Source: Christensenella sp. | Lineage (GTDB): Bacteria; Bacillota; Clostridia; Christensenellales; CAG-138 | Assembly (NCBI GenBank): GCA_034927595.1 | Contig: JAYFPQ010000069.1 | Location: forward strand, 26,412 to 90,411 | Length of the DNA: 64,000 nt | Reading direction: 5' to 3' | Shown here: piece by piece, positions 1-64,000 of the stretch | Numbering within the stretch: position 1 is the first letter of the stretch | Layout of the letters: every line of letters starts with the position of its first letter | Position numbers and translations under genes: made by a program | The notes under the pieces: generated by a model | What the model was told of the DNA's origin: nothing | Seen by the model: the letters and a program-made list of their open reading frames with translations, nothing else | Database searches by the model: none

Positions 1-970
1 CGACTATTCGGATGCCTCCGGTATGCTGCTGCTCGACGTCAAGAACCGCCGCTGGTCGCAGCCCATGCTGGACATCTGCGGCGTTTCCGAAAAGCAGATG
101 CCGAAATTGTTCGAGAGCTACGAGTCGGTCGGCTCGCTCAAACCAAACGCCGCAAAGGCGCTGGGTTTAAACGAAGCGGTCAAGGTCTGCGCGGGCGCGG
201 GGGACAACGCAGCGGCGGCGGTCGGCACCGGCACGGTCGGCGAGGGGAGATGCAACATTTCGATTGGCACCTCCGGCACGGTATTCATCAGCAACTGCGC
301 ATTCGGCGTGGACAGCCACAACGCGCTGCACTCCTTTGCGCATTCGGACGGGAACTACCACCTGATGGGCTGCATGCTCTCGGCGGGTTCCTGCAGCAAA
401 TGGTGGATGGAGGACATCCTCGACAGCAAGGACTATAAGGGCCTCGAAGCGCCGATTACGGACGACAAGCTCGGCACGAACCACGTGTACTTCCTGCCGT
501 ATCTTATGGGCGAGCGCTCACCGCACAACGACCCCGCCGCGCGCGGCACATTCATTGGCATGACGATGGACACCTCCCGCGCGGACATGACGCAGGCGGT
601 GCTCGAGGGCGTTGCGTTCGCGATTCGCGATTCCGTAGAGGTTGCCAAGTCGCTGGGCATCAAGATTGACCGCAGCAAGATCTGCGGCGGCGGCGCGAAG
701 AGCAAGCTCTGGAAAAAGATGTTCGCCAACATTCTGAACATGGAGATCGACACCATCACCTCCGAAGAAGGCCCCGGCCTCGGCGGAGCGATGCTCGCGG
801 CGGTTGCCTGCGGCGAGTATGCCTCGGTGGAGGAGATTGCCGAGAAGATGGTGCACGTAAACGCGACGGTCAAGCCGGACCCGGAGATTGCCGCGCGCTA
901 CGAGGCACAGTATCAGAAATTCGTGAAGATCTATCCGGCGGTGAAGGCGCTCTTCCCGCAGATCGGGTAA
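1..970 (+). CDS. xylB: Xylulokinase (FGGY kinase), 5'-truncated by window edge
   Basis: GAGDNAAAAVG, SIGTSG, LPYLMGERSP, GGGAKS motifs of FGGY/XylB; frame open to window start. Confidence 0.85.
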   Translation, partial: DYSDASGMLLLDVKNRRWSQPMLDICGVSEKQMPKLFESYESVGSLKPNAAKALGLNEAVKVCAGAGDNAAAAVGTGTVGEGRCNISIGTSGTVFISNCAFGVDSHNALHSFAHSDGNYHLMGCMLSAGSCSKWWMEDILDSKDYKGLEAPITDDKLGTNHVYFLPYLMGERSPHNDPAARGTFIGMTMDTSRADMTQAVLEGVAFAIRDSVEVAKSLGIKIDRSKICGGGAKSKLWKKMFANILNMEIDTITSEEGPGLGGAMLAAVACGEYASVEEIAEKMVHVNATVKPDPEIAARYEAQYQKFVKIYPAVKALFPQIG

Positions 971-983
971 ACGAACAGACCGT

Positions 984-1011
984 AAGCGCCGCCTGAAAGG
1001 GCGGCGCTTTT
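984..1011 (+). terminator. Intrinsic terminator after xylB
   Basis: AAGCGCCGCC-tgaaag-GGCGGCGCTT followed by TT. Confidence 0.8.
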
Positions 1012-1086
1012 GCGTACAGCGAGTTTTCTCGATATAATAGCAATATTCTTCAAGATTTCCAATTTGAGTTGAGGTATTCTTTGGCA

Positions 1087-1980
1087 ATGGGACAGTTGAA
1101 CGAGAAAACAGTCGAATTGCGGACGGCGCGTTACGACCCGGAGCTGATGGTGGAAGCCTACCAGTTTCAGGGCGTGATGCAGGCGTTTCCGAGTCATTTT
1201 CACGAGCACTATGTGGTCGGGTTCATTGAGCGCGGGCGGCGAAAGCTGACCTGCCGCGGCGAACAGACCATCACCGCACCGGGTGACCTACTGCTGTTTA
1301 ACCCCGGCGAGAACCACGCCTGCGAGGGCGCGGCGGATCAGCCGCTCGATTACCGCTGCCTCAACATTGCGCCGGACGTGATGGCGAAGGCCGCGCGCGA
1401 AATCTTTGGCGGGGAAGGTGCGCCCGTGTTTGCGCAGTCCGTGGTGTTTCACTGTGAGCTGATTCCCGATTTGCGCGAGCTGCACGCGATGATCCTCCGC
1501 GGGGAAACGGGCGTGCAGAAGGAGGAGCGCTTCTTCTTTCTGCTGGAGCAGCTGCTGCGCGACTATGCGCACGCCGGCTCGCCCTGCCCGCCGGAACGCC
1601 GCGCGGAGGTACAGGCCGTTTGCGACTACCTATTGGCGCATCTGGACGAGCCGGTGTTGCTCGACGCGCTCGCATCGGTTGCCAACCTGAGCAAGTATCA
1701 CCTGCTTCGCTCGTTTACGCGGGAGACGGGCATTACGCCGTATAGCTACCTCGAAACGCTGCGCATCGACCGCGCGAAGACGCTGCTCAAGGCGGGGGAA
1801 ACGCCCGCGAACGTTGCGCTCGCGACCGGATTCTGGGATCAGAGCCATTTTTCCAACACGTTTAAACGGCAGATCGGGCTGACGCCGGGGCAGTACCGCC
1901 GCGTGTTCTGGCAGGAACGGCTGGAGGACGAACCGGGACAACCGAACGACGATCCACCCACAAAAACAGGAGAACGATAA
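1087..1980 (+). CDS. AraC-family regulator (cupin ligand-binding domain + double HTH)
   Basis: FPSHFHEHY cupin motif; LSKYHLLRSF and GFWDQSHFSNTFKRQIGLTPGQY HTH; start ATG 1087 chosen over 1069. Confidence 0.9.
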   Translation: MGQLNEKTVELRTARYDPELMVEAYQFQGVMQAFPSHFHEHYVVGFIERGRRKLTCRGEQTITAPGDLLLFNPGENHACEGAADQPLDYRCLNIAPDVMAKAAREIFGGEGAPVFAQSVVFHCELIPDLRELHAMILRGETGVQKEERFFFLLEQLLRDYAHAGSPCPPERRAEVQAVCDYLLAHLDEPVLLDALASVANLSKYHLLRSFTRETGITPYSYLETLRIDRAKTLLKAGETPANVALATGFWDQSHFSNTFKRQIGLTPGQYRRVFWQERLEDEPGQPNDDPPTKTGER

Positions 1981-1986
1981 TTCAGC

Positions 1987-2412
1987 ATGGAACAACAGGA
2001 ACAAAAGTGCGTCATGGTCATCGACGCGTCGCTGCCGCTGGGGCTGATTGCGAACACCGCGGCAATCTTAGGCACAACGCTTGGTTCCGCCAAGCCGGAC
2101 GTGGTTGGCAGAAGCGTCACGGACGCCGCGGGCGGAACGCACCTTGGCATCAACACGGTGCCGACGACCGTGTTGCAGGCAAGCGAAGAGCGGCTCCGCG
2201 AGCTGCGGCTGCGGCTGTACGAGCCGGAGTTTGAGGATCTGGTTGTCGTGGATTTTTCCGACGTTGCGCAGCGAATCCAAATCTATGAGGACTATCTTTC
2301 CGAAGCGGAGCGGACGAGAACGGAGGAGTTCCGCTACTTTGGTCTCGCACTCTACGGAAACAAAAAATCGGTCAATCGCCTGACCGGCATGCTGCCGCTG
2401 CTGCGCGCGTAG
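1987..2412 (+). CDS. DUF2000 family protein
   Basis: CVMVIDASLPLGLIANTAAILG...LTGMLPLLR pattern; 6 nt after the AraC gene. Confidence 0.75.
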   Translation: MEQQEQKCVMVIDASLPLGLIANTAAILGTTLGSAKPDVVGRSVTDAAGGTHLGINTVPTTVLQASEERLRELRLRLYEPEFEDLVVVDFSDVAQRIQIYEDYLSEAERTRTEEFRYFGLALYGNKKSVNRLTGMLPLLRA

Positions 2413-2524
2413 GCAGGTTTGCCTACCCGTAAGGCGCGAATTGTGATACAATACCCTTTGGCAAGTTTCCGATTTTCAAACGGGCAGGCCGCGCTTGTCC
2501 GTTTTTTGTTTCTGAGGTGAAGGC

Positions 2525-3340
2525 ATGGATACAAGACCAATCGGCGTGTTCGACTCCGGCATGGGCGGGCTGACGGCGGTGCGCCAGATGATTCGCCTGC
2601 TGCCGGGCGAGGACATCGTTTACTTTGGCGACACGGGGCGCGTGCCATACGGCGGGCGCTCGGTGGAGACCATCGTGCGCTATGCGCGGCAGGACGTTGC
2701 GTTTTTGCGCAGCTTTGACCTGAAAGCAATCGTCATCGCCTGCGGTACGGTGTCCACCACGGCGCTTCACTTGCTCAAAAACGAAAACGCGATTCCGATC
2801 CTCGGCGTCGTACAGCCCGCGGCAAGCGCGGCAGTCAAAGCGACCAAGTCGGGCAACATCGGCATCATTGGTACCAAGGCGACCATTCGCAGCGGCGCGT
2901 ATGAGATGAGCATCCGCGCGTTGCTGCCGGAGGCAAAGCTGACCGCGAAGGCCTGCCCGCTGCTCGTGCCTCTCGTGGAGGACGGGCGCGTGCGTCGCGG
3001 CGATTTCGTGACCGAGCGCGTGGTGGAGGAGTATCTCTCTCCCGTCAAGGCGGCGGGCGTGGATACGCTCGTGCTCGGCTGCACGCATTATCCGCTCCTG
3101 GCCGACGTGATTTCGGACTATATGGGCGCGGGTGTTACGTTGATTGACACCGGCGAACAGGCGGCGCTTGCCGCCGCCGCGCTGCTCGGCGAGCAGGGCA
3201 GACTGAACGACGCGAACCGCGCGGGCGAACGGCGCTATTACGCCAGCGACAGCGCGGCGGACTTTGCCGCGACCGCATCGCTCTACCTCGGCGCGGATAT
3301 CTCCGGCCTGGTCGAGCGGGTCGCGATTGAGAACTATTGA
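2525..3340 (+). CDS. murI: Glutamate racemase
   Basis: GVFDSGMGGLT, GDTGRVPYG, IACGT, LGCTHYP catalytic motifs. Confidence 0.95.
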   Translation: MDTRPIGVFDSGMGGLTAVRQMIRLLPGEDIVYFGDTGRVPYGGRSVETIVRYARQDVAFLRSFDLKAIVIACGTVSTTALHLLKNENAIPILGVVQPAASAAVKATKSGNIGIIGTKATIRSGAYEMSIRALLPEAKLTAKACPLLVPLVEDGRVRRGDFVTERVVEEYLSPVKAAGVDTLVLGCTHYPLLADVISDYMGAGVTLIDTGEQAALAAAALLGEQGRLNDANRAGERRYYASDSAADFAATASLYLGADISGLVERVAIENY

Positions 3341-3368
3341 GCTTATCTTGAAATAGCAAAGAAACAGC

Positions 3369-3402
3369 AAACGCCATCCGGTACGTCCGAATGGCGTTTT
3401 TT
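3369..3402. terminator. Bidirectional palindromic terminator between convergent murI and GGDEF gene (copy 1 of AAACGCCATCC family)
   Basis: AAACGCCATCC...ATGGCGTTTT. Confidence 0.7.
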
Positions 3403-3425
3403 GCGTAAAAGCCGTCTCGCGTTCG

Positions 3426-4505
3426 TTACAACTCGGCGAACTCCACGCGATCCCGCCCGTTCTGTTTGGCGCGATAGAGGCAGGCATCCGCTAGGGTAAC
3501 GAGCTGCGCGGCGGTGCAGTGTTCGGTGGTTTTCGCGAGCGCCGCGCCAACGCTGACCGTAATATGAACGCAACAGGGTTCAATTGGGATGTCGCTCGAC
3601 TGAATGCTCGCGTGCAGCGCTTCGGCAACCGCTTTCGCGTCTTTGCAGGCCGGAATCAGCACGGCAAACTCCTCGCCGCCCCAACGGCAGACGTTCGCCT
3701 GCGCGCCCGCGCCTTCCTGTATCCTACGCGCAACGTCTTGCAGCACTAGATCGCCCTGCATGTGCCCATATTCGTCGTTGATTCGTTTGAAGAAGTCGAT
3801 GTCGAGAATGATCAGCGCGAGGTTTTCGCGGTGCTCCTGAAAATAGCGATCCATCAGCTCGTTGAACCCGTAGCGGTTGAATACGCCGGTCAGCGCGTCG
3901 TGCGCGTAGAGCGAGCGGTAGAGCGCCTGCGTTTCGAGCAGCTTGTTCTGCGTGAGTTCCCGCATGGTTTCCAGCAGCAGTGACGCAAAGTAAAACGCGA
4001 GGTACAGCATCGGAAACCGGATTTTGAACGTTGCGGAATACGCGTATTGCACCAGCGACTGCCCGAACGGGGTGTGCAGGAGAAACAGCAGCTCCAGCAG
4101 CATCCCAAGGCAGATCAGCGTGCCCGTTTTCCGCCCGAACGCCAATAGGCCGCAGGCGGGCAGCAGGCAGACCCAGAGAATGCTGAATCCGTCCGGATTG
4201 CCGGAGATGATGAAATACGTCAGCAGCAGATAGAAGCTCACGACAAATGCAATCAGCGAAACAAGAAGATCGATTCGGTGTTTCAGCAGCAGTAGAAAAA
4301 TCAGCGCACAAAAAACGGCATACACGGCGGTGGACACCGTCAGCATGCCCTTGTGGGAGAGGATGTTCATAACGGTCATGCCCGCGGCAATGAGGCTCAA
4401 CAACGCGTAGATGTTGAGGAACAAAAAATAACGCTGCTCGCGGCTGTCGAGCAGGGACGCCTGCAGTCGTTGTTGAAACCGAAGGAGGAATTTCTTCATA
4501 AACAC
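3426..4505 (-). CDS. Membrane-bound diguanylate cyclase (GGDEF)
   Basis: About 6 hydrophobic N-terminal segments; DALTGVFNR, LDIDFFKRINDEYGHMQGD, RWGGEEF motifs. Confidence 0.9.
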   Translation of the reverse strand: MFMKKFLLRFQQRLQASLLDSREQRYFLFLNIYALLSLIAAGMTVMNILSHKGMLTVSTAVYAVFCALIFLLLLKHRIDLLVSLIAFVVSFYLLLTYFIISGNPDGFSILWVCLLPACGLLAFGRKTGTLICLGMLLELLFLLHTPFGQSLVQYAYSATFKIRFPMLYLAFYFASLLLETMRELTQNKLLETQALYRSLYAHDALTGVFNRYGFNELMDRYFQEHRENLALIILDIDFFKRINDEYGHMQGDLVLQDVARRIQEGAGAQANVCRWGGEEFAVLIPACKDAKAVAEALHASIQSSDIPIEPCCVHITVSVGAALAKTTEHCTAAQLVTLADACLYRAKQNGRDRVEFAEL

Positions 4506-4610
4506 CAGACAGGATGAAATCTAACATTATTATAATCGGACAAACGCGAAATGCAACAGGCCAGGACGGTTCGAGAACCGAAAGGGATGAATAATTTCAT
4601 ATATGATATA

Positions 4611-4639
4611 TTGACACAAACATAGCTTTGTGTTAACAT
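4611..4639 (+). promoter_or_regulatory. SigA promoter with overlapping inverted-repeat operator candidate
   Basis: TTGACA(4611)-17 nt-TAACAT(4634); ACACAAA-N6-TTTGTGT at 4614-4633. Confidence 0.65.
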
Positions 4640-4726
4640 CGACGAAAATAGGCGAATCGCCTCATTTTTCGGCAGAAGTGCCAAAAAATGAGTTCCATGT
4701 TTCATAAAACAGGTCTTTGCGGCACG

Positions 4727-4767
4727 TCCTTGATGCCTCCTTTCGGTGGTTTCAAGGATATTTTTTT
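4727..4767 (+). terminator. Terminator-like hairpin inside the leader of the LeuA-like gene
   Basis: TCCTTGA...TCAAGGA stem followed by TATTTTTTT, 34 nt before the ATG. Confidence 0.55.
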
Positions 4768-4800
4768 AAACGCCGCAGAGAACCGGAAGGAGAACACGCC

Positions 4801-6222
4801 ATGGGAAACATACTCATTTCCGACGTAACCCTGCGTCAGGAACGCAAACGGACCGAAGCCGCGCTGAGCTTCCGTGAAAAACTGGAGATCGCGCGCGCTC
4901 TGGACCGACTGCGACTTAGCGGCGTTGAACTACCTTCCATTCAAAACGAAAAAGCGGATACGCTCCTCATCAAGTCCGTTGCCTCCGCGGTGAAGGACAG
5001 CCGCGTTGTCCTCGCCGCCGCGCTTTCGAGCGAGGGCGTCGAGCAGGCGTATGCCGCCATCAAGGAAGCGAACAAACCCTGCCTTCAGATTGCGGTGCCG
5101 ACCTCGACCGCGCAGATGGAATACATCTGCCATAAAAAGCCGGATCAGATTCTGTCGCTCATCGGCGAGCTCGTCAAGCAGGCGAAGTCCCTCTGCAAAG
5201 AGGTGGAGTTTGTCGCCGAGGACGCGACCCGCAGCGACGTGGAGTTTCTCTATCGCGCCATCGACACGGCAATTTCGGCGGGCGCGAGCATCGTGACGCT
5301 GGTGGACGGCTCGGAGGGGATGCTCCCCGCGCGCTTCGGCCAGTTCATTCGGGACGCGTATGCTCATGTACCGGCGCTGAGCAAGGTGTTGCTCGGCGTG
5401 CAGTGCGCGGACGGGCTGAGCCTTGCCGCGGCCGCGGCGCTGAGCGCCGTCGAAGCGGGCGCGGGACTGGTCAAGACCAGCACCGGCGGGGACGGCGTCT
5501 TGCCGCTCGAAACCATCGCGGGGATTCTGCGCGCGCGCGGGGTTGAACTCAACCTGAGCTCGAACATCGCGATGACCGAGCTGAGCCGCGCGGCGGGACA
5601 GGTGCGCTGGATGGTCAGCGCCAAGCGCGGAGCCGCTTCCGACTTTGAGGCGGGCGCGGCGCGCTCTATGGACGAAGCCGTCGTGTTGTCGAGCGAAAGC
5701 TCGCTTTCGGATATCTCCGCCGCCGTGCAGAAGCTCGGCTACGACCTCTCCGAAGAGGACAACGCAAAGGTATACGCCGCGTTTTTACGCATTGCGGATA
5801 AGAAAAACGTTGGCGAAAAGGAACTGGACGCAATCGTCGCGAGCGCGGCGCTGCAGGTTCCGCCGACCTATACGTTGGAAAGCTACGTCATCAACAGCGG
5901 AAACGTCATCACCGCGACCGCGCAGGTCAAGCTGCTCAAGCAGGGCAAGACGCTCTCCGGTTTTGCGGTTGGCGACGGCCCGATTGACGCGGCGTTTCTC
6001 GCCATTGAGCAGATCATTGGCCACCATTATGAGCTGGACGATTTCCAGATTCAGGCGGTTACGGAAGGGCGCGAGGCAATGGGCAGTGCGCTGGTGCGCC
6101 TCCGCGAGGACGGCAAGCTCTACTCCGGCAAGGGTATATCGACCGATATCATCGGCGCGAGCATCCACGCCTACCTCAACGCGCTCAACAAGATTGTCTA
6201 CGAGGAGGGCGCCCGTGCATGA
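4801..6222 (+). CDS. Degenerate 2-isopropylmalate synthase homologue with intact C-terminal leucine-binding regulatory domain
   Basis: LeuA-like fold (DVTLR, EFVAEDATR) but DGEQ->QERK and HxH->QCA; C-terminal GDGPIDA...STDIIGAS regulatory domain conserved. Confidence 0.8.
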   Translation: MGNILISDVTLRQERKRTEAALSFREKLEIARALDRLRLSGVELPSIQNEKADTLLIKSVASAVKDSRVVLAAALSSEGVEQAYAAIKEANKPCLQIAVPTSTAQMEYICHKKPDQILSLIGELVKQAKSLCKEVEFVAEDATRSDVEFLYRAIDTAISAGASIVTLVDGSEGMLPARFGQFIRDAYAHVPALSKVLLGVQCADGLSLAAAAALSAVEAGAGLVKTSTGGDGVLPLETIAGILRARGVELNLSSNIAMTELSRAAGQVRWMVSAKRGAASDFEAGAARSMDEAVVLSSESSLSDISAAVQKLGYDLSEEDNAKVYAAFLRIADKKNVGEKELDAIVASAALQVPPTYTLESYVINSGNVITATAQVKLLKQGKTLSGFAVGDGPIDAAFLAIEQIIGHHYELDDFQIQAVTEGREAMGSALVRLREDGKLYSGKGISTDIIGASIHAYLNALNKIVYEEGARA

Positions 6223-6291
6223 ACCGAACGATTGTAACAGGGGCAATTTGCCCTTCTGCGTCCCAGGCCGCGAAAAGGGGGAACGCGTAAG

Positions 6292-8793
6292 ATGAAACTG
6301 AGCTTTTCCACCCGAGGCTGGGGCGAATGCGGCTGGGAGGATTTCCTCGCCGCGGCAAAGGCGACCGGATACAGCGGCGTTGAGCTGCACGGGGTTGCGC
6401 ACTCCGCCTGGTCGCAGGACGGCGCGCCGTTTTCGCGCGCAAACGCAAGCCGGACGGTTCGGCGGTTGTTTGACGAGGGTCTCTGCATCAGCTGCGTGGA
6501 CTCCGTTTGCGACATTTCGTCCGCCGAGACGGACAAGGACGCGGAGCTGACCGAGACCATTCAACTGGCGCACGATTTTTCGATTCCCTATGTGCGACTT
6601 CGTGCGCTGGACGGCAGCGAAGCGGGCATTCAGGCGGCCTACGAGCGCATTTCGCGCGCGCTGCCGTTTGCCGAGGAGCGCGGCGTCATTCTGCTCGTGG
6701 AGACCGTAGCCGCCTTTGCGGACACGGCGAAGCTACAGAGCTTTTTAACCCGGTTTGCGAGCGACTCTCTCGCGGCGCTCTGGGATTTTCACCATCCCTA
6801 TTTTGACCACAGCGAATCGCCCGAAATGAGCATTAAGAACCTCGGCGCGTATGTCAAGCACGTTCACGTCAAGGACGCGGCGGACGGAGACTTCTGCCTG
6901 CCCGGCGAGGGCACGCTGCCGATGGCGGAGCTCATGTCTGCGCTGAGCTCGATCAACTACGACGGTTTCCTCTCGCTCGAGTGGGACCCCAAGTGGATGC
7001 CGGAGATGGACGATCTGGAGAGCGTGCTTGCGCACTTTTCCAACTATATGCAGCGCTTTGGCACCACCGCGCGGCAGAAACCGAAACGCTACCAGAACAA
7101 CGCCAAGACCGGCACGTTCGTCTGGCGGAAGGACATTCTGATCGATGCGACGTTTTCGCAGGTGCTCGACCGCATGGCGGAGGAGTATCCGGATCAGTAT
7201 GCGTTCAAGTATACGACGCTGGACTATACGCGGACCTATTCGGAATTCCGCGAGGACGTAGATCGCTGCTGCCGCGCGCTCGTGAGCATGGGCGTCGGCC
7301 CCGGCAGCCACGTCGCGGTCTGGATGACGAACCTGCCGCAGTGGTACATCGCCTTCTGGGCGGCACCCAAGATCGGCGCGGTGCTCGTCACCGTCAACAC
7401 AGCGTATAAGATTCACGAGGCGGAATATCTGCTCAAGCAGAGTGACACGCATACGCTGATTCTGGAGCAGGGGTATCGGGATTCGGACTATTCCGGCATT
7501 ATTGCCGAACTCTGCCCCGAACTGAAGACCACGCGCCCCGGCGAACACCTGCACGCAAGACGACTGCCGTTTTTACGAAACGTCGTCTCCGTCGGATACA
7601 AGCAGGAGGGCTGCCTGAACTGGGAAGAGATGATGGCGCGCTACAGCCGCACGCCCATCGAAGAGGTCAAGCGCCTTGCCGCTGCGGTCAACCCGCACGA
7701 CGTTTGCAACATGCAGTACACGAGCGGCACGACGGGTTTCCCCAAGGGCGTTATGTTGACGCACTACAACATCGTGAACAACGGCAAGTGCATCGGCGAC
7801 CGCATGGATCTCTCCACCGCGGATCGCATGATGATTCAGGTGCCGATGTTCCATTGCTTCGGCATGGTGCTGGCGATGACCGCCTGCGTGACGCACGGGT
7901 CGACCATGCTGCCGCTGCCGTACTTTTCGCCGAAACCCGCGCTGGCCTGCATCGATCAGGAGCACATTACCGCGTTCCATGGCGTACCGACGATGTTCAT
8001 CGCCATGCTGGAGCATCCGGACTTCCCGAAGACGGATTTCTCGTGCATGCGTACGGGCATTATGGCGGGCAGCCCCTGCCCGATCAAGGTCATGCAGGAC
8101 GTGCTCGAACAGATGCACATGGATCAGATCACGATCGTATTCGGTCAAACCGAAGCGTCGCCGGGCTGCACCATGAGCTCGACGGACGACCCCATCGAGG
8201 TGCGCGTTGGCACCGTCGGCCGCGCCCTGCCGGAGATCGAGTGCCGCATCGTCAGCCCGGAGACGGGCGAGGTGCTGCCGGTCGGCGAGATTGGCGAGTT
8301 TGTGGCGCGCGGTTACAACATCATGAAGGGCTACTACAAGATGCCCGGCGCGACGCGCAGCGCGATTGACGCCGAAGGCTGGCTGCACACGGGCGACCTC
8401 GCCTGCGAAACGCCGGAGGGGAACTACCGCATCACGGGCCGGCTCAAGGACATGATCATTCGCGGCGGCGAGAACATCTACCCCAAGGAGATTGAGGAGT
8501 TCCTCTACACGCACCCCAAGGTGAAGGATGTTCAGGTCATCGGCGTGCCGAGCGAGCAATATGGCGAGGAGATCATGGCCTGCGTCATCCTCAAAGAGGG
8601 CGAGTCCGCCACCGAACAGGAGATTCAGGACTACGTTCGCGCGAGCATGGCCAAGCACAAGGTGCCGAAGTATGTGGCGGTGGTGGACTCCTTCCCGATG
8701 AACGCGGCGGGCAAGATCATGAAGTACAAAATGCGCGAGGACGCGATCCAGAAACTCGGTCTGCAAAAGGCCGCGAGTGTGGTCACCGCATAA
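6292..8793 (+). CDS. Fusion: xylose-isomerase-like TIM barrel + AMP-dependent acyl-CoA synthetase
   Basis: N-term LVET/WDFHH/HVHVKD/SLEW metal motifs; C-term YTSGTTGFPKG, FGQTE, LHTGDL, IIRGGENIYP. Confidence 0.9.
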   Translation: MKLSFSTRGWGECGWEDFLAAAKATGYSGVELHGVAHSAWSQDGAPFSRANASRTVRRLFDEGLCISCVDSVCDISSAETDKDAELTETIQLAHDFSIPYVRLRALDGSEAGIQAAYERISRALPFAEERGVILLVETVAAFADTAKLQSFLTRFASDSLAALWDFHHPYFDHSESPEMSIKNLGAYVKHVHVKDAADGDFCLPGEGTLPMAELMSALSSINYDGFLSLEWDPKWMPEMDDLESVLAHFSNYMQRFGTTARQKPKRYQNNAKTGTFVWRKDILIDATFSQVLDRMAEEYPDQYAFKYTTLDYTRTYSEFREDVDRCCRALVSMGVGPGSHVAVWMTNLPQWYIAFWAAPKIGAVLVTVNTAYKIHEAEYLLKQSDTHTLILEQGYRDSDYSGIIAELCPELKTTRPGEHLHARRLPFLRNVVSVGYKQEGCLNWEEMMARYSRTPIEEVKRLAAAVNPHDVCNMQYTSGTTGFPKGVMLTHYNIVNNGKCIGDRMDLSTADRMMIQVPMFHCFGMVLAMTACVTHGSTMLPLPYFSPKPALACIDQEHITAFHGVPTMFIAMLEHPDFPKTDFSCMRTGIMAGSPCPIKVMQDVLEQMHMDQITIVFGQTEASPGCTMSSTDDPIEVRVGTVGRALPEIECRIVSPETGEVLPVGEIGEFVARGYNIMKGYYKMPGATRSAIDAEGWLHTGDLACETPEGNYRITGRLKDMIIRGGENIYPKEIEEFLYTHPKVKDVQVIGVPSEQYGEEIMACVILKEGESATEQEIQDYVRASMAKHKVPKYVAVVDSFPMNAAGKIMKYKMREDAIQKLGLQKAASVVTA

Positions 8794-8838
8794 CGCGCGA
8801 AATCGGGTCGTTTGAGCGCATAATTATGAAATTGGCGG

Positions 8839-8867
8839 TTGACAAACGGCGTGAATGCTGATAGGAT
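8839..8867 (+). promoter_or_regulatory. SigA promoter (extended -10) of T-box 1
   Basis: TTGACA-17-TAGGAT with TG at 8859-8860. Confidence 0.7.
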
Positions 8868-8892
8868 ACCAATAATTTCATACAGAACAAAA

Positions 8893-9159
8893 GGCTGTGA
8901 CGAAGACGGACGAACGCGCCGCACAAAGAGAGCCGGGGAGGGTGAAATCCCGGCGGCAGGCTACTTCACAATCCCATCCCTTCCGAGCCGAAAACTTGAA
9001 ACGGAGTTTCCGAAATAGGGTTTTCCGTATTTGCCGCGTAAAGGCAAAAGGCTTGTTGGAGCCTGACGAGTGGCGTTTTCACAAACGCAAGTTGAGTGGT
9101 ACCGCGGGACAAATCAAAATGATTGCCCGTCTCAAGAGAAATCTTGGGACGGGTTTTTT
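8893..9159 (+). promoter_or_regulatory. T-box riboswitch, predicted Ile specifier (AUC)
   Basis: GA motif GCTGTGA, AGAGAG/GGTGAAA stem I top, GTTGAGTGGTACCGCG T-box at 9091, terminator 9126-9159; AUC at 8976-8978. Confidence 0.85.
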
Positions 9160-9280
9160 CTATTTTTCTACTGCTGCGCAGTATTGCTTATTTAGAAACT
9201 GCTTCATGAGAAGCAAAGAAAAAGGAACTCCGGCTTGTGCCCGCAGGGCACACAAAAAATAATCCTATTCAGGAGGGACT

Positions 9281-11551
9281 ATGGAAACAGTCGAACTCAA
9301 CAGCCAATTGCTTGAAATCGCCTACCGCATTCGCGAGATGCGCGAAATTTCCGGGTTCACGCGGGACGAGATGGCAAAACGCACGGACGTCACCTTGCAG
9401 GAATACACCGACTACGAGGCGGGCAAGATGGACTTTCCGTTTACGTTTATCCATAAGTGCGCGGTTGCGTTCGGCATTGGCATTACCGACCTGCTCGAGG
9501 GCGACAGCGCCAAGCTTTCGTCCTACACGGTGACCCGCAAAGGTCAAGGGCAGATGGCGGCAAAAGAGGACGGAATCGAGATCAGCTCGCTGGCCCCGAT
9601 GTTCCGCAACAAGGTCGCCGAGCCATACTGGGTGCGCTATGCATACTCCGAGTCCCAGCAAAACCGCCCGATCCACCTGACGACGCACAACGGGCAGGAG
9701 TTTGACCTCGTGCTCCACGGTTCGCTCAAGGTGCAGGTCGGCGAGCACACCGAGATCCTGCGCGAGGGCGACAGCATCTACTACAACAGCGCAACGCCGC
9801 ACGGCATGATTGCCGTCGAGGGCAGCGAGTGCCTGTTTCTCGCGGTCGTGCTGCCGGGCGAGGGCGCGGCGAACACCGCCGAGCTGCACACGAGCATCGT
9901 GGAAGCGCGCAGAGCCGAGGATTACGTCTGCAACCGTTTTGTCAAAACGCAGGAAGACGAGCACGGCGCGCTCCAGCACGTGGACTTCGTGGACACCGAC
10001 AAATTCAACTTTGCGTTCGACATTGTGGACGCCATCGCGAAGAAAGCGCCAAACAAGCTCGCCATGCTGCACGTGGACATGGACGGCGTGGAGCGGAAGT
10101 TCTCGTTTGAGGACATGAGCAAGGCCAGCAACCGCACCGCGAACTACTTCCGTTCGCTCGGCATCAAGAAGGGCGACAAGGTCATGCTCGTGCTCAAGCG
10201 CCGCTACCAGTTCTGGTTTGCGATGCTGGCGTTGCATAAGATTGGCGCGGTCGCGATTCCCGCGACATATCAGCTCGTTGCGCACGACTTTACCTATCGC
10301 TTCCAGGCGGCGGGCGTCAGTGCGCTGGTCTGCACGGCGGACGGCGAAGCGGCGGCGCAGGCGGAGCTGGGGCAGGAGGGCTGCCCGGAGCTGACGACGA
10401 AGATTCTCGTCGGCGGAACGCGCGAGGGCTGGCACGACTTCGACAGTGAATATCAGCGCTTCAGCAGCCGTTTTGAGCGTCCGGACGACGCGATTGCGGG
10501 CGAGGACACGATGCTGATGTTCTTTACGAGTGGCACGACGGGTTATCCAAAGATCGCGTCGCATAGCTGCACCTACGCGCTGGGACACTTCGTCACCGCG
10601 AAATACTGGCATCAGGTGCACTCCGACGGGCTGCATTTAACCATTTCGGACACCGGCTGGGGCAAGGCGCTCTGGGGCAAGATCTACGGGCAGTGGCTCT
10701 GTGAAGCGGCGATCGCCACGTTTGAATTCGAGCGGTTCGACGCGAAGTACCTTATTCCGCTGTTTGCCAAGCACAAGGTGACGACGCTCTGCGCGCCGCC
10801 GACGATCTACCGCATGATGATTAAGGAAGACCTGAGCAAGTTTGACTTTTCGACCATTGTCCACGCGACGACGGCGGGCGAGGCGCTCAACCCCGAGGTG
10901 TTCTATCAGTTTGAACAGGCGACGGGGCTACGCATCATGGAAGGATTCGGACAGACGGAAACGACGCTGCTCGTGGCCTGCCTGACCGGAATGAACCCGA
11001 AACCCGGCTCGATGGGGCGTCCGGTGCCAACCTACGACGTCGACCTGCTCACGCCGGAGGGAAAGCCAGCCGAGCTCGGCGAACCCGGCGAAATCGTGAT
11101 CCACGTGGACAAAGGCCATCCCTGCGGACTGTTCCAGGGGTACTATCGGGACGAGGAACAGACCCGCGAGGCGGTCTGTGACGGAATCTACCACACGGGC
11201 GATCTCGCCTGGCGGGACGAGGACGGCTACTATTGGTACGTTGGCCGCCGGGACGACGTCATCAAGAGCTCCGGCTACCGCATCGGGCCGTTTGAGATTG
11301 AGAATGTCATCATGGAACTGCCATATGTGCTCGAGTGCGGCGTGTCTGCGGCGCCCGACGAGCTGCGTGGCCAGGTGATCAAGGCGAGCATCGTGCTCAC
11401 CGCCGGCACCGAGGGCACCGAGGAGCTCAAGAAAGAGATTCAGGAGTACGTAAAAACGCATACCGCGCCGTATAAATACCTGCGCAGTGTCGTCGTCCGC
11501 GACGAGCTGCCAAAGACGATCAGCGGCAAAATCATGCGCCGCCTGCTCTAA
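9281..11551 (+). CDS. XRE-HTH + cupin + medium-chain acyl-CoA synthetase fusion (paralogue 1)
   Basis: IAYRIREMREISG HTH, HNGQEFDLV cupin, FTSGTTGYPK, GFGQTET, YHTGDL, IKSSGYRIGPFEIE. Confidence 0.9.
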   Translation: METVELNSQLLEIAYRIREMREISGFTRDEMAKRTDVTLQEYTDYEAGKMDFPFTFIHKCAVAFGIGITDLLEGDSAKLSSYTVTRKGQGQMAAKEDGIEISSLAPMFRNKVAEPYWVRYAYSESQQNRPIHLTTHNGQEFDLVLHGSLKVQVGEHTEILREGDSIYYNSATPHGMIAVEGSECLFLAVVLPGEGAANTAELHTSIVEARRAEDYVCNRFVKTQEDEHGALQHVDFVDTDKFNFAFDIVDAIAKKAPNKLAMLHVDMDGVERKFSFEDMSKASNRTANYFRSLGIKKGDKVMLVLKRRYQFWFAMLALHKIGAVAIPATYQLVAHDFTYRFQAAGVSALVCTADGEAAAQAELGQEGCPELTTKILVGGTREGWHDFDSEYQRFSSRFERPDDAIAGEDTMLMFFTSGTTGYPKIASHSCTYALGHFVTAKYWHQVHSDGLHLTISDTGWGKALWGKIYGQWLCEAAIATFEFERFDAKYLIPLFAKHKVTTLCAPPTIYRMMIKEDLSKFDFSTIVHATTAGEALNPEVFYQFEQATGLRIMEGFGQTETTLLVACLTGMNPKPGSMGRPVPTYDVDLLTPEGKPAELGEPGEIVIHVDKGHPCGLFQGYYRDEEQTREAVCDGIYHTGDLAWRDEDGYYWYVGRRDDVIKSSGYRIGPFEIENVIMELPYVLECGVSAAPDELRGQVIKASIVLTAGTEGTEELKKEIQEYVKTHTAPYKYLRSVVVRDELPKTISGKIMRRLL

Positions 11552-11658
11552 AAAGGCTTGGTTCCGCCGCTTTGCGCCTTTGCGCGAAGCGGCGGACGAA
11601 CGAAATCAACACACGATGCAGATTGTGTAAAGCCTGCATAAAACTTCGGAAATACTCC

Positions 11659-11688
11659 TTGACAAGAAGAGAGGATTCGTGGTAGTCT
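11659..11688 (+). promoter_or_regulatory. SigA promoter of T-box 2
   Basis: TTGACA-18-TAGTCT. Confidence 0.55.
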
Positions 11689-11753
11689 GTACGAAATTAA
11701 ACGCCCGTTGCGTAACTTACGCGGCGGCAACGTTCCACACAAGGTCTAAAAAA

Positions 11754-12058
11754 GGCTGAGACGGAGAGGATCGCGTCCCGATTGCTTTTGCAGAGACCCG
11801 GCGGCTGGTGAAAGCCGGGATGGCATGGACGATGATTTGTAGCTCCCGAGCCGGAAGGAAGAACACCGAGCATACGGTTCGGCAAGTAGAACCTTCCCGT
11901 GCATGCGGCGTTACGGCATAGGGCTTATTGGAGCCTGAAGAGGGGTATCGGCGGCAACGTCGGTGCAATTTGAGTGGTACCGCGGGTAAAAGCTACGAGC
12001 TGCACTCGTCTCAAAGATGATCGGACTATTACGGGATCATCTTGGGGACGATTTTTTT
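11754..12058 (+). promoter_or_regulatory. T-box riboswitch, predicted Val specifier (GUA)
   Basis: GGCTGAGA GA motif, CAGAGA/GGTGAAA, TTTGAGTGGTACCGCG T-box at ~11969, terminator 12006-12058; GUA at 11839-11841. Confidence 0.85.
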
Positions 12059-12149
12059 GTACCTTTCGGTGATGTTCCAGAGCGTCCGAGCGCAACTGAG
12101 CAATCATGCCGGGGTGGTTTTCGCCGCCGGACGAAAGGGAGCAGGCAAT

Positions 12150-14441
12150 ATGAAGGGCAGCAACAGCGAACTCGATTTCCAGCTACAGGAGATGGCGGCT
12201 CGCATCCGCGAGCTAAGGCGCATCTCAAACCTGAGCACCGCCGAGATGGCAGAGCGCACCGGCGTCTCCGAGGCGGAATACACCTCTTGCGAAAGCGGAG
12301 GGCACGATCTCAGCTTCGCGTTCATCTACCGCTGCGCAATGGCATTTGGCGTGAACGTCACGGACATCATCGAGGGCACGAGCCCGACGCTGCGTGGCTA
12401 CGCGATTACCCGCGCGGGCGAGGGTGCGCGCATTGAGCAGGCGCACGGCATGGTCTACTATAACCTCGCCGCGCCGTTTCAGAACCGCATTTCCGAGCCG
12501 CTCTATGTCGAGGTTGGCTACAACCCCGAGGCGGAGCAGAAGGACATTGAACTCACCACGCACGAGGGTCAAGAGTGCGACCTCGTGATCAGCGGCACGC
12601 TCAAGCTCCAGATCGGTTCGCATACGGAGATTCTGCACAAGGGCGACTGCGCGTACTTCGATAGCTCGATTCCCCACGGCATGATCGCCGTCGGCGGCGA
12701 GGACTGCCGGTTTTACGCGATTGTCCTGAACCCCTCCGCCTACAAGGACGCGCACAGTACCGAGGCCATCCAAAATCCGGCCTGGGAACGGCCGGACGAG
12801 TCGGCGCAGCCGCGCATCTTCAACAAGTTTATCCATCCAACCATCGACGCGGACGGGAACCCCACCGCGTTGACTTTCGAGAATACGGACAAGTTCAACT
12901 TCGCGTTTGACATTGTGGACGGCCTCGCGGAGAAATATCCGGACAAGCTCGCGATGCTACATATTTCGAAGGACAAGACCGAGCGGCGCTTCACGTTTGG
13001 CGACTTCAAGCGCGCGAGCGCGCAGTGCGCAAACTACTTCGCCTCCCTCGGCATCCAGCGCGGGGACCGCGTGCTGCTCGTGCTCAAGCGGCATTACCAG
13101 TTCTGGTTTGCGCTCTTGGGGCTGCACAAGCTCGGCGCCATCGGCATTCCCGCGACGTATCTGCTGCAGGAGCACGACTACGCCTACCGCTTCGAGAAGG
13201 CGGGCATCAGCGCGATCATCTGCACGGCGGACGAGGACGCCGCGGAAACGGCCGACCGCGCAGCGGCGGGGTTTTCCGGCAAACTCACGAAGATTCTCGT
13301 CGGCGGCAAGCGCGACGGCTGGCACGATTTTGACAGCGAGTATTCGCGCTTCTCCGGCCGTTTTCCGCGCGAAGCGGACGCGCCCTGCGGCGACGATTTG
13401 ATGCTCATGTTCTTCACGAGCGGCACGACGGGGCAGCCAAAGCTCGCCGCGCATACCTATAAATACCCGCTGGGCCACCACATCACCGCCGACTACTGGC
13501 AGTGCGTAAATCCAAACGGCCTGCATCTAACGATTTCGGATACCGGCTGGGCAAAGGCAATGTGGGGCAAGCTCTACGGGCAGTGGCTCAGCGAGGCGGC
13601 GGTGTTTGTTTACGACTTTGACCGGTTTGACGCGGCGGATATTCTGCCGATGTTTGCGAAATACAACATCACGACCTTCTGCGCGCCGCCGACGATGTAC
13701 CGCATGCTGATTAAGGAGGATCTCTCCAAGTACGATCTGAGCTCCATCAAGCACGCAACCATTGCGGGCGAGGCGCTCAACCCGGAGGTCTTCCGCCAAA
13801 TGGAGAAGTCCACCGGATTGCAGCTCATGGAGGGATTCGGCCAGTCCGAAACCACGCTGGTGATCGGCAACCTCCGCGGCGGCACCCACAAGGTTGGCTC
13901 AATGGGCAAGCCCGTTGCGCTCTACGACGTGGATCTCGTCGACCCGGATGGAAATCCCGTGGAAACGGGAACGAACGGCGAAATCGTCATTCGCATCGAA
14001 AACGGCGATCCCTGCGGGTTGTTTAAGGAGTACTACCGGGACGACGAGGCGAACCGCGAGGCCAAGCGCGACGGACTGTACCATACCGGCGACCTCGCCT
14101 GGAAGGACGAGGACGGCTACTATTGGTACGTGGGCCGCGCGGACGATTTGATCAAATCCTCCGGCTACCGCATCGGGCCGTTCGAAATTGAGAGCGTCAT
14201 CATGGAACTGCCATACGTGCTCGAATGCGGCATCTCCGCCGAGCCGGACGATATCCGCGGGCAGATCATCAAGGCGAGCATCGTGCTCACCGCGGGCACC
14301 GAAGGTACGGAAGCGCTCAAGTCCGAGATTCAGGAGTACGTCAAGAGCCACACCGCGCCGTATAAATATCCGCGCATCGTGGTGTTCCGCGAGAGCCTGC
14401 CAAAGACGACGAGCGGAAAGATCATCCGAAGGCTGCTATAG
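12150..14441 (+). CDS. XRE-HTH + cupin + medium-chain acyl-CoA synthetase fusion (paralogue 2)
   Basis: Colinear with 9281-11551 (HEGQECDLV, FTSGTTGQPK, GFGQSET, YPRIVVF); ATG 12150 after AAAGGGAG. Confidence 0.9.
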   Translation: MKGSNSELDFQLQEMAARIRELRRISNLSTAEMAERTGVSEAEYTSCESGGHDLSFAFIYRCAMAFGVNVTDIIEGTSPTLRGYAITRAGEGARIEQAHGMVYYNLAAPFQNRISEPLYVEVGYNPEAEQKDIELTTHEGQECDLVISGTLKLQIGSHTEILHKGDCAYFDSSIPHGMIAVGGEDCRFYAIVLNPSAYKDAHSTEAIQNPAWERPDESAQPRIFNKFIHPTIDADGNPTALTFENTDKFNFAFDIVDGLAEKYPDKLAMLHISKDKTERRFTFGDFKRASAQCANYFASLGIQRGDRVLLVLKRHYQFWFALLGLHKLGAIGIPATYLLQEHDYAYRFEKAGISAIICTADEDAAETADRAAAGFSGKLTKILVGGKRDGWHDFDSEYSRFSGRFPREADAPCGDDLMLMFFTSGTTGQPKLAAHTYKYPLGHHITADYWQCVNPNGLHLTISDTGWAKAMWGKLYGQWLSEAAVFVYDFDRFDAADILPMFAKYNITTFCAPPTMYRMLIKEDLSKYDLSSIKHATIAGEALNPEVFRQMEKSTGLQLMEGFGQSETTLVIGNLRGGTHKVGSMGKPVALYDVDLVDPDGNPVETGTNGEIVIRIENGDPCGLFKEYYRDDEANREAKRDGLYHTGDLAWKDEDGYYWYVGRADDLIKSSGYRIGPFEIESVIMELPYVLECGISAEPDDIRGQIIKASIVLTAGTEGTEALKSEIQEYVKSHTAPYKYPRIVVFRESLPKTTSGKIIRRLL

Positions 14442-14509
14442 CTGTTATAATAGGGGAGTAGCGCGCGGGCGAAATCGCCAAAGCGCAGAGCGAGGAGAAG
14501 CAAACAACG

Positions 14510-15157
14510 TTGAATGCCAAGCGCGTGACCATTCTGACCGGACACTACGGCAGCGGAAAAACGAGCATCGCGGTGCAATACGCGCTGCGCCTGCGCGAAG
14601 CGGGCAACGCGGTCTCCATCTGCGACCTCGACATCGTGAATCCGTACTTCCGCTCGACGGATCACCGCGCGGAGTTGGAGGCGGCGGGCGTTTGCCTCGT
14701 AACCTCCCAGTTTGCGGGCAGCAACCTCGATATTCCCGCGCTGCCCAAGGAGCTCTACGCCGCCATTGCGGACAAGAGCGGCTATGCGGTGCTGGACGTC
14801 GGCGGCGACGACAGGGGCGCGGTTGCGCTGGGGCGCTATGTGCCGGACATCGTTGGCGAAGGCAATTACGAAATGCTCTTTGTCGCGAACTTCTACCGCC
14901 CGCTGACGAAGACGGCCGAGGACGCGTTGCAGGTTCTGCGCGAGGTGGAAGCCGCCTGCGGCATGCGTGTCACCGCGCTGGTCAACAACAGCAACCTTGG
15001 CTTGGAGACGAGCGCGGAGGATGTGCTGGGAACCGTTGATCGTATGGAGCGCTTCGCGCAGCTTGCCGAACTGCCAATCGCGTTTACGAGCGTGAGCAAT
15101 CGATTGAAAGAACAGTTAGATCATCAATTAGAGCATCCGTTTTGGATGAACTTTTAG
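14510..15157 (+). CDS. Uncharacterised P-loop ATPase (ParA/MinD-like) associated with the VOR operon
   Basis: GHYGSGKT Walker A, DLDIVNPYFRS, LDVGGD; TTG start after GAGGAG. Confidence 0.7.
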   Translation: MNAKRVTILTGHYGSGKTSIAVQYALRLREAGNAVSICDLDIVNPYFRSTDHRAELEAAGVCLVTSQFAGSNLDIPALPKELYAAIADKSGYAVLDVGGDDRGAVALGRYVPDIVGEGNYEMLFVANFYRPLTKTAEDALQVLREVEAACGMRVTALVNNSNLGLETSAEDVLGTVDRMERFAQLAELPIAFTSVSNRLKEQLDHQLEHPFWMNF

Positions 15158-15236
15158 ATAATAAGTCTCAGTAAATAGGGAATCCATTTTAGATGAATTT
15201 TTAGAAATCAAGCACAAAGACAGGAAAGGCGATACC

Positions 15237-15443
15237 ATGGCAAAAGTGACGTTTGAGACGAATCTTTGCAAAGGCTGCGGGCTCTGCGTAGACGCATGCC
15301 CCAAGAAGATCCTCAAGATCGATCGAGAGACGATCAACCAAAAGGGACACTCGCCCGCCGCAATGACGGACGAAGCACAGTGCATTGGCTGCGGCTTCTG
15401 CGCCACCATGTGCCCCGACTGCGTAATTACGGTGGAAAGGTAA
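15237..15443 (+). CDS. 2x[4Fe-4S] ferredoxin (oxidoreductase delta subunit)
   Basis: CKGCGLCVDACP and CIGCGFCATMCP. Confidence 0.9.
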   Translation: MAKVTFETNLCKGCGLCVDACPKKILKIDRETINQKGHSPAAMTDEAQCIGCGFCATMCPDCVITVER

Positions 15444-15454
15444 GGGCAAACAGC

Positions 15455-16519
15455 ATGGCGGACAAGGTTTTAATGAAGGGCAACGAGGCCATCGCCGAGG
15501 CGGCGATCCTCGCGGGCTGCCGACACTACTTCGGCTACCCGATCACCCCGCAGACGGAGATTGCGGCCTATATGGCAAAGCGGATGCCGAAGATCGGCGG
15601 CGTGTTTCTGCAGGCCGAGAGCGAAATTGCGGCGATCAACATGGTCTACGGCGTATCCGCCGCGGGCAAGCGCGTGATGACCAGCTCCTCGAGCCCCGGC
15701 ATTTCGCTCAAGGGCGAGGGTTTGAGCTATCTTGCGGGCAGCGACCTGCCGGCGTTTCTCGTGAACGTTCAGCGCGGCGGCCCGGGCCTCGGCGGCATTC
15801 AGCCCTCGCAGGCGGACTATTTTCAGGCGACGCGCGGCGGCGGCCACGGCGACTATCACATGATCGTGCTCGCGCCCGCCTCCGTTCAGGAGATGGCGGA
15901 TTTGACCGTCAAGGGCTTTGACCTCGCGGATAAATACCGCATGACGGCAATGATCCTCGCGGACGGCACCATCGGACAGATGATGGAGCCCGTCTCCCTC
16001 GATATCGGCGAGCAGAAGGTCTACGACAAGCCCTGGGCGCTCACCGGAACCAAGATGGAGCGTGAGCACAACATCGTGACCTCGCTGTTTCTCAAGCCGG
16101 AAGCGCTGGAGCAGCTCAACTTTGAGCGCTACGCGCGCTATCGCATTGTCGAAGAGAACGAGGTCATGTACGAGTCGTTCCAGATGGACGACGCGGAAAT
16201 CTGCGTCGTAGCTTACGGAATTACGGCGCGCGTTTCGAAAAACGCCGTGACCGCCGCGCGTGCCAAGGGCATCCGCGTCGGACTGATTCGCCCGATTACG
16301 CTCTGGCCGTTCCCGAAAGCGGTGCTGGCCGAGGCGGCAACGCGGGTCAAGTCTTTCCTCTCGGTGGAGATGTCCATGGGGCAGATGATCGAGGACATCG
16401 AACTCTCGATTCGCTGCGCAAAACCGGTGACCCTCGTCAACCGCGTCGGCGGCATGATCCCGACGCCGGAGCAGGTACTTTCCGCCATTGAACAGGCGGC
16501 AGGAGGTGACAAGAAATGA
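15455..16519 (+). CDS. vorB: 2-oxoisovalerate-type 2-oxoacid:ferredoxin oxidoreductase alpha subunit
   Basis: GNEAIAEAA, GYPITPQTE, ESEIAA, SSSPG, QRGGPGLG. Confidence 0.85.
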   Translation: MADKVLMKGNEAIAEAAILAGCRHYFGYPITPQTEIAAYMAKRMPKIGGVFLQAESEIAAINMVYGVSAAGKRVMTSSSSPGISLKGEGLSYLAGSDLPAFLVNVQRGGPGLGGIQPSQADYFQATRGGGHGDYHMIVLAPASVQEMADLTVKGFDLADKYRMTAMILADGTIGQMMEPVSLDIGEQKVYDKPWALTGTKMEREHNIVTSLFLKPEALEQLNFERYARYRIVEENEVMYESFQMDDAEICVVAYGITARVSKNAVTAARAKGIRVGLIRPITLWPFPKAVLAEAATRVKSFLSVEMSMGQMIEDIELSIRCAKPVTLVNRVGGMIPTPEQVLSAIEQAAGGDKK

Positions 16520-17262
16520 TTGTCGCAAAACGTCCGAATTCGCTGACCGCAACGCCCACGCATTATTGCCCGGGCTGCACGCACGGCATTATTCACCGCC
16601 TCGTCGCGGAGGCGATCGACACGCTGGGCATCGAGGGACGCACCATTGGCGTCGCGCCCGTCGGCTGTTCGGTGCTGGCGTATAACTATTTCACGGTCGA
16701 CATGATCGAAGCAGCGCATGGGCGCGCGCCCGCGGTTGCTACTGGAGTCAAGCGCGCGGAGCCGGGCAACATCGTCTTTACCTATCAGGGCGACGGCGAC
16801 CTCGCGAGCATCGGCATGGCGGAGACCGTCCACGCCGCGGCGCGGAACGAGAACATTACGATTATCTTCGTAAACAACGCGATCTACGGTATGACCGGCG
16901 GCCAGATGGCGCCGACCTCGCTGCCGGGGCAGGTCACCCAGACCTCGCCTTACGGACGCGACGTGACCCAGTGCGGCTACCCGATTCGCGTCTGCGAAAT
17001 GCTCTCCGAGCTCGAAGGGCCGGAGTACCTCGCCCGCGTTGCGGTCAACAGCGTGAAAAACGTCAATGCCGCGAAAAAGGCAATTGAGAAGGCGTTCCGC
17101 AATCAGATTGAGGGCAAGGGCTTCTCGCTGGTCGAGGTCGTCTCCGGCTGCCCGACGAACTGGGGCATGACGCCGCAGGCCGCGCTCAAATGGATTGACG
17201 ACGCGATGATTCCCTACTATCCGCTTGGGGTCTACAAGGACCGCAGCGCAAAGGAGGCGTAA
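16516..17262 (+). CDS. 2-oxoacid:ferredoxin oxidoreductase beta (TPP-binding) subunit
   Basis: YCPGCTHG, QGDGDLASIG, NNAIYGMTGGQ. Confidence 0.9.
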   Translation: MIVAKRPNSLTATPTHYCPGCTHGIIHRLVAEAIDTLGIEGRTIGVAPVGCSVLAYNYFTVDMIEAAHGRAPAVATGVKRAEPGNIVFTYQGDGDLASIGMAETVHAAARNENITIIFVNNAIYGMTGGQMAPTSLPGQVTQTSPYGRDVTQCGYPIRVCEMLSELEGPEYLARVAVNSVKNVNAAKKAIEKAFRNQIEGKGFSLVEVVSGCPTNWGMTPQAALKWIDDAMIPYYPLGVYKDRSAKEA

Positions 17263-17268
17263 CGCGCT

Positions 17269-17820
17269 ATGGCTAACAAGAGCAAGACTACGCGCATCCT
17301 CATTGCCGGATTTGGCGGACAGGGTGTACTGTTCATGGGAAAACTGCTTGCCTACGTCGGCATGGCGGAGGATCGTCAGGTCAGCTGGCTGCCCTCCTAC
17401 GGGCCGGAAATGCGCGGCGGCACGGCGAATTGCAGCGTGATTCTGAGCGACGACCCCATCGGTTCGCCCATCGTGGACGCGCCGGACGTGCTGATCGCCA
17501 TGAACCTGCCGTCGTTTCAGAAGTATCAGAACGCCGTCGTTCCCGGCGGCTCCATCGTGCTGGACTCCTCGCTGATTGGCGAAGCACCGGCGCGTAAGGA
17601 CATTTCCTACTACGCGCTGCCCGCGACGCAGCTGGCGACGGACGAGCATCTGGACGGGTTGAGCAACATGATTCTGCTCGGTAAGTTCCTCGAAGCCTGC
17701 CTGCCGACGAGCGGCGAGCTCACGAAAAAGGCGCTCTTGAAGGTGGTTCCCGCGAAAAAGGAACACCTGCTCGCGTCGAACGAACAGGCCATTGCGCTCG
17801 GACGGGCGTATCAGGGGTAA
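17269..17820 (+). CDS. 2-oxoacid:ferredoxin oxidoreductase gamma subunit
   Basis: [20 protein letters not shown]. Confidence 0.9.
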
Positions 17821-17826
17821 GAAACG

Positions 17827-18615
17827 ATGAAGATCGCCTGCGTGCAGATGGACGTGCTCCCGGGCAAGCCGGAGCAAAACTATGCCATCGCCGAGGCGCT
17901 GATTCGAAAGGCCGCGCGAAAACAGCCGGACGTCATCCTACTGCCGGAAACGTGGAACACGGGCTTTGCGCCACAGCACCTCGACCCCGCGCAGGCGGAC
18001 GAGGACGGCGCGCGAACGAAGCGCTTATGTTCCGCGCTGGCTAAGGAACTGGGGGTCAACCTGCTTGCGGGCAGCGTCACGACCCGCCGCGCGGACGGGC
18101 TCTACAACACCGCCTACGGGTTCAACCGCTCGGGCGAGCTCGTTTGCAGCTACGACAAGACGCATCTGTTCTCCCCGCTGGGGGAGGACAAGGCGTATCG
18201 AAAGGGCGGTTCCCTCGCGTGTTTTACGCTGGACGGAGTCAATTGCGCGCTGATCACCTGCTACGACCTGCGTTTTCCGGAGCTGGCGCGCACGCTGGCG
18301 CTGCCGGGGCTGGATGTGCTCTTTGTGGTCTCCCAGTGGCCGAAGCAGCGGATTTCGCATCTAGAGACGCTCGCAAGAGCGCGCGCAATTGAGAACCAAA
18401 CGTTCGTCGCGGTGTGCAACGCCTGCGGAAATGCGTATGGAACGAAGTTCGGCGGGCGCTCAATGGTGATCGATCCGCTGGGGAACATCCTCCGGCAGGC
18501 GGGATCACGCGAGAGCGTTCTACATGCAGAAATCTCGCTGGGCATGCTCGCGCAGGTGCGGCAGGCGATTCCGGTATTTCAGGATCGCAGGCCGGAACTC
18601 TATTCATTGGATTAA
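17827..18615 (+). CDS. Carbon-nitrogen hydrolase (nitrilase/omega-amidase family)
   Basis: LPETWN, YDKTHLF, TCYDLRFPE (E-K-C triad). Confidence 0.9.
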   Translation: MKIACVQMDVLPGKPEQNYAIAEALIRKAARKQPDVILLPETWNTGFAPQHLDPAQADEDGARTKRLCSALAKELGVNLLAGSVTTRRADGLYNTAYGFNRSGELVCSYDKTHLFSPLGEDKAYRKGGSLACFTLDGVNCALITCYDLRFPELARTLALPGLDVLFVVSQWPKQRISHLETLARARAIENQTFVAVCNACGNAYGTKFGGRSMVIDPLGNILRQAGSRESVLHAEISLGMLAQVRQAIPVFQDRRPELYSLD

Positions 18616-18662
18616 ACTGGTTTGGTCATATATTACAGATAAAGCAGAGGTGGAAAAAGAAC

Positions 18663-19742
18663 ATGAGCTACGAATTTTCAATCACGAAAAACCCGAATCC
18701 CAAGCCGAAGCCGGATCCCAATACGTTGGTCTTCGGTCAGGTGTTCACCGACCACATGTTCGTCATGGACTATGACGAAGGCAAGGGCTGGCACGACGGC
18801 CGCATTCTTCCCTACGGCGACATTCTGATCAGCCCGGCGAGCAGCGTGCTGCACTACGCGCAGATGATGTTTGAAGGCATGAAGGCGTACCGTACCGAGG
18901 ACGGTCATGTTCAGCTGTTCCGCCCGGAGATGAACGCGCGCCGCCTGAACCGGACGAACGAACGTATGTGCATGCCGCAGATGGACGAGGATCTCTTCGT
19001 CGCGGCGGTCAAGGCCGTGGTCAAGATGGACGCGGACTGGGTGCCGGATGCGCCGTTTACCTCGCTGTACGTGCGCCCGTTCATCATTGCGGACGATCCG
19101 GCGCTCGGCGTAAAATCCGCCAAGCACTTCCGCTTCATGATCATTCTCTGCCCGTCCGGCCCGTACTATGCGGCAAACCGCGGCAAGCTCTCGACGACGC
19201 GCATCTTCGTGGAAGACGAGTTCATCCGCGCGGCGCACGGCGGAACGGGCTACGCCAAGGTTGGCGGCAACTACGCGGGTTCGCTCCGCGCGTCCCAGAA
19301 GGCGCACGAGTGCGACTGCAACGACGTGCTCTGGCTGGATGCCATCGAGCACAAATACGTCGAAGAGGTTGGTTCCTCCAACGCGTTCTTCATGATTGGC
19401 GACGAGGTCATTACGGCTCCGCTGGCGGGTACGATTCTGCCGGGCATCACGCGGGATTCCGTGTTGACGCTGCTGCGTGAATGGGGCATCCGCGCGAGCG
19501 AGCGCAAGATTTCGATTGACGACATCATTGAAGCGGCGAAGAAGGGCGAGCTGAAGGAAGCCTTTGCCAGCGGCACCGCGGCGGTCATCTCACCGATGGG
19601 CCTGCTGCACTACCAGGACAAGGAATACACCATCGGCAACCGCGAGGTCGGCCCGATTTCGCAAAAGCTCTACGACACCATCACCGGCATCCAGACCGGC
19701 AAGATTGCGGATACGCACGGCTGGATTCAGCGTGTCGTCTGA
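18663..19742 (+). CDS. ilvE: Branched-chain amino acid aminotransferase
   Basis: LHYAQMMFEGMKAY, KVGGNYA, EEVGSSN, ILPGITR, GTAAVISP. Confidence 0.95.
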   Translation: MSYEFSITKNPNPKPKPDPNTLVFGQVFTDHMFVMDYDEGKGWHDGRILPYGDILISPASSVLHYAQMMFEGMKAYRTEDGHVQLFRPEMNARRLNRTNERMCMPQMDEDLFVAAVKAVVKMDADWVPDAPFTSLYVRPFIIADDPALGVKSAKHFRFMIILCPSGPYYAANRGKLSTTRIFVEDEFIRAAHGGTGYAKVGGNYAGSLRASQKAHECDCNDVLWLDAIEHKYVEEVGSSNAFFMIGDEVITAPLAGTILPGITRDSVLTLLREWGIRASERKISIDDIIEAAKKGELKEAFASGTAAVISPMGLLHYQDKEYTIGNREVGPISQKLYDTITGIQTGKIADTHGWIQRVV

Positions 19743-19823
19743 AAAAACGGCTATATGAAAAAGTAGATACCCGTATCTAAAAAAATAGCTTGCTTTTTTG
19801 TACGGGAAGGCTATAATACAATC

Positions 19824-19896
19824 TTGTTCCGGCACGTTGCCTCGCAGTTTGGTGTGAAAATCACGAACGCGCGGTGAGCGTGCCGGAACGTTTTTT
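19824..19896 (+). ncRNA. Long hairpin + U tract preceded by a TATAAT promoter: small RNA candidate or ilvE terminator
   Basis: GTTCCGGCACG(19826)...CGTGCCGGAAC(19889) G TTTTTT; TTGCTT(19790)-16-TATAAT(19812). Confidence 0.4.
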
Positions 19897-19922
19897 GGTC
19901 GATAAAGATATATCATATACTA

Positions 19923-19951
19923 TTGACAACATCTTTCCGCCGTGCTACAGT
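19923..19951 (+). promoter_or_regulatory. SigA promoter (extended -10) of T-box 3
   Basis: TTGACA-17-TACAGT with TG at 19943-19944. Confidence 0.7.
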
Positions 19952-19970
19952 GAACGCAATTGAATTTCTA

Positions 19971-20246
19971 ACGCGATGACGGAAACCAGTACCCGTTCAA
20001 GAAGCTTTTTTCAGAGAGCCGCCAATTGGTGCGAAGCGGCAGAAGCGGGAGCGGCGAATTCCTTCCCGAGCGGCTTGCTGAAGCGAAGGTGGTAGGCAAA
20101 GACGGGCGCGCCCGATACAGCGCCGGGGGTATGACAGCGTATCCCAACGAGGCCTTTTCGCGCAAGCGAGCGGCAAATAGAGGTGGTACCACGGGAATCA
20201 GCCCGTCCTCTGCGGAAACAACATCCGCGGAGGGCGGCTTTTTTAT
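19971..20246 (+). promoter_or_regulatory. T-box riboswitch, predicted Phe specifier (UUC)
   Basis: CGCGATGA GA motif, CAGTA, CAGAGAG/GGTGCGAA, GAA-UUC at 20056-20061, AAATAGAGGTGGTACCACG T-box, terminator ~20201-20246. Confidence 0.9.
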
Positions 20247-20329
20247 TTGCCGGAATTCGCGAAGAATAAAAAAGTAAAAAACGGCATTGCAAATTGCTTG
20301 CCTGCCGGAGTATAAAGGAGAAGAGAACC

Positions 20330-21637
20330 ATGGAGCACTATTATCAGCGGGAGATCGAGACCGCTCCGCGCGAGCAGATCCGCAAACTGCAAAACGAGCG
20401 GCTGCTTGCCACCGTGCGCCGCGTGTATGAGCGCGTTGAGCTCTACCGCGAGCGGATGCAGGCGGCGGGCGTGTCGCCGGACGATATCCAGAGCATCGAC
20501 GACCTCAAGAAACTGCCGTTCACCTACAAGCAGGATCTGCGGGACACCTACCCCTACGGCATGTTCGCCGTACCGCTCAAGGACGTCGTGCGCCTGCACG
20601 CGTCGAGCGGCACGACCGGCAAGCAGATTGTCGTCGGCTACACGGCAAACGACATGGAGGTTTGGGCGGACTGCTGTGCGCGCTCCATCGTGGCCGCGGG
20701 TGGCAGCGAGGAGGACATTGTCCACGTTTCGTATGGCTACGGACTGTTCACGGGCGGGCTCGGCATGGACGCGGCGAGCAAGAAGGTCGGCGCGACGACG
20801 ATTCCCGTTTCCAGCGGCAACACGCAGCGGCAACTTACGATTCTTAAGGATTTCGGCTCCACGATCCTTTGCAGCACGCCCTCCTACGCGCTGCACCTCG
20901 CGGAGGCGCTCCGCGAAAGCGGCGCAACGAAGGCGGACATCTCGCTCAAAGCGGGCATCTTCGGCGCGGAACCCTGGACCAACGAGATGCGCCGCGAGCT
21001 GGAGGAACAGCTCGGCCTCAAAGCCTTCGACATCTACGGGTTGACGGAGATCATTGGCCCGGGCGTCGCGTTCGAATGCGGCGAGCAGACGGGCATGCAC
21101 GTCAACGAGGATCACTTCCTGATCGAAATCATCGACCCGGACACGGGCGAGGTGCTGCCGGAGGACACGCAGGGCGAAATCGTCTTCTCGTGCATCACGA
21201 AGGAGGCGTTCCCGATTCTGCGCTACCGCACGCGGGACATCGGCCTCATCACGCGCAAACCCTGCCCTTGCGGGCGCACGCTGGTCAAGATGACCAAGCC
21301 GCGCGGGCGCACGGACGATATGCTCATCATCCGCGGGGTCAACGTGTTCCCCAGCCAGATTGAGACCGTGCTGCTCGAACAGGGCTACACCGCGAACTAC
21401 CGGATCATCGTCGACCGCTCGCAGAATCTGGACAGCGTGGACGTAGAGGTCGAGATTGGCAGCGAACTGCCCTCCGATACCGTCAAGGGGCTCGACCGGC
21501 AGGAGAAGGCGCTCGAAGAGGCGCTGCGCTCGCTGCTCGGCATCTCGGCGAAGGTAAAGCTGCTCGAGCCGAACACGATTGAACGCTCCCAAGGCAAGGC
21601 CGTCCGCGTTATCGACAAGCGCAAACTGCTCGACTAG
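20330..21637 (+). CDS. paaK: Phenylacetate-CoA ligase family protein
   Basis: HASSGTTG, YGYGLFTGG, DIYGLTE, RYRTRD, GRTDDMLIIRGVNVFPSQIE. Confidence 0.9.
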   Translation: MEHYYQREIETAPREQIRKLQNERLLATVRRVYERVELYRERMQAAGVSPDDIQSIDDLKKLPFTYKQDLRDTYPYGMFAVPLKDVVRLHASSGTTGKQIVVGYTANDMEVWADCCARSIVAAGGSEEDIVHVSYGYGLFTGGLGMDAASKKVGATTIPVSSGNTQRQLTILKDFGSTILCSTPSYALHLAEALRESGATKADISLKAGIFGAEPWTNEMRRELEEQLGLKAFDIYGLTEIIGPGVAFECGEQTGMHVNEDHFLIEIIDPDTGEVLPEDTQGEIVFSCITKEAFPILRYRTRDIGLITRKPCPCGRTLVKMTKPRGRTDDMLIIRGVNVFPSQIETVLLEQGYTANYRIIVDRSQNLDSVDVEVEIGSELPSDTVKGLDRQEKALEEALRSLLGISAKVKLLEPNTIERSQGKAVRVIDKRKLLD

Positions 21638-21664
21638 CCGAAACAGAACAGAGGAGGAAGCAGC

Positions 21665-22093
21665 ATGATACAGCAACTCTCGGTCTTTCTGCAGAACGAA
21701 CCCGGCAAGCTCGCCGCCATCACGACCGCGCTCGCCGAGGGCGGACTCGACCTGCGCGCGCTCTCCATTGCGGACACCACGGACTTTGGCATTCTGCGCA
21801 TGCTCGTCAGCGACGCGGCCAAGGCGCGGGCCATCCTCGAACAGAAGCGCTACTCCGCGAGCGTCACCGCCGTGACCATCGTCGCCGTGCCGGACGTGCC
21901 GGGCGGGCTCGCGGGCGTGCTGACTATGCTCGCAAATGAGGGCGTGGACATTGAATACATGTATTCGCTGATCGGCCGCGGGGAGGACAAGGCGTATATG
22001 GTCTTCCGCGCGACGGACGGGGCAAAGCTTCTCGCGGCGCTTGCGCAGCACGGCATCGCCACCATCTCCAACGAGGAGCTCGGCATTCGCTAA
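21665..22093 (+). CDS. Tandem ACT-domain amino acid-binding protein
   Basis: QLSVFLQNEPG...DVPGGL...IEYMY; typical paaK neighbour. Confidence 0.85.
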   Translation: MIQQLSVFLQNEPGKLAAITTALAEGGLDLRALSIADTTDFGILRMLVSDAAKARAILEQKRYSASVTAVTIVAVPDVPGGLAGVLTMLANEGVDIEYMYSLIGRGEDKAYMVFRATDGAKLLAALAQHGIATISNEELGIR

Positions 22094-22110
22094 AGCAAAA
22101 TAGACGCACG

Positions 22111-22138
22111 AAACGCCATCCAAATGGGTGGCGTTTTT
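22111..22138 (+). terminator. Terminator, copy 2 of AAACGCCATCC family
   Basis: AAACGCCATCC-aaat-GGGTGGCGTTTTT. Confidence 0.7.
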
Positions 22139-22404
22139 CGCGCGAGATAAACAGACGGCAGTTGCGCAACGCTTTTTGAAAATTCTGTTAAACTACGGAA
22201 TTTTAATCGAAACGCCAGTATCGAATACGCGTGGTTTTGCTTGACAGCCGCCCGCTTCCGGCGCGATACTGAACACGACGGGCGGATTGTGTTCTTGCGG
22301 GCGAATCCGGCCGTTCTGCCGCGCGTTTTCCACCTTTGGCGCGGCATGCGCGTTCATTACGGTTTCGCCGCACCGGCAAGCGGCGAGTTTGGGAAAGGGA
22401 GAAT

Positions 22405-23388
22405 ATGTTTCAGTTTCAGGAAGGCGTCTCCGCGCTTGCGGTTTGGGGCGTCTGGCTCGCGGTGTTTGCCGCGCTGTTTCTCTTTAACGAGTTTGCGCGC
22501 CGTTGGAAATGGGCGGGGTTCTTCAGCTTCGTGATCCTTCCGGTCGGGCTCTCCGTGCTCTGGTTTACGGTGCTCAAGGAGAAGACCTATACGGACTGGT
22601 TCCACCTGATGAAGGTCTATTCCGCAACCATCGGCAGCCTCGGTTTCTGGTGCATCCGGCACATCCAGAAGAAGGACAAGCTCACGGGCGAGGTCACCTG
22701 GCGGCTCGCGGACGTGAAGTGGGCGCTGATTTTCCCGCCGCTGATCCTCGCGATCAACATTCTCGAAGCCTGCGTGCGCGACTTCCAGGTTGGCGCAACG
22801 TATTGGATGATGAACTCCGGCGCGATTGAAGGCGAAGTCACCGGCGTGCTCGGCGGACCGTGGAACATCATGAACGGCATCGCGGGCCTGCTCAACATCA
22901 TCACGATCACCGGCTGGTTCGGCATTGTGCTCCGCAAAAAGACCAAGCTCGACGGCAGCCGCGACATGCTCTGGCCGGATATGCTCTGGTTCTGGATCAT
23001 CGCGTATGACCTCTGGAACTTTACGTATACCTACAACTGCATTCCGACGCACGCGTTTTATGCGGGTCTTGCGCTGCTGGCGGCGCCGACGCTCTGCGCC
23101 TTTACGCTCGGCAAGGGCGCCTGGCTCCAGCCCCGCGCGCAGACGCTGGCGATCGGGTGCATGTTTGCGCAGACGTTTGCCATGTTCCAGGACAGCGGCA
23201 TGCAGATGGTGCGCTCGACCTATAACCCCGTGATCTACACGATCTTTGGCGCGGTTGCGCTCGCAGCGAACGTCGGCGTGCTCGTGTACATGATCTACAA
23301 GGTGGTCAAGACGAAGCGGAATCCGTACAAGGCGGAGCTTTATACCGACCTGAAGGAGTACGCGGCGATCAAGGCGCTGGCGGAGTAA
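22405..23388 (+). CDS. DUF5692-like integral membrane protein
   Basis: WFHLMKVYS, PPLILAINILEA, DMLWFWIIAYDLWNF; multiple TM helices. Confidence 0.7.
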   Translation: MFQFQEGVSALAVWGVWLAVFAALFLFNEFARRWKWAGFFSFVILPVGLSVLWFTVLKEKTYTDWFHLMKVYSATIGSLGFWCIRHIQKKDKLTGEVTWRLADVKWALIFPPLILAINILEACVRDFQVGATYWMMNSGAIEGEVTGVLGGPWNIMNGIAGLLNIITITGWFGIVLRKKTKLDGSRDMLWPDMLWFWIIAYDLWNFTYTYNCIPTHAFYAGLALLAAPTLCAFTLGKGAWLQPRAQTLAIGCMFAQTFAMFQDSGMQMVRSTYNPVIYTIFGAVALAANVGVLVYMIYKVVKTKRNPYKAELYTDLKEYAAIKALAE

Positions 23389-23423
23389 GGGAACAAGGGA
23401 AAAAACCAAGTTATTGGGCGAAA

Positions 23424-23459
23424 AAACAGCCTCTTCCGAGAGATCGGGGGAGGCTGTTT
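23424..23459. terminator. Bidirectional terminator at left edge of the AT-rich island
   Basis: AAACAGCCTC...GAGGCTGTTT. Confidence 0.75.
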
Positions 23460-23505
23460 GATATTAAACAAGAGTAATTACATACTAGTTCGATTTCTCC
23501 CTAGA

Positions 23506-25965
23506 TCACTCCTTAACAAATTCTCGAATCTTGCTAAATATATAACCAAGGTTCTTGTAGGAATCAACAGAAACAAGCGATTTATCTGCGATACAGACTT
23601 CAATAAATTTTTTAATAAAGTTTTCGCGCGAATTAACAATTTCTCGTAAGTATTCATCTTTATTATGAGGAGATTGCAGAGCAAGGAAAGTCTTATACAC
23701 TGCTGTATTGTTAAGATTAATATCTGAGTAATTCTGACGAAAACACATATAACACGCAATAATAGCTTGTGTAAACCTAACATGAGCTAATGAGATTAGA
23801 ATTTTATCATTACGATAATCATGATATCTCTTTTCAAATACTTGCTCTGCAACGTTTGTATCTCTGAATGCTTTTTGCAAGTAAAGGTTTTTATCACTGG
23901 AGTCACTTTCAAAAAGAGCGGAACGTATATAGCACTTCGCTCGTTGATGCATATATTGAGGATCAGATGACAACAAGTCATTCAAATCTTCATATAGCTC
24001 TCTAATTAGTATCAGTCCACCTCGGCCGTGCCTGTAGAAAATATCGTTTATATTATCGAATAGTATATAGTCTTTGTAGTCAGAATCCACTTTCTTGTTT
24101 AGATTAAGCTTGCCTTCAAGCGCAAAAATCCGAGTAAATATATAACGATAAGCGCTAATGATCTTTGTACGATTGGCAGGGGCATCTGAGAATCTGCCGA
24201 GTTGATTATATAACCAGTAATCAGCGTTAAGCACCCATTTTTCTGGCGAGTTATCTGCTGCGTTAATTTCAAAAGACCAAGAAATCTCGTTTTCGATAAG
24301 TGGGGCCGTTCTCTTAGTTTGTTTGTAGAGTTCTTCGAGTAAACCGAAGTCAATTGCTTGCTTCGAGTAAATCTTTTTCTTTATAGCCAGTATGATTAAT
24401 GTGGCTATAGCTTGGTCAGTGGAGAAATCGGGTTTAATATTCTGATACTTAGCTGTTTCAGACAGTTTATAACTAATTTGTAGTAAGTTGTCGATTATAC
24501 TTGATCCACTGAATGCAAAAATGCCTGCCCCTATCGCTGCAAGAAGCGGATTGATACTATCTAGTTCATTCTTGCTCAATTTGTTTGATAACATAAACTG
24601 AGGGATATCGCCAGTTTGAAGAATCCCTTTATACTCTAGCAAACTCATTAACGACCTAACGTCTCGATTGCTTTTATGACAGAAGAGAACAAATGAAGTA
24701 TTATTCTCTTTAAATTTATCACGTGATCTTAATATAGTTTCGATTTGATCATTTCTAAACGACCTGTCATCAGCCAATATTACAGAGTTTTTCCGTTCTA
24801 TTAGTACTTTGAAACCTTCTGCGTTTAACCGGTTCTTCGACTCGAAAACGTACACATCTTTAGACCGAATTCTGCGAGCGAGGTCAATAAGCAGATAAGT
24901 CTTGCCGCTACAACTACTTCCGACTATTAATTGAACTGGATTTGTCGGGATGTTTTCTAGTATTTGCTTCGATGGTTCGCGAGAAATGAAGAAGTAAGGT
25001 ATTGTTAAGGAACGATTTTTTTGTACAAGGCTTTTACCATGTAGTAGATATGATTTATTTTCTTCAAACGTACTATTGAGGCTTTCGACACTCTTTGTTA
25101 TAAACTCATGTAATTCGTCTTCATTAATACATTTTGATTCCTGCCAAGCCTCGTATAACTCGCGGTATATATCGGAGTAAGAATCAAAGACTAGAGCATG
25201 TGTAATACCATAGCGAGAATACTGTATAGATTCTAGCTTGGTTGGTTCATTAACGCAACAAATATAACGTGCAGATATACTTTTTGATTCCTTATTTAAG
25301 TTAAAAGCAGAGAGAAGATCTATTTCATCCTGTAAACCACAACCAATGATAATCAAATTTATGAAGATAGAGTCGTGGTTTAATTTCGAAAGCAGGGGTA
25401 GGTTAGAGTGTAAGCTGAAGACATATTGCTCTTGAGAAAATATCTGACTTTGGGAGTCAGAGAAAGTGATCATCTCATTAACATCACCGTGCAATTTTAC
25501 GACACATAAGTCTTCGTTAAAAACTTCGGGCTCAAATCTTCTGTTTGCGTATATAACATGGTTATATTTACTGTTGTTTTCAATAGCATCGTCGATGTTC
25601 AGGGTGTAAATGTACTGCCAATCTATAGATAAAAACGCCTCTTTGTCATCATCACATATTTTTACTGATGAGAAATTATTCCTTAAATAATTCTTAACAG
25701 AGGATTTGGGGATAATATTTTGATAGTAAGATGCAACATCTGAAAATGATCTATTTTTTAGATAGTCCTGCTCCTCGGCGGTTAGCTCCTCGGCGCGAAA
25801 AATTTCTTTCAGCATATACTCTTTATACTCTGTTCCACTTGGCACACAGCCTGTTTTACTCCGGCAACCTTTTGAAAAGCCAGAGCCAATAATGGGAATA
25901 AGTCTATTCTGTTTGAAATTATTAACTACCTCAGTCCGTACATCACAGAATTTTGTTATTATCAT
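23506..25965 (-). CDS. SIR2-like NADase + P-loop (STAND-like) NTPase + helical C-terminus; candidate anti-phage protein
   Basis: IGSGFS, TLNID, KLHG, IIGCGLQD SIR2 motifs; GSSCSGKT Walker A, VILADD Walker B; markedly AT-rich (one 60-nt line counted at 35% GC). Confidence 0.75.
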   Translation of the reverse strand: MIITKFCDVRTEVVNNFKQNRLIPIIGSGFSKGCRSKTGCVPSGTEYKEYMLKEIFRAEELTAEEQDYLKNRSFSDVASYYQNIIPKSSVKNYLRNNFSSVKICDDDKEAFLSIDWQYIYTLNIDDAIENNSKYNHVIYANRRFEPEVFNEDLCVVKLHGDVNEMITFSDSQSQIFSQEQYVFSLHSNLPLLSKLNHDSIFINLIIIGCGLQDEIDLLSAFNLNKESKSISARYICCVNEPTKLESIQYSRYGITHALVFDSYSDIYRELYEAWQESKCINEDELHEFITKSVESLNSTFEENKSYLLHGKSLVQKNRSLTIPYFFISREPSKQILENIPTNPVQLIVGSSCSGKTYLLIDLARRIRSKDVYVFESKNRLNAEGFKVLIERKNSVILADDRSFRNDQIETILRSRDKFKENNTSFVLFCHKSNRDVRSLMSLLEYKGILQTGDIPQFMLSNKLSKNELDSINPLLAAIGAGIFAFSGSSIIDNLLQISYKLSETAKYQNIKPDFSTDQAIATLIILAIKKKIYSKQAIDFGLLEELYKQTKRTAPLIENEISWSFEINAADNSPEKWVLNADYWLYNQLGRFSDAPANRTKIISAYRYIFTRIFALEGKLNLNKKVDSDYKDYILFDNINDIFYRHGRGGLILIRELYEDLNDLLSSDPQYMHQRAKCYIRSALFESDSSDKNLYLQKAFRDTNVAEQVFEKRYHDYRNDKILISLAHVRFTQAIIACYMCFRQNYSDINLNNTAVYKTFLALQSPHNKDEYLREIVNSRENFIKKFIEVCIADKSLVSVDSYKNLGYIFSKIREFVKE

Positions 25966-26061
25966 ACACTATCTCCAAAAACAATGATTAAGTATAATGT
26001 ACAACAGTAACACGATAAACGCTATATATAATTAGAAATTAGTTGCCTTACATCATTTTGC

Positions 26062-26661
26062 TCAATACCCCAACTCTTCTCCCACCAACACAACCTCCGT
26101 CACCCCAACGCCCCCCATGGGCTTGAGCAGCGTCACCACGCCGTTGCAAATTCGATCCTTGCTATCGCAATCGTAGCACTTCATCACCTTGCCCACCGCG
26201 CAGGGCGTGTTCCTTTTCAGCCGCCGCGCGTTGAGCGGAGCGGCAACGTTCCGCGCGCGAAACAGCGCGCTCTCGGCATCCGGCGCGAGCTTATTAACCC
26301 CCGCGACGAACACCACCCGCTCGTGGTTGTAGAGCGTGGCGGCGACGCGGTTGCCGCTGCCGTCGATGTTGATGACTTCGCCCGTCTCGGCGATGGCGTT
26401 GGCCGAGGTGAGGTAAACCTGCGTGCTCGCGGCGGAAACGCGGGTAGCGAGGTCGTCCGTCTTCCAGTGCCAGAACACGGTATTATTCTTCGTCAGCCGG
26501 TCGTAAAGCCCCAGCTGCTCAATCGTCATGCTCCCGCCGATGCCGACGGTCTTGCCGGAAATACTCCCGGCGAGATAGTCCGCCGCTTCCTTCGCCGTCT
26601 CAAAATAGTGAACGGCAAACCCCTTGTGCGTGAGCGCCGCAATGGCCCGTTGAACGTCCAT
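26062..26661 (-). CDS. LUD-domain (LutC/YkgG-like) protein
   Basis: YLTSANAIAETGEVINIDGSGNRVAA, GVNKL; C-terminal Cys cluster; ATG 26661. Confidence 0.8.
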   Translation of the reverse strand: MDVQRAIAALTHKGFAVHYFETAKEAADYLAGSISGKTVGIGGSMTIEQLGLYDRLTKNNTVFWHWKTDDLATRVSAASTQVYLTSANAIAETGEVINIDGSGNRVAATLYNHERVVFVAGVNKLAPDAESALFRARNVAAPLNARRLKRNTPCAVGKVMKCYDCDSKDRICNGVVTLLKPMGGVGVTEVVLVGEELGY

Positions 26662-26834
26662 AAAATCATATGCTCCTTTGGTCAATGGTATTGCTGGTAT
26701 TATACCACGATCCGGTGAAACGGAACCCGCGCCGCAAAACTTCCGTTTCGAAACGGCGACAATGGGTTGCCGATAGCGATGGTTCTCCGGTATAATAACG
26801 GTAGAGAGTGAATTGCGAAAGGAGAGTGCGAAAG

Positions 26835-27206
26835 ATGAAAACGATTCATACCGACAACGCCCCTGCGGCAATCGGCCCGTATTCGCAGGCTATCGTCAGC
26901 AACGGTCTGGTGTTTGTCTCTGGTCAGATTCCTTTGGACCCCGCGACCGGCGAAATCGTCGCATCGGACATTATTCTGCAAACCGAACAGGTGATGAAGA
27001 ACCTCGGCGCGGTATTGGAGGCAGCGGGCAGCGGTTTTGACCGCGCGGTGAAAGCGACCTGCTACCTGGCGAACATGGACGACTTCGACTCGTTTAACGT
27101 CGTATACAGCAGGTATATGCATAGCAGACCGGCGCGCGCCTGCGTCGGCGTCAAGCAGCTGCCGAAGCATGTGCTTTGCGAAGTGGACGTCATCGCGGAG
27201 GTCTGA
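26835..27206 (+). CDS. ridA: RidA family enamine/imine deaminase
   Basis: APAAIGPYSQA, VSGQIP, PARACV, EVDVIA. Confidence 0.92.
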   Translation: MKTIHTDNAPAAIGPYSQAIVSNGLVFVSGQIPLDPATGEIVASDIILQTEQVMKNLGAVLEAAGSGFDRAVKATCYLANMDDFDSFNVVYSRYMHSRPARACVGVKQLPKHVLCEVDVIAEV

Positions 27207-27248
27207 TTCGCTGCGTCGTTTGGACGCGAAATCGAGAAATAACCAGTC

Positions 27249-27275
27249 AAGCCCGGCTTCGGCCGGGTTTTTGTT
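27249..27275 (+). terminator. Terminator after ridA
   Basis: AAGCCCGGC-TTCG-GCCGGGTTTTT. Confidence 0.85.
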
Positions 27276-27310
27276 TTGCGAAAAAGTACGGAAATTCGAA
27301 AATAATTCTG

Positions 27311-27343
27311 TACTTTAGCACACAGAAGTGATAAAATGCTAAA
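27311..27343 (+). promoter_or_regulatory. Candidate YerC/HisR operator overlapping -10 of the his operon
   Basis: TACTTTAGCACACAGAAGTG; TTTAGCA/TGCTAAA inverted repeat; TAAAAT at 27332. Confidence 0.45.
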
Positions 27344-27439
27344 AATCATCCAATTGCGCGAGACACCAGTCCGCGCAGGCGGGAAACCGGCGCGGGGGCA
27401 AAAAGCACCCGAACACGCCGCAAAAGAAGGAAAACATCG

Positions 27440-27745
27440 ATGGGACTGCCAAAGAACAAGCAGACGGACGAACTCTTCGCCTCGATTCTGCAACTCAATA
27501 GCATAGACGAGTGCTACCGCTACTTCGAGGACATCTGCACGAGTCAGGAGGTGCGCGATCTTGGGCTGCGGCTGGAGATTGCCAAGGCGCTGGACGGCGG
27601 GGACTCCTATCAGTCGACGATTGAGAAAACCGGCGTCAGCACGGCGACCATCGGGCGCGTGAAACGCTGCCTGCTCTACGGCGCGGGGGGCTATCGTCTG
27701 GTGCTCGACCGGCTGCGCGCACAGCGCACGGAGGAAACACGATGA
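27440..27745 (+). CDS. yerC: TrpR-like repressor YerC/YecD (probable his regulator)
   Basis: ECYRYFEDICT, GVSTATIGRVKRCLLYGAGGY. Confidence 0.85.
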   Translation: MGLPKNKQTDELFASILQLNSIDECYRYFEDICTSQEVRDLGLRLEIAKALDGGDSYQSTIEKTGVSTATIGRVKRCLLYGAGGYRLVLDRLRAQRTEETR

Positions 27746-28839
27746 AACGGGACACGCTGAACACGCAGGAGCGCCTGACGCTGGGGCTGCGGGAGCTGTA
27801 TCAGGCATATGGCTACAGCCAATATAAGGTCGGCACGTTTGAGGAATACGACCTCTACGCGCGGAACAAGAAATTTTTAGAGAGCGAGCGCGTGCTCACA
27901 TTCAGCGACCAGAACGGAACCCTGCTCGCGCTCAAGCCGGACGTGACGCTCTCCATCGTGAAGAACGCGCCAAACGACGGGCGCACGAGCAAGGTCTGCT
28001 ACACGGAGACGGTCTACCGCGTGCCGAAGAACGCAACCGGTTTTCGCGAGATCCTGCAAACCGGGCTGGAGTGCATTGGCCGCGTGGACGCGTTTGCCCG
28101 CGCGGAGGTGCTCGCACTCGCGGAGAAGAGCCTCGCGATGATTGGCGAGCGCTACGTGCTGGACGTTTCGGACATCGGCGTGCTTTCCGGCGTGCTCGCG
28201 GAGGAGCCGATTGGTGACGCGGACTGCGCGCGGCTGATTGCCGCCGTGGGCGAAAAGAACCTGCACGGGCTGAGCGCGCTTTGCGAGTCACTTTCCGTTT
28301 CGCCGGAGACGCAGAGCTTGCTGCAATCGCTCGTTTCGATTCGAGGGCCGTTGCTGGAAACGCTGGCGCGGGTGGAGCAGCTTCCCCTGCCGGAGGGCAG
28401 CCGGAGCGCGCTGCAGGAGCTCAAAACGATTGGCACCATGCTGGCGCAATACGGCGCAAAGCAGGTGCAGCTCGATTTTTCGGTGGTCAACGACATGGAT
28501 TATTACAACGGCCTCGTCTTTCGCGGCTTTGTGGAAGGAATTCCAAACGGCGTGCTCGCGGGCGGGCGATACGACAATCTGCTCGCGCGCATGGGCAAGA
28601 GCGGCGAGGCGATTGGCTTTGCGGTATATGTGGATCAGCTCTCGCGCCTCTTTGACCAGCGGGCGGAGACGGACACCGACACGCTGATTCTCTACGATGA
28701 CGGGAGCGACTATGCCGCGCTGATTCGTAAGGCGGAGTCGCTGCGCAAGAAGGGCGTCCACGTGCGCGTGCAGCGCGAGGCGGAGTCCGATTGGACCAGC
28801 CGCGAGGTGATTCGAATGGATCGGGGGGCACGCGCATGA
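27742..28839 (+). CDS. hisZ: ATP phosphoribosyltransferase regulatory subunit
   Basis: LALKPDVTLSI, MDYYNGLVF, AGGRYDNL; precedes short hisG. Confidence 0.9.
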   Translation: MKRDTLNTQERLTLGLRELYQAYGYSQYKVGTFEEYDLYARNKKFLESERVLTFSDQNGTLLALKPDVTLSIVKNAPNDGRTSKVCYTETVYRVPKNATGFREILQTGLECIGRVDAFARAEVLALAEKSLAMIGERYVLDVSDIGVLSGVLAEEPIGDADCARLIAAVGEKNLHGLSALCESLSVSPETQSLLQSLVSIRGPLLETLARVEQLPLPEGSRSALQELKTIGTMLAQYGAKQVQLDFSVVNDMDYYNGLVFRGFVEGIPNGVLAGGRYDNLLARMGKSGEAIGFAVYVDQLSRLFDQRAETDTDTLILYDDGSDYAALIRKAESLRKKGVHVRVQREAESDWTSREVIRMDRGARA

Positions 28840-29468
28840 AGACAATGCTGAACGTAGCCCTGCCGAAAGGGCGGTTGGGGGACAAGGCCTACGGGCTGTT
28901 TGAGCGCGCGGGTTACGACTGCCCGGAGCTGCGCGAGGAGAACCGCAAGCTCACGTTTGAAAACGAGGAAAAGGGCGTTCGCTACTTCTGGGTCAAGCCG
29001 TCGGACGTGGCCATCTACGTCGAGCGCGGCGCGGCGGACGTTGGCGTCGCCGGGCGGGACATCCTGCTCGAGTACGCGCCGGATGTTTACGAGCTTCTCG
29101 ACCTCGGCATCGGCAAGTGCCGCATGTGCGTTGCGGGCCACCGCGACCAGCGGGACGACCACGCGAGCGTGCTGCGCGTGGCAACGAAGTTTCCGAACAT
29201 TGCGCGCCGGTTTTACACGAGCCGCAGCCGCGAGATCGACGTGATCCACCTCAACGGTTCCATCGAGCTCGCGCCGATTCTGGGGCTTTCGGACGTGATT
29301 GTCGATATCGTCGAAACGGGCAAAACGCTCGCGGAGAACGGACTTTTCGTGCTGGAGGAGATTGAACCCATCAGCGCACGGCTGATTGCGAACAAGGCGC
29401 ATTATAAATTCAAAGGCGAGGAGATCGACCGGCTGGTGCGAGGCCTGGAGGAGGTGATTGGCAAGTGA
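28836..29468 (+). CDS. hisG: ATP phosphoribosyltransferase (short form)
   Basis: VALPKGRL, KPSDVAIYVE, VDIVETG. Confidence 0.95.
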   Translation: MKTMLNVALPKGRLGDKAYGLFERAGYDCPELREENRKLTFENEEKGVRYFWVKPSDVAIYVERGAADVGVAGRDILLEYAPDVYELLDLGIGKCRMCVAGHRDQRDDHASVLRVATKFPNIARRFYTSRSREIDVIHLNGSIELAPILGLSDVIVDIVETGKTLAENGLFVLEEIEPISARLIANKAHYKFKGEEIDRLVRGLEEVIGK

Positions 29469-30745
29469 AGATTCTTTCCTATAATGAGATGGACAAACAA
29501 TCCCTCTTCTTTCGAACGCTGGAAAGCAGCGGCGTTGGGGATACGGTGCGCGAGATCATCGAGACGGTTTCGCAAGAAGGCGACCGCGCGCTCGTCGAAT
29601 ACGCGCGTCGGTTTGACCGCGCGGAGCTGACCGCGCTGGAGGTTACGCCAGCCGAACTGGACGCGGCGCTCGCCTCGATTCCGGCGGATCTGCTGCTTGC
29701 CATGCAAACCGCGGCGGAGAACATCCGCGCGTTCCACAGCATGCAGCTGCGCGAAGGCTTTCGGCTCGAACGCCCGAACGGCGTCTACCTCGGTCAAAAG
29801 GTCACACCCATCGAAAAGGTGGGGCTGTATATTCCCGGCGGCACAGCGAGCTACCCTTCCACGGTGTTTATGAACGCGATTCCCGCGAAACTCGCGGGCT
29901 GCCCGCTGATCGTAATGGTGTCCCCGCCGAACGCAAACGGAGTGATTGCCGCGCCGATTCTCGCGGCGGCAAAGCTCGCGGGCGTGGATCGCGTGTTCAA
30001 GGCGGGCGGGGCGCAGGCCGTCGCCGCGCTGGCCTACGGAACGGAGACGATCCCGAAGGTGGACAAGATCGTCGGTCCCGGCAACGCCTATGTCGCCGAG
30101 GCGAAACGGCAGGTATTCGGGCGCGTTGCGATCGACATGATCGCGGGGCCGAGCGAAATCCTCGTCGTCGCGGACGAAACGGCAAACGTGCGATACATTG
30201 CGGCGGATCTGTTGAGCCAGGCGGAGCACGACAAGTTGGCGACCGCCGTGCTGATTACCAACAGCAGCGATCTTGCCCAGCAGGTCAGCGCGGAGGTTGA
30301 GCGGCAGCTCAAAACGCTCCCGCGCGAGGAGATTGCCCGCGCGTCAATTGAGCAGAATGGCAAAATCATCGTTACGAACGATTTGCTTTGCGCGTTTGAC
30401 CTCGTCAACGAGCTCGCGCCGGAGCACCTCGAACTCTGTGTTTCCGAGCCGGAGCGGTGTCTGGCGTATGTGAAGAACGCGGGCTCCGTCTTTCTTGGCA
30501 ACGACTGTCCGGAGGCGCTGGGGGACTATCTTGCGGGGCCGAATCATACGCTGCCGACGAGCGGCACCGCGCGGTTTTCGAGTCCGCTTGGCGTGGACGA
30601 TTTTGTAAAGCGGACGCAGTATTCCTACTTCCCGAAAGAGGCGCTCGCGGAACTGAGCGCATCCATCGCGGTGTTTGCCCGCGCGGAAGGGCTGGAGGCG
30701 CACGCGCGCGCGGCGCTGATCCGCGGCGAGGGGGAAGGCATATGA
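29465..30745 (+). CDS. hisD: Histidinol dehydrogenase
   Basis: GLYIPGG, IDMIAGPSE, SQAEHD, APEHLEL, GPNHTLPT. Confidence 0.95.
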   Translation: MKILSYNEMDKQSLFFRTLESSGVGDTVREIIETVSQEGDRALVEYARRFDRAELTALEVTPAELDAALASIPADLLLAMQTAAENIRAFHSMQLREGFRLERPNGVYLGQKVTPIEKVGLYIPGGTASYPSTVFMNAIPAKLAGCPLIVMVSPPNANGVIAAPILAAAKLAGVDRVFKAGGAQAVAALAYGTETIPKVDKIVGPGNAYVAEAKRQVFGRVAIDMIAGPSEILVVADETANVRYIAADLLSQAEHDKLATAVLITNSSDLAQQVSAEVERQLKTLPREEIARASIEQNGKIIVTNDLLCAFDLVNELAPEHLELCVSEPERCLAYVKNAGSVFLGNDCPEALGDYLAGPNHTLPTSGTARFSSPLGVDDFVKRTQYSYFPKEALAELSASIAVFARAEGLEAHARAALIRGEGEGI

Positions 30746-31812
30746 GCCGGTTTTTGAGCGAAAAGTACGCCTCGCTGGTTCCCTACGTGCCCGGCGAACA
30801 GCCGCGGGACACGCAGTATGTGAAACTCAACACGAACGAATCCCCGTTTCCGCCCTCGCCCAAGGTACTCTCGGCGGTCGAGCGCGAGGCGAAGCGGCTG
30901 AATCTCTACAGCGATCCGGAATGCACGGAACTGAAGGCGGCGGCGGCAAAGCTCTACGGCGTGCGGCCGGAGCAGGTGCTGCCCGTCAACGGGTCGGACG
31001 AGATTCTCTACTTTGCGTTTCTCGCGTTTGGGGACGAGGCGCATCCGTTTGCGTTTCCGGACGTGAGCTACGGGTTTTACCCGGTCTATGCGTCATTTTG
31101 CAACGTGCCGAAGATCGAGGTTCCGCTGGCGGACGATCTCTCGGTCGATTACCGGGACTATCTGGATCTGGACGCGAGCATCCTGCTGGCCAATCCGAAC
31201 GCGCCGACGGGCACCTGCCTTCCGTTGGAGGAGATTGAGCAGATCGTTTCCGCAAACCCGAACCGGCTCGTGATGATCGACGAGGCATACGTTGACTTTG
31301 GCGGCGAGAGCTGCGTTCCGCTAATTGCGAAGTACGACAACCTGCTCGTGTTTCAAACGTTCTCCAAGAGCCGCTCGCTCGCGGGGGCGCGGCTGGGGTT
31401 CGGCATCGGCAGTCCTGCGGTGATTCGCGACCTCAACACGGTGAAGTATTCGATCAATCCATATAACGTCAACCGCATGACGCAGGCGGCGGGCGTCGCG
31501 GCCATTGAAGACGACGCGTACTACAAAGCCAACGCGCAGACGATTATCAAAACACGTGAGGCGACGGCGCGGCGGCTGACAGAACTTGGCTTTACGGTGC
31601 TGCCGTCCAAGGCGAACTTTCTGTTCGCGGGCAACGGCGCAATCGGCGGCGAGGCGCTCTATCGGGAGCTGAAGACGCGCGGGGTGCTGGTGCGCCACTT
31701 CACGAAGGAGCGCATTCAGAATTTCTGCCGCATTACGGTTGGAACCGGCGAGCAGATGGAGATTCTGCTGACCCACATCGAAGCGATTTTAAATACGAAA
31801 GGATGCGAATAA
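30742..31812 (+). CDS. hisC: Histidinol-phosphate aminotransferase
   Basis: KLNTNESP, NPNAPTG, DEAY, TFSKSRSLAGARLG. Confidence 0.95.
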   Translation: MSRFLSEKYASLVPYVPGEQPRDTQYVKLNTNESPFPPSPKVLSAVEREAKRLNLYSDPECTELKAAAAKLYGVRPEQVLPVNGSDEILYFAFLAFGDEAHPFAFPDVSYGFYPVYASFCNVPKIEVPLADDLSVDYRDYLDLDASILLANPNAPTGTCLPLEEIEQIVSANPNRLVMIDEAYVDFGGESCVPLIAKYDNLLVFQTFSKSRSLAGARLGFGIGSPAVIRDLNTVKYSINPYNVNRMTQAAGVAAIEDDAYYKANAQTIIKTREATARRLTELGFTVLPSKANFLFAGNGAIGGEALYRELKTRGVLVRHFTKERIQNFCRITVGTGEQMEILLTHIEAILNTKGCE

Positions 31813-31814
31813 CG

Positions 31815-32402
31815 ATGCGAACCGCAACCATTCAACGAACCACCGCCGAAACGGACATTTCGCTCTCGCTCAACCTCGACGGCAGCGGCAAGGGCGAAAT
31901 CAATACCGGCATCGGCTTTCTCGACCACATGCTGTCGCTCTTTGCGCGGCACGGGCGGTTTGACCTGTTGGTCTCCTGCAAAGGCGACACCGGGGTGGAC
32001 GACCACCACAGCGCGGAGGACATCGGCATTGCGCTGGGCGAGGCGCTGAAGGCGGCGCTCGGCGACACGCGCGGCATCCGGCGCTATGGCAGCCTGCTGC
32101 TGCCGATGGACGAGGCGCTCGTGCTCTGCGCGCTCGACCTTTCTGGGCGCGCAACACTGCGCTACCGCGCGAGCATCCCTTCGCAAAAAATCGGCACGTT
32201 TGACACCGAACTGATTCAGGAATTCTTTCTCGCGCTGAGCCGCACGGCGGGCATCACGCTGCACATCCAGCAGCTCGACGGCGAGAACTCGCACCACATC
32301 GCGGAGGCCATGTTTAAGGCGTTTGGCCGCGCGCTGAAGGAAGCGGTGTCGATTGACCCGGACGCGGCGGACGAAATTCCTTCGACAAAGGGCGTGCTAT
32401 GA
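31815..32402 (+). CDS. hisB: Imidazoleglycerol-phosphate dehydratase
   Basis: TGIGFLDHML, DDHHSAED, NSHHIAEA. Confidence 0.95.
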   Translation: MRTATIQRTTAETDISLSLNLDGSGKGEINTGIGFLDHMLSLFARHGRFDLLVSCKGDTGVDDHHSAEDIGIALGEALKAALGDTRGIRRYGSLLLPMDEALVLCALDLSGRATLRYRASIPSQKIGTFDTELIQEFFLALSRTAGITLHIQQLDGENSHHIAEAMFKAFGRALKEAVSIDPDAADEIPSTKGVL

Positions 32403-32403
32403 T

Positions 32404-33015
32404 ATGATTGCCATTGTGGACTACGGCGTGGGCAACCTCTTTTCGCTCAAGAGTTCGTTGAGCATGATTGGTGCAAAAGCGCTTGTTACCCGCGACGCGG
32501 AGGCGCTCCGCGCGGCGGATAAGATTATCCTCCCCGGCGTCGGCGCGTTTGAGGACGCGGCAAAGAAACTCCGCGCGACGGGGTTGGACGCGGTGGTCGT
32601 GGAGCAGGCAAGGGCGGGAAAGCCGCTGTTGGGCATTTGCCTCGGCATGCAGCTGCTGTTTGAGCGCAGCTTTGAGTACGGCGAGCACAAGGGACTTGGC
32701 TTGCTCAAAGGCGACGTGGTGGACATGCGCCCCCGCATTCCCGCCGAGCTCAAGGTGCCGCAGATCGGCTGGAACGCGCTGATCTTCAAACAGTCGGAGC
32801 ATCCGCTATTTCGCTATACAAGCGAGGGCGACTGCGTGTATTTCGTGCATAGCTACTACGCCTCCAACTGCGAGGAAAGCACGCTCGCAACCACGGAATA
32901 TGGCGCGGAGCTGACCGCGGCGGTCGGCAGCGGGAATATCCTCGGCTGCCAGTTCCACCCCGAAAAGAGCGGGCGCGTTGGGTTAAACATCCTGAAAGCA
33001 TTTTGCGAGATATAG
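32404..33015 (+). CDS. hisH: Imidazole glycerol phosphate synthase glutaminase subunit
   Basis: DYGVGNL, GICLGMQ, QFHPEKS. Confidence 0.95.
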   Translation: MIAIVDYGVGNLFSLKSSLSMIGAKALVTRDAEALRAADKIILPGVGAFEDAAKKLRATGLDAVVVEQARAGKPLLGICLGMQLLFERSFEYGEHKGLGLLKGDVVDMRPRIPAELKVPQIGWNALIFKQSEHPLFRYTSEGDCVYFVHSYYASNCEESTLATTEYGAELTAAVGSGNILGCQFHPEKSGRVGLNILKAFCEI

Positions 33016-33023
33016 GAAATAAG

Positions 33024-33740
33024 ATGATACTGTTACCGGCAATTGATCTCTACGAACAACAGGCGGTGCGCCTGCACCAGGGCGACTACGCCAAGATGAC
33101 CGTCTACAGCGACGACCCGGCCGCGCTGACCCGCGCGTTTTGCGACGCGGGCGCGGAATACCTGCATCTGGTCGATCTGGAGGGCGCGCGCTGCGGCGGG
33201 ACGCCGCACTTCGACCTCGTGAGCAGAATCGTTCGAACGAGCGGCATGCAGGTGGAAATCGGCGGCGGAATTCGCAACGAGGAAACGATTCTGCGCTACC
33301 TCGACGCGGGCGTACTACGCGTGATCCTCGGCACGGCGGCGGCAAACAACCTCGCGTTTGTGCGCGAGATGGTGGAGAAGTACGGTTCCGCCATCGCGGT
33401 TGGTGTTGATCTGCGAGACGGCATGGTCGCCGTCAAAGGCTGGACGGAGACGAGCGTACTTTCCGGCATGGAGTTCTGCAAGAGCCTGCAGGAGATCGGA
33501 GTTGCGACCGTCATCTGCACGGACATTGCGCGGGACGGGGCAATGGCGGGCACAAACCGCACGCTCTACCGCGAGTTGATGGGGGCGTTCAACATGAACT
33601 TCATCGCGTCCGGCGGGGTCAGCACAATCGACGACATCCGCGCGCTCAAGGAGCTGGGACTCTACGGTGCGATTGTCGGCAAGGCGTATTACACCGGCGC
33701 GATCAATCTCACCGAAGCGGTGCTGGAGGCAAACACATGA
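33024..33740 (+). CDS. hisA: ProFAR isomerase
   Basis: PAIDL, HLVDLEGA, GGGIR, TDIARDG. Confidence 0.95.
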   Translation: MILLPAIDLYEQQAVRLHQGDYAKMTVYSDDPAALTRAFCDAGAEYLHLVDLEGARCGGTPHFDLVSRIVRTSGMQVEIGGGIRNEETILRYLDAGVLRVILGTAAANNLAFVREMVEKYGSAIAVGVDLRDGMVAVKGWTETSVLSGMEFCKSLQEIGVATVICTDIARDGAMAGTNRTLYRELMGAFNMNFIASGGVSTIDDIRALKELGLYGAIVGKAYYTGAINLTEAVLEANT

Positions 33741-34495
33741 TTACAAAGCGCATCATTCCGTGCCTGGACGTCAAGGACGGGCGCGTGGTCAAGGGCGTGA
33801 ACTTTCTGGGGCTTAACGACGTGTCCGACCCCGTGAAGCTCGCGCAGTACTACAGCGAAAACGGCGCGGACGAGCTCGTGTTTTACGACATCACCGCCAG
33901 CGCGGAGGAACGCGCGCTGTTTACGGACATCCTCACGCGCGTGGCGGAGACAATCTTCATTCCGCTCACGGTTGGCGGCGGCATCAACACGCTCGACGAC
34001 TTCGACCGCGTGCTCAAGTGCGGCGCGGACAAGGTGAGCGTCAACTCCGGCGCGATTCGAAATCCCGCGCTGATCGGCGAGGCGGCGAAACGCTACGGCG
34101 ATCAATGCGTGGTGCTCTCCGTCGACGTCAAGCGCGTGGACGGCGCGTTCCACGTGTTTGCCAAGGGCGGGCGCGAGGACACCGGACTGGACGCGCTGGA
34201 CTGGATCAAACGCGGCGTGGACGCGGGCGCGGGCGAGATCGTGCTCAACTCCATCGATACGGACGGCGTGAAGCAGGGATTTGATCTAGAGATGTTGCGC
34301 GCGGTCTGCGAAATCGTCGGCGTGCCGGTGATCGCTTCCGGCGGCGCGGGCGGTGTAAAGGATTTTGTGACGCTGTTTCGCGAGCTGCCGAAGGTGGACG
34401 CGGGGCTCGCCGCCTCGATCTTCCACTTTGGCGAAGTGCGCATTCCAGACTTAAAACAGGCCCTGTTTGAAGCGGGCATTACGGTGCGGAGGTAA
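33737..34495 (+). CDS. hisF: Imidazole glycerol phosphate synthase cyclase subunit
   Basis: RIIPCLDV, DELVFYDI, SIDTDG, ASGGAG. Confidence 0.95.
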   Translation: MITKRIIPCLDVKDGRVVKGVNFLGLNDVSDPVKLAQYYSENGADELVFYDITASAEERALFTDILTRVAETIFIPLTVGGGINTLDDFDRVLKCGADKVSVNSGAIRNPALIGEAAKRYGDQCVVLSVDVKRVDGAFHVFAKGGREDTGLDALDWIKRGVDAGAGEIVLNSIDTDGVKQGFDLEMLRAVCEIVGVPVIASGGAGGVKDFVTLFRELPKVDAGLAASIFHFGEVRIPDLKQALFEAGITVRR

Positions 34496-34498
34496 CCC

Positions 34499-35149
34499 AT
34501 GCTGGACATTAAAACACTCAAATTCAACGAACAGGGGCTGATCCCTGCGATCGTGATCGATACCGAAACAAAGGACGTGCTCATGCTCGCGTACATGAAC
34601 GAGGAGAGCCTACGCGTGTCCATGGTGGAGGGCAGAACGTGCTTCTGGTCCCGCTCGCGGCAGGAACTCTGGCGCAAAGGCGAAACGAGCGGAAACGTGC
34701 AGCGAATCGTATCCATCACGGCGGACTGCGACGCGGACACGCTGCTCGTTGAGGTCAAAAAGGCGGGTCCCGCCTGCCACACCGGCGCACAGAGCTGCTT
34801 CTTTCAGCCGGTGTTCGAGGGCGAGGAACCGCCCGCGTTTCAGTACAGCGACCTCTTCGAGATGCTGCGTGGGCGTAAGGCGGAGCCGAAGGAAGGCAGC
34901 TACACGACGTATCTGTTTGAAAAGGGGATCGACAAGATTCTCAAGAAGGTCGGCGAGGAGACCACCGAGGTGATTCTCGCCGCGAAGGATCGCGATCACG
35001 CGAATACCATTTATGAAATTGGCGATTTGATGTATCATGTAATGGTGCTGATGATTGAGGCGGGCATTTCGCTCGACGAGATCAAGCGCGAGATGGCCTC
35101 CCGACACGTGATCGACCGCAAGGTAAAGCAGGAGAAGATGGTCGAGTAA
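34499..35149 (+). CDS. hisIE: Bifunctional PR-AMP cyclohydrolase / PR-ATP pyrophosphohydrolase
   Basis: [20 protein letters not shown]; KKVGEE. Confidence 0.95.
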
Positions 35150-35185
35150 CGCGCGGGATTTCGCAGCAAGGAGTACCACAGGAAC

Positions 35186-36010
35186 ATGATTCGGCAGAAC
35201 CTGCATACGCATAGTGAATGGGACGACGGAGCAAACACGCTCGAAGAGATGGCGCAGGCGGCGATTTCCGCGGGGCTGACCTCGCTGGGGTTCAGCGTGC
35301 ATTCGTATATGCCGTTTCCCTCCTTCTGGACGATTGAGGAAGCGCGCATTCCGGACTATACGCGCGCGGTGCATCGTCTTCGGGACGAATTTGCGGGTAC
35401 CCTCGCGATCTATCACGGCGCGGAGTGGGACACGCTCTCCAAGATGCCGCTGGACGGGTACGATTACGTGATCGGTTCGATTCACCATATTCAGGCGCGC
35501 GGACAAGGCAGCTGCGTGGACAACACGCCCGAGATGACGAAGCAATACATCGCTGAGCTCTTTGACGGCAGCGCGGACGCGGCGGCGGAGGCGTATTTTG
35601 CGCAGTACGAATCGCTCGCGAAGGTCGAGAAGGTCGGCATTGTCGGCCACTTTGACCTGTTGACCAAGTTCGACGAGATGGATCATTTTTACGACGCGGA
35701 TTCCCCGCGGTTTCGCGCGGCGGCCATCCGCGCAATGGACGCGCTCGTCGCGGCGAATAAGGTATTCGAGATCAACACCGGCGCGATTTCGCGGGGCTAT
35801 CGCACAATGCCGTATCCCTCGCGGACGCTATTAGCGGAACTCGGTCGCCGGAAGGCGAGAATCACCGTCAGTGCGGATGCGCACGCGGCAAGCGACGTTG
35901 CCTTCGGCTTTGCCGAAGCGGAAGCGCTCGCCATCGACTGCGGCTTTACGGAAGTCTGGCAGTTCGACGGGCGCGGCTTTGTACCAGTTTCAATTGGAGG
36001 CGGCGGATGA
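35186..36010 (+). CDS. hisK: PHP-family histidinol phosphatase
   Basis: HTHS, GSIH, GHFDL, EINTG, SADAH; position in his operon. Confidence 0.8.
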   Translation: MIRQNLHTHSEWDDGANTLEEMAQAAISAGLTSLGFSVHSYMPFPSFWTIEEARIPDYTRAVHRLRDEFAGTLAIYHGAEWDTLSKMPLDGYDYVIGSIHHIQARGQGSCVDNTPEMTKQYIAELFDGSADAAAEAYFAQYESLAKVEKVGIVGHFDLLTKFDEMDHFYDADSPRFRAAAIRAMDALVAANKVFEINTGAISRGYRTMPYPSRTLLAELGRRKARITVSADAHAASDVAFGFAEAEALAIDCGFTEVWQFDGRGFVPVSIGGGG

Positions 36011-36699
36011 ACACGATCTCTTCCCTGTTAAAGGGAAACCCATACCCCGGGCGGGGCATTCTGGTTGGCACGATCCGCGAGCGCGCGGTGATTGCCTATT
36101 TTCTCATGGGACGCAGCGAGAACAGCCGAAACCGCGTGTTTCGCGAGGAGGGGGATACGCTCCGTATCGACCTGTGCGACGACGGCAAGGCGACGTCCAC
36201 CAAGCTGATTCTCTACACGCCCGTGCGCGTCTGCAACGGCAGCATCATCGTGACCAACGGGGATCAGACGGAGACGATCTGCGAGAGCCTGCTCGGCGGG
36301 CATTCGTTTCAGTATGCGCTGAGCACCCGCGGCTATGAGCCGGACGCGCCGAACTATACCCCGCGCATCAGCGCCATGGTGCTGCCGACGGGGCGGTATA
36401 CGATTGGCATGCTGCGAAAATCCTCCCGCTCGGTGGACTGCGTGCGCAAGTACTGGAGTTACGACGCGCAGGAGGGGATCGGGCGCCTGATTCATACCTA
36501 CGAGAGCGACGGAAACCCGCTGCCGACGTTCGTCGGCGAGCCGCGCGAGCTGGCGCTCAGCGGCGAGCCGGAGGAGCTGGCGAGCGAGCTCTGGAGCGCG
36601 CTGGACGCGGACAACCGCATTTCGCTCTACGTTCGTTATACCGACCTCGCGAACGGGCGCTTCGAAAGCGCGATGCGCAACAAGCAGTTCGGGGACTGA
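36007..36699 (+). CDS. purO: Archaeal-type IMP cyclohydrolase (PurO-like)
   Basis: YPGRGI, YFLMGRSENSRNR, VTNGDQT, YEPDAPNYTPRIS, HTY. Confidence 0.75.
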   Translation: MNTISSLLKGNPYPGRGILVGTIRERAVIAYFLMGRSENSRNRVFREEGDTLRIDLCDDGKATSTKLILYTPVRVCNGSIIVTNGDQTETICESLLGGHSFQYALSTRGYEPDAPNYTPRISAMVLPTGRYTIGMLRKSSRSVDCVRKYWSYDAQEGIGRLIHTYESDGNPLPTFVGEPRELALSGEPEELASELWSALDADNRISLYVRYTDLANGRFESAMRNKQFGD

Positions 36700-36772
36700 G
36701 CGAGCGCGCGGGTTCGGCGAACTTTTCGACCTTACCAATCAAACCGAACGCGGGGAGTTTTCCCGCGCGAAA

Positions 36773-36798
36773 AAACGCCATCCGAAGATGGCGTTTTT
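36773..36798. terminator. Bidirectional terminator, copy 3 of AAACGCCATCC family
   Basis: AAACGCCATC-cgaa-GATGGCGTTTTT. Confidence 0.75.
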
Positions 36799-36814
36799 GT
36801 TTGCGCGTTTGTAG

Positions 36815-37180
36815 TTATTTCTTCTTCTTTTCGAGGTTCTGCGCCTTGCGAAACGCGGTGATGCGCTTCACGAGTTCCAGCGGCAGGGGCTGGTCGAGCG
36901 GAAACTGCACCGCGCCCTTGCTGAATTTGTAGCCTCCGAATTCCGACGCGAAGTGCTCAATTCCGTCCGAGCCGGGGTAAAAACCGATGTGGTGCGGATA
37001 CGCGGCGAAGTGGACGACGTTGCCGTTGAGGTAAAACGTCGGCATGCCGTAGGAAATCTTCTCCGTGGCTTCGGGGAGGATTTCGAGGATTGCGTCGCGC
37101 ATTTGGTTCAGTTTGGGCTGCACCTCGGGTGGGGAGGTGAGGATGTAGTCGGTGATGGGGGTGGACACTGGAGAACTCAC
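36815..37180 (-). CDS. DUF1801 (YdhG-like) protein
   Basis: EKISYGMPTF, HIGFYP, KGAVQFPLDQPLP. Confidence 0.85.
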   Translation of the reverse strand: MSSPVSTPITDYILTSPPEVQPKLNQMRDAILEILPEATEKISYGMPTFYLNGNVVHFAAYPHHIGFYPGSDGIEHFASEFGGYKFSKGAVQFPLDQPLPLELVKRITAFRKAQNLEKKKK

Positions 37181-37545
37181 CTGCTTTCTGTAAATTCCTC
37201 TGAATTCATCATACAGGATTCGACGTTTTGAGTAAATCTTGAGTTTTCAATTCAAATTATGATAAAAGGGATGGATGGAACAAGTTTCTTGACGAAATGA
37301 TTGGCTAATACTAGAATACACTTATAAAAAGTAAATATCGGAAAACGACAGTGAGAAAACGAATTATTCCAGACAATTCCTGAGATGAAGCACCAATAAT
37401 GAGAGTGAGGAGACGGATAAGGAAGCAATTAGAACAGAGCGTCATTTGCGCTTATGGAGCATACGGCGGGGAAGCTGACCAAGAATCAGCGATACGGATG
37501 GTAACACTTTGCACGACCTTAATAGGAAGAAAGGAAGTAAGTACC

Positions 37546-38781
37546 ATGTTATTGCTTTTTACATCTGGAACTTATCCCCGATATAAAAGAGATGTATTGG
37601 ATGTTGTGAATCTACCGGAGAACGCGCTGATTAAGCTGCAGTATTCCTTCATTAAAGATGATGAAGAAACTTCATCTGCCAAAGGTAAAGAGAAGAGCAA
37701 AGATATAGGCAAAGACAATGAAAACAAAGACAAGGATAAGGGCGAAGAAAAACCTTATTCATATGTTGAGAAAGACTCATTTCCGAAGAACTGCAAAGCT
37801 AATGAAGAGGTAATCTTCTTTTTTATCAATCGCGATGATCCAGAGAATTTTAAGTACATACCGATTCGAAAAGGACGATTCATTAGCGGATACGAAAGTG
37901 CGAATGTTGCTTACTATACTATTGAACTGGGGATAGTATGTGCTGCAAGTGATCCAAATAATTTTCAGAAGTCCCTGAATAAAAAGGTAGGCAGGCTGCT
38001 ATACGAGAAACATGATGGAGAGAACAGGAGCGGCTACTATGCATTCAGAACGGAAAGTGACCTTTCGAAACTTATTGACATCTCTCCGAAGCATTGGAAG
38101 ACAACAACAGAATTAATTGCTGAATGCAAATGCTTCAAAGATGTATTTGCGGTATTCACTCGCTTCAATCTATATCAGGGGGACCAAGACAAACCTGTAC
38201 TCATGAGTAGCGGAAAAAACGAACACTGTTTTTATGTACACTATGGGTCTTACTACACAGCAAAAATAGATTACATTGCTCCAGGTGTACGGAGAGACTC
38301 GAAAATGTCTTCTACCGCGAAAATTTCAATAATGCCAGAATGTTTTGAAGGCACATCTCCAATAATGAAGTTTGATGCAGGACTAGGCATGGTTGAATAC
38401 AGGTTTCGCGTGACGGGCGTTAGTAAAAATCTAGAGTTGAGCTACACGGATCTAACGGAGAAAGACTCAAACGGAGAATCATACATCGCAGATAATCCAA
38501 TCCCTATGCGAGCAGTTCGCACCAAGTGGCGTTGGGTTCTCATACTTGGGGTTCTTGGACTCATGCTCCTTTGTGACGTTTTAAATCAATTTCCCATAGA
38601 AGACACGATCACTAGACTAAATGCAGAATTACCTGGGAATCTGAGCTTGATACAACACTGGCAGTTATCGCTCGCATATCTGCTTCGAGCAACCGAAGCT
38701 TTATATCCGGCATTAATCAGCTCGATCAAATCTTGGTTGACACTGTTAATGGTCTTGCTGTACGGTAAGAAAGAGCTATAG
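37546..38781 (+). CDS. AT-rich orphan protein with two C-terminal hydrophobic segments
   Basis: 411-aa ORF after AAGGAAG; WRWVLILGVLGLMLL and C-terminal hydrophobic helix; no recognised family. Confidence 0.65.
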   Translation: MLLLFTSGTYPRYKRDVLDVVNLPENALIKLQYSFIKDDEETSSAKGKEKSKDIGKDNENKDKDKGEEKPYSYVEKDSFPKNCKANEEVIFFFINRDDPENFKYIPIRKGRFISGYESANVAYYTIELGIVCAASDPNNFQKSLNKKVGRLLYEKHDGENRSGYYAFRTESDLSKLIDISPKHWKTTTELIAECKCFKDVFAVFTRFNLYQGDQDKPVLMSSGKNEHCFYVHYGSYYTAKIDYIAPGVRRDSKMSSTAKISIMPECFEGTSPIMKFDAGLGMVEYRFRVTGVSKNLELSYTDLTEKDSNGESYIADNPIPMRAVRTKWRWVLILGVLGLMLLCDVLNQFPIEDTITRLNAELPGNLSLIQHWQLSLAYLLRATEALYPALISSIKSWLTLLMVLLYGKKEL

Positions 38782-38915
38782 TACGCAAGAACCTTTCTTA
38801 CCCAACTGAACCGTCGTTGGATGGCTTTCTTCGCACCCCCTCCCGTAACAAAGTCACCGACTATCGATCCTAGAATATCGTATGCTTGTTCCATCCAAGT
38901 GAGGTAGCAAATCGT

Positions 38916-39161
38916 ATGGAACAGGACAGGAAACAACCCAAACCGAACAGCAAAAAATGGAAGCGGTATCTGCCGATGATGATTCTCGCCCTTGTTGGCG
39001 CGCTCGGCGGCTATTTGTATTACCGCTTGGTCGGCTGCGCAAGCGGCGCATGTCCTATTACGTCCAATCCATACATTTCCACCATATACGGCGGCGTGAT
39101 CGGCACGCTGCTGGGTTATGTCGTTACCCCCGGAAAGAAAAAGGAGGAACAGGGCGCATGA
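38916..39161 (+). CDS. DUF6132-like small membrane protein
   Basis: GGYLYYRLVGCASGACPITSNP...YGG. Confidence 0.75.
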   Translation: MEQDRKQPKPNSKKWKRYLPMMILALVGALGGYLYYRLVGCASGACPITSNPYISTIYGGVIGTLLGYVVTPGKKKEEQGA

Positions 39162-41623
39162 AGAAAGTTGTAATTATTGGCGGCGTAGCGGGTGGAGCCA
39201 GCTGCGCGGCGCGTTTGCGTCGACTCGACGAAACGGCACAAATCGTATTGTTGGAGCGCGGGGAGTACATTTCCTACGCGAACTGCGGCTTACCCTATCA
39301 CGTTGGCGACGTCATCAAGACGCGCGCGGCACTGCTGTTGCAAACGCCGGAAGCGATGCGGAAGAAGTTCGACGTGGACGTTCGCGTTCAGAACGAAGTG
39401 CTCTCCATCGACCGGGACAAGAAGACCGTGCTGGTCAAGCGCGTTGAAACCGGCGAAACCTATACGGAGAGCTACGACACGCTGGTGATCTCCACCGGTT
39501 CGTCCCCGCTCAAGCCCCCGATCCCCGGCATCGACTCCTCCCGCGTGCAGACGCTCTGGACGGTTCCGGACACGGATCGCATCCGCGCGCTCGTGCGTGA
39601 GCAGGGCGTGAAGTCGGCCGCGGTCATCGGCGGCGGGTTCATCGGCCTCGAGATGGCGGAGAACCTGAAGCATGCCGGCCTGGACGTCAGCCTCATCGAA
39701 GCGCTTGACCAGGTCATGTCGCCCATCGATTACGAGATGGCGCAGCTGCTGCACGAAACGCTCGTTCAGAACGGCGTGGAACTCCACCTCGGCGACGCGG
39801 TGGAATCGTTCAACGACGTAACCGGCGGCGTGGAGATCCAGCTCAAGAGCGGTAAAAAGGTTTCCGCCGAGCTCGTAATTCTGTCCATCGGCGTGCGCCC
39901 GAACGGCCAGCTCGCCAAGGACGCGGGGCTGAACATGAACCCGCGCGGCGGCATCGTGGTCAACGACCATATGCTTACCTCCGATCCTTCGATCTACGCC
40001 GTTGGCGACGTGATCGAGGTCGAGAACTACATCAGCAAGGAACAGACGATGATTCCGCTCGCGGGACCTGCGAACAAGCAGGGGCGCATCGCGGCGGACA
40101 ACATCGCCGGTCTCGACGCGAGCTATACAGGCACGCAGGGTTCGTCGATTGCCAAGGTGTTTGACCTTACGGTTGCGAACACCGGCGAGAACGAGAAAAC
40201 CCTCGTCAAGCGCGGCCTCGTAAAGGGCAAGGACTTTGAGACCGTCACGATCACGCAAAACAACCACGCGAGCTACTACCCCGGCGCGGTGCCGATGACG
40301 CTCAAGCTGCTCTTTACGAAGGACGGCAAGAAAATTCTCGGCGCGCAGATCGTCGGCAAGGACGGCGTGGACAAGCGCATCGACGTCATTGGCGTGGCAA
40401 CGCGTCTTGGTGCGAGTGTAAAAGACCTCAAGGAACTTGAGTTTGCCTATGCGCCGCCGTATTCCTCGGCGAAAGACCCGGTCAATATGCTCGGCTTTGT
40501 GGCAGAGAATGTGCTGAACGGGCTCGTCAAGATCGCGCCGTGGAACATTGCGGATACCAATAAGGACGTGGTGCTGCTGGACGTCCGCGAGGACGCGGAA
40601 CTGCTCGCGTATACGATTCCTGGCGCGGTGCACATTCCGCTTGGTCAGGTGCGAGCCCGCCTTGGCGAGCTCGACAAGAGCAAGGAGATCGTCGTTTTCT
40701 GCGCCATCGGCGTTCGCGCCTACAACGCCGCGCGCATCCTGAGCCAGCACGGCTTTGGCAACGTCTCGGTCTATCCGGGCGGCGCGCGCTTCTATCAATC
40801 CACACATTATGAGGAGGTCAACCCCATGCCGTATACGAAGAACGAACCGGTCCACGACAGCGGCCATGCGGAGACCGCCAACATCCCCGTTGCGGCAATG
40901 CGCATCGACTGCAGCGGAATGCAGTGCCCGGGCCCGATCATGAAGGTCTTTGAGACCATGAAGGAAATGAAAGACGGCCAGGTCATGGAAGTGTCCGCCA
41001 GCGATCCCGGCTTTGCGCGGGACATCGTCGCCTGGGCGCGCAGAACCAACAACACGCTCTTGAGCAACGAGCGCCGCGGCAACGACTACGTCGCGCTGGT
41101 CAAGAAGGGCACGGGCGCTGTGGTCACGCAACAGATTCCGCAAAGCCCTGCGGGCGATGGCAAGACGATTATCGTGTTCAGCGGCGACTTGGATCGCGTG
41201 CTCGCGAGCTTCATCATTGCCAACGGCGCGGCGGCGATGGGACGTCCGGTGACGATGTTCTTCACCTTCTGGGGGCTGAACGTGCTGCGCCGGGGCAACA
41301 AGGTTAAGGTCAAGAAGAGCTTTATCGAAGCGATGTTCGGCGGCATGATGCCGCGCGGCACCGGCAAGCTCACGCTGAGCAAGCTGAACATGGCCGGCAT
41401 GGGCACCGCGATGATGAAGATGGTCATGAAGAAGAAGAACGTGGACTCCCTCGAAACCCTGATCCAGAAGGCCATGAAGGCGGGCGTCAAAATCGTTGCC
41501 TGCACGATGAGCATGGACATCATGGGCATCAAGGAAGAGGAGCTCATCGACGGAGTCGAACTCGGCGGCGTCGGCGCCTATCTGGGTGACGCGGAAGAGA
41601 GCAACGTCAACCTGTTTATCTAA
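39158..41623 (+). CDS. CoA-disulfide/persulfide reductase fused to rhodanese, TusA/SirA and DsrE/F-like domains
   Basis: GGVAGGAS, SYANCGLPY, YAPPYS; FCAIGVR rhodanese loop; CPGP TusA motif; FFTFWGL and ACTMSM DsrE motifs. Confidence 0.88.
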   Translation: MKKVVIIGGVAGGASCAARLRRLDETAQIVLLERGEYISYANCGLPYHVGDVIKTRAALLLQTPEAMRKKFDVDVRVQNEVLSIDRDKKTVLVKRVETGETYTESYDTLVISTGSSPLKPPIPGIDSSRVQTLWTVPDTDRIRALVREQGVKSAAVIGGGFIGLEMAENLKHAGLDVSLIEALDQVMSPIDYEMAQLLHETLVQNGVELHLGDAVESFNDVTGGVEIQLKSGKKVSAELVILSIGVRPNGQLAKDAGLNMNPRGGIVVNDHMLTSDPSIYAVGDVIEVENYISKEQTMIPLAGPANKQGRIAADNIAGLDASYTGTQGSSIAKVFDLTVANTGENEKTLVKRGLVKGKDFETVTITQNNHASYYPGAVPMTLKLLFTKDGKKILGAQIVGKDGVDKRIDVIGVATRLGASVKDLKELEFAYAPPYSSAKDPVNMLGFVAENVLNGLVKIAPWNIADTNKDVVLLDVREDAELLAYTIPGAVHIPLGQVRARLGELDKSKEIVVFCAIGVRAYNAARILSQHGFGNVSVYPGGARFYQSTHYEEVNPMPYTKNEPVHDSGHAETANIPVAAMRIDCSGMQCPGPIMKVFETMKEMKDGQVMEVSASDPGFARDIVAWARRTNNTLLSNERRGNDYVALVKKGTGAVVTQQIPQSPAGDGKTIIVFSGDLDRVLASFIIANGAAAMGRPVTMFFTFWGLNVLRRGNKVKVKKSFIEAMFGGMMPRGTGKLTLSKLNMAGMGTAMMKMVMKKKNVDSLETLIQKAMKAGVKIVACTMSMDIMGIKEEELIDGVELGGVGAYLGDAEESNVNLFI

Positions 41624-41780
41624 GCGAATACAACGCACCAAGGGCGCGCCGGAAACGGCGCGCTCTTATCTTTCGTTTGGCGGTATCGAACTGCCCAATC
41701 AAACGGAAAAAATTGAATTTTGCAGAACGAAACAGTATAATAAATCAAAGAATCGCAGAAAAACGGGGAGGAAATCGCGC

Positions 41781-42206
41781 ATGAAACAGGAGTTGCTACA
41801 GGAAATCGAGTCCCAGCTCACCGCAATCGGCGTAAAACCCGTGCGCAGCGACAAAACCGACCTCAGCGTAGACGAAGAACTGCTCGACGCGAGCTTTTCC
41901 ACCGGAAAGAAGAAACTCCATTACGAAGCAATGATTCTGCTGGACGAGGCGGACAAGATCATCAAGATGTACGAAAAGACCACCGAAATCAGCGCGGGCG
42001 TTTCCTTTGGCATGAGCGGCGAATCGTCGTTTCAAAGCGGAAGTACGCTGTTTCGCAAGGTAAAGAGCGTTCAGTACGGGCCGGAGGGTAAGGTGTTTGA
42101 ATACAACTTTGATCTCGGCGCAATTCCAAAGGCGGTCAAGACCGCGGCGCAGGCGGCGGGCTGGAAGTTTAAGACCGTGATCATTAAAAAGAACGCGATG
42201 CGCTAA
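41781..42206 (+). CDS. Hypothetical protein
   Basis: 141-aa ORF with GGGGAGG RBS and host-like codon usage. Confidence 0.65.
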   Translation: MKQELLQEIESQLTAIGVKPVRSDKTDLSVDEELLDASFSTGKKKLHYEAMILLDEADKIIKMYEKTTEISAGVSFGMSGESSFQSGSTLFRKVKSVQYGPEGKVFEYNFDLGAIPKAVKTAAQAAGWKFKTVIIKKNAMR

Positions 42207-42279
42207 ACGGGCAGATTGCCCTGTTACGGCGCGACAAGTCGTGTTATAATCTCTACAATACATTTACGGAGGACGCAAT

Positions 42280-42657
42280 ATGGCAGACGTCGTTTGGAAA
42301 GATCGCAAACGCATTATCTTTGGCTTGCCCTGGACGTTTACGCGCTACTCGCTGACGCAGGAAAAGCTGGTCATCGATACAGGATTCATCAGCCGCAAGG
42401 AGGACGAAATTCGCCTGTACCGCATTCTGGACATTACGCTCCAGCGCCCGTTGAGCCAGCGCATCTGGGGCCTCGGCACCATCCGCCTGAACACGGCGGA
42501 CAAATCCTCTCCGGAGATCGAGATCAAGCGCATCAAGAACGCGAAGCAGGTCAAGGAGATGCTCTCGGACATGGTCGAGCGTGAGCGCGACGAGAAGCGG
42601 ATTGCTGCGCGCGAATTCATGGGCGGCATGGACGAAGACGTGGATCACATCAACTAA
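42280..42657 (+). CDS. Bacterial PH-domain protein
   Basis: TRYSLT...DEIRLYRILDITL...GLGTI. Confidence 0.75.
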   Translation: MADVVWKDRKRIIFGLPWTFTRYSLTQEKLVIDTGFISRKEDEIRLYRILDITLQRPLSQRIWGLGTIRLNTADKSSPEIEIKRIKNAKQVKEMLSDMVERERDEKRIAAREFMGGMDEDVDHIN

Positions 42658-42863
42658 ACGATTGGCACAACACAACGGGTGAACGCAACGGGCGTTTGCC
42701 CGTTTTTTATGTGGAGCGAACCAATGCAGTAAAAGAAAAAATGTGCAACAACTGTCTAGATTTGAACAGATTACTATTTAACAATTGATTTGCGGACGTC
42801 CTCTGCTATAATGGAATAAATATACACTTAGAATGTATTTGCAGGATGAAAGGGAGAATCGGG

Positions 42864-43598
42864 ATGGAATTTAACGCAAACAGTGGATTCATGTACGTAA
42901 TCGTAGCAATCGTGATTACGTACGTCGTATTGCAGTCCGTTGTGTTTCTGGCAAAAGCCTGGAAGCGCGGAAAGCAGCTCGGCATGGACAAGCAGGTGCT
43001 CAGAAAGGCGGTCGGTTCGTCGGCCATCTTTTCGATTGCGCCCGCCGTTGCCATTTTGCTCGGCGTTATTGCGCTGAGCAAGGCGCTCGGCTTTCCGCTG
43101 CCCTGGTTGCGACTCACCGTTATCGGCTCGCTGACCTACGAAACGACCGCCGCCGCGGCCGCCGCGAGCGCGGTTGGCGCAACGTTGTCCCAGCCGATTA
43201 CGGACCCAAAGATTTTTACGACCATCGCCTGGGTCATGACGCTGGGCATTGTGCCGGGGCTCGTGCTCGTGCCCGTGCTCGGCAAGCGCATTGAAAACGG
43301 CGTCAGCAAGATTCAGTCGAAGGATTCCAGATGGGGCGAAATCTTTCTTTCCGGACTGTTTCTCGGCATGATCTCCGCGTTTCTCGGCGTCGTGTTCGCG
43401 CATGTGCGCGAGGGGCTGACGGGTTGGATTCCGGTCTTCGTGATGCTTTCGAGCGCGCTGTTGATGCTGATTTGCGGACTGATTCGCAAGCTTTTCAAAG
43501 CGAAATGGATCGAGGAGTACGCGCTGCCGATCAGCCTATTAGGCGGTATGGCGCTATCAATTCCGATTACGACGCTCGTGCAGTCCATTGTAGGGTAA
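42864..43598 (+). CDS. DUF5058-like membrane protein
   Basis: PWLRLTVIGSLTYE motif; about 6-7 TM segments. Confidence 0.7.
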   Translation: MEFNANSGFMYVIVAIVITYVVLQSVVFLAKAWKRGKQLGMDKQVLRKAVGSSAIFSIAPAVAILLGVIALSKALGFPLPWLRLTVIGSLTYETTAAAAAASAVGATLSQPITDPKIFTTIAWVMTLGIVPGLVLVPVLGKRIENGVSKIQSKDSRWGEIFLSGLFLGMISAFLGVVFAHVREGLTGWIPVFVMLSSALLMLICGLIRKLFKAKWIEEYALPISLLGGMALSIPITTLVQSIVG

Positions 43599-43613
43599 GG
43601 GAGGGAAACGCAT

Positions 43614-44276
43614 ATGAAACAAGAACGCAGTTATCGCGACAGCGTACACTTTATGGGGCGGTTTTGGATTCTCGGCGCGCTGGCCATGCTCGTCGCCGTT
43701 CCGGTCGCCATCTGCATCTATTACAGCGCGTGGCCGCCGATTGGCGGCGTGCTGAAGGGCTTTTTGAGCGTTGCGCCGATCTTCTGGACGGTTGGCGTCA
43801 TCGAGGTATTCACCTATGTGCCTATGCTTGGCACGGGCGGATCGTACCTCGGCTTCGTGACGGGCAACCTCTCGAACCTGAAGGTGCCCTGCGCGCTCAA
43901 CGCCATGGATCGCGCGAACGTGAAGGCCTGCACAGATGAGGGCGAAGTGATTTCGACCATCGCGATTGCGACAAGCTCGCTGGTGACCACCGTGATCATT
44001 GCCGCGGGCGTGCTGCTGCTCTCACAGATCGAGCCGTTTCTGGAAAGCCCGGTCATGCAGCCCGCGTTTGACAACATTCTGCCCGCGCTCTTCGGCGCGC
44101 TCGGCGTGGTGTTTGTCTCCAAGAACTGGAAAATCGCGATTACACCGCTGCTCTTTATGATCGTGCTGTTCCTGTTCGTTCCGTCGCTGGCGGGTAGCGT
44201 TGGCATTCTGGTGCCGGTCGGCGCGCTGATTGCCATTGGCGTTGCCAGAATACTTTACAAAAAGAACGTTCTGTAA
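43614..44276 (+). CDS. Membrane protein, probable partner of DUF5058
   Basis: YVPMLGTGGSYLGFVTGNLSNLKVPCA; 15 nt downstream of previous gene. Confidence 0.7.
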   Translation: MKQERSYRDSVHFMGRFWILGALAMLVAVPVAICIYYSAWPPIGGVLKGFLSVAPIFWTVGVIEVFTYVPMLGTGGSYLGFVTGNLSNLKVPCALNAMDRANVKACTDEGEVISTIAIATSSLVTTVIIAAGVLLLSQIEPFLESPVMQPAFDNILPALFGALGVVFVSKNWKIAITPLLFMIVLFLFVPSLAGSVGILVPVGALIAIGVARILYKKNVL

Positions 44277-44384
44277 CCCTGTTTCGCCGAAGACGATTCT
44301 TCGGCAAAGCACGGGCGTAGTATACTAATTAAGAAATAATACAATTGCTTCCCGATTTCGGAAGCGGAGATGGGAGGAAAGTAT

Positions 44385-45824
44385 ATGACCTACTTCTGGC
44401 TGGGGCTTCTGGCGCTGGTCGTCGCGTTTCTCGCGGTGATTCTGATTCGCGCGCTGCGGTTCAAGCCCCGCGCGACACAGGCCGTCGCCGTCGAAGAGGC
44501 GGCGGTGGACGGGCAAAAGGCGATTGACAATCTCGCCGAGATGATCCGCTGCAAAACGGTATCGTACTACGACGACGAGAAAATTGACAAAGCGGAGTTC
44601 CAAAAATTCCGCGCGCTGCTCAAGAAACTCTACCCAACGGTGTTCCGCAAAGCCTCGTACGAAGAGATTGGCCCAAGCGGCATTCTCTTTACGCTCAAGG
44701 GTAAGAGCGCGGAGCAGCCCGCCGTGTTCATGGCGCATTACGATGTGGTACCCGTCAACGAAGAGGGCTGGTCGAAGCCCGCGTTTGAGGGAATCATTGA
44801 GGACGGCGTCCTCTGGGGACGCGGTACGCTGGACACGAAATGCACGCTGCTCGGCGTACTGGAGGCGGCGGAGCATCTGCTGCAAAAGGGCTTTGTTCCA
44901 GAGAATGACATGTACTTCGCGTTTGCGGGGGACGAGGAGGTTGCGGGCAAATCCCAGCCGGTCATTGTGGAAACCCTGCGCGTGCGCGGCGTCGTTCCGG
45001 CCATCGTGGTGGACGAGGGCGGCGCGGTCGTAGACGGCATCTTCCCCGGCGTTTCGCAGTCCTGCGCGCTGATCGGCATTGCGGAAAAAGGACTCATGGA
45101 CGCGCAGTTCGTGATCGAAGGAGCGGGCGGGCACGCCTCCGCACCGCCGCCGCATACGGGACTCGGCCGCCTCGCGCGCGCCGTCACCCAAATTGAAAAC
45201 AAGCCCTTCCCGCGGAAGCTGACCAAGCCCGTCGCCGAAATGTTCGATACACTGGGCCGGCGCTCGAGCTTTCTGTATCGCGTGATCTTTTCGAACCTCT
45301 GGTGCTTCCTGCCGCTGTTGGACGCGCTCTGCAAAAAGACCGGCGGCGAGCTCAACGCCATGATGCGCACCACCTGCGCGTTTACGATGGCCGAGGGCAG
45401 CAAGGCGAGCAACGTGCTCCCGCCGCGCGCGCGCATGGTTGCCAACCTCCGCGTGATCAACGGCAGCACCTGCGAGGAGACGCTCACGGCGCTCAAGGAT
45501 CGGCTGGACGACAAGGGCATTCAGGCGAGCATTGTGCAGGGCATGGACCCGAGTCGCGTTTCCGAAACGAAGGGCTACGGCTGGGACAAGCTCACCAGCG
45601 CGATTGCGCAGACCTGGCCGGAGGCGTTGATCTCGCCTTACCTGATGGTCGCCTGCTCGGACTCGCGCCACTACTGCGCGATTTCGGACTATGTCTACCG
45701 CTTCTCGGCGATGGAGCTGACCAAGCAGGAGCGCGGCTGCATCCACGGGCACGACGAGCGCATTCCGCTGGACAAGATCGTCACTACGGTGCAGTTCTAC
45801 GTGCGCCTGATGCGGAGTCTATAA
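44385..45824 (+). CDS. M20 family peptidase/amidohydrolase with N-terminal anchor
   Basis: AHYDVVP, GRGTLDTK, DEE, DEGG, HGHDERI. Confidence 0.88.
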   Translation: MTYFWLGLLALVVAFLAVILIRALRFKPRATQAVAVEEAAVDGQKAIDNLAEMIRCKTVSYYDDEKIDKAEFQKFRALLKKLYPTVFRKASYEEIGPSGILFTLKGKSAEQPAVFMAHYDVVPVNEEGWSKPAFEGIIEDGVLWGRGTLDTKCTLLGVLEAAEHLLQKGFVPENDMYFAFAGDEEVAGKSQPVIVETLRVRGVVPAIVVDEGGAVVDGIFPGVSQSCALIGIAEKGLMDAQFVIEGAGGHASAPPPHTGLGRLARAVTQIENKPFPRKLTKPVAEMFDTLGRRSSFLYRVIFSNLWCFLPLLDALCKKTGGELNAMMRTTCAFTMAEGSKASNVLPPRARMVANLRVINGSTCEETLTALKDRLDDKGIQASIVQGMDPSRVSETKGYGWDKLTSAIAQTWPEALISPYLMVACSDSRHYCAISDYVYRFSAMELTKQERGCIHGHDERIPLDKIVTTVQFYVRLMRSL

Positions 45825-45985
45825 GAACAAACGAGCCAAAAGGGGCGGAACGCGACAGCGTCCGCTCCTTTTTTATAATACGGAGGAGGCCATATAGAAA
45901 GGACTGTAATTTACAGGAGAGAAGTGCTTGACAAACACTAGTAAAGTGCTAGTATATAAGCAATCACTTATATAAAGGAGCGCTT

Positions 45986-46369
45986 ATGGAAGAGATGGTG
46001 ATTGCCCCACTCTGTTGCGAGAACCATATCGACCCGCAACATGAAGCAAAAGCGCGTGCGCGTTTGCCAAGCGAGGCGGAGGCGGCGGATGTTGCAGCGG
46101 TCTTTGCGCATCTTTCGGACAGCACGCGGGTAAAGCTCTTGTCCATGCTGGCTGCGAGCGACCTCTGCGTCTGCGAAATGGCGGACCTGCTGGGCATGAG
46201 CCAGCCGGCGGTTTCGCACCATCTGCGCATTCTGCGGCAGTGCGACGTGGTCGGCTTCCGTAAAACGGGGCAGCGCGCCGTATACTATTTGAATGAAAAT
46301 GAAATTGGCGATACGATCCGCCGACTGTTGCAGGTCGTCATCCAGAGAGAGGAACCGAACCATGCGTAG
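45986..46369 (+). CDS. ArsR/SmtB metalloregulator
   Basis: FAHLSDSTRVKLL, LCVCEMA, SQPAVSHHLRIL. Confidence 0.9.
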   Translation: MEEMVIAPLCCENHIDPQHEAKARARLPSEAEAADVAAVFAHLSDSTRVKLLSMLAASDLCVCEMADLLGMSQPAVSHHLRILRQCDVVGFRKTGQRAVYYLNENEIGDTIRRLLQVVIQREEPNHA

Positions 46370-48419
46370 AACCATCCTTGGCCCAAGCGAAAAATGCAAG
46401 TATTGCGGGTTGGACGCGGAGCATTGCGTCTGCGGCAAAAATCCCGCGCGTACCATTCAAACCGCGAAACCCGAACCCGACCCGGACTCCTGCGCGGAGG
46501 GGAGCGTCTGCTCCGTGGCGAACCGAATTGAGCGGCACGAAGCTGCTACCTGCGAGCATTGCAGTCACGACGGCGACCACGACGAGGAGCACGAAGGCGG
46601 CGCGGAGGAAGCGGGCAAGTTCATCGCTATCGGCGTTGCTGCCGCGCTGCTGATTGGCAGTCTCTTTCTCACCGGCTGGGTGCAGATTGCGTTGCGCATT
46701 GCGGCATACCTGCTTTCCGGGTACGAAGTGCTGCTCCGCGCGGGGACGGGGCTACTCAAGAAGCGGTTCTTTGACGAGAACGTACTCATGAGCGTCGCGA
46801 CCATCGGTGCGATTGTGCTGGGGGACTATGCGGAGGCCGCCGCGGTCATGATCTTCTACGGCGTTGGCGAAACCTTGCAGGAAGCGGCGGTGCGCAGCAG
46901 CCGCAAGCGCATTGCGGACGCGGTGGAGCTCCATCCCGATCAGGCGCGCCGCGTTTCGGGCGACGAACAGGAACTGGTCAAGCCGGAGGAGATTGCCGTC
47001 GGGGAGACGATTCTCGTGAAGGTTGGCGAACGGATTCCGCTGGACGGAACGGTCGAAATTGGTGAGAGCCTGCTGGATGTTTCAATGCTGACCGGCGAGC
47101 CGAAACCGCTGCTGGCGAAGGCTGGCGTAGAGGTGTCCGCCGGTGCGGTGAACACGAGTGGGCCGTTGACGATTCGCGTGAGCAGAATTGCGGCAGAGTC
47201 CTCGACGAGCCGCCTGCTACGCGCGGTGGAAGACGCAACGAAGAACAAGCCCGCGATCGAGCGCTTCATTTCGCGCTTCTCACGCTTCTATACGCCTTCC
47301 GTCATCGCCGCGGCGGTGCTGGTCGCCGTGCTGCCGCCGCTCTTTGGCGCGGGTGAGTGGAGCGAATGGATTCGCCGCGCGCTGATCTTTCTCGTGATTT
47401 CCTGCCCCTGCGCGCTGGTGCTCAGCATTCCGCTGACGTTCTTTGCCGGGCTTGGGATTACCTCCCGCGCGGGCGTGCTGCTGAAGGGCGCGGACTCGCT
47501 GGAGCGCCTGCCGCGCGTAAAGGCGGTTGTGCTGGACAAGACCGGCACACTGACCGAGGGCGTGTTTGAGGTGCAGCGCGTGGAAAGCGCGGGATTGCCG
47601 ATCGAGGAATTGCTTGCGCTGGCTTCCGCTGCGGAGCAGCAAAGCCTGCATCCCGTCGCCTCGGCAATTGCTCGGGCACAGACGCGCGGATACACCGCAG
47701 CAAACGTGCAGGAGCTCGCGGGCAAGGGTGTCGTCGCAGAGGTCGACGGGCGGCGCGTTGCGGTTGGCAATCTTGCTTTGATGGAAGAGGAAGGCGCCGC
47801 AACCGATTCCGACGCGAGCGTGCTCGTTGCCGTGGACGGCGCGTATGCAGGCGCAGTCTTCGTTGGAGACCGTGTGCGCGAGAGTGCCAAAGCGGCGATT
47901 GCCGCGTTGGATCGCAGCGTCGGCTACACGGCGATTCTAACCGGGGACGCGGAAGCGGCGGCGCGGGCCGTTGGCAAGCAGGTTGGCGTCTCGGAGGTGT
48001 TTGCCTCGCTCCAGCCCGCGGACAAGCTCCGCGTGATGCGTGAAATTCGGCAAAAGCACGGCAGCACGCTCTTTGTTGGCGACGGAATCAACGACGCGCC
48101 GGTGCTCGCGGGCGCGGACATCGGCATTGCCGTTGGCCTTGGCGGAACCGAGATGGCGGCGGAGGCGGCGGACGCGCTGCTGTTGACGCACGATCTGACG
48201 AGCCTGCCGTTTGCAATTCGCGCGTCGAAACGCACGGTTGCCAAGGCGCGCGAGAACATTGCCATTGCGCTGGGCATCAAGACGATTGCGCTCGTGCTGG
48301 GCGCGCTGGGCATCGCGGGGATGTGGATTGCGATTCTGGCGGACGTCGGCGCCGCGCTCATCTGCGTGGTCAATACGCTGACACTGTTTTGGATCACCCA
48401 TCAGAAACACGCAAGCTGA
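46362..48419 (+). CDS. Heavy-metal P1B-type ATPase (CadA/ZntA-like)
   Basis: TGE, SCPCAL, DKTGTLT, HP, GDGINDAP. Confidence 0.92.
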   Translation: MRRTILGPSEKCKYCGLDAEHCVCGKNPARTIQTAKPEPDPDSCAEGSVCSVANRIERHEAATCEHCSHDGDHDEEHEGGAEEAGKFIAIGVAAALLIGSLFLTGWVQIALRIAAYLLSGYEVLLRAGTGLLKKRFFDENVLMSVATIGAIVLGDYAEAAAVMIFYGVGETLQEAAVRSSRKRIADAVELHPDQARRVSGDEQELVKPEEIAVGETILVKVGERIPLDGTVEIGESLLDVSMLTGEPKPLLAKAGVEVSAGAVNTSGPLTIRVSRIAAESSTSRLLRAVEDATKNKPAIERFISRFSRFYTPSVIAAAVLVAVLPPLFGAGEWSEWIRRALIFLVISCPCALVLSIPLTFFAGLGITSRAGVLLKGADSLERLPRVKAVVLDKTGTLTEGVFEVQRVESAGLPIEELLALASAAEQQSLHPVASAIARAQTRGYTAANVQELAGKGVVAEVDGRRVAVGNLALMEEEGAATDSDASVLVAVDGAYAGAVFVGDRVRESAKAAIAALDRSVGYTAILTGDAEAAARAVGKQVGVSEVFASLQPADKLRVMREIRQKHGSTLFVGDGINDAPVLAGADIGIAVGLGGTEMAAEAADALLLTHDLTSLPFAIRASKRTVAKARENIAIALGIKTIALVLGALGIAGMWIAILADVGAALICVVNTLTLFWITHQKHAS

Positions 48420-48515
48420 ACAACGCATACCTTATATAGAAGAAACACATAAACCCGTTCGTCGAATACCATACGGCGAGCGGGTTCTCATTTGTATTGT
48501 TCCTCGAAATTTACC

Positions 48516-48544
48516 TTGATATTCGAAAACCGCTGTGGTACACT
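48516..48544 (+). promoter_or_regulatory. S10 operon promoter P1
   Basis: TTGATA-17-TACACT with TG extension. Confidence 0.55.
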
Positions 48545-48686
48545 ACGAAAGCGCCAAATTCAGCGAAAAACGAAGGATTTTGGCGAAACGGAAGCAAAAA
48601 ACACTTTATTCGAGTCTGTTGCCGAAATACGGCGGTTCCATCGATCTGGTTCGAAGAAAAAACACGCCAAATTCTGAAAATTCTTC

Positions 48687-48715
48687 TTGCAATCCTGTAA
48701 TCGAGCATGTAAAAT
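48687..48715 (+). promoter_or_regulatory. S10 operon promoter P2
   Basis: TTGCAA-17-TAAAAT. Confidence 0.65.
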
Positions 48716-48964
48716 AAGACTGTTCGCGCCGTAAGCGCAGGTTTTCGCGCGCGGACAGGGATGAACGGGAGGTTGCCGGTTCTTGCCATCCGGGTAATTT
48801 CCGCTCAGACCCAGCGTCCAAAATCAGGACGAGGGCGTCAAACGCGAGGCAATTCGTGCAGTCCCGAACAAGCAAACGCACAGCCGGAAGGCTGCGCATG
48901 TCTTATGAAGAAGGAAACACACGGCCTTGTGTACCGCCGATCAAGTAAGGAGGAATTCAATCAT

Positions 48965-49270
48965 ATGGCAAACAGAATTCGCATCAAGCTCAAGGCGTAT
49001 GAAAGCTCTCTGATTGACCAGAGCGCGGAGAAGATCGTTGAAACCGCCAAGAGAACCGGAGCACAGATCAGCGGACCGATTCCGCTCCCCACGGAGAAGG
49101 AAATCGTTACCATTCTGCGCGCAACCCATAAGTATAAGGATTCCCGCGAACAATTCGAGATGCGTACCCACAAGCGTCTGATCGACATTCTCCAGCCGTC
49201 TTCCAAGACCGTTGACGCGCTGATGAAGCTTGATCTCCCCGCCGGTGTCGACATCGAGATCAAACTGTAA
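48965..49270 (+). CDS. rpsJ: 30S ribosomal protein S10
   Basis: [25 protein letters not shown]. Confidence 0.98.
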
Positions 49271-49285
49271 CCATCGGAGGTAAAC

Positions 49286-49912
49286 ATGAAGAAAGCCATT
49301 TTGGGCAAAAAGATCGGTATGACGCAGATGTTCCGCACTGACGGTACCATGATCCCAGTGACAGTCATCGAAGCCGGTCCCTGCCCCGTAGTTCAGAAGA
49401 AGACCGTCGGGACCGACGGGTATGAAGCCGTTCAGGTTGGCTTTGGCGAACTTCGCGAGAAGCTCTCCAACAAACCCAGAACGGGTCACTTTGCCAAAGC
49501 GGGCGTGAAACCCCTCCGTTATATGAGAGAGTTCAAGCTCGAAGACGCAGCCAGCTACGAAGTTGGTCAGGTCATCAAAGCGGACGTCTTCGCCGAAGGC
49601 GATAAGATCGACGTTCGTGGCATCAGCAAGGGCAAGGGCTTTCAGGGCGTCGTGAAGCGTTGGAATCAGGCCCGCGGCAAGATGACGCATGGTTCGCACT
49701 TCCATCGTGCCCCCGGTTCGATGAGCGCGAACTCGAGCCCGTCGCGCGTGTTCAAGCACAAGAACCTTCCGGGTCACATGGGCAACGTTACCGTTACCGT
49801 GCAGAACCTCGAAGTCGTGCGCGTCGACGCGGAGCGCAATCTGCTGCTCGTCAAAGGCGCGGTTCCCGGCCCGAAGGGCGGCCTCGTCGCTCTAACGAGC
49901 ACCGTGAAGTAA
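49286..49912 (+). CDS. rplC: 50S ribosomal protein L3
   Basis: [17 protein letters not shown]. Confidence 0.98.
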
Positions 49913-49926
49913 GGAGGAGCAAGAGA

Positions 49927-50547
49927 ATGCCAACAGTAGCAATGGTCGACATCACCGGCAAAAAGGTCGGTGAGTATGAGCTCTCCGAAGCCACGTTCGG
50001 ACAGCCCGTCAATCAATATGTATTACATGAGGTCGTCAAAGCGCATCTGGCCAACTGCCGTCAGGGCACGCAGAGCGCGCTGACCCGCTCGGAAGTCTCC
50101 GGCGGCGGCATCAAGCCCTGGCGTCAAAAGGGCACCGGCCGTGCCCGTCAGGGTTCCACCCGTTCGCCCCAGTGGCGTCACGGCGGCGTGGTGTTCGCAC
50201 CGAAGCCCCGCGACTACACGATCCGCGTGAACAAGAAGGTCAAGCGTCTCGCGATGAAGTCCGCGCTCTCCGGCAAGGTGCTGGAGAACGACCTGATCCT
50301 CTTCAACGAGATCAACCTCAAAGCGGCCAAGACCAAAGAGATGGTCAAGGCGCTCGAAGCGATCAAGGTCAACAAGGCGCTCATCGTTCTGCCGGAACCG
50401 AACGAAGTGGTGGAACGCGCCGCGCGCAACATCCCCGGCGTCAAGACGACGCTCGTCGGCACCCTGAACGCGTACGAGATTCTCAAGTATAAAACGCTGA
50501 TCCTCACCGAGGCGTCGGCAAAGAAGATCGAGGAGGTGTACGCCTGA
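49927..50547 (+). CDS. rplD: 50S ribosomal protein L4
   Basis: KPWRQKGTGRAR. Confidence 0.98.
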   Translation: MPTVAMVDITGKKVGEYELSEATFGQPVNQYVLHEVVKAHLANCRQGTQSALTRSEVSGGGIKPWRQKGTGRARQGSTRSPQWRHGGVVFAPKPRDYTIRVNKKVKRLAMKSALSGKVLENDLILFNEINLKAAKTKEMVKALEAIKVNKALIVLPEPNEVVERAARNIPGVKTTLVGTLNAYEILKYKTLILTEASAKKIEEVYA

Positions 50548-50843
50548 TGAAGAGCGCATATGACATCATCAAAAAGCCGGTGCTGACGGAAAAAACCTAC
50601 GATCAGTTCCCCGGCCGGACCTACACGTTCGAAGTGGCCAAGACCGCCAACAAGATCGAAATCAAGAAGGCAGTCGAAGAGATCTTTGGCGTTGCGGTTG
50701 CAAGCGTGCACACGGTCAACAGCGACGGCAAGATGCGCCGCCAGGGCAACAGCCAGGGCCGCACCCCGTCCAGCAAAAAGGCCTACGTGAAGCTGAAGGA
50801 GGACTCCAAGGGTATTGAGTTCTTCGACAGCATCTCGCAGTAA
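50547..50843 (+). CDS. rplW: 50S ribosomal protein L23
   Basis: PVLTEK, ANKIEIK, KKAYV. Confidence 0.97.
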   Translation: MKSAYDIIKKPVLTEKTYDQFPGRTYTFEVAKTANKIEIKKAVEEIFGVAVASVHTVNSDGKMRRQGNSQGRTPSSKKAYVKLKEDSKGIEFFDSISQ

Positions 50844-50855
50844 GGAGGACGAACC

Positions 50856-51689
50856 ATGGGTATCCGTAAGATTAACCCGATTACGCCGTGCCAGCGCTTC
50901 ATGACGGTATCCTCGTTTGAGGAGATTACAAGGACAACGCCGGAACGCTCGCTGCTCGAAGATAAGAAGAAGAATGCCGGCCGCAACAACACCGGCAAGA
51001 TCACGATTCGCCACCAGGGCGGTGGCGCGCGCCAGAAGTACCGCATCATCGACTTCAAGCGCAACAAGGACAACGTCCCCGCGAAGGTCTTCTCGATTGA
51101 GTACGACCCGAACCGCTCGGCCAACATTGCCCTTCTGCACTATGCAGACGGCGAAAAGCGCTACATCATCGCTCCGCTCGGCCTGACGGTCGGCGAAACG
51201 ATCATCTCCGGCGAAACCGCGGACATCAAGGTTGGAAACGCTCTGCCGATCGCCAACATCCCGGTTGGCACGATGATCCACTGCATCGAGCTCAAGCCCG
51301 GCAAGGGCGCGCAGCTGGTCCGCTCTGCGGGCAACGCCGCGCAGCTCATGGCAAAGGAAGGCGCCTATGCGCAGGTTCGCCTGCCCAGCGGCGAAGTCCG
51401 CCTGATCCCGATGAACGCTAAGGCCACGATCGGCCAAGTCGGCAACATCGACCACGCGAACATCCAGATCGGCAAAGCCGGCCGCAAGCGCCACATGGGC
51501 GTCCGCCCGACGGTTCGCGGCAGCGTCATGAACCCCTGCGACCACCCGCACGGCGGCGGCGAAGGCAAGAGCCCGATCGGCAAACCCGGCCCGGTCACCC
51601 CGTGGGGCAAGCCCGCGCTTGGTTACAAGACGCGCAAGCATAAGAACCCGACGAACAAGTACATCTTACGCCGTGGCAGCGGTAAGTAA
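50856..51689 (+). CDS. rplB: 50S ribosomal protein L2
   Basis: [20 protein letters not shown]. Confidence 0.98.
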
Positions 51690-51712
51690 TGGGAAGGGGA
51701 AGGAGATAAACA

Positions 51713-51994
51713 ATGAGCAGATCGGTTAAAAAAGGCCCGTTTATCAGCGAACGCCTCCTGGGGCGCATTCAGGCGATGAACGCGAGCGGAAAAAAGACCG
51801 TCGTCAAGACATGGTCTCGCGCCTCTACCATTTATCCCGAGATGGTTGGACATACCATCGCGGTACATGACGGAAAGAAGCACGTGCCCGTGTATGTAAC
51901 CGAGGAAATGGTCGGCCATAAACTGGGCGAATTCGCGCCCACGCGCACGTTCAGAGGACACAGGGGCTCCGAGAAGTCCTCGTCCGCGAAGTAA
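51713..51994 (+). CDS. rpsS: 30S ribosomal protein S19
   Basis: [13 protein letters not shown]. Confidence 0.98.
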
Positions 51995-52010
51995 GGAGGA
52001 ACGAAGCAAA

Positions 52011-52397
52011 ATGGCAACCAGAATGAGAGAAAAGTCGGCCAAGCGTTCGGCCAACGCCGACAAGCGCCCGCACGCGACCGCAAAATATATCCGCATCTCT
52101 TCGCGCAAGGTGAAGGCCGTGATCGACCTGATCCGCGGCAAGAGCGTCAAGTAAGCCGAAGCCATTCTGACCTACACGCCGAAAGCGGCGACCGAACCGG
52201 TGGCGAAGCTCCTCAAGAGCGCAATTGCGAACGCGGAAAACAACCTGGACATGAGCCGCGAAGAGCTCTACGTCGCTGAGATCTACGCCAATCAGGGCCC
52301 GACCCTGAAGCGGTTCCGGCCGAGAGCACATGGCCGCGCGAGTGCAATCCACAAGCGCACGAGCCACATCACGGTCGTTCTGGATCAGGCGAAGTAA
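52011..52397 (+). pseudogene. rplV: 50S ribosomal protein L22 interrupted by in-frame TAA at 52152-52154 (probably a sequence error)
   Basis: One frame reads ...IRISSRKV...IRGKSVK*AEAIL...SAIANAENN...KRTSHITV. Confidence 0.9.
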
Positions 52398-52411
52398 GGA
52401 GGAAATGAGTA

Positions 52412-53083
52412 ATGGGTCAAAAAGTTAATCCGAACGGCTTCCGCGTCGGTGTCATCAAAGATTGGAACACCCGTTGGTACGCCTCCAAGAAGGACTTCGC
52501 CGATTTCCTCGTCGAGGATCGCAAGATTCGCGACTTCGTGAAGAAGAAGTACTACCTGGCCAGCATTTCGCGCATCGAGATCGATCGCGCGGCGGGCAAG
52601 ATCACGGTGAGCATCTTCACCGCGCGCCCCGGCCTTCTCATCGGCAAGGGCGGCACGGGAATCGAGACGATCAAGGAAGACATCAAGAAGGTGATCGGCA
52701 AGGACGTGAACGTCAACATCATGGAAATCCGTGATGCGGACGCAGACGCGCAGCTGGTTGCGGAAAACATCGCGTCCCAGCTCGAGAAGCGCATCAGCTT
52801 CCGCCGCGCCTTGAAGCAGGCGATGGGTCGCGCCATGCAGAAGAACAGCGTCAAGGGAATTAAGCTCATGGTCTCCGGCCGTCTGGGCGGCGCGGAAATC
52901 GCGCGCAGCGAAGGCTACCACGACGGTTCCATCCCGCTGCAGACCATGCGCGCGGACATCCAGTATGGTTTCGCGGAAGCGAAGACCACCTACGGCCGCA
53001 TCGGCTGCAAGGTCTGGATTTACAAGGGCGAGCTGCTCGGCAAGCGCAAGGCTTCCGAAAAGCGTGAGGAAGGGGGCAAATAA
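52412..53083 (+). CDS. rpsC: 30S ribosomal protein S3
   Basis: [21 protein letters not shown]. Confidence 0.98.
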
Positions 53084-53085
53084 CC

Positions 53086-53526
53086 ATGTTGATGCCAAAG
53101 AGAGTAAAACGCCGCAAGGTTTTCCGCGGCCGCATGAAGGGCAAAGCAACCCGCGGCAACACGATTACCTACGGTGAATATGGCTTAGTGGCGATGGAGC
53201 CCTGCTGGGTGACCAGCCAACAGATCGAGGCGGCGCGTGTCGCGATGACGCGTTACATCAAGCGTGGCGGCCAGGTCTGGATCAAGATTTTCCCGGACAA
53301 GCCGGTTACCGAAAAGCCAGCCGAAACCCGCATGGGCAGCGGCAAGGGCTCCCCGGAATACTGGGTTGCTGTAGTCAAGCCGGGTCGTGTTCTCTTTGAG
53401 ATCGCCGGCGTGGAACAGGAGGAAGCAAGCGAGGCGCTCCGTCTTGCGATGCATAAACTCCCGCTGAAATGCAAAGTGATCAAGAAGGAAACCGAAAAGG
53501 GTGGTGAAACCGATGAAGGCAAATAA
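53086..53526 (+). CDS. rplP: 50S ribosomal protein L16
   Basis: RMGSGKG. Confidence 0.98.
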
Positions 53527-53716
53527 GTTTCGCGATATGACAAACGACGCCCTTACCGCTCAGGAAAAAGAGCTTAAGAGCGAACTGTTCAATCTTCGCT
53601 TTCAGTCGGCTACCGGCGGTCTGACCAACCCGAACCGCATCAGCGAGTGCAAGAAGGACATTGCCAGAGTGAAAACGATTCTCCGCGAGCGCGAGCTTGC
53701 GAAGGTCGCCGAGTGA
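53513..53716 (+). CDS. rpmC: 50S ribosomal protein L29
   Basis: [17 protein letters not shown]. Confidence 0.95.
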
Positions 53717-53736
53717 CGGGAAGGAGGACAGTGAAG

Positions 53737-53994
53737 ATGGAACAAAGAGGATACAGAAAGACCCGTATCGGCGTGGTCGTCAGCGATAAAATGGATAAGA
53801 CGGCTGTCGTCGCCATCAAGACAAAGGTTCGCCACCCGTTGTATGGAAAAATGGTCAACCGCACCCGGAAGTTTAAGGTTCACGACGAAGAGAACCAGTG
53901 CGGCATTGGCGATACCGTCAAGATCATGGAAACGCGCCCCATCAGCAAGGACAAGCGGTGGCGCCTCGTCGAGATCGTCGAAAAGGCGAAGTAA
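53737..53994 (+). CDS. rpsQ: 30S ribosomal protein S17
   Basis: [18 protein letters not shown]. Confidence 0.97.
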
Positions 53995-54014
53995 CGATTG
54001 GAGGAACTGGAAAG

Positions 54015-54383
54015 ATGATTCAACCGCAAACCAGATTAAAGGTCGCGGACAACAGCGGCGCGAAGGAAATCATGTGCATTCGCGTGCTGGGCGGTTCCTA
54101 CCGTAAGTCCGCCAATATCGGCGACGTGATCGTGGCCAGCGTCAAGTCCGCTTCGCCGGGCGGCGCTGTGAAAAAGAAGGACGTCGTTCGCGCGGTCGTC
54201 GTGCGCACGGTGTTTGGCATTCAGCGTCCGGACGGAAGCTATATCCGCTTCGACGACAATGCCGCCGTCATTATCAACGACCAGAAGCAGCCCCGCGGCA
54301 CCCGTATCTTTGGGCCCGTGGCGCGTGAACTCCGTGAGAAGGACTATATGAAGATCGTGTCCCTCGCACCGGAAGTACTGTAA
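54015..54383 (+). CDS. rplN: 50S ribosomal protein L14
   Basis: [16 protein letters not shown]. Confidence 0.98.
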
Positions 54384-54397
54384 AGGAGGAGCATGAC

Positions 54398-54739
54398 ATG
54401 AGCAGTTTGAACGTCAAAAAAGGCGATACCGTCGTTGTCATCTCCGGCAAAGACAAGGGCAAAAAGGGTAAAATCCTGGTTGCGCATCCCGATGACGAGC
54501 GCGTGGTCGTTCAGAACGCCGCGATGGTTACCCGTCACGTGAAGCCCCGCAAGCAGGGACAGCCCGGCGGCCGCATCGAGCAGGAAAGCGCGATTCACGC
54601 TTCCAACGTGATGCTCGTTTGCCCGAAGTGCGACAAGCCCACCCGCGTCGCTCACAAGACCAAGGAAGTCGAGATCTCGGGCGAGAAGAAGCAAAAGAGC
54701 GTCCGCGTTTGCAAAAAATGCGGCAAGGTAATGGATTAA
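54398..54739 (+). CDS. rplX: 50S ribosomal protein L24
   Basis: VKKGDTVVVISGKDKGK. Confidence 0.97.
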   Translation: MSSLNVKKGDTVVVISGKDKGKKGKILVAHPDDERVVVQNAAMVTRHVKPRKQGQPGGRIEQESAIHASNVMLVCPKCDKPTRVAHKTKEVEISGEKKQKSVRVCKKCGKVMD

Positions 54740-54760
54740 GGCGGAAGGAGGAACTGACAA

Positions 54761-55708
54761 GTGGCAACAAAAAAGGACATTGAAACCGTCGTCGACGCCG
54801 TGGAAGCAGCAGCCGAAACGGTTACCAAAGAAGTAAAGAAAGCCGCGAAGAAGGCAGCTCCGAAGGCCGCCGAAGCAGCAGAAGCGGTTGAAAAGACCGT
54901 GAAGAAGGCCGTTAAGGAAACCGCGGAAGCGGCTGCCGAAACCGCCGAAAAAGCGGAAAAGGCCGTCAAGAAGACCGCCAAAGCCGCCGCCGAAACCGCC
55001 GAAAAAGCGGTGGAAGCCGTGAGCGAAGCCGCCGCGGAAACCGTAGCCAAAGCTGCGGGCGCCGTGAAGGAAGCCGCCGCGAAGGTCGAGAAGAAGGCAG
55101 ACGCCTCCAAGCCCGCCGCGAAGAAGGCAAAGGGCCCGCAGGCGGACATGAAGAAACTCGAAGGCATGCCGCGCATGAAGAGACGCTACCTCGATGAGGT
55201 TGCACCGTCGATGCGCGAGAAGTTCAATTACAAGAACGTCATGCAGATTCCGGGTCTCGAAAAGGTAATCATCAACATGGGTCTCGGTTCCGACAAGGAA
55301 AACCCCAAGGGAATCGAAGCCGCAATCAAGGAACTCGGCACGATCGCCGGCCAGAAAGCCGTCGTCACCCGCGCTAAGAAGAGCGTTGCGAACTTTAAGG
55401 TTCGCGAAGGCATGACCATCGGCGCGAAGGTTACGCTCCGTGGCGACCGGATGTACTACTTTGTCGATAAGCTCTTCAACATCGTCCTGCCCCGCGTGCG
55501 CGACTTCCACGGCGTGTCCGACAAAGCGTTTGACGGCCGCGGCAACTACGCCCTCGGTCTCAAGGAACAGCTGATCTTCCCCGAGATCAACTACGATGAC
55601 ATCGATAAGACACGCGGCATGAACATCGTGTTCGTGACCAGCGCCAAGACGGACGAAGAATGCAAAGAGCTGCTCACCCAGCTCGGCATGCCGTTTGTAC
55701 AGGGCTGA
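54761..55708 (+). CDS. rplE: 50S ribosomal protein L5 with ~135-aa Ala/Lys/Glu-rich N-terminal extension
   Basis: L5 core starts at MPRMK (55166); upstream in-frame GTG at 54761 has a GGAAGGAGG RBS. Confidence 0.9.
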
Positions 55709-55725
55709 AAAGGGAGGATAGCGAT

Positions 55726-55911
55726 ATGGCAAAGTTAAGCATGAAGTTAAAACAGGCGCGCGAACCGAAGTTCAGCACCCGTGGCTACACCCGCTGCCGC
55801 ATCTGCGGCAGGCCCCACTCGGTTTTGCGCAAGTATGGCGTCTGCCGCATTTGCTTCCGCGAACTCGCGTATAAGGGCGAAATTCCCGGCGTACGCAAGG
55901 CAAGCTGGTAA
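55726..55911 (+). CDS. rpsZ: 30S ribosomal protein S14 type Z (zinc-binding)
   Basis: RCRICGR...CRICFR. Confidence 0.97.
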
Positions 55912-55925
55912 AGGAGGAAACGAAC

Positions 55926-56318
55926 ATGACAGATACCATTGCCGATATGCTCACCCGTATCCGCAACGCTTTGATCGCAAAGCACGACTCCGTCGAGATC
56001 CCCGCCTCCACGATGAAGAAGGCCATCGCGCAGATTCTCGTTGACGAGGGATACATCAAGAGCTTTGAGGTCATTGCCGACGGCGAGAAGAAGACGATTC
56101 GAATTCAACTCAAGTACGGCCAGAACAAGCAGCGCGTCATCGTTGGCATCAAGCGCATCTCCCGCCCCGGTCTTCGCGTTTACGCGCGTAAGGACGAAAT
56201 GCCTAAAGTGCTCGGCGGCCTGGGAATCGCGATTGTTTCCACCTCGCGCGGCGTTATGACCGACCGCGAAGCGCGCAAACAGGGCGTTGGCGGCGAAGTG
56301 CTGGCTTACGTTTGGTAA
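55926..56318 (+). CDS. rpsH: 30S ribosomal protein S8
   Basis: [16 protein letters not shown]. Confidence 0.98.
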
Positions 56319-56418
56319 GAATCAGGAGCGGATGCCTCGTTTTGATCCGAAACCGCTGGTTTTTAGGAACAAAACGGACGTCCGCGCCCGCATGAAATAC
56401 GAAAAGGAGTAAACTACA

Positions 56419-56958
56419 ATGTCTCGTATCGGAAAACTTCCGGTCAGCATTCCTGCCGGAGTGACAATCACGGTCGCAGACGACAACGTCGTCACCGTGA
56501 AAGGTCCGAAGGGCACGCTCAGCGAGAAGGTCTCTTCGGAAATGCTGCTCGAGCAGGACGCCGGTGTTCTCACCGTGAAACGTCCCAGTGACGACAAGCG
56601 CCACCGTTCGCTGCACGGCCTTAGCCGCACGCTCATCAACAACATGGTTGTTGGCACGACGACCGGCTTCGAAAAGAAGCTCGAAATCGTTGGCGTCGGT
56701 TACAAGGCTCAGATGCAGGGCACGATGCTGGTCATCAACGTCGGTTACTCGCATCCCGTCAACGTTCCGGCGCCCGAAGGCATCAGCTTCGAAGTGCCCG
56801 CGCCGACGAAGATCACGGTAAAAGGCATCAACAAGCAGAAGGTTGGCCAGACGGCAGCCGATATCCGCGCGGTGCGTCCGCCCGAACCCTACAAGGGCAC
56901 AGGCATTCGCTCTGAGAACGAGGTCGTTCGCCGCACGGAAGGCAAGACCGGGAAGTAA
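56419..56958 (+). CDS. rplF: 50S ribosomal protein L6
   Basis: [19 protein letters not shown]. Confidence 0.98.
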
Positions 56959-56979
56959 AGCAGGAAGGAGTGACAAAAG

Positions 56980-57348
56980 ATGTTTAAAATGATCGATAAA
57001 AACGCGATTCGCGTCGCTCGTCATTATCGCCAGCGCAAGAACATCGTGGGTACGCCGGAGCGTCCGCGTTTGAACGTTTACCGCAGCACGACCCACATCT
57101 ACGCGCAGGTGATCGACGATACCGTTGGAAACACCTTGGTCGCAGCTTCCACGCTGGACGCCGAAATCAAGGGCAAGCTCGAGGGCAAGAACAAGGTGGA
57201 GCAGGCCACGATCGTGGGGGAACTCGTCGGATCGCGCGCCAAAGCCAAGGGGGTTACCAAGGTTGTGTTCGACCGCGGAGGTTACCTCTACACCGGGCGT
57301 GTGGCTGCTCTTGCGGACGGCGCTCGCAAATCCGGGCTGGACTTCTAA
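56980..57348 (+). CDS. rplR: 50S ribosomal protein L18
   Basis: [16 protein letters not shown]. Confidence 0.98.
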
Positions 57349-57360
57349 GGAGGACCGAAC

Positions 57361-57870
57361 ATGCAAAATAACAGAAGATTCGATAAAGAGCCCTCGGAGT
57401 TCAAGGAACGCCTCGTGTCCATCAACCGCGTTGCCAAGGTCGTTAAGGGTGGTAAGAACTTCCGGTTCACCGCGCTGATGGTCGTCGGAAACGAAAAAGG
57501 CAAGGTTGGCGTTGGTCTTGGCAAAGCCGCGGAAATTCCGGAAGCGGTTCGCAAGGGCGTCGAAGACGCAAAGCGTCATATGATCGAGGTTCCGATCGTC
57601 GGCACGTCGATTCCGCACGCCGTGGAAGGCCGTTTCGGCAAGGGCCATGTTCGCATGCTGCCCGCCGAAGAGGGCGCCGGCGTTATCGCGGGCGGTCCCG
57701 CGCGCGCTGTGCTCGAAATGGTCGGCATTCGCGACATCCGCACGAAGTCCTATGGCTCGAACAACCCCAGCAACTGCGTGAAAGCGACGATTGACGGGTT
57801 GAGCCAGCTTCGCACGGCGGAACAGATCGCCAAAGCCCGCGGCAAGTCCGTGGAAGAAATCCTGGGTTAA
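57361..57870 (+). CDS. rpsE: 30S ribosomal protein S5
   Basis: [11 protein letters not shown]. Confidence 0.98.
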
Positions 57871-57883
57871 GGAGGACGGCACA

Positions 57884-58087
57884 ATGGCAAAAGCAAAAGT
57901 GGCGGAGGCCAAAAAGCTCAAGATCACGCTTGTGAAAAGCACGATTGGCTGTCTGAAAGACCAGCAGGACACGGTTGTCGCGCTGGGTCTTCACAAGCTG
58001 AACAGCTCCGCTATCCAGCCGGATAACGCCTGCACTCGCGGTAAGATCTTTAAAGTCAAACACCTCGTAACGGTGGAAGAAGTTTAA
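57884..58087 (+). CDS. rpmD: 50S ribosomal protein L30
   Basis: [16 protein letters not shown]. Confidence 0.95.
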
Positions 58088-58108
58088 GGCAGGAGGACGT
58101 GCATCATC

Positions 58109-58552
58109 ATGAAACTGCATGAATTATCGCCCGCCCCAGGTTCGGTCAAAGCCCCGAAGCGCGTTGGTCGCGGTACCGGTAGCGGTATGGGCAAGACCTC
58201 AACAATGGGTCACAAGGGCCAGAAGGCGCGCAGCGGGAGCAAGAAGAACGGTTTTGAAGGCGGCCAGATGCCGCTGCCACGCCGTCTGCCGAAGCGGGGC
58301 TTTACCAACATCTTTGGAAAAGAATACACGATTATCAACGTTTCCGACCTCAACGGTCTGGAGAACGGTACCGTAGTGACGGCTGAACTGCTCACGAAAT
58401 CGGGCATCATCAGCAAGATTGAAAAGGACGGCCTTAAGGTTTTGGGCGGCGGCGAGCTGACGAAGAAACTGGACGTTAAAGCGGCGAAGTTCTCTCAATC
58501 CGCTCAGACCGCGATCAAGACCGCAGGTGGAAGTGTTGAGGTGATCGGCTAA
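58109..58552 (+). CDS. rplO: 50S ribosomal protein L15
   Basis: [16 protein letters not shown]. Confidence 0.98.
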
Positions 58553-59808
58553 TGTTCCAGACATTCATCAACGCGTTCAAGATCAAGGAGATTCGTAAGA
58601 AGATCATCATCACGCTTGCGTTGATCGTGGTCTACCGGCTCGGTTGCTTTATTCCGATTCCGGGTGTGAACACCGAACTCCTCAAAGGCGCCGTCGCCAA
58701 CTACGACATCCTTGGCTTCCTCGATCTGCTCACGGGTAGTTCGTTCAGCCAGTTCACGATCTTCGCGATGGGCATTTCGCCCTACATCAACGCGTCGATC
58801 ATCCTGCAACTGCTCACCATCGCGATTCCCGCGCTGGAACGCATGAGCAAGGAAGAGGACGGCAAGGTCAAGATCGAGAAGATAACCCGTTACACGGGCA
58901 TCGTGCTGGCAATGGTTCAGTCGATTGGTATCTTCATCGGCCTCGGCTCCCAGTACCTGGTGGACACGAGCATTCTGACGTATGCGACCATCGGTATCTG
59001 CGCAACGGCGGGCACCGCGTTCCTGATGTGGCTCGGCGAGCGCATCACGGAGGACGGCATTGGCAACGGCGTTTCGATGCTGATCTTTGCCTCCATCGTC
59101 TCGCGCGTACCCAAGACGTTCATCAGCCTAGGTCAGCAGCTCTTCGTGCAAGTTCTGCCGTGGTGGGAACTGATCATTCTGGCGGTCGTCGTCGTTGGGC
59201 TCATCACGCTGGTTACCCACGTGGATCAGGCGCAGCGCCGCATCCCCGTTCAGTATGCCAAGCGCGTGGTCGGCCGCAAGATGTTTGGCGGCCAGAGCAC
59301 CTACCTGCCGATCAAAGCGAATTCCAACGGCGTTCTGCCGCTGATCTTCGCTATGACGTTACTCCAGTTCCCGGGCATGATCGCCCAGTTCTGGCCGAAC
59401 GGCGCGTTCTACACGTTCTATAAGACGTATCTCGGCACCTCGAGCGCGGTTTACTACATCATCTACGCGCTCCTGATCGTCGCATTTGGCTTCTTCTACT
59501 CGAGCGTGACGTTCAATCCGATCGAGATGTCGAAGAACCTGCAGCAGAACGGCGGTTTCATCACGGGCATTCGTCCCGGCAAGCCGACGAGCGACTACCT
59601 TGGCAAGATCTCCGGACGCCTGACGCTGTTCGGATCGCTCTTCCTCGCGGTGGTTGCGATCCTGCCGCAGCTGTTGATGCGCGGCATGGCCGAGTCCAGC
59701 GCGTTTGGCGCGACGAGCGTGCTGATTATGGTCAGCGTTGCGCTCGAAACGACCTCGCAGCTCGAGAGCCACATGCTCATGCGGCACTACAAGGGCTTCC
59801 TGAACTAA
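58552..59808 (+). CDS. secY: Preprotein translocase SecY
   Basis: GISPYINASI, GIGNGVS, IRPGKPT. Confidence 0.98.
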   Translation: MFQTFINAFKIKEIRKKIIITLALIVVYRLGCFIPIPGVNTELLKGAVANYDILGFLDLLTGSSFSQFTIFAMGISPYINASIILQLLTIAIPALERMSKEEDGKVKIEKITRYTGIVLAMVQSIGIFIGLGSQYLVDTSILTYATIGICATAGTAFLMWLGERITEDGIGNGVSMLIFASIVSRVPKTFISLGQQLFVQVLPWWELIILAVVVVGLITLVTHVDQAQRRIPVQYAKRVVGRKMFGGQSTYLPIKANSNGVLPLIFAMTLLQFPGMIAQFWPNGAFYTFYKTYLGTSSAVYYIIYALLIVAFGFFYSSVTFNPIEMSKNLQQNGGFITGIRPGKPTSDYLGKISGRLTLFGSLFLAVVAILPQLLMRGMAESSAFGATSVLIMVSVALETTSQLESHMLMRHYKGFLN

Positions 59809-59980
59809 CTGGCAACAGCGTTCGGGGCTCCGTCACGAAAAACGATTTGCGGAAATCAGGCGTGCCGGTCTTCTGCCGGCGCGCCGGTTCCGCGGTTATC
59901 GCGGCAAAGCTCGTTTACAGCGACACCGAGCAGGATTTCATCCTCGGATGAAGTCGTTGCTCCGTCCGGGAGGATTCGCT

Positions 59981-60598
59981 ATGAAACTGATCTTTTTAGG
60001 CCCGCCAGGCGCCGGAAAAGGCACACAGGCGGTCAAGATCGCATCCCGGTTCGGGATTGCGCATATCTCCACTGGGGATATGCTCCGCGCGGAAATGCGC
60101 GAGGGAACCGAACTTGGGCTGGCGGCCAAGAGCCTCATCGACCGGGGCGAACTCGTTCCGGACGACGTGATTCTCGGCATGGTGAAGAACCGCATTCAGC
60201 GCGACGATTGCAAAAACGGATTCCTCTTTGATGGATTCCCGCGCACAATTGCGCAGGCGGAGGCGCTGGAAGGAATCAGCGCGATCGACCACGTCATCAA
60301 CCTCGACGTTCCCGTAGAGCGGCTCATCAGCCGAATCAGCGGGCGGCGGATGTGCCCCGATTGCGGGGCCGCGTACCACGTTTCCACGCGGGAAAGCGGC
60401 GTCTGCGACTGCGGCGCAACCCTGTACCAGCGGGACGACGACAAGGAAGAGACGGTTCGCAATCGTCTGGTCGTATACGAGCGCTCCACGAAACCCCTGA
60501 TCGACTACTACACGGCCAAAGGCCTGCTGCATACGATTAACGGGGACGCGGACATCGACACCGTAGACGCCAGAATTCGAGAAGTGATTTCGAAATGA
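59981..60598 (+). CDS. adk: Adenylate kinase
   Basis: GPPGAGKGTQ, ISTGDMLR, DGFPR, Zn lid CPDC...CDC. Confidence 0.97.
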   Translation: MKLIFLGPPGAGKGTQAVKIASRFGIAHISTGDMLRAEMREGTELGLAAKSLIDRGELVPDDVILGMVKNRIQRDDCKNGFLFDGFPRTIAQAEALEGISAIDHVINLDVPVERLISRISGRRMCPDCGAAYHVSTRESGVCDCGATLYQRDDDKEETVRNRLVVYERSTKPLIDYYTAKGLLHTINGDADIDTVDARIREVISK

Positions 60599-61374
60599 GC
60601 GAGCAAAAGGGGATTACGATCAAGTCCGCGGCGGACATTGAGAAGATGGACGTTGCGGGGCGCATCGTAGAGGACACACTGAACCTGCTCGCGCAGTCTG
60701 CCGAAATCGGCATGACCACGGCGGAGCTGGACGACATCGCGGTTGCGTTTATCAAAAGCCGCGGCGCGGAAGCTTCCTTCCTGAACTACAACGGTTATCC
60801 GAGGAGCATCTGCACCTCGGTGAACGAACAGGTGGTTCACGGAATTCCCGGCAAGTACCGCCTCAAGGACGGCGACATTCTGTCGCTGGACGTCGGCGCG
60901 TACAAGGACGGGTTCCATGGGGATGCGGCGCGAACGGTGCTCATCGGCACCGTGCCGGAGGACGTGCAGACGCTCGTCCGCGTGACAAAGGAGTGCTTCT
61001 TCGAAGGAATTCGCTTTGCGAAACCGGGTTATCGCATTTCCGACGTCGCAAAGGCAGTTCAGCAGCACGCGGAACGCCACGGTTACGGGGTTGTCCGCGA
61101 GTTGGTTGGCCACGGAATCGGCCGAAGGATGCACGAAGATCCCGAAGTTCCCAACTATTGGGACGATTCGCGGTTCGGACGCGGTGTTCGGCTCGAAGCG
61201 GGCATGACCATTGCGGTGGAACCGATGATCAACATGGGTACCGCACGTGTGTATCAGCTCGACGACGGTTGGACGGTGATCACGGCGGACGGGAAACCCT
61301 CCGCGCACTACGAGAACACCGTGCTGATTACGGATGGGGAGCCCCGGCTCCTGACGCTGCACGAGGGGGGCTGA
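60595..61374 (+). CDS. map: Methionine aminopeptidase type I
   Basis: HGIP, GHGIG, EPM, HYENT. Confidence 0.97.
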   Translation: MSEQKGITIKSAADIEKMDVAGRIVEDTLNLLAQSAEIGMTTAELDDIAVAFIKSRGAEASFLNYNGYPRSICTSVNEQVVHGIPGKYRLKDGDILSLDVGAYKDGFHGDAARTVLIGTVPEDVQTLVRVTKECFFEGIRFAKPGYRISDVAKAVQQHAERHGYGVVRELVGHGIGRRMHEDPEVPNYWDDSRFGRGVRLEAGMTIAVEPMINMGTARVYQLDDGWTVITADGKPSAHYENTVLITDGEPRLLTLHEGG

Positions 61375-61377
61375 CGC

Positions 61378-61662
61378 ATGAACGAACCGGTGATTGGCGT
61401 CGTATGCACCTCACGCGCAGGACACGACAAAGGGCGCGCCTTCGTCATTATCGGCGTATGCGACGACAACCATGTGCTGCTCTGCGACGGGGAAACCCGA
61501 AAGCTTGAGCGGCCGAAGAAAAAGAAACTGATGCACCTGCACATCGAACCGCAGACCGCGGATGAGATTGCCAAGCGGGTGGCCGAGGGAGCAACACTGC
61601 TCGACGCGGATGTGCGAAAAGCGCTGAAGCGGCTCGGTTACAACGTGGACTCAGACAAATAG
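61378..61662 (+). CDS. KOW-domain RNA-binding protein (L14e-like)
   Basis: [21 protein letters not shown]. Confidence 0.85.
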
Positions 61663-61672
61663 GAGGGATAGT

Positions 61673-61894
61673 TTGTCGAAACAGGACGTTATAGAAGTTG
61701 AAGGTGTCGTTTCGGATTCCTTCCCGAACGCAATGTTCGAGGTAAAGCTCCAGAACGGTCACAAGATACTCGCAACGATATCGGGGAAACTGCGGATGAA
61801 TTTCATTCGCATCCTGCCGGGTGATAAGGTCACCGTGGAGCTGTCCCCGTATGATTTGTCCCGCGGGCGTATTACCTGGCGCGGCAAAAGCTGA
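61673..61894 (+). CDS. infA: Translation initiation factor IF-1
   Basis: [16 protein letters not shown]; TTG start. Confidence 0.97.
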
Positions 61895-61957
61895 AGTTAA
61901 AGGGAAAATCCCCTTTTTCGAACGAGATTTTGAACAGGAATCGAAAGGAGAACCACC

Positions 61958-62071
61958 ATGAAAGTAAGACCGAGTGTGAAACCTATTTGCGAGAAGTGCA
62001 AGATCATCAAGCGCAAAGGCCGCATCATGGTTATCTGCGAGAACCCGAAGCATAAGCAGAAGCAGGGTTAA
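61958..62071 (+). CDS. rpmJ: 50S ribosomal protein L36 (not in the ORF track)
   Basis: Manual translation [37 protein letters not shown]. Confidence 0.97.
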
Positions 62072-62186
62072 GAAGAAAACAAAACCGTCGGAGCGGCTGC
62101 GCAAACGGGTAACCCTGCTTGCGTTTCCGGCGGATGGAATATAGATCAATACCATTCATGACTATTTACGGAGGTAAAGGAACGAT

Positions 62187-62555
62187 ATGGCACGTATTTC
62201 TGGCGTAGACCTTCCCAGGGACAAACGAGTTGAAATCGGTTTGACCTACATATTTGGGATCGGCCGCAAAACCGCTACGGAAATATTGGCCGCAACCGGC
62301 GTCGACCCCGACGTCCGCGTGCGCGACCTGTCCGAGAGCGATGTTTCCAAACTCAGAGACTACATCGACCACAATCTCAAGGTGGAAGGCGATCTTCGCC
62401 GTGAAACTTCCATGAACATCAAGCGGCTGATTGAAATCGGCTGCTACCGCGGCGTTCGGCATCGCAAAGGCCTGCCGGTTCGCGGACAGAGCACCAAACA
62501 GAACGCCCGCACGCGCAAAGGACCGAAGCGCTCGCAGGGCGGCAAGAAGAGATAA
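62187..62555 (+). CDS. rpsM: 30S ribosomal protein S13
   Basis: [17 protein letters not shown]. Confidence 0.98.
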
Positions 62556-62570
62556 GGAGGATATGCGAAC

Positions 62571-62978
62571 ATGGCAGCAGCTAAGCAAGTAAAGAAGACC
62601 GCTACTACGCGGAAACGTCGCGAGCGCAAGAACATTGAGCGTGGCGCGGCGCACATTCGCTCCTCCTTCAACAACACCCTTGTGACCATCACCGACCTGC
62701 AGGGCAACGCCCTGAGCTGGTCGAGCGCAGGTTCGCTCGGGTTCCGCGGCTCCAAGAAGTCCACCCCGTTTGCGGCGCAGATGGCGGCGGAAACCGCCGC
62801 GCGCGGCGCGATGGAGCACGGGCTCAAGACCGTTGAAGTCTACATCAAGGGACCGGGTTCCGGCCGTGAGTCGGCTATCCGCGCCCTGCAGACCGCCGGT
62901 CTCGACGTCAACATGATTAAGGACGTGACGCCCATTCCGCACAACGGGTGCCGCCCGCCGAAGCGTAGAAGGGTTTAA
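62571..62978 (+). CDS. rpsK: 30S ribosomal protein S11
   Basis: [22 protein letters not shown]. Confidence 0.98.
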
Positions 62979-62992
62979 GGAGGGAAAGCGTA

Positions 62993-63619
62993 ATGGCTAG
63001 ATATACAGGTTCCGTCTGCCGGCAGTGCCGCAGAGAAGGCGTGAAGCTTTTCCTGAAGGGCGACCGTTGCTATGGCGAAAAATGCGCCATCAACAAGCGC
63101 CACACCCCGCCGGGCATGCATGGCCAGGGCAGGAAAAAGCAGAGCGAGTACGGCATTCAGCTTCGCGAGAAGCAGAAGGTTCGCAGAGCCTACGGCGTGC
63201 TCGAATCTCAGTTTGCGAAATACTACGAAATGGCTTCCAACATGCGCGGCATCACCGGTGAAAACATGCTCTCGCTGCTCGAACGCCGTCTCGACAACGT
63301 TTGCTATCGCCTCAACTTTGGCGAATCCCGCCCCATGGCGCGCCAGATGGTCACGCACGGCCATATCCGCGTCAACGGCAAGAAGGTTGACATCTGCTCC
63401 TACCTCGTGAAGGAAGGCGATGTGATCTCCGTCCGCGAAAAGAGCACAGACGTGGAATTCTTCAAAACCCTCAAAGAGCAGGGTGCAGCCAGAACGATCC
63501 CGAAATGGCTCGAACTGGACGCCGAAAAGCTCACCGGTAAGGTCGTCGCTCTCCCGGCACGCGGCGATATCGACTTGACGATTGAAGAGCACCTCATCGT
63601 TGAGTACTACTCCAGGTAA
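62993..63619 (+). CDS. rpsD: 30S ribosomal protein S4
   Basis: [23 protein letters not shown]. Confidence 0.98.
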
Positions 63620-63669
63620 GCCATGCAAACTTGGCGGACCGCAACATACAAACCGAAGGAGGGTATGCC

Positions 63670-64000
63670 ATGTTAGAGATCGAAAAGCCCAAACTCGAAT
63701 GTGTTGAACTGACGGAGAACTATGGCAAATTCGTTGTAGAGCCGTTGGAGCGCGGATTCGGCACCACGCGTGGCAATTCCATGCGTCGCGTGCTGCTCTC
63801 GAGCCTGCCCGGTGTGGCGGTTACGAGCGTACGCATCGACGGAGTGCTCCACGAGTTTTCGATTATCGAAGGCGTGAAAGAAGACGTAACCGAGATCGTG
63901 CTCAACCTCAAAGAGCTGTGCTGCAAGCTTTACAGCGACGGCCCCAAGAAGTTGATCATTGACGCGGCGGGCGAGGGTGAAGTGCTGGCGAAGGATTTCC
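63670..64000 (+). CDS. rpoA: RNA polymerase alpha subunit, 3'-truncated by window edge
   Basis: Manual translation MLEIEKP...[11 protein letters not shown]...[12 protein letters not shown]. Confidence 0.95.

What the first reader, a model, noticed from the sequence alone, without database searches (positions are those of the whole stretch)
8893..12058. Paralogous ligases labelled by different T-box specifiers (Ile AUC vs Val GUA)
In all three T-boxes the codon lying one nucleotide 5' of the basal stem I helix gives AUC (8976), GUA (11839) and UUC (20059). The same register yields Ile, Val and Phe, which fit the downstream genes. All three antiterminator bulges read UGGU, compatible with an A73 discriminator. 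The ligases resemble medium-chain acyl-CoA synthetases like the Methanosarcina AAE, which acts on branched short acids. Prediction: 9281-11551 activates 2-methylbutyrate and 12150-14441 activates isobutyrate, so RNA regulation reveals how the paralogues split.
Basis: partly seen in the sequence, partly recalled or inferred. Interest (0 to 1): 0.7.

Follow-up and report, generated by a model that had tools for sequence, protein, structure and literature searches.

The report
tRNA-gated branched-acid ligase twins for Ile/Val
Two neighbouring copies of a short branched-chain acyl-CoA ligase each sit behind their own tRNA-sensing RNA switch, one reading isoleucine and one valine. The pairing is kept in at least 80 gut and rumen bacterial species, so it points to the genes that turn the fermentation acids 2-methylbutyrate and isobutyrate back into these amino acids.

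Summary
Rfam's T-box model matches 8888-9137 (72 bits, E 6e-15), 11749-12016 (74 bits, E 2.5e-15) and 19967-20213 (102 bits). Its alignment places the specifiers at AUC 8976, GUA 11839 and UUC 20059, and all three bulges read UGGU.

The same register gives the right amino acid for 10 of 11 other T-boxes in this genome, including valS, ileS, metG, pheST, thrS and cysES.

I examined 80 related species loci, mostly Oscillospirales:
- Ligase-A orthologues carry AUC in 74 of 74 callable leaders.
- Ligase-B orthologues carry GUA (30) or GUC (6) in 36 of 36.
- On the ligase tree the Ile/Val label needs only one change.

The only catalytic-domain residue that strictly separates the two clades is Gly461 (A, 80/80) versus Ala468 (B, 41/41). 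It lies next to the acyl-pocket Trp of the 2-methylbutyrate-preferring Methanosarcina enzyme (PDB 3ETC, 50% identical).

VOR (2-oxoisovalerate:ferredoxin oxidoreductase) subunits and IlvE follow the ligases. In 22 related loci a third ligase operon carries a Leu T-box.

Substrate specificity remains inferred, not measured. I found no published description in the held library.

The parts
8839..8867 (+). promoter-like site of the Ile unit (TTGACA-17-TAGGAT, TG before the -10)
   Evidence: consensus scan, 10 of 12 matches; not tested
8888..9137 (+). T-box leader 1, Ile: specifier AUC 8976-8978, spacer C 8979, basal helix GAAG/CUUC, bulge UGGU 9097-9100
   Evidence: RF00230, 72.1 bits, E 6.4e-15. 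Orthologues carry AUC in 74 of 74 callable leaders.
9125..9160 (+). intrinsic terminator of leader 1; shares CCCGUCUCAAGA with the antiterminator
   Evidence: 13-bp stem plus U run; sequence read
9281..11551 (+). ligase A (756 aa): XRE-HTH + cupin + AMP-binding + AMP-binding_C. Pocket segment TGW-G461-K-A-L-W465-GK. Predicted 2-methylbutyrate--CoA ligase.
   Evidence: Pfam and NCBIfam; 3ETC at E 1.4e-184; Gly461 in 80 of 80 A-clade sequences
11563..11596 (+). GC-rich hairpin after ligase A with no U tract; a possible insulator or processing site
   Evidence: sequence and a chance-level Rfam hairpin hit; function unknown
11659..11688 (+). weak promoter-like site of the Val unit (TTGACA-18-TAGTCT)
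   Evidence: read by eye; not listed by the scan
11749..12016 (+). T-box leader 2, Val: specifier GUA 11839-11841, spacer G, basal helix GGAG/CUCC, bulge UGGU 11975-11978
   Evidence: RF00230, 73.7 bits, E 2.5e-15. Orthologues carry GUA (30) or GUC (6) in 36 of 36 leaders.
12006..12058 (+). intrinsic terminator of leader 2 (17/18-nt arms, 11-nt loop, U7)
   Evidence: sequence; it overlaps the 3' arm of the antiterminator
12150..14441 (+). ligase B (763 aa): same architecture, 60% identical to A. Pocket segment TGW-A468-K-A-M-W-GK. Predicted isobutyrate--CoA ligase.
   Evidence: Ala468 in 41 of 41 B-clade sequences
14510..15157 (+). ParA/Mrp-like P-loop ATPase, conserved between ligase and VOR in 55 of 80 loci
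   Evidence: weak Pfam and NCBIfam hits; synteny
15237..17820 (+). 2-oxoisovalerate-type 2-oxoacid:ferredoxin oxidoreductase: vorD 15237-15443, vorB 15455-16519, vorA 16516-17262, vorC 17269-17820
   Evidence: NCBIfam VorB at 545 bits, above its cut-off; TPP and gamma-subunit families; conserved synteny
17827..18615 (+). carbon-nitrogen hydrolase (Nit-like); present in 7 of 80 loci
   Evidence: Pfam CN_hydrolase, 1.5e-49
18663..19742 (+). branched-chain aminotransferase IlvE, the only copy found in the assembly
   Evidence: NCBIfam PRK13357 at 481 bits, above its cut-off; start codon; tblastn of the genome
19967..20213 (+). T-box leader 3, Phe: specifier UUC 20059-20061; terminator 20203-20237
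   Evidence: RF00230, 102.3 bits
20294..22093 (+). phenylacetate--CoA ligase (PaaK-like) and an ACT-domain-pair protein
   Evidence: TIGR02155 at 553 bits (below its 646 cut-off) and Pfam ACT_8

Best explanation
The region encodes a tRNA-gated salvage route that makes isoleucine and valine from the fermentation acids 2-methylbutyrate and isobutyrate.

How it would work. Each of two paralogous AMP-forming acyl-CoA ligases has its own transcription-attenuating T-box leader. When tRNA-Ile(GAU) is uncharged it pairs with the AUC specifier and with the UGGU bulge. This stabilises the antiterminator and lets ligase A be transcribed. Uncharged tRNA-Val does the same at the GUA leader for ligase B and the genes behind it: a P-loop ATPase, vorDBAC, nit and ilvE. 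The ligase makes the branched acyl-CoA. The VOR-type 2-oxoacid:ferredoxin oxidoreductase carboxylates it reductively to the 2-oxo acid. IlvE transaminates that to the amino acid. A Phe leader in front of a PaaK-like ligase repeats the logic for phenylacetate.

Origin. The leader-plus-ligase unit was duplicated in tandem. The specifier then switched: AUC to GUC is one transition, and GUC to GUA is synonymous. The enzymes diverged at a pocket-wall residue, Gly in A and Ala in B.

What is shown: the RNA elements, their specifiers, the strict specifier-to-clade pairing, the pocket difference and the conserved gene order.

What is inferred: the substrates, the direction of VOR, and the in vivo response.
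For: - RNAalifold on 47 leaders gives compensatory changes in 33 of 51 pairs and in all four pairs of the helix just 3' of the codon.
- Calibration in the same genome: GUC-valS, AUC-ileS, AUC-cimA/ilvBD, AUG-metG, UUC-pheST, ACC-thrS, UGC-cysE-cysS, UGG-trpB, UGG-ABC binding protein and UAC-tyrosine-phenol-lyase-like gene.
- Eighty species loci were compared. The A clade carries AUC in 74 of 74 leaders and the B clade carries GUA or GUC in 36 of 36. Synonymous variation in the B clade shows that the amino-acid meaning is what is conserved.
- On the ligase tree the B clade holds 41 rows with support 100, and the Ile/Val label needs one change.
- A more distant tandem pair at 56% identity follows the same rule, with AUC plus Gly and GUC plus Ala.
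- The best solved relative is MacsMa, PDB 3ETC (E 1.4e-184, 50% identity). It prefers 2-methylbutyrate and uses Trp259 in its acyl pocket (PMC10455477). That Trp is W465 here.
- The only strictly clade-specific catalytic-domain residue is G461/A468, four residues before that Trp. MacsMa has Gly at this position, like clade A.
- The order ligase-(ligase)-P-loop-vorB-vorA-vorC-(nit)-ilvE recurs in about 50 of 80 loci.
- A third ligase operon (pseudo-LeuA plus TIM-barrel ligase) carries a Leu T-box, CUC or CUG, in 22 related loci.
Against: - No enzyme assay or expression data exist.
- MacsMa is broad in its adenylation step, and by my own recollection S. aureus MbcS takes both 2-methylbutyrate and isobutyrate. 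The paralogues may therefore overlap in specificity.
- The two leaders score below Rfam's gathering threshold. Leader 1 lacks the canonical AGUA/GAA S-turn, and a C rather than a purine follows its codon.
- VOR and the genome's only IlvE lie behind the Val terminator. Ile starvation alone would seem to give ligase A without its partner enzymes, unless there is read-through, basal expression or an internal promoter.
- In 5 of 41 loci ligase B has no leader of its own and sits directly behind ligase A.
- One calibrator, the hisS-aspS leader, reads GGC by the simple rule and is not explained.
- The role of the HTH-cupin module is unknown.
Confidence: 0.72

Rival explanations
1. The T-boxes are real and amino-acid specific, but the two ligases share one broad substrate range covering isobutyrate, 2-methylbutyrate and perhaps isovalerate. 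The duplication would serve regulation only, letting either starvation signal raise a generic branched-acid ligase.
For: MacsMa adenylates C3 to C8 and branched acids (PMC10455477). The best NCBIfam model is MbcS, though below its cut-off (428 against 850 bits), and I recall that enzyme taking both acids. The two paralogues are 60% identical and their catalytic motifs are nearly the same.
Against: Both copies and their separate specifiers are kept across family-level divergence, with one label change on the tree. The single strictly discriminating catalytic-domain residue lies in the acyl-pocket segment. A purely regulatory duplication would not need this.
Confidence: 0.2
2. Ligase A activates propionate, not 2-methylbutyrate. 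Propionyl-CoA would be carboxylated to 2-oxobutyrate, which enters the normal Ile pathway. This genome has that pathway, with cimA, ilvB and ilvD behind another Ile T-box.
For: An Ile label fits either precursor. The genome keeps ilvB and ilvD downstream of an AUC T-box. Propionate carboxylation to 2-oxobutyrate is known in anaerobes (my own knowledge).
Against: Clade A has the larger pocket (Gly461, as in the 2-methylbutyrate-preferring MacsMa) and clade B the smaller one (Ala). This is the wrong order if A took the smaller C3 acid. The adjacent oxidoreductase matches VorB (the 3-methyl-2-oxobutanoate type) above its cut-off.
Confidence: 0.06
3. The ligases feed branched acyl-CoA primers into membrane fatty-acid synthesis, as MbcS does in S. 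aureus, or run a catabolic route. Under this view the T-box linkage is incidental.
For: The nearest named family, MbcS, serves branched-chain fatty-acid synthesis (NCBIfam name, plus my own knowledge).
Against: T-boxes respond to uncharged tRNA, so they signal a need for the amino acid. The specifier matches the carbon skeleton in three separate branches, or four with Phe. VOR and IlvE are co-located in about 50 loci. AMP-forming ligases are not used for energy-yielding breakdown.
Confidence: 0.02

Closest known systems
Transcriptional T-box leaders of branched-chain amino-acid genes in Bacillota (Rfam RF00230; for example ileS, valS and the ilv-leu operon of Bacillus subtilis)
   Same: The parts match: Stem I with a K-turn, a specifier loop, the AGAGA/GGUGNAA distal platform, the UGGN bulge in the 14-nt T-box sequence, and competing antiterminator and terminator. 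The AUC and GUA/GUC specifiers are those used for ileS and valS in this same genome.
   Different: The controlled genes are acyl-CoA ligases followed by VOR, not aaRS, de novo biosynthesis or transporter genes. No such regulon member appears in the RegPrecise T-box tables or in my text searches. The Ile leader has a non-canonical S-turn and often a C after the codon. Two of the three window leaders score below the gathering threshold.
Methanosarcina acetivorans medium-chain acyl-CoA synthetase MacsMa (PDB 3ETC)
   Same: It is 50% identical over the whole ligase domain. It shares YHTGD, GFGQTET (Gly in place of the Acs pocket Trp), the alternative pocket Trp (Trp259, W465 here), Lys256 (K462 here) and PKTISGKI. 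Its preferred substrate is 2-methylbutyrate (PMC10455477).
   Different: MacsMa has no HTH-cupin N-terminus, is archaeal and has no T-box. Here two paralogues differ at the residue equivalent to MacsMa Gly255.
Staphylococcus aureus MbcS (NCBIfam NF047394, methylbutyryl-CoA synthetase)
   Same: It is the best-scoring NCBIfam model for both ligases (E 5e-128 and 1e-125). It is a short branched-chain acid ligase.
   Different: The scores (428 and 420 bits) are half the equivalog cut-off of 850. MbcS supplies fatty-acid primers. It is not T-box controlled and has no HTH-cupin fusion (the last two points are my own knowledge).
Reductive carboxylation of branched-chain volatile fatty acids to Val, Ile and Leu in rumen bacteria (labelling studies by Allison and co-workers in the 1960s and 70s; my own knowledge)
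   Same: The chemistry is the one proposed here: acid to acyl-CoA to 2-oxo acid (ferredoxin-dependent) to amino acid. The habitat matches too, since most related loci come from rumen and gut metagenome-assembled genomes (MAGs).
   Different: That work defined physiology, not genes or regulation. Here candidate genes, one ligase per acid and a tRNA-sensing control layer are proposed.

Membership tests
T-box leader (RF00230) | Significant match to the covariance model over its full length | tested here: met
   Model positions 1-219 are matched. E-values are 6.4e-15, 2.5e-15 and 1.9e-21.
T-box leader (RF00230) | Score at or above Rfam's gathering threshold (93 bits) | tested here: not met
   Leaders 1 and 2 score 72.1 and 73.7 bits. 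Leader 3 scores 102.3. Orthologues of leaders 1 and 2 reach 113, 103 and 96 bits, so the shortfall is local divergence, namely a non-canonical S-turn and insertions.
T-box leader (RF00230) | Specifier codon in the Stem I internal loop, followed by one unpaired base (usually a purine) and the basal helix above a K-turn | tested here: met
   The codon columns are confirmed by the CM alignment and by RNAalifold with compensatory changes in all four helix pairs. The base after the codon is G in leader 2. It is C in leaders 1 and 3, and A or C about equally among A-clade orthologues.
T-box leader (RF00230) | T-box sequence with a UGGN bulge complementary to the tRNA NCCA end, within an antiterminator that competes with a terminator | tested here: met
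   GAGUGGUACCGCGGG is present in both leaders. The terminators at 9125-9154 and 12006-12051 reuse the 3' antiterminator arm. tRNA-Val has A73.
T-box leader (RF00230) | Antitermination induced by the cognate uncharged tRNA | not testable with these tools
   This needs in vitro transcription or reporter assays.
ANL superfamily, medium-chain/branched short-chain acyl-CoA synthetase (MacsMa / ACSM / MbcS group) | AMP-binding and AMP-binding_C domains with motif I (TSGTTGxPK), motif III (YxxGD) and the A10 lysine (PKTxSGKI) | tested here: met
   Pfam E-values are 1.5e-60 and 3e-63. The motifs were read in the translations.
ANL superfamily, medium-chain/branched short-chain acyl-CoA synthetase (MacsMa / ACSM / MbcS group) | Gly in place of the Acs pocket Trp (GFGQTET) and the alternative pocket Trp (MacsMa Trp259) | tested here: met
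   GFGQTET/GFGQSET and W465/W472 are aligned to chain residue 282 of 3ETC, which is Trp259 (PMC10455477).
MbcS equivalog (NF047394) | Score above the curated equivalog cut-off (850 bits) | tested here: not met
   The scores are 428 and 420 bits. The ligases are related to MbcS but are not equivalogs of it.
Reductive-carboxylation route from branched acids to BCAA | Ligase, VOR-type oxidoreductase and branched-chain aminotransferase encoded together | tested here: met
   VorB scores 545 bits and IlvE 481 bits, both above their cut-offs. The synteny recurs in about 50 of 80 loci.
Reductive-carboxylation route from branched acids to BCAA | Substrate specificity of each ligase and carboxylating direction of VOR in vivo | not testable with these tools
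   This needs kinetics and isotope labelling.

The most novel reading that the evidence does not exclude
Each branch of this acid-salvage system may have two sensing layers. The T-box would report that the amino acid is needed. A protein-borne ligand sensor attached to or beside the ligase would report product or substrate level: the XRE-HTH plus cupin module on the Ile and Val ligases, the ACT pair beside PaaK, and the dead LeuA regulatory domain beside the Leu-branch ligase. The HTH-cupin ligases would then be bifunctional enzyme-regulators, like BirA. The clade-specific residues of the cupin module (8 of the 10 strict A/B discriminators lie in residues 45-116) would encode Ile-versus-Val, or acid-specific, ligand recognition.
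Probability: 0.25. Interest if true: 0.8.

Novelty: new variant of a known kind. Interest (0 to 1): 0.66.

Why it matters
Rumen and gut anaerobes have been known since the 1960s to need or use "isoacids" (isobutyrate, 2-methylbutyrate, isovalerate) to build branched-chain amino acids. Isoacid supplements are used in dairy nutrition. The activating enzymes and their control in Firmicutes have had no gene-level assignment that I could find.

Here the T-box specifier acts as a built-in label that says which amino acid each ligase serves. The label is kept across at least 80 species and matches a one-residue pocket difference.

This gives direct, cheap experiments: kinetics, a G/A swap, tRNA-dependent antitermination and isotope tracing. 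It also adds acyl-CoA ligases to the classes of genes that T-boxes control. Finally, it offers a clean natural example of a leader-plus-gene duplication followed by a one-base specifier switch.

Tried and rejected
2. The primary MacsMa characterisation (PMC2976453) is not held. I used the later paper PMC10455477 for Trp259 and the substrate preference.
3. A PDB sequence search with the N-terminal 195 residues (HTH-cupin) found nothing at E<=0.01.
4. My first regex specifier callers missed some cases or added spurious candidates. I resolved these by reading the sequences, by Rfam alignments of eight further leaders and by RNAalifold.
5. I looked for a third HTH-cupin-ligase clade with another specifier, using the 50%-identity representatives. 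I found only a more distant Ile/Val tandem that obeys the same rule, and a degenerate paralogue without a leader of its own.
6. The hisS-aspS leader of this genome reads GGC by the simple rule and has a UGGC bulge. I could not reconcile this with His or Asp, and I count it as a failed calibrator.
7. I considered propionate as the substrate of ligase A and judged it less likely on pocket size and the VorB match.
8. Literature searches for T-box together with CoA ligase, VOR, isobutyrate or 2-methylbutyrate found nothing relevant. The RegPrecise T-box regulon supplement has no vor, paaK or acs entries.
Full report
**What is in the sequence**

A gathering-threshold Rfam scan of the window finds one T-box leader at 19967-20213 (102.3 bits). 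A permissive scan of 8700-12300 adds two full-length matches: 11749-12016 (73.7 bits, E 2.5e-15) and 8888-9137 (72.1 bits, E 6.4e-15).

In the model alignments the specifier columns fall on three codons:
- AUC 8976-8978, followed by C and the helix CUUC
- GUA 11839-11841, followed by G and CUCC
- UUC 20059-20061, followed by C and UUCC

All three leaders carry GGUGGUACC, that is, a UGGU bulge. Each ends in a terminator that reuses the 3' arm of the antiterminator: 9125-9154, 12006-12051 and 20203-20237, each followed by a U run. Promoter-like sites precede leaders 1 and 3, and a weaker one precedes leader 2.

**Is the register trustworthy?**

The window's own assembly is a 3.2-Mb MAG in 165 contigs. 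It holds 15 T-box matches. I applied the same columns to the other leaders and looked at what lies downstream:

| Specifier | Downstream gene(s) |
|---|---|
| GUC | valS |
| AUC (+C) | ileS |
| AUC (+C) | a citramalate/isopropylmalate-synthase-like gene with ilvB and ilvD |
| AUG | metG |
| UUC | pheS-pheT |
| ACC | thrS |
| UGC | cysE-cysS |
| UGG | trpB |
| UGG | an ABC-transporter binding protein |
| UAC | a tyrosine-phenol-lyase/tryptophanase-like gene |

Only the hisS-aspS leader reads oddly, as GGC with a UGGC bulge. The ileS leader shows that a C after AUC is normal in this organism. tRNA-Val(UAC), (GAC) and (CAC) are present and all have A73. tRNA-Ile and tRNA-Phe genes are not in the incomplete assembly.

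**The genes**

ORF 9281-11551 (756 aa, P0001) and ORF 12150-14441 (763 aa, P0002) are 60% identical. Both consist of an XRE-type HTH, a cupin domain, AMP-binding and AMP-binding_C.

Their best solved relative is the Methanosarcina acetivorans medium-chain acyl-CoA synthetase, PDB 3ETC (E 1.4e-184; 50% identity over 525 columns). Its preferred substrate is 2-methylbutyrate, and its acyl pocket uses Trp259 while a Gly replaces the Acs pocket Trp (PMC10455477). Both features are present here: W465 and GFGQTET. The best NCBIfam model is MbcS, at half its cut-off.

Behind ligase B come:
- a ParA/Mrp-like P-loop protein (14510-15157)
- vorD (15237-15443), vorB (15455-16519; VorB model 545 bits, above its cut-off), vorA and vorC
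- a Nit-like hydrolase
- ilvE (18663-19742)

The Phe leader precedes a PaaK-like phenylacetate-CoA ligase and an ACT-pair protein.

**Comparative test of the labelling idea**

The fused architecture is very common in gut and rumen Clostridia.

A scan of one genome per species returned 80 loci, mostly Oscillospiraceae, Acutalibacteraceae, Christensenellaceae and Ruminococcus MAGs. They hold 119 ligase genes, 121 with the window's two: 80 of type A (62-83% identity to P0001; 100% for the window's own copy) and 41 of type B (57-62%). Type B always lies just downstream of type A. Nearly every gene has UGAGUGGUACCGCG within about 150 nt upstream.

I read the codon one base 5' of the basal helix by rule and by eye:
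- Type A gives AUC in 74 of 74 leaders that are complete. Five more are cut by contig ends, and one gene sits directly behind another ligase.
- Type B gives GUA (30) or GUC (6) in 36 of 36. The other five B genes lie 30-110 nt behind A with no leader of their own.

Rfam alignments of eight of these leaders place the same codons. On a tree of the 121 proteins the B clade (41 rows) has support 100, and the Ile/Val label needs a single change.

MAFFT aligns 47 A and B leaders along their full length, so they are homologous. The codon sits in columns 100-102: A-U-C against G-U-A/C. RNAalifold leaves these columns unpaired. It pairs columns 15-18 with 104-107, with compensatory changes at all four pairs and no broken pair. 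Overall, 33 of 51 predicted pairs covary.

A more distant tandem, at 56% identity to P0001, again has AUC first and GUC second.

**Do the enzymes differ where it matters?**

I searched the 121-sequence alignment for columns at least 85% conserved within each clade and different between them. This gave ten positions. Eight lie in the HTH-cupin module, at residues 45-116. One lies in the linker. Only one lies in the catalytic domain: Gly461 in 80 of 80 A sequences against Ala468 in 41 of 41 B sequences.

That residue sits in TGW-[G/A]-K-[A/S]-[L/M]-W-GK, four residues before the pocket Trp and next to the Lys equivalent to MacsMa Lys256. The neighbouring Leu464 (78 of 80 in A) is Met or Ala in B. 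MacsMa, the 2-methylbutyrate enzyme, has Gly like clade A. The distant tandem keeps the rule, with GWGK behind AUC and GWAK behind GUC.

This is inference from homology, not a structure.

**Context and a third branch**

The order ligase A-(ligase B)-P-loop-vorB-vorA-vorC-(nit)-ilvE recurs in about 50 of the 80 loci.

In 33 loci a LeuA-like gene plus a TIM-barrel-AMP-binding fusion lies next to the block. The window's copies are 4717-6222 and 6292-8793. In 22 of those loci that operon has its own T-box with a Leu specifier, CUC or CUG. The window's copy has none.

So in relatives three different ligases carry Leu, Ile and Val labels, and the window adds Phe for PaaK. This is strong circumstantial support for the view that the label names the amino acid made from the activated acid.

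**Mechanism, with its status**

Shown:
- canonical T-box parts, the specifiers, and competing terminators
- the strict clade-to-specifier pairing
- the pocket difference
- synteny with VOR and IlvE

Inferred:
- Uncharged tRNA-Ile or tRNA-Val stabilises the antiterminator.
- Ligase A makes 2-methylbutyryl-CoA and ligase B makes isobutyryl-CoA.
- VOR carboxylates these reductively, and IlvE completes Ile and Val.

The evolutionary path is most simply a tandem duplication of leader plus gene, followed by an AUC-to-GUC transition and later GUC-to-GUA.

**Open problems**

- VOR and the only IlvE detectable in the assembly lie behind the Val terminator. Expression during Ile-only limitation therefore needs read-through, basal transcription or an unseen promoter.
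- Leader 1 lacks the usual AGUA/GAA S-turn and scores below Rfam's threshold.
- Relatives of these ligases are broad, so overlapping specificity is the main rival (about 0.2).
- Propionate as the substrate of ligase A is a minor rival.

**Novelty**

Full-text searches that combined T-box with CoA ligase, VOR, isobutyrate, 2-methylbutyrate or reductive carboxylation found no description. The RegPrecise T-box regulon tables list no vor, paaK or acs genes.

Earlier notes of this scan describe the same arrangement in many other genomes. They are unchecked AI notes and I did not use them as evidence.

The RNA and the enzyme each belong to known families. What is new is their combination: a T-box regulon of acid-activating ligases with one paralogue per amino acid.

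Noticed in passing
window 4717-8793; related loci such as L065:6324-6564(-) and L038:6330-6563(-): The LeuA-like gene plus TIM-barrel-AMP-binding ligase operon carries a Leu-specifier T-box (CUC or CUG) in 22 related loci. It has no T-box in this window. This suggests a Leu/isovalerate branch whose RNA control was replaced here.
   Followed up: partly
window 9281-9630 and 12150-12500 (residues 45-116 of both ligases): Eight of the ten strictly clade-discriminating residues between ligase A and B lie in the HTH-cupin module. That module has therefore diverged in a paralogue-specific way, possibly in ligand or operator specificity.
   Followed up: partly
own genome G000:C8:3453-3759 (L013): A T-box with a UAC (Tyr) specifier and a UGGU bulge precedes a 483-aa beta-eliminating lyase of the tyrosine-phenol-lyase/tryptophanase type. 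This may be another salvage-type T-box target, making Tyr from phenol.
   Followed up: partly
own genome G000:C101:11637-11874 (L004): The hisS-aspS leader reads GGC in the standard register (GCA or CAC if shifted) and has a UGGC bulge. The specifier and discriminator do not fit His or Asp in any simple way.
   Followed up: partly
window 18663-19742: This ilvE is the only branched-chain aminotransferase that tblastn finds in the 92%-complete assembly, yet it lies behind the Val T-box terminator. De novo Ile and Leu synthesis would depend on this unit too.
   Followed up: partly
window 14510-15157: A 215-aa ParA/Mrp-like P-loop protein is conserved between the ligase and vorD/vorB in 55 of 80 loci. 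It may be an Fe-S cluster delivery or maturation factor for VOR.
   Followed up: no
L096:4001-6277: A distant third HTH-cupin-ligase paralogue (43% identity) has a degenerate motif I (LQSYSYGMAKP), GYGLAET in place of GFGQTET, and has lost the A10 lysine. It is probably catalytically dead. It sits behind an Ile-T-box ligase and before a class I/II aminotransferase.
   Followed up: partly
window 11563-11596: A GC-rich perfect hairpin (CCGCCGCTTTGCGC...GCGCGAAGCGGCGG) without a U tract lies between the ligase A stop codon and the promoter of the Val unit.
   Followed up: no

What the first reader, a model, noticed from the sequence alone, without database searches (positions are those of the whole stretch)
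54761..55165. uL5 with a 135-aa histone-H1-like Ala/Lys/Glu/Thr repeat extension
The only strong RBS (GGAAGGAGG) precedes GTG 54761. The frame runs without a stop through [16 protein letters not shown] repeats into the canonical L5 start at 55166, which has no well-spaced RBS. Normal bacterial uL5 is about 180 aa. uL5 lies in the central protuberance, so a long charged tail could affect intersubunit contacts, membrane or nucleoid tethering, or S8-independent autoregulation (inference).
Basis: partly seen in the sequence, partly recalled or inferred. Interest (0 to 1): 0.6.

Follow-up and report, generated by a model that had tools for sequence, protein, structure and literature searches.

The report
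Ribosomal protein uL5 with helical front arm
This uncultured sludge-type Clostridia bacterium makes ribosomal protein uL5 with a real, conserved 135-residue front extension that looks like a two-faced helical arm on a flexible tether, not a histone-like tail; it is an unusual example of a known habit of bacterial ribosomal proteins, and its role is untested.

Summary
rplE is one open frame, 54761-55708 (315 aa), from a GTG behind the best Shine-Dalgarno site among 11 ribosomal-protein starts scored. The 135 extra codons are coding. All 17 genus genomes with a match keep the frame open. In all 12 loci compared the RBS, GTG and first residues are the same, indels are in frame, and pN/pS is 0.07 against 0.14 in the core, the lowest of six frames. 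One relative has no in-frame start codon near the core.

The "histone-H1-like" label does not hold. The extension has 29 Lys but 24 Asp/Glu, a net charge of +5 and 2% Pro. It has a strong amphipathic alpha-helix periodicity (98 degrees, z 6.8-10.8 in 11 of 11 long forms) with an Ala/Val face. AlphaFold2 gives four helices and a disordered basic linker, at modest confidence.

It appears to have grown by tandem duplication inside a short basic tail shared by the family. Other families in the order carry different uL5 N-terminal appendages.

Verdict: real, selected and translated. It is a new variant of the known lineage-specific extensions of bacterial ribosomal proteins. Its function is unknown.

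The parts
54398..54739 (+). rplX (uL24, 113 aa), the upstream gene. Its stop lies 21 nt before the rplE GTG.
   Evidence: PF17136 90.2 bits, KOW 30.6 bits
54743..54751 (+). Shine-Dalgarno site GGAAGGAGG, 9 nt before the start codon
   Evidence: -11.9 kcal/mol, the strongest of 11 genes scored. Identical in 12 of 12 genus loci and in 4 of 5 further genus loci; the fifth, L047, and G216 carry close variants.
54761..54763 (+). GTG start codon of the long rplE
   Evidence: GTG in 12 of 12 loci; the relative L047 uses ATG.
54761..55102 (+). Residues 1-114: Ala/Lys/Glu/Val/Thr amphipathic alpha-helical repeat array with four predicted helices (4-32, 34-60, 62-86, 89-114)
   Evidence: Hydrophobic-moment peak at 98 degrees, z = 8.8 against shuffles. 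pLDDT 50-70.
54905..55010 (+). 54-nt (18-aa) tandem duplication inside the helical array. It belongs to a 21-22-aa insertion relative to most genus members.
   Evidence: period 54, 2.0 copies, 86% matches; alignment
55103..55165 (+). Residues 115-135: basic, Pro/Gly-containing linker, predicted disordered
   Evidence: pLDDT below 50; sequence
55148..55177 (+). In-frame ATGs at 55148, 55166 (the canonical uL5 start position) and 55175, none with a usable SD
   Evidence: The Met at the 55166 position is Thr or Val in 3 of 12 close loci, and L043 has no in-frame start codon there at all.
55166..55708 (+). Canonical uL5 core (residues 136-315) plus the stop codon

Best explanation
rplE is translated from GTG 54761 as a single 315-aa (about 34 kDa) uL5 with three parts. 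Part 1 is a helical array of about 110 residues built from 15-22-aa Ala/Lys/Glu/Val/Thr units. One face is Ala/Val and the other carries mixed Lys/Glu, and the array is nearly neutral overall. Part 2 is a flexible basic linker of about 20 residues. Part 3 is the normal uL5 body, which sits in the central protuberance of the 50S subunit (the location is established knowledge and was not tested here). The array grew by in-frame tandem duplication inside a short (about 25-35 aa) basic N-terminal tail that the whole family shares. The conserved ends of that tail (MA(T)KK(D/E)... and ...KK..K(P/A)F(S/T)xx(P/A)R(L/M)K) still flank it. Shown: the coding status, the start site, purifying selection, repeat growth and helical amphipathicity. 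Inferred: the weakly hydrophobic Ala/Val face packs helix on helix, so the module is a soluble helical hairpin or bundle tethered to the ribosome surface. It would then act as a protein-interaction or surface-shielding appendage, not as a nucleic-acid-gripping basic tail or a membrane anchor. The actual partner and benefit are unknown.
For: Start and frame. The SD before GTG 54761 is the best of 11 genes scored, and the internal ATGs score poorly. All 17 genus genomes with a match have stop-free frames of 295-361 aa. I read 16 of these 17. In 12 of 12 loci the RBS, GTG and N-terminal residues are identical and all indels are in frame. pN/pS is 0.07 in the extension against 0.14 in the core, and 2.5-6.0 in four other frames; the mirror antisense frame gives 0.13. 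The canonical Met is Thr or Val in 3 of 12 loci, and L043 has no in-frame ATG/GTG/TTG between residue 94 and the core. Public gene callers already call the long form: 98 of 100 hits to the extension alone carry both uL5 Pfam domains, at 229-360 aa. A DNA contig covers 54739-55508 without gaps. Contigs from three RNA libraries bridge the GTG and the extension-core junction, and no indels were listed; this is weak evidence, because contigs cannot prove transcription. Structure. The composition is A 33%, K 21%, E 15%, V 10%, T 7%, P 2%, with net charge +5. Amphipathic periodicity peaks at 98-100 degrees, with z 6.8-10.8 in 11 of 11 long forms. The sector within 30 degrees of the hydrophobic direction holds 9 V, 9 A and 2 T. 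AlphaFold2 gives four helices plus a disordered linker in two runs. The nearest PDB folds are generic four-helix bundles, none at E <= 0.001. Evolution. There is a 54-nt tandem repeat. Other genera of the family have 204-215-aa uL5 with a short basic tail and the same end motifs. The long forms fall in one supported subclade of a uL5-core tree (97/96), and a single origin is not excluded.
Against: There is no protein-level evidence; no proteomics or Ribo-seq was available. The AlphaFold2 confidence is modest (mean pLDDT 57 and 63, pTM 0.41 and 0.49) on shallow alignments of 36 and 13 rows. The helical part varies from 92 to 164 residues among relatives. That fits a fixed four-helix bundle poorly and would also suit a length-tolerant or largely passive appendage. 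The anti-SD sequence was assumed, because no 16S gene is in the assembly. Where the uL5 N-terminus points on the ribosome was not tested. The Met at 55148 is conserved in 12 of 12 close loci, so a minor short isoform cannot be excluded in this species.
Confidence: 0.7

Rival explanations
1. One reading: a histone-H1-like basic, disordered tail that binds rRNA, DNA or the nucleoid electrostatically.
For: The extension is 21% Lys and has a [12 protein letters not shown] motif and a basic linker. uL5 tails in other families of the order are of this kind: net +17 and +32, no amphipathic signal (z about 0), and a sub-threshold HC2 match of 29.5 against 40 bits. An earlier scan report describes such a tail on uL5 in another phylum.
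Against: There are 24 acidic residues. Net charge is only +5 over 135 aa, and +2 over the helical 113. Pro is 2%. The amphipathic helix signal is strong (z = 8.8). The predicted structure is helical. No HC2 match appears at E <= 0.1.
Confidence: 0.1
2. Translation starts at an internal ATG (55148 or 55166). The upstream 400 nt would then be a leader, or both a long and a short isoform are made.
For: In-frame ATGs exist, and the Met at 55148 is conserved in 12 of 12 close loci.
Against: The SD scores are -5.2 (spacing 2) and -1.4, against -11.9 for the GTG. The upstream codons are under stronger purifying selection than the core. Both Met positions are missing in L043-L045 and L047, and L043 has no start codon there. 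Rfam finds no RNA element.
Confidence: 0.08
3. An apolipoprotein-, perilipin- or LEA-like amphipathic repeat that lays the ribosome on a membrane or lipid surface.
For: The window protein and 5 of 8 related long uL5 proteins give sub-threshold Apolipoprotein matches, with ApoLp-III or Perilipin matches in the window protein and two of them. The periodicity of 98.0 degrees equals 11 residues per 3 turns.
Against: All matches lie far below the cut-off (20-45 bits against 90). Only 2 of 116 residues are bulky hydrophobics, mean hydrophobicity is about 0, and the HeliQuest-type discriminant exceeds 0.68 in 36 of 99 windows (the scale and thresholds are recalled). Lys and Glu are not segregated as in class A helices, at 135 and 132 degrees.
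Confidence: 0.08
4. A pro-sequence removed after assembly, as the bL27 N-terminal extension is removed by the Prp protease in Firmicutes.
For: The genome encodes Prp next to a bL27 that begins MFKMNLQLFAHKKG.
Against: No NLQ(L/F)FA-like motif lies at the uL5 junction; the cleavage motif itself is recalled. The full 135 aa are under purifying selection, and the length varies by whole helical units.
Confidence: 0.04
5. A tolerated, essentially neutral low-complexity expansion with no function of its own.
For: Repeat number varies among close relatives, giving 115-181-aa extensions. No homologue exists outside this clade: 4 fragment hits among 1.84 billion representatives.
Against: pN/pS is 0.07. 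The first 36 residues are nearly invariant across genera whose full-length proteins are only 66-70% identical to the window's. The amphipathic phase is kept in 11 of 11 long forms.
Confidence: 0.1

Closest known systems
Low-complexity terminal extensions of prokaryotic ribosomal proteins (Ntountoumi et al. 2019, PMC6821194, section 9 read; Xue et al. 2022, PMC9534751, passages read)
   Same: These are lineage-specific Ala/Glu/Lys-rich additions at a terminus of a conserved ribosomal protein, common across bacteria and of mostly unknown function. In M. pneumoniae some of them (S6, L22, L29) form resolved secondary structure.
   Different: That survey found most such regions at the C-terminus and does not list uL5 among the 11 proteins it names. 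Here the region is N-terminal, 135 aa long, nearly neutral and coherently amphipathic-helical, not a floppy basic tail.
C-terminal extension of uL5 in the Cutibacterium acnes 70S ribosome (PMC10085706, passages read)
   Same: A species-specific extension of bacterial uL5.
   Different: It is 31 aa long, lies at the other terminus, and was traced between 23S helices H84 and H38. It is not repetitive.
Fungal mitochondrial uL5m (PDB 5mrc_E 274 aa, 3j6b_E 292 aa, 6ywe_E 352 aa)
   Same: A uL5 core preceded by more than 100 extra N-terminal residues in a solved ribosome.
   Different: The extensions share no sequence similarity; the match covers the core only. It is an organellar protein and part of the extra length may be a targeting sequence (recalled). 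The central protuberance there is remodelled (recalled).
Exchangeable apolipoproteins, apolipophorin-III and perilipin amphipathic repeats (PF01442, PF07464, PF17316)
   Same: Long runs of amphipathic helix with 11/3 periodicity; weak profile matches.
   Different: The scores lie far below the family cut-offs. The apolar face is only Ala/Val. There is no class A charge pattern.
H1/HC2-like Lys-rich tails on uL5 in other lineages (P0144 and related proteins in this order; earlier scan report e1-4523240 on another phylum, unchecked)
   Same: The same attachment point, the uL5 N-terminus, and a similar length.
   Different: Those tails are strongly basic (net +17 or more), carry Ser/Thr/Pro and show no amphipathic signal.

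Membership tests
Bacterial uL5 (rplE) | Pfam Ribosomal_L5 and Ribosomal_L5_C, and the NCBIfam equivalog NF000585, above their cut-offs | tested here: met
   85.7 bits (cut-off 34.9) and 136.2 bits (cut-off 27.8); 281.5 bits (cut-off 186), residues 136-314 on profile positions 2-180 of 181.
Bacterial uL5 (rplE) | Position in the spc operon between rplX and rpsN (gene order from established knowledge) | tested here: met
   uL24 at 54398-54739. A 61-aa uS14-like ORF follows at about 55726; I named it from its sequence.
Histone H1-like / HC2-type basic tail | Profile match to PF07382 (HC2) | tested here: not met
   no HC2 match at E <= 0.1 for the whole protein or for the extension. P0144 from another family gives 29.5 bits against a cut-off of 40.
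Histone H1-like / HC2-type basic tail | Strongly basic, acid-poor, Pro-containing and disordered (criteria recalled) | tested here: not met
   29 K against 24 D/E, net +5, P 2%; helical; amphipathic, z = 8.8.
Apolipoprotein A1/A4/E domain (PF01442) | Profile score at or above the gathering cut-off of 90 bits | tested here: not met
   24.3 bits (whole protein) and 26 bits (extension); 20.3-45.5 bits in 5 of 8 relatives and no match in 3.
Apolipoprotein-like class A amphipathic helix | 11/3 amphipathic periodicity | tested here: met
   best angle 98.0 degrees; 98-100 degrees in 11 of 11 long forms.
Apolipoprotein-like class A amphipathic helix | Lys at the polar/apolar boundary, acidic residues at the polar centre, and a bulky hydrophobic face (criteria recalled) | tested here: not met
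   K and E lie at the same mean angle (135 and 132 degrees); 2 of 116 residues are bulky hydrophobics.
Apolipoprotein-like class A amphipathic helix | Binds lipid surfaces | not testable with these tools
   Needs liposome binding or localisation experiments.
Lineage-specific low-complexity extension of a bacterial ribosomal protein | A terminal Ala/Glu/Lys-rich segment absent from the E. coli-type protein and conserved within a lineage | tested here: met
   Paper criteria read.
Lineage-specific low-complexity extension of a bacterial ribosomal protein | Lies on the ribosome surface | not testable with these tools
   No solved structure covers it. The position of the uL5 N-terminus was not examined.
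Prp-processed N-terminal extension (bL27 type) | A cleavage motif like NLQ(L/F)FA before the mature N-terminus (recalled) | tested here: not met
   bL27 has MFKMNLQLFAHKKG. The uL5 junction reads ...[17 protein letters not shown].

The most novel reading that the evidence does not exclude
The N-terminus of uL5, on the central protuberance, is a recurrent docking point in this order of Clostridia. Different lineages have hung different modules there through Lys/Ala/Pro linkers: an amphipathic helical array (this genus and at least three sister genera), H1/HC2-like basic tails, coiled coils, and paired DUF1508 domains. On this reading the ribosome is used as a display scaffold. The helical array of this genus would be a specific interaction module, for example one that links ribosomes to each other or to a partner during dormancy or stress, and so a new way of regulating or organising bacterial ribosomes.
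Probability: 0.15. Interest if true: 0.65.

Novelty: new variant of a known kind. Interest (0 to 1): 0.4.

Why it matters
Terminal extensions of bacterial ribosomal proteins are known to be widespread, but almost none has an assigned function. This one is unusually easy to study. It is long, ordered-looking, under strong selection and attached to an essential protein at a functionally busy site. The central protuberance holds the 5S rRNA, the B1b/c bridges and the P-site tRNA elbow (established knowledge). The extension varies by whole helical units among close relatives. Sister lineages carry quite different modules at the same position. That makes it possible to ask whether the uL5 N-terminus is merely a permissive site or a used platform. 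For annotation, the long GTG start should be kept and not trimmed to the canonical Met.

Tried and rejected
1. Homologues of the extension outside uL5. phmmer against 1.84 billion representatives gave 4 fragment hits of the same thing. The protein atlas gave no usable hit. NCBIfam gave 0 families. The own genome has no second copy; the best other hit has E = 0.33.

2. An RNA element in the extra DNA. Rfam found nothing at E <= 1 in 54300-55800.

3. Compensation for a lost central-protuberance protein. bL31 is present in 24 of 26 genus genomes. bL25 (PF01386) was found in 2 of 26 genus genomes and in 0 of 41 family genomes that are at least 90% complete. It was also not found in 4 of 5 genomes of other families with a normal uL5, nor in any of 5 with extended uL5. 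The loss of bL25 therefore does not track the extension.

4. Fold search of the extension model. 0 of 500 listed matches had E <= 0.001; the matches are generic four-helix bundles only.

5. A self-association test with two copies of residues 1-116 gave no verdict. This counts neither for nor against binding.

6. The 16S rRNA 3' end, needed to check the anti-SD. No 16S gene was found in the assembly, which is 91.8% complete.

7. One low-depth RNA-library contig joint skips 54724-55229 (depth 2.9, 23 letters on the shorter side). I read it as a relative with a shorter uL5, not as a variant of this organism.

8. Literature. Five full-text searches found no description of an N-terminal uL5 extension in bacteria. 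Subscription journals are not covered.

9. Earlier scan notes. Nothing was on record for this place or this sequence.

Full report
**What is there**

The stretch 54761-55165 is the first 135 codons of one open reading frame, 54761-55708 on the + strand (315 aa). It starts 21 nt after the stop of rplX (uL24, 54398-54739). GGAAGGAGG lies at 54743-54751, nine bases before a GTG. Pfam and NCBIfam place the uL5 domains only on residues 136-314. Residue 136 aligns with residue 1 of the Bacillus stearothermophilus L5 crystal structure. Of the 60 best solved uL5 chains shown (113 matched), none aligns before query residue 120. The bacterial chains shown are up to 187 aa long, apart from one of 210 aa.

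I scored the SD of every in-frame ATG, GTG or TTG up to the core against an assumed generic anti-SD. GTG 54761 gives -11.9 kcal/mol. That is the best among 11 ribosomal-protein starts in the window; the other ten give -6.2 to -11.5. ATG 55148 gives -5.2 with a spacing of 2, ATG 55166 gives -1.4 and ATG 55175 gives -3.8. The assembly has no 16S gene, so the anti-SD could not be checked.

**Is the extension coding?**

In a draw of 24 other genomes of the same genus, 17 gave a uL5 match. All 17 have stop-free frames of 295-361 aa. The 7 without a match are 56-89% complete. I read 16 of the 17; G007 was not read.

In the 12 loci first fetched, the 21 nt from the rplX stop to the GTG are identical, including the SD. 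All 12 begin [10 protein letters not shown], and all length differences are in-frame blocks of helical units. By Nei-Gojobori counts summed over all pairs of these 12, pN/pS is 0.072 in the extension and 0.137 in the core. In a six-frame control the annotated frame is the lowest. The mirror antisense frame gives 0.13 and the four other frames give 2.5-6.0.

The Met at the canonical start position is Thr in two of the 12 loci and Val in one. The Met at 55148 is kept in all 12. In the more distant genus members L043-L045 and L047 both Mets are gone. L043 has no in-frame ATG, GTG or TTG between residue 94 and the core. There a functional uL5 can be made only by translating the extension.

A search with the extension alone returned 100 proteins, of which 98 carry both uL5 Pfam domains and are 229-360 aa long. 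Public gene callers therefore already call the long form.

A DNA contig from a sludge metagenome covers 54739-55508 without gaps. Contigs from three metatranscriptome libraries bridge the GTG and the extension-core junction, and no indels were listed. This shows that the sequence is not an assembly artefact. It does not prove transcription or translation.

**What kind of sequence is it?**

The 135 residues are 33% Ala, 21% Lys, 15% Glu, 10% Val, 7% Thr and 2% Pro. There are 29 Lys against 24 Asp/Glu, giving net +5 and pI 9.2. This is not the acid-poor, Pro-rich make-up of an H1-type tail (criteria recalled).

The hydrophobic moment has a single sharp peak at 98.0 degrees, which is 11 residues per 3 turns. 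Within 30 degrees of the hydrophobic direction lie 9 Val, 9 Ala and 2 Thr. Lys and Glu share the opposite face, at mean angles of 135 and 132 degrees. Opposite-charge i,i+3/4 pairs are not in excess.

Eleven long forms were scored: eight from this genus, G216, G344 and P0110. In all 11 the local moment exceeds shuffles by z 6.8-10.8, the peak lies at 98-100 degrees and the net charge of the helical part is -2 to +10. In eight uL5 tails of other kinds z is -0.0 to 3.0, and the two largest are strongly basic, at net +17 and +32.

AlphaFold2 gives helices 4-32, 34-60, 62-86 and 89-113/114, followed by a linker with pLDDT below 50. One run used the whole protein (36-row alignment, mean pLDDT 56.8, pTM 0.41). 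The other used the extension alone (13 rows, mean pLDDT 63.0, pTM 0.49). Foldseek against the PDB gave no match at E <= 0.001. The top rows are generic four-helix bundles: talin rod domains, pectin methylesterase inhibitor, the copper storage protein Csp and single-chain ROP.

The only Pfam matches of the extension are sub-threshold hits to Apolipoprotein (26 bits against a cut-off of 90), ApoLp-III and Perilipin. Five of eight related long uL5 proteins show the same (20-45 bits). A uL5 tail from another family instead gives a sub-threshold match to the H1-like HC2 family (29.5 bits against 40). Only 2 of 116 residues are bulky hydrophobics. A HeliQuest-type lipid-binding discriminant exceeds 0.68 in 36 of 99 windows (scale and thresholds recalled).

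**Where it came from**

Tandem Repeats Finder reports a 54-nt unit in two copies (86% matches) at 54905-55010, and a 45-nt unit. This genome has 21-22 residues more than most genus members, and L003 has 58 more.

Titles of close relatives' records name only MAGs: Christensenellaceae, Clostridiaceae, Eubacteriales, Bacillota or Clostridia bacterium.

In the family, 60 of 61 genomes gave a match. Matches that reach query residue 60 or earlier without stops occur in this genus and in four other genera: G216, G344, G341 and G329. From their SD-led starts I read these as 323, 334, 366 and 249 aa. The other family members I read (8 genera) have a 204-215-aa uL5 with a short basic tail. That tail begins MAKK(D/E)... 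or VAKK... and ends ...K(P/A)F(S/T)xx(P/A)R(L/M)K, or a close variant, directly before the core. The same end motifs flank the long forms of the divergent genus members.

A maximum-likelihood tree of the uL5 core used 25 rows of my choice and 178 columns. I left out near-identical genus loci and extended forms of other families. It puts all long forms, the intermediate one and two short ones in one subclade (support 97/96). The supported branches force only one change, so a single origin is not ruled out.

Outside the family the picture is mixed. In the first, unselected sample of one genome from each of 15 other families, 2 have uL5 extensions of 50 aa or more (264 and 344 aa) and the rest are 179-196 aa. 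Two further families that I picked because of hints also have extended forms, of 237 and 230 aa. In four of the five extended genomes read from these other families, uL24 also has a 30-80-aa Lys/Ala/Glu C-terminal tail. In the fifth no uL24 was picked out.

A search for proteins longer than 315 aa that contain this uL5 core found only 203 among 1009 candidates. Besides this clade and obvious chimeras, they include Ala/Lys/Thr/Ser tails, coiled-coil-plus-linker forms, a 300-aa Lys/Val/Ala/Asp tail, and ten clusters in which two DUF1508 domains are joined to uL5 by a Lys/Ala/Pro linker. The DUF1508 match scores 109.8 bits against a cut-off of 22.

**How it most likely works**

Shown: the gene makes a 34-kDa uL5 whose front part is a selected, repeat-built amphipathic helical array on a flexible basic tether.

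Inferred: an Ala/Val face is too weakly hydrophobic for stable membrane insertion and too extensive to stay exposed. It therefore probably packs helix on helix, giving a soluble hairpin or bundle attached to the central protuberance. I take this to be a surface appendage for protein-protein contact or shielding.

The first 36 residues are nearly invariant across genera, which points to a specific contact at the tip. The variable number of helical units argues against one fixed bundle fold.

I could not test where the uL5 N-terminus emerges on the ribosome. I also found no evidence for any particular partner.

**Rivals**

I considered five rivals:
- an H1-like nucleic-acid-binding tail;
- internal initiation or dual isoforms;
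- a lipid-surface tether;
- a Prp-type cleaved pro-sequence;
- a neutral expansion.

The genome does encode Prp next to a bL27 that starts MFKMNLQLFAHKKG, but the uL5 junction has no such motif. The evidence for and against each rival is listed in its own section.

Compensation for a lost neighbour is not supported. bL31 is present. bL25 was not found family-wide, nor in 4 of 5 genomes with a normal uL5.

**Comparison with what is known**

Low-complexity Ala/Glu/Lys-rich regions are frequent in prokaryotic ribosomal proteins, mostly at the C-terminus. uL5 is not among the 11 proteins named in that survey (PMC6821194, section 9 read).

Eleven of 52 M. pneumoniae ribosomal proteins have extensions, such extensions are common across bacteria, and some form helices (PMC9534751, passages read).

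C. acnes uL5 has a 31-aa C-terminal extension lying between H84 and H38 (PMC10085706, passages read).

Fungal mitochondrial uL5m chains carry more than 100 extra N-terminal residues.

Earlier reports of this scan describe an H1-like N-terminal tail on uL5 in another phylum, and a giant uS17 with a coiled coil and a Lys/Ala tether in a Clostridia genome. I did not check either of them.

Five full-text searches found no description of a bacterial N-terminal uL5 extension.

**Verdict**

The extension is real, translated from GTG 54761 and under purifying selection. "Histone-H1-like" is the wrong description; it is an amphipathic helical repeat arm on a basic tether. It is a new variant of a known kind, and moderately interesting because of its order, its conservation, its site on the ribosome and the variety of modules that relatives carry at the same spot.

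Noticed in passing
window 54398-54739: uL24 (113 aa) has a C-terminal CPKC...CKKC zinc-ribbon-like segment (Pfam Zn_ribbon_3 at 21.7 bits, cut-off 27). The same CxxC...CxxC pattern appears in every uL24 read in relatives across the order.
   Followed up: partly
L015, L021, L048-L050 (other families of the order): uL24 carries a 30-80-aa Lys/Ala/Glu-rich C-terminal tail in four of the five genomes read here whose uL5 has a low-complexity N-terminal tail; in the fifth (L048) no uL24 was picked out. The two proteins sit far apart on the 50S subunit (recalled), so this looks like a lineage-wide habit, not a local partnership.
   Followed up: partly
P0164, P0167-P0173, P0176, P0178 (public protein clusters): uL5 proteins of 346-370 aa in which two DUF1508 (PF07411) domains are joined to the uL5 core by a Lys/Ala/Pro linker. 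Pfam scores 109.8 bits against a cut-off of 22 for P0164. Their genomes and taxa were not examined.
   Followed up: partly
own genome and family: Ribosomal protein bL25 (PF01386) was found in 2 of 26 genus genomes and in 0 of 41 family genomes that are at least 90% complete. It was also not found in 9 of 10 genomes checked from other families of the order.
   Followed up: partly
L056 1125-1764 (own genome, contig C33): An rplU-prp-rpmA cluster. bL27 begins MFKMNLQLFAHKKG, the usual Firmicutes-type pro-sequence ahead of the Prp cleavage site (motif recalled).
   Followed up: partly
window 54344-55732, minus strand: A 462-aa antisense open frame spans rplX-rplE. pN/pS in the antisense frames is 0.13-6.0 and behaves as the mirror of the sense frame, so it is a by-product of composition and not a gene.
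   Followed up: yes
own genome: No 16S rRNA gene was found in the assembly (165 contigs, 91.8% complete).
   Followed up: no
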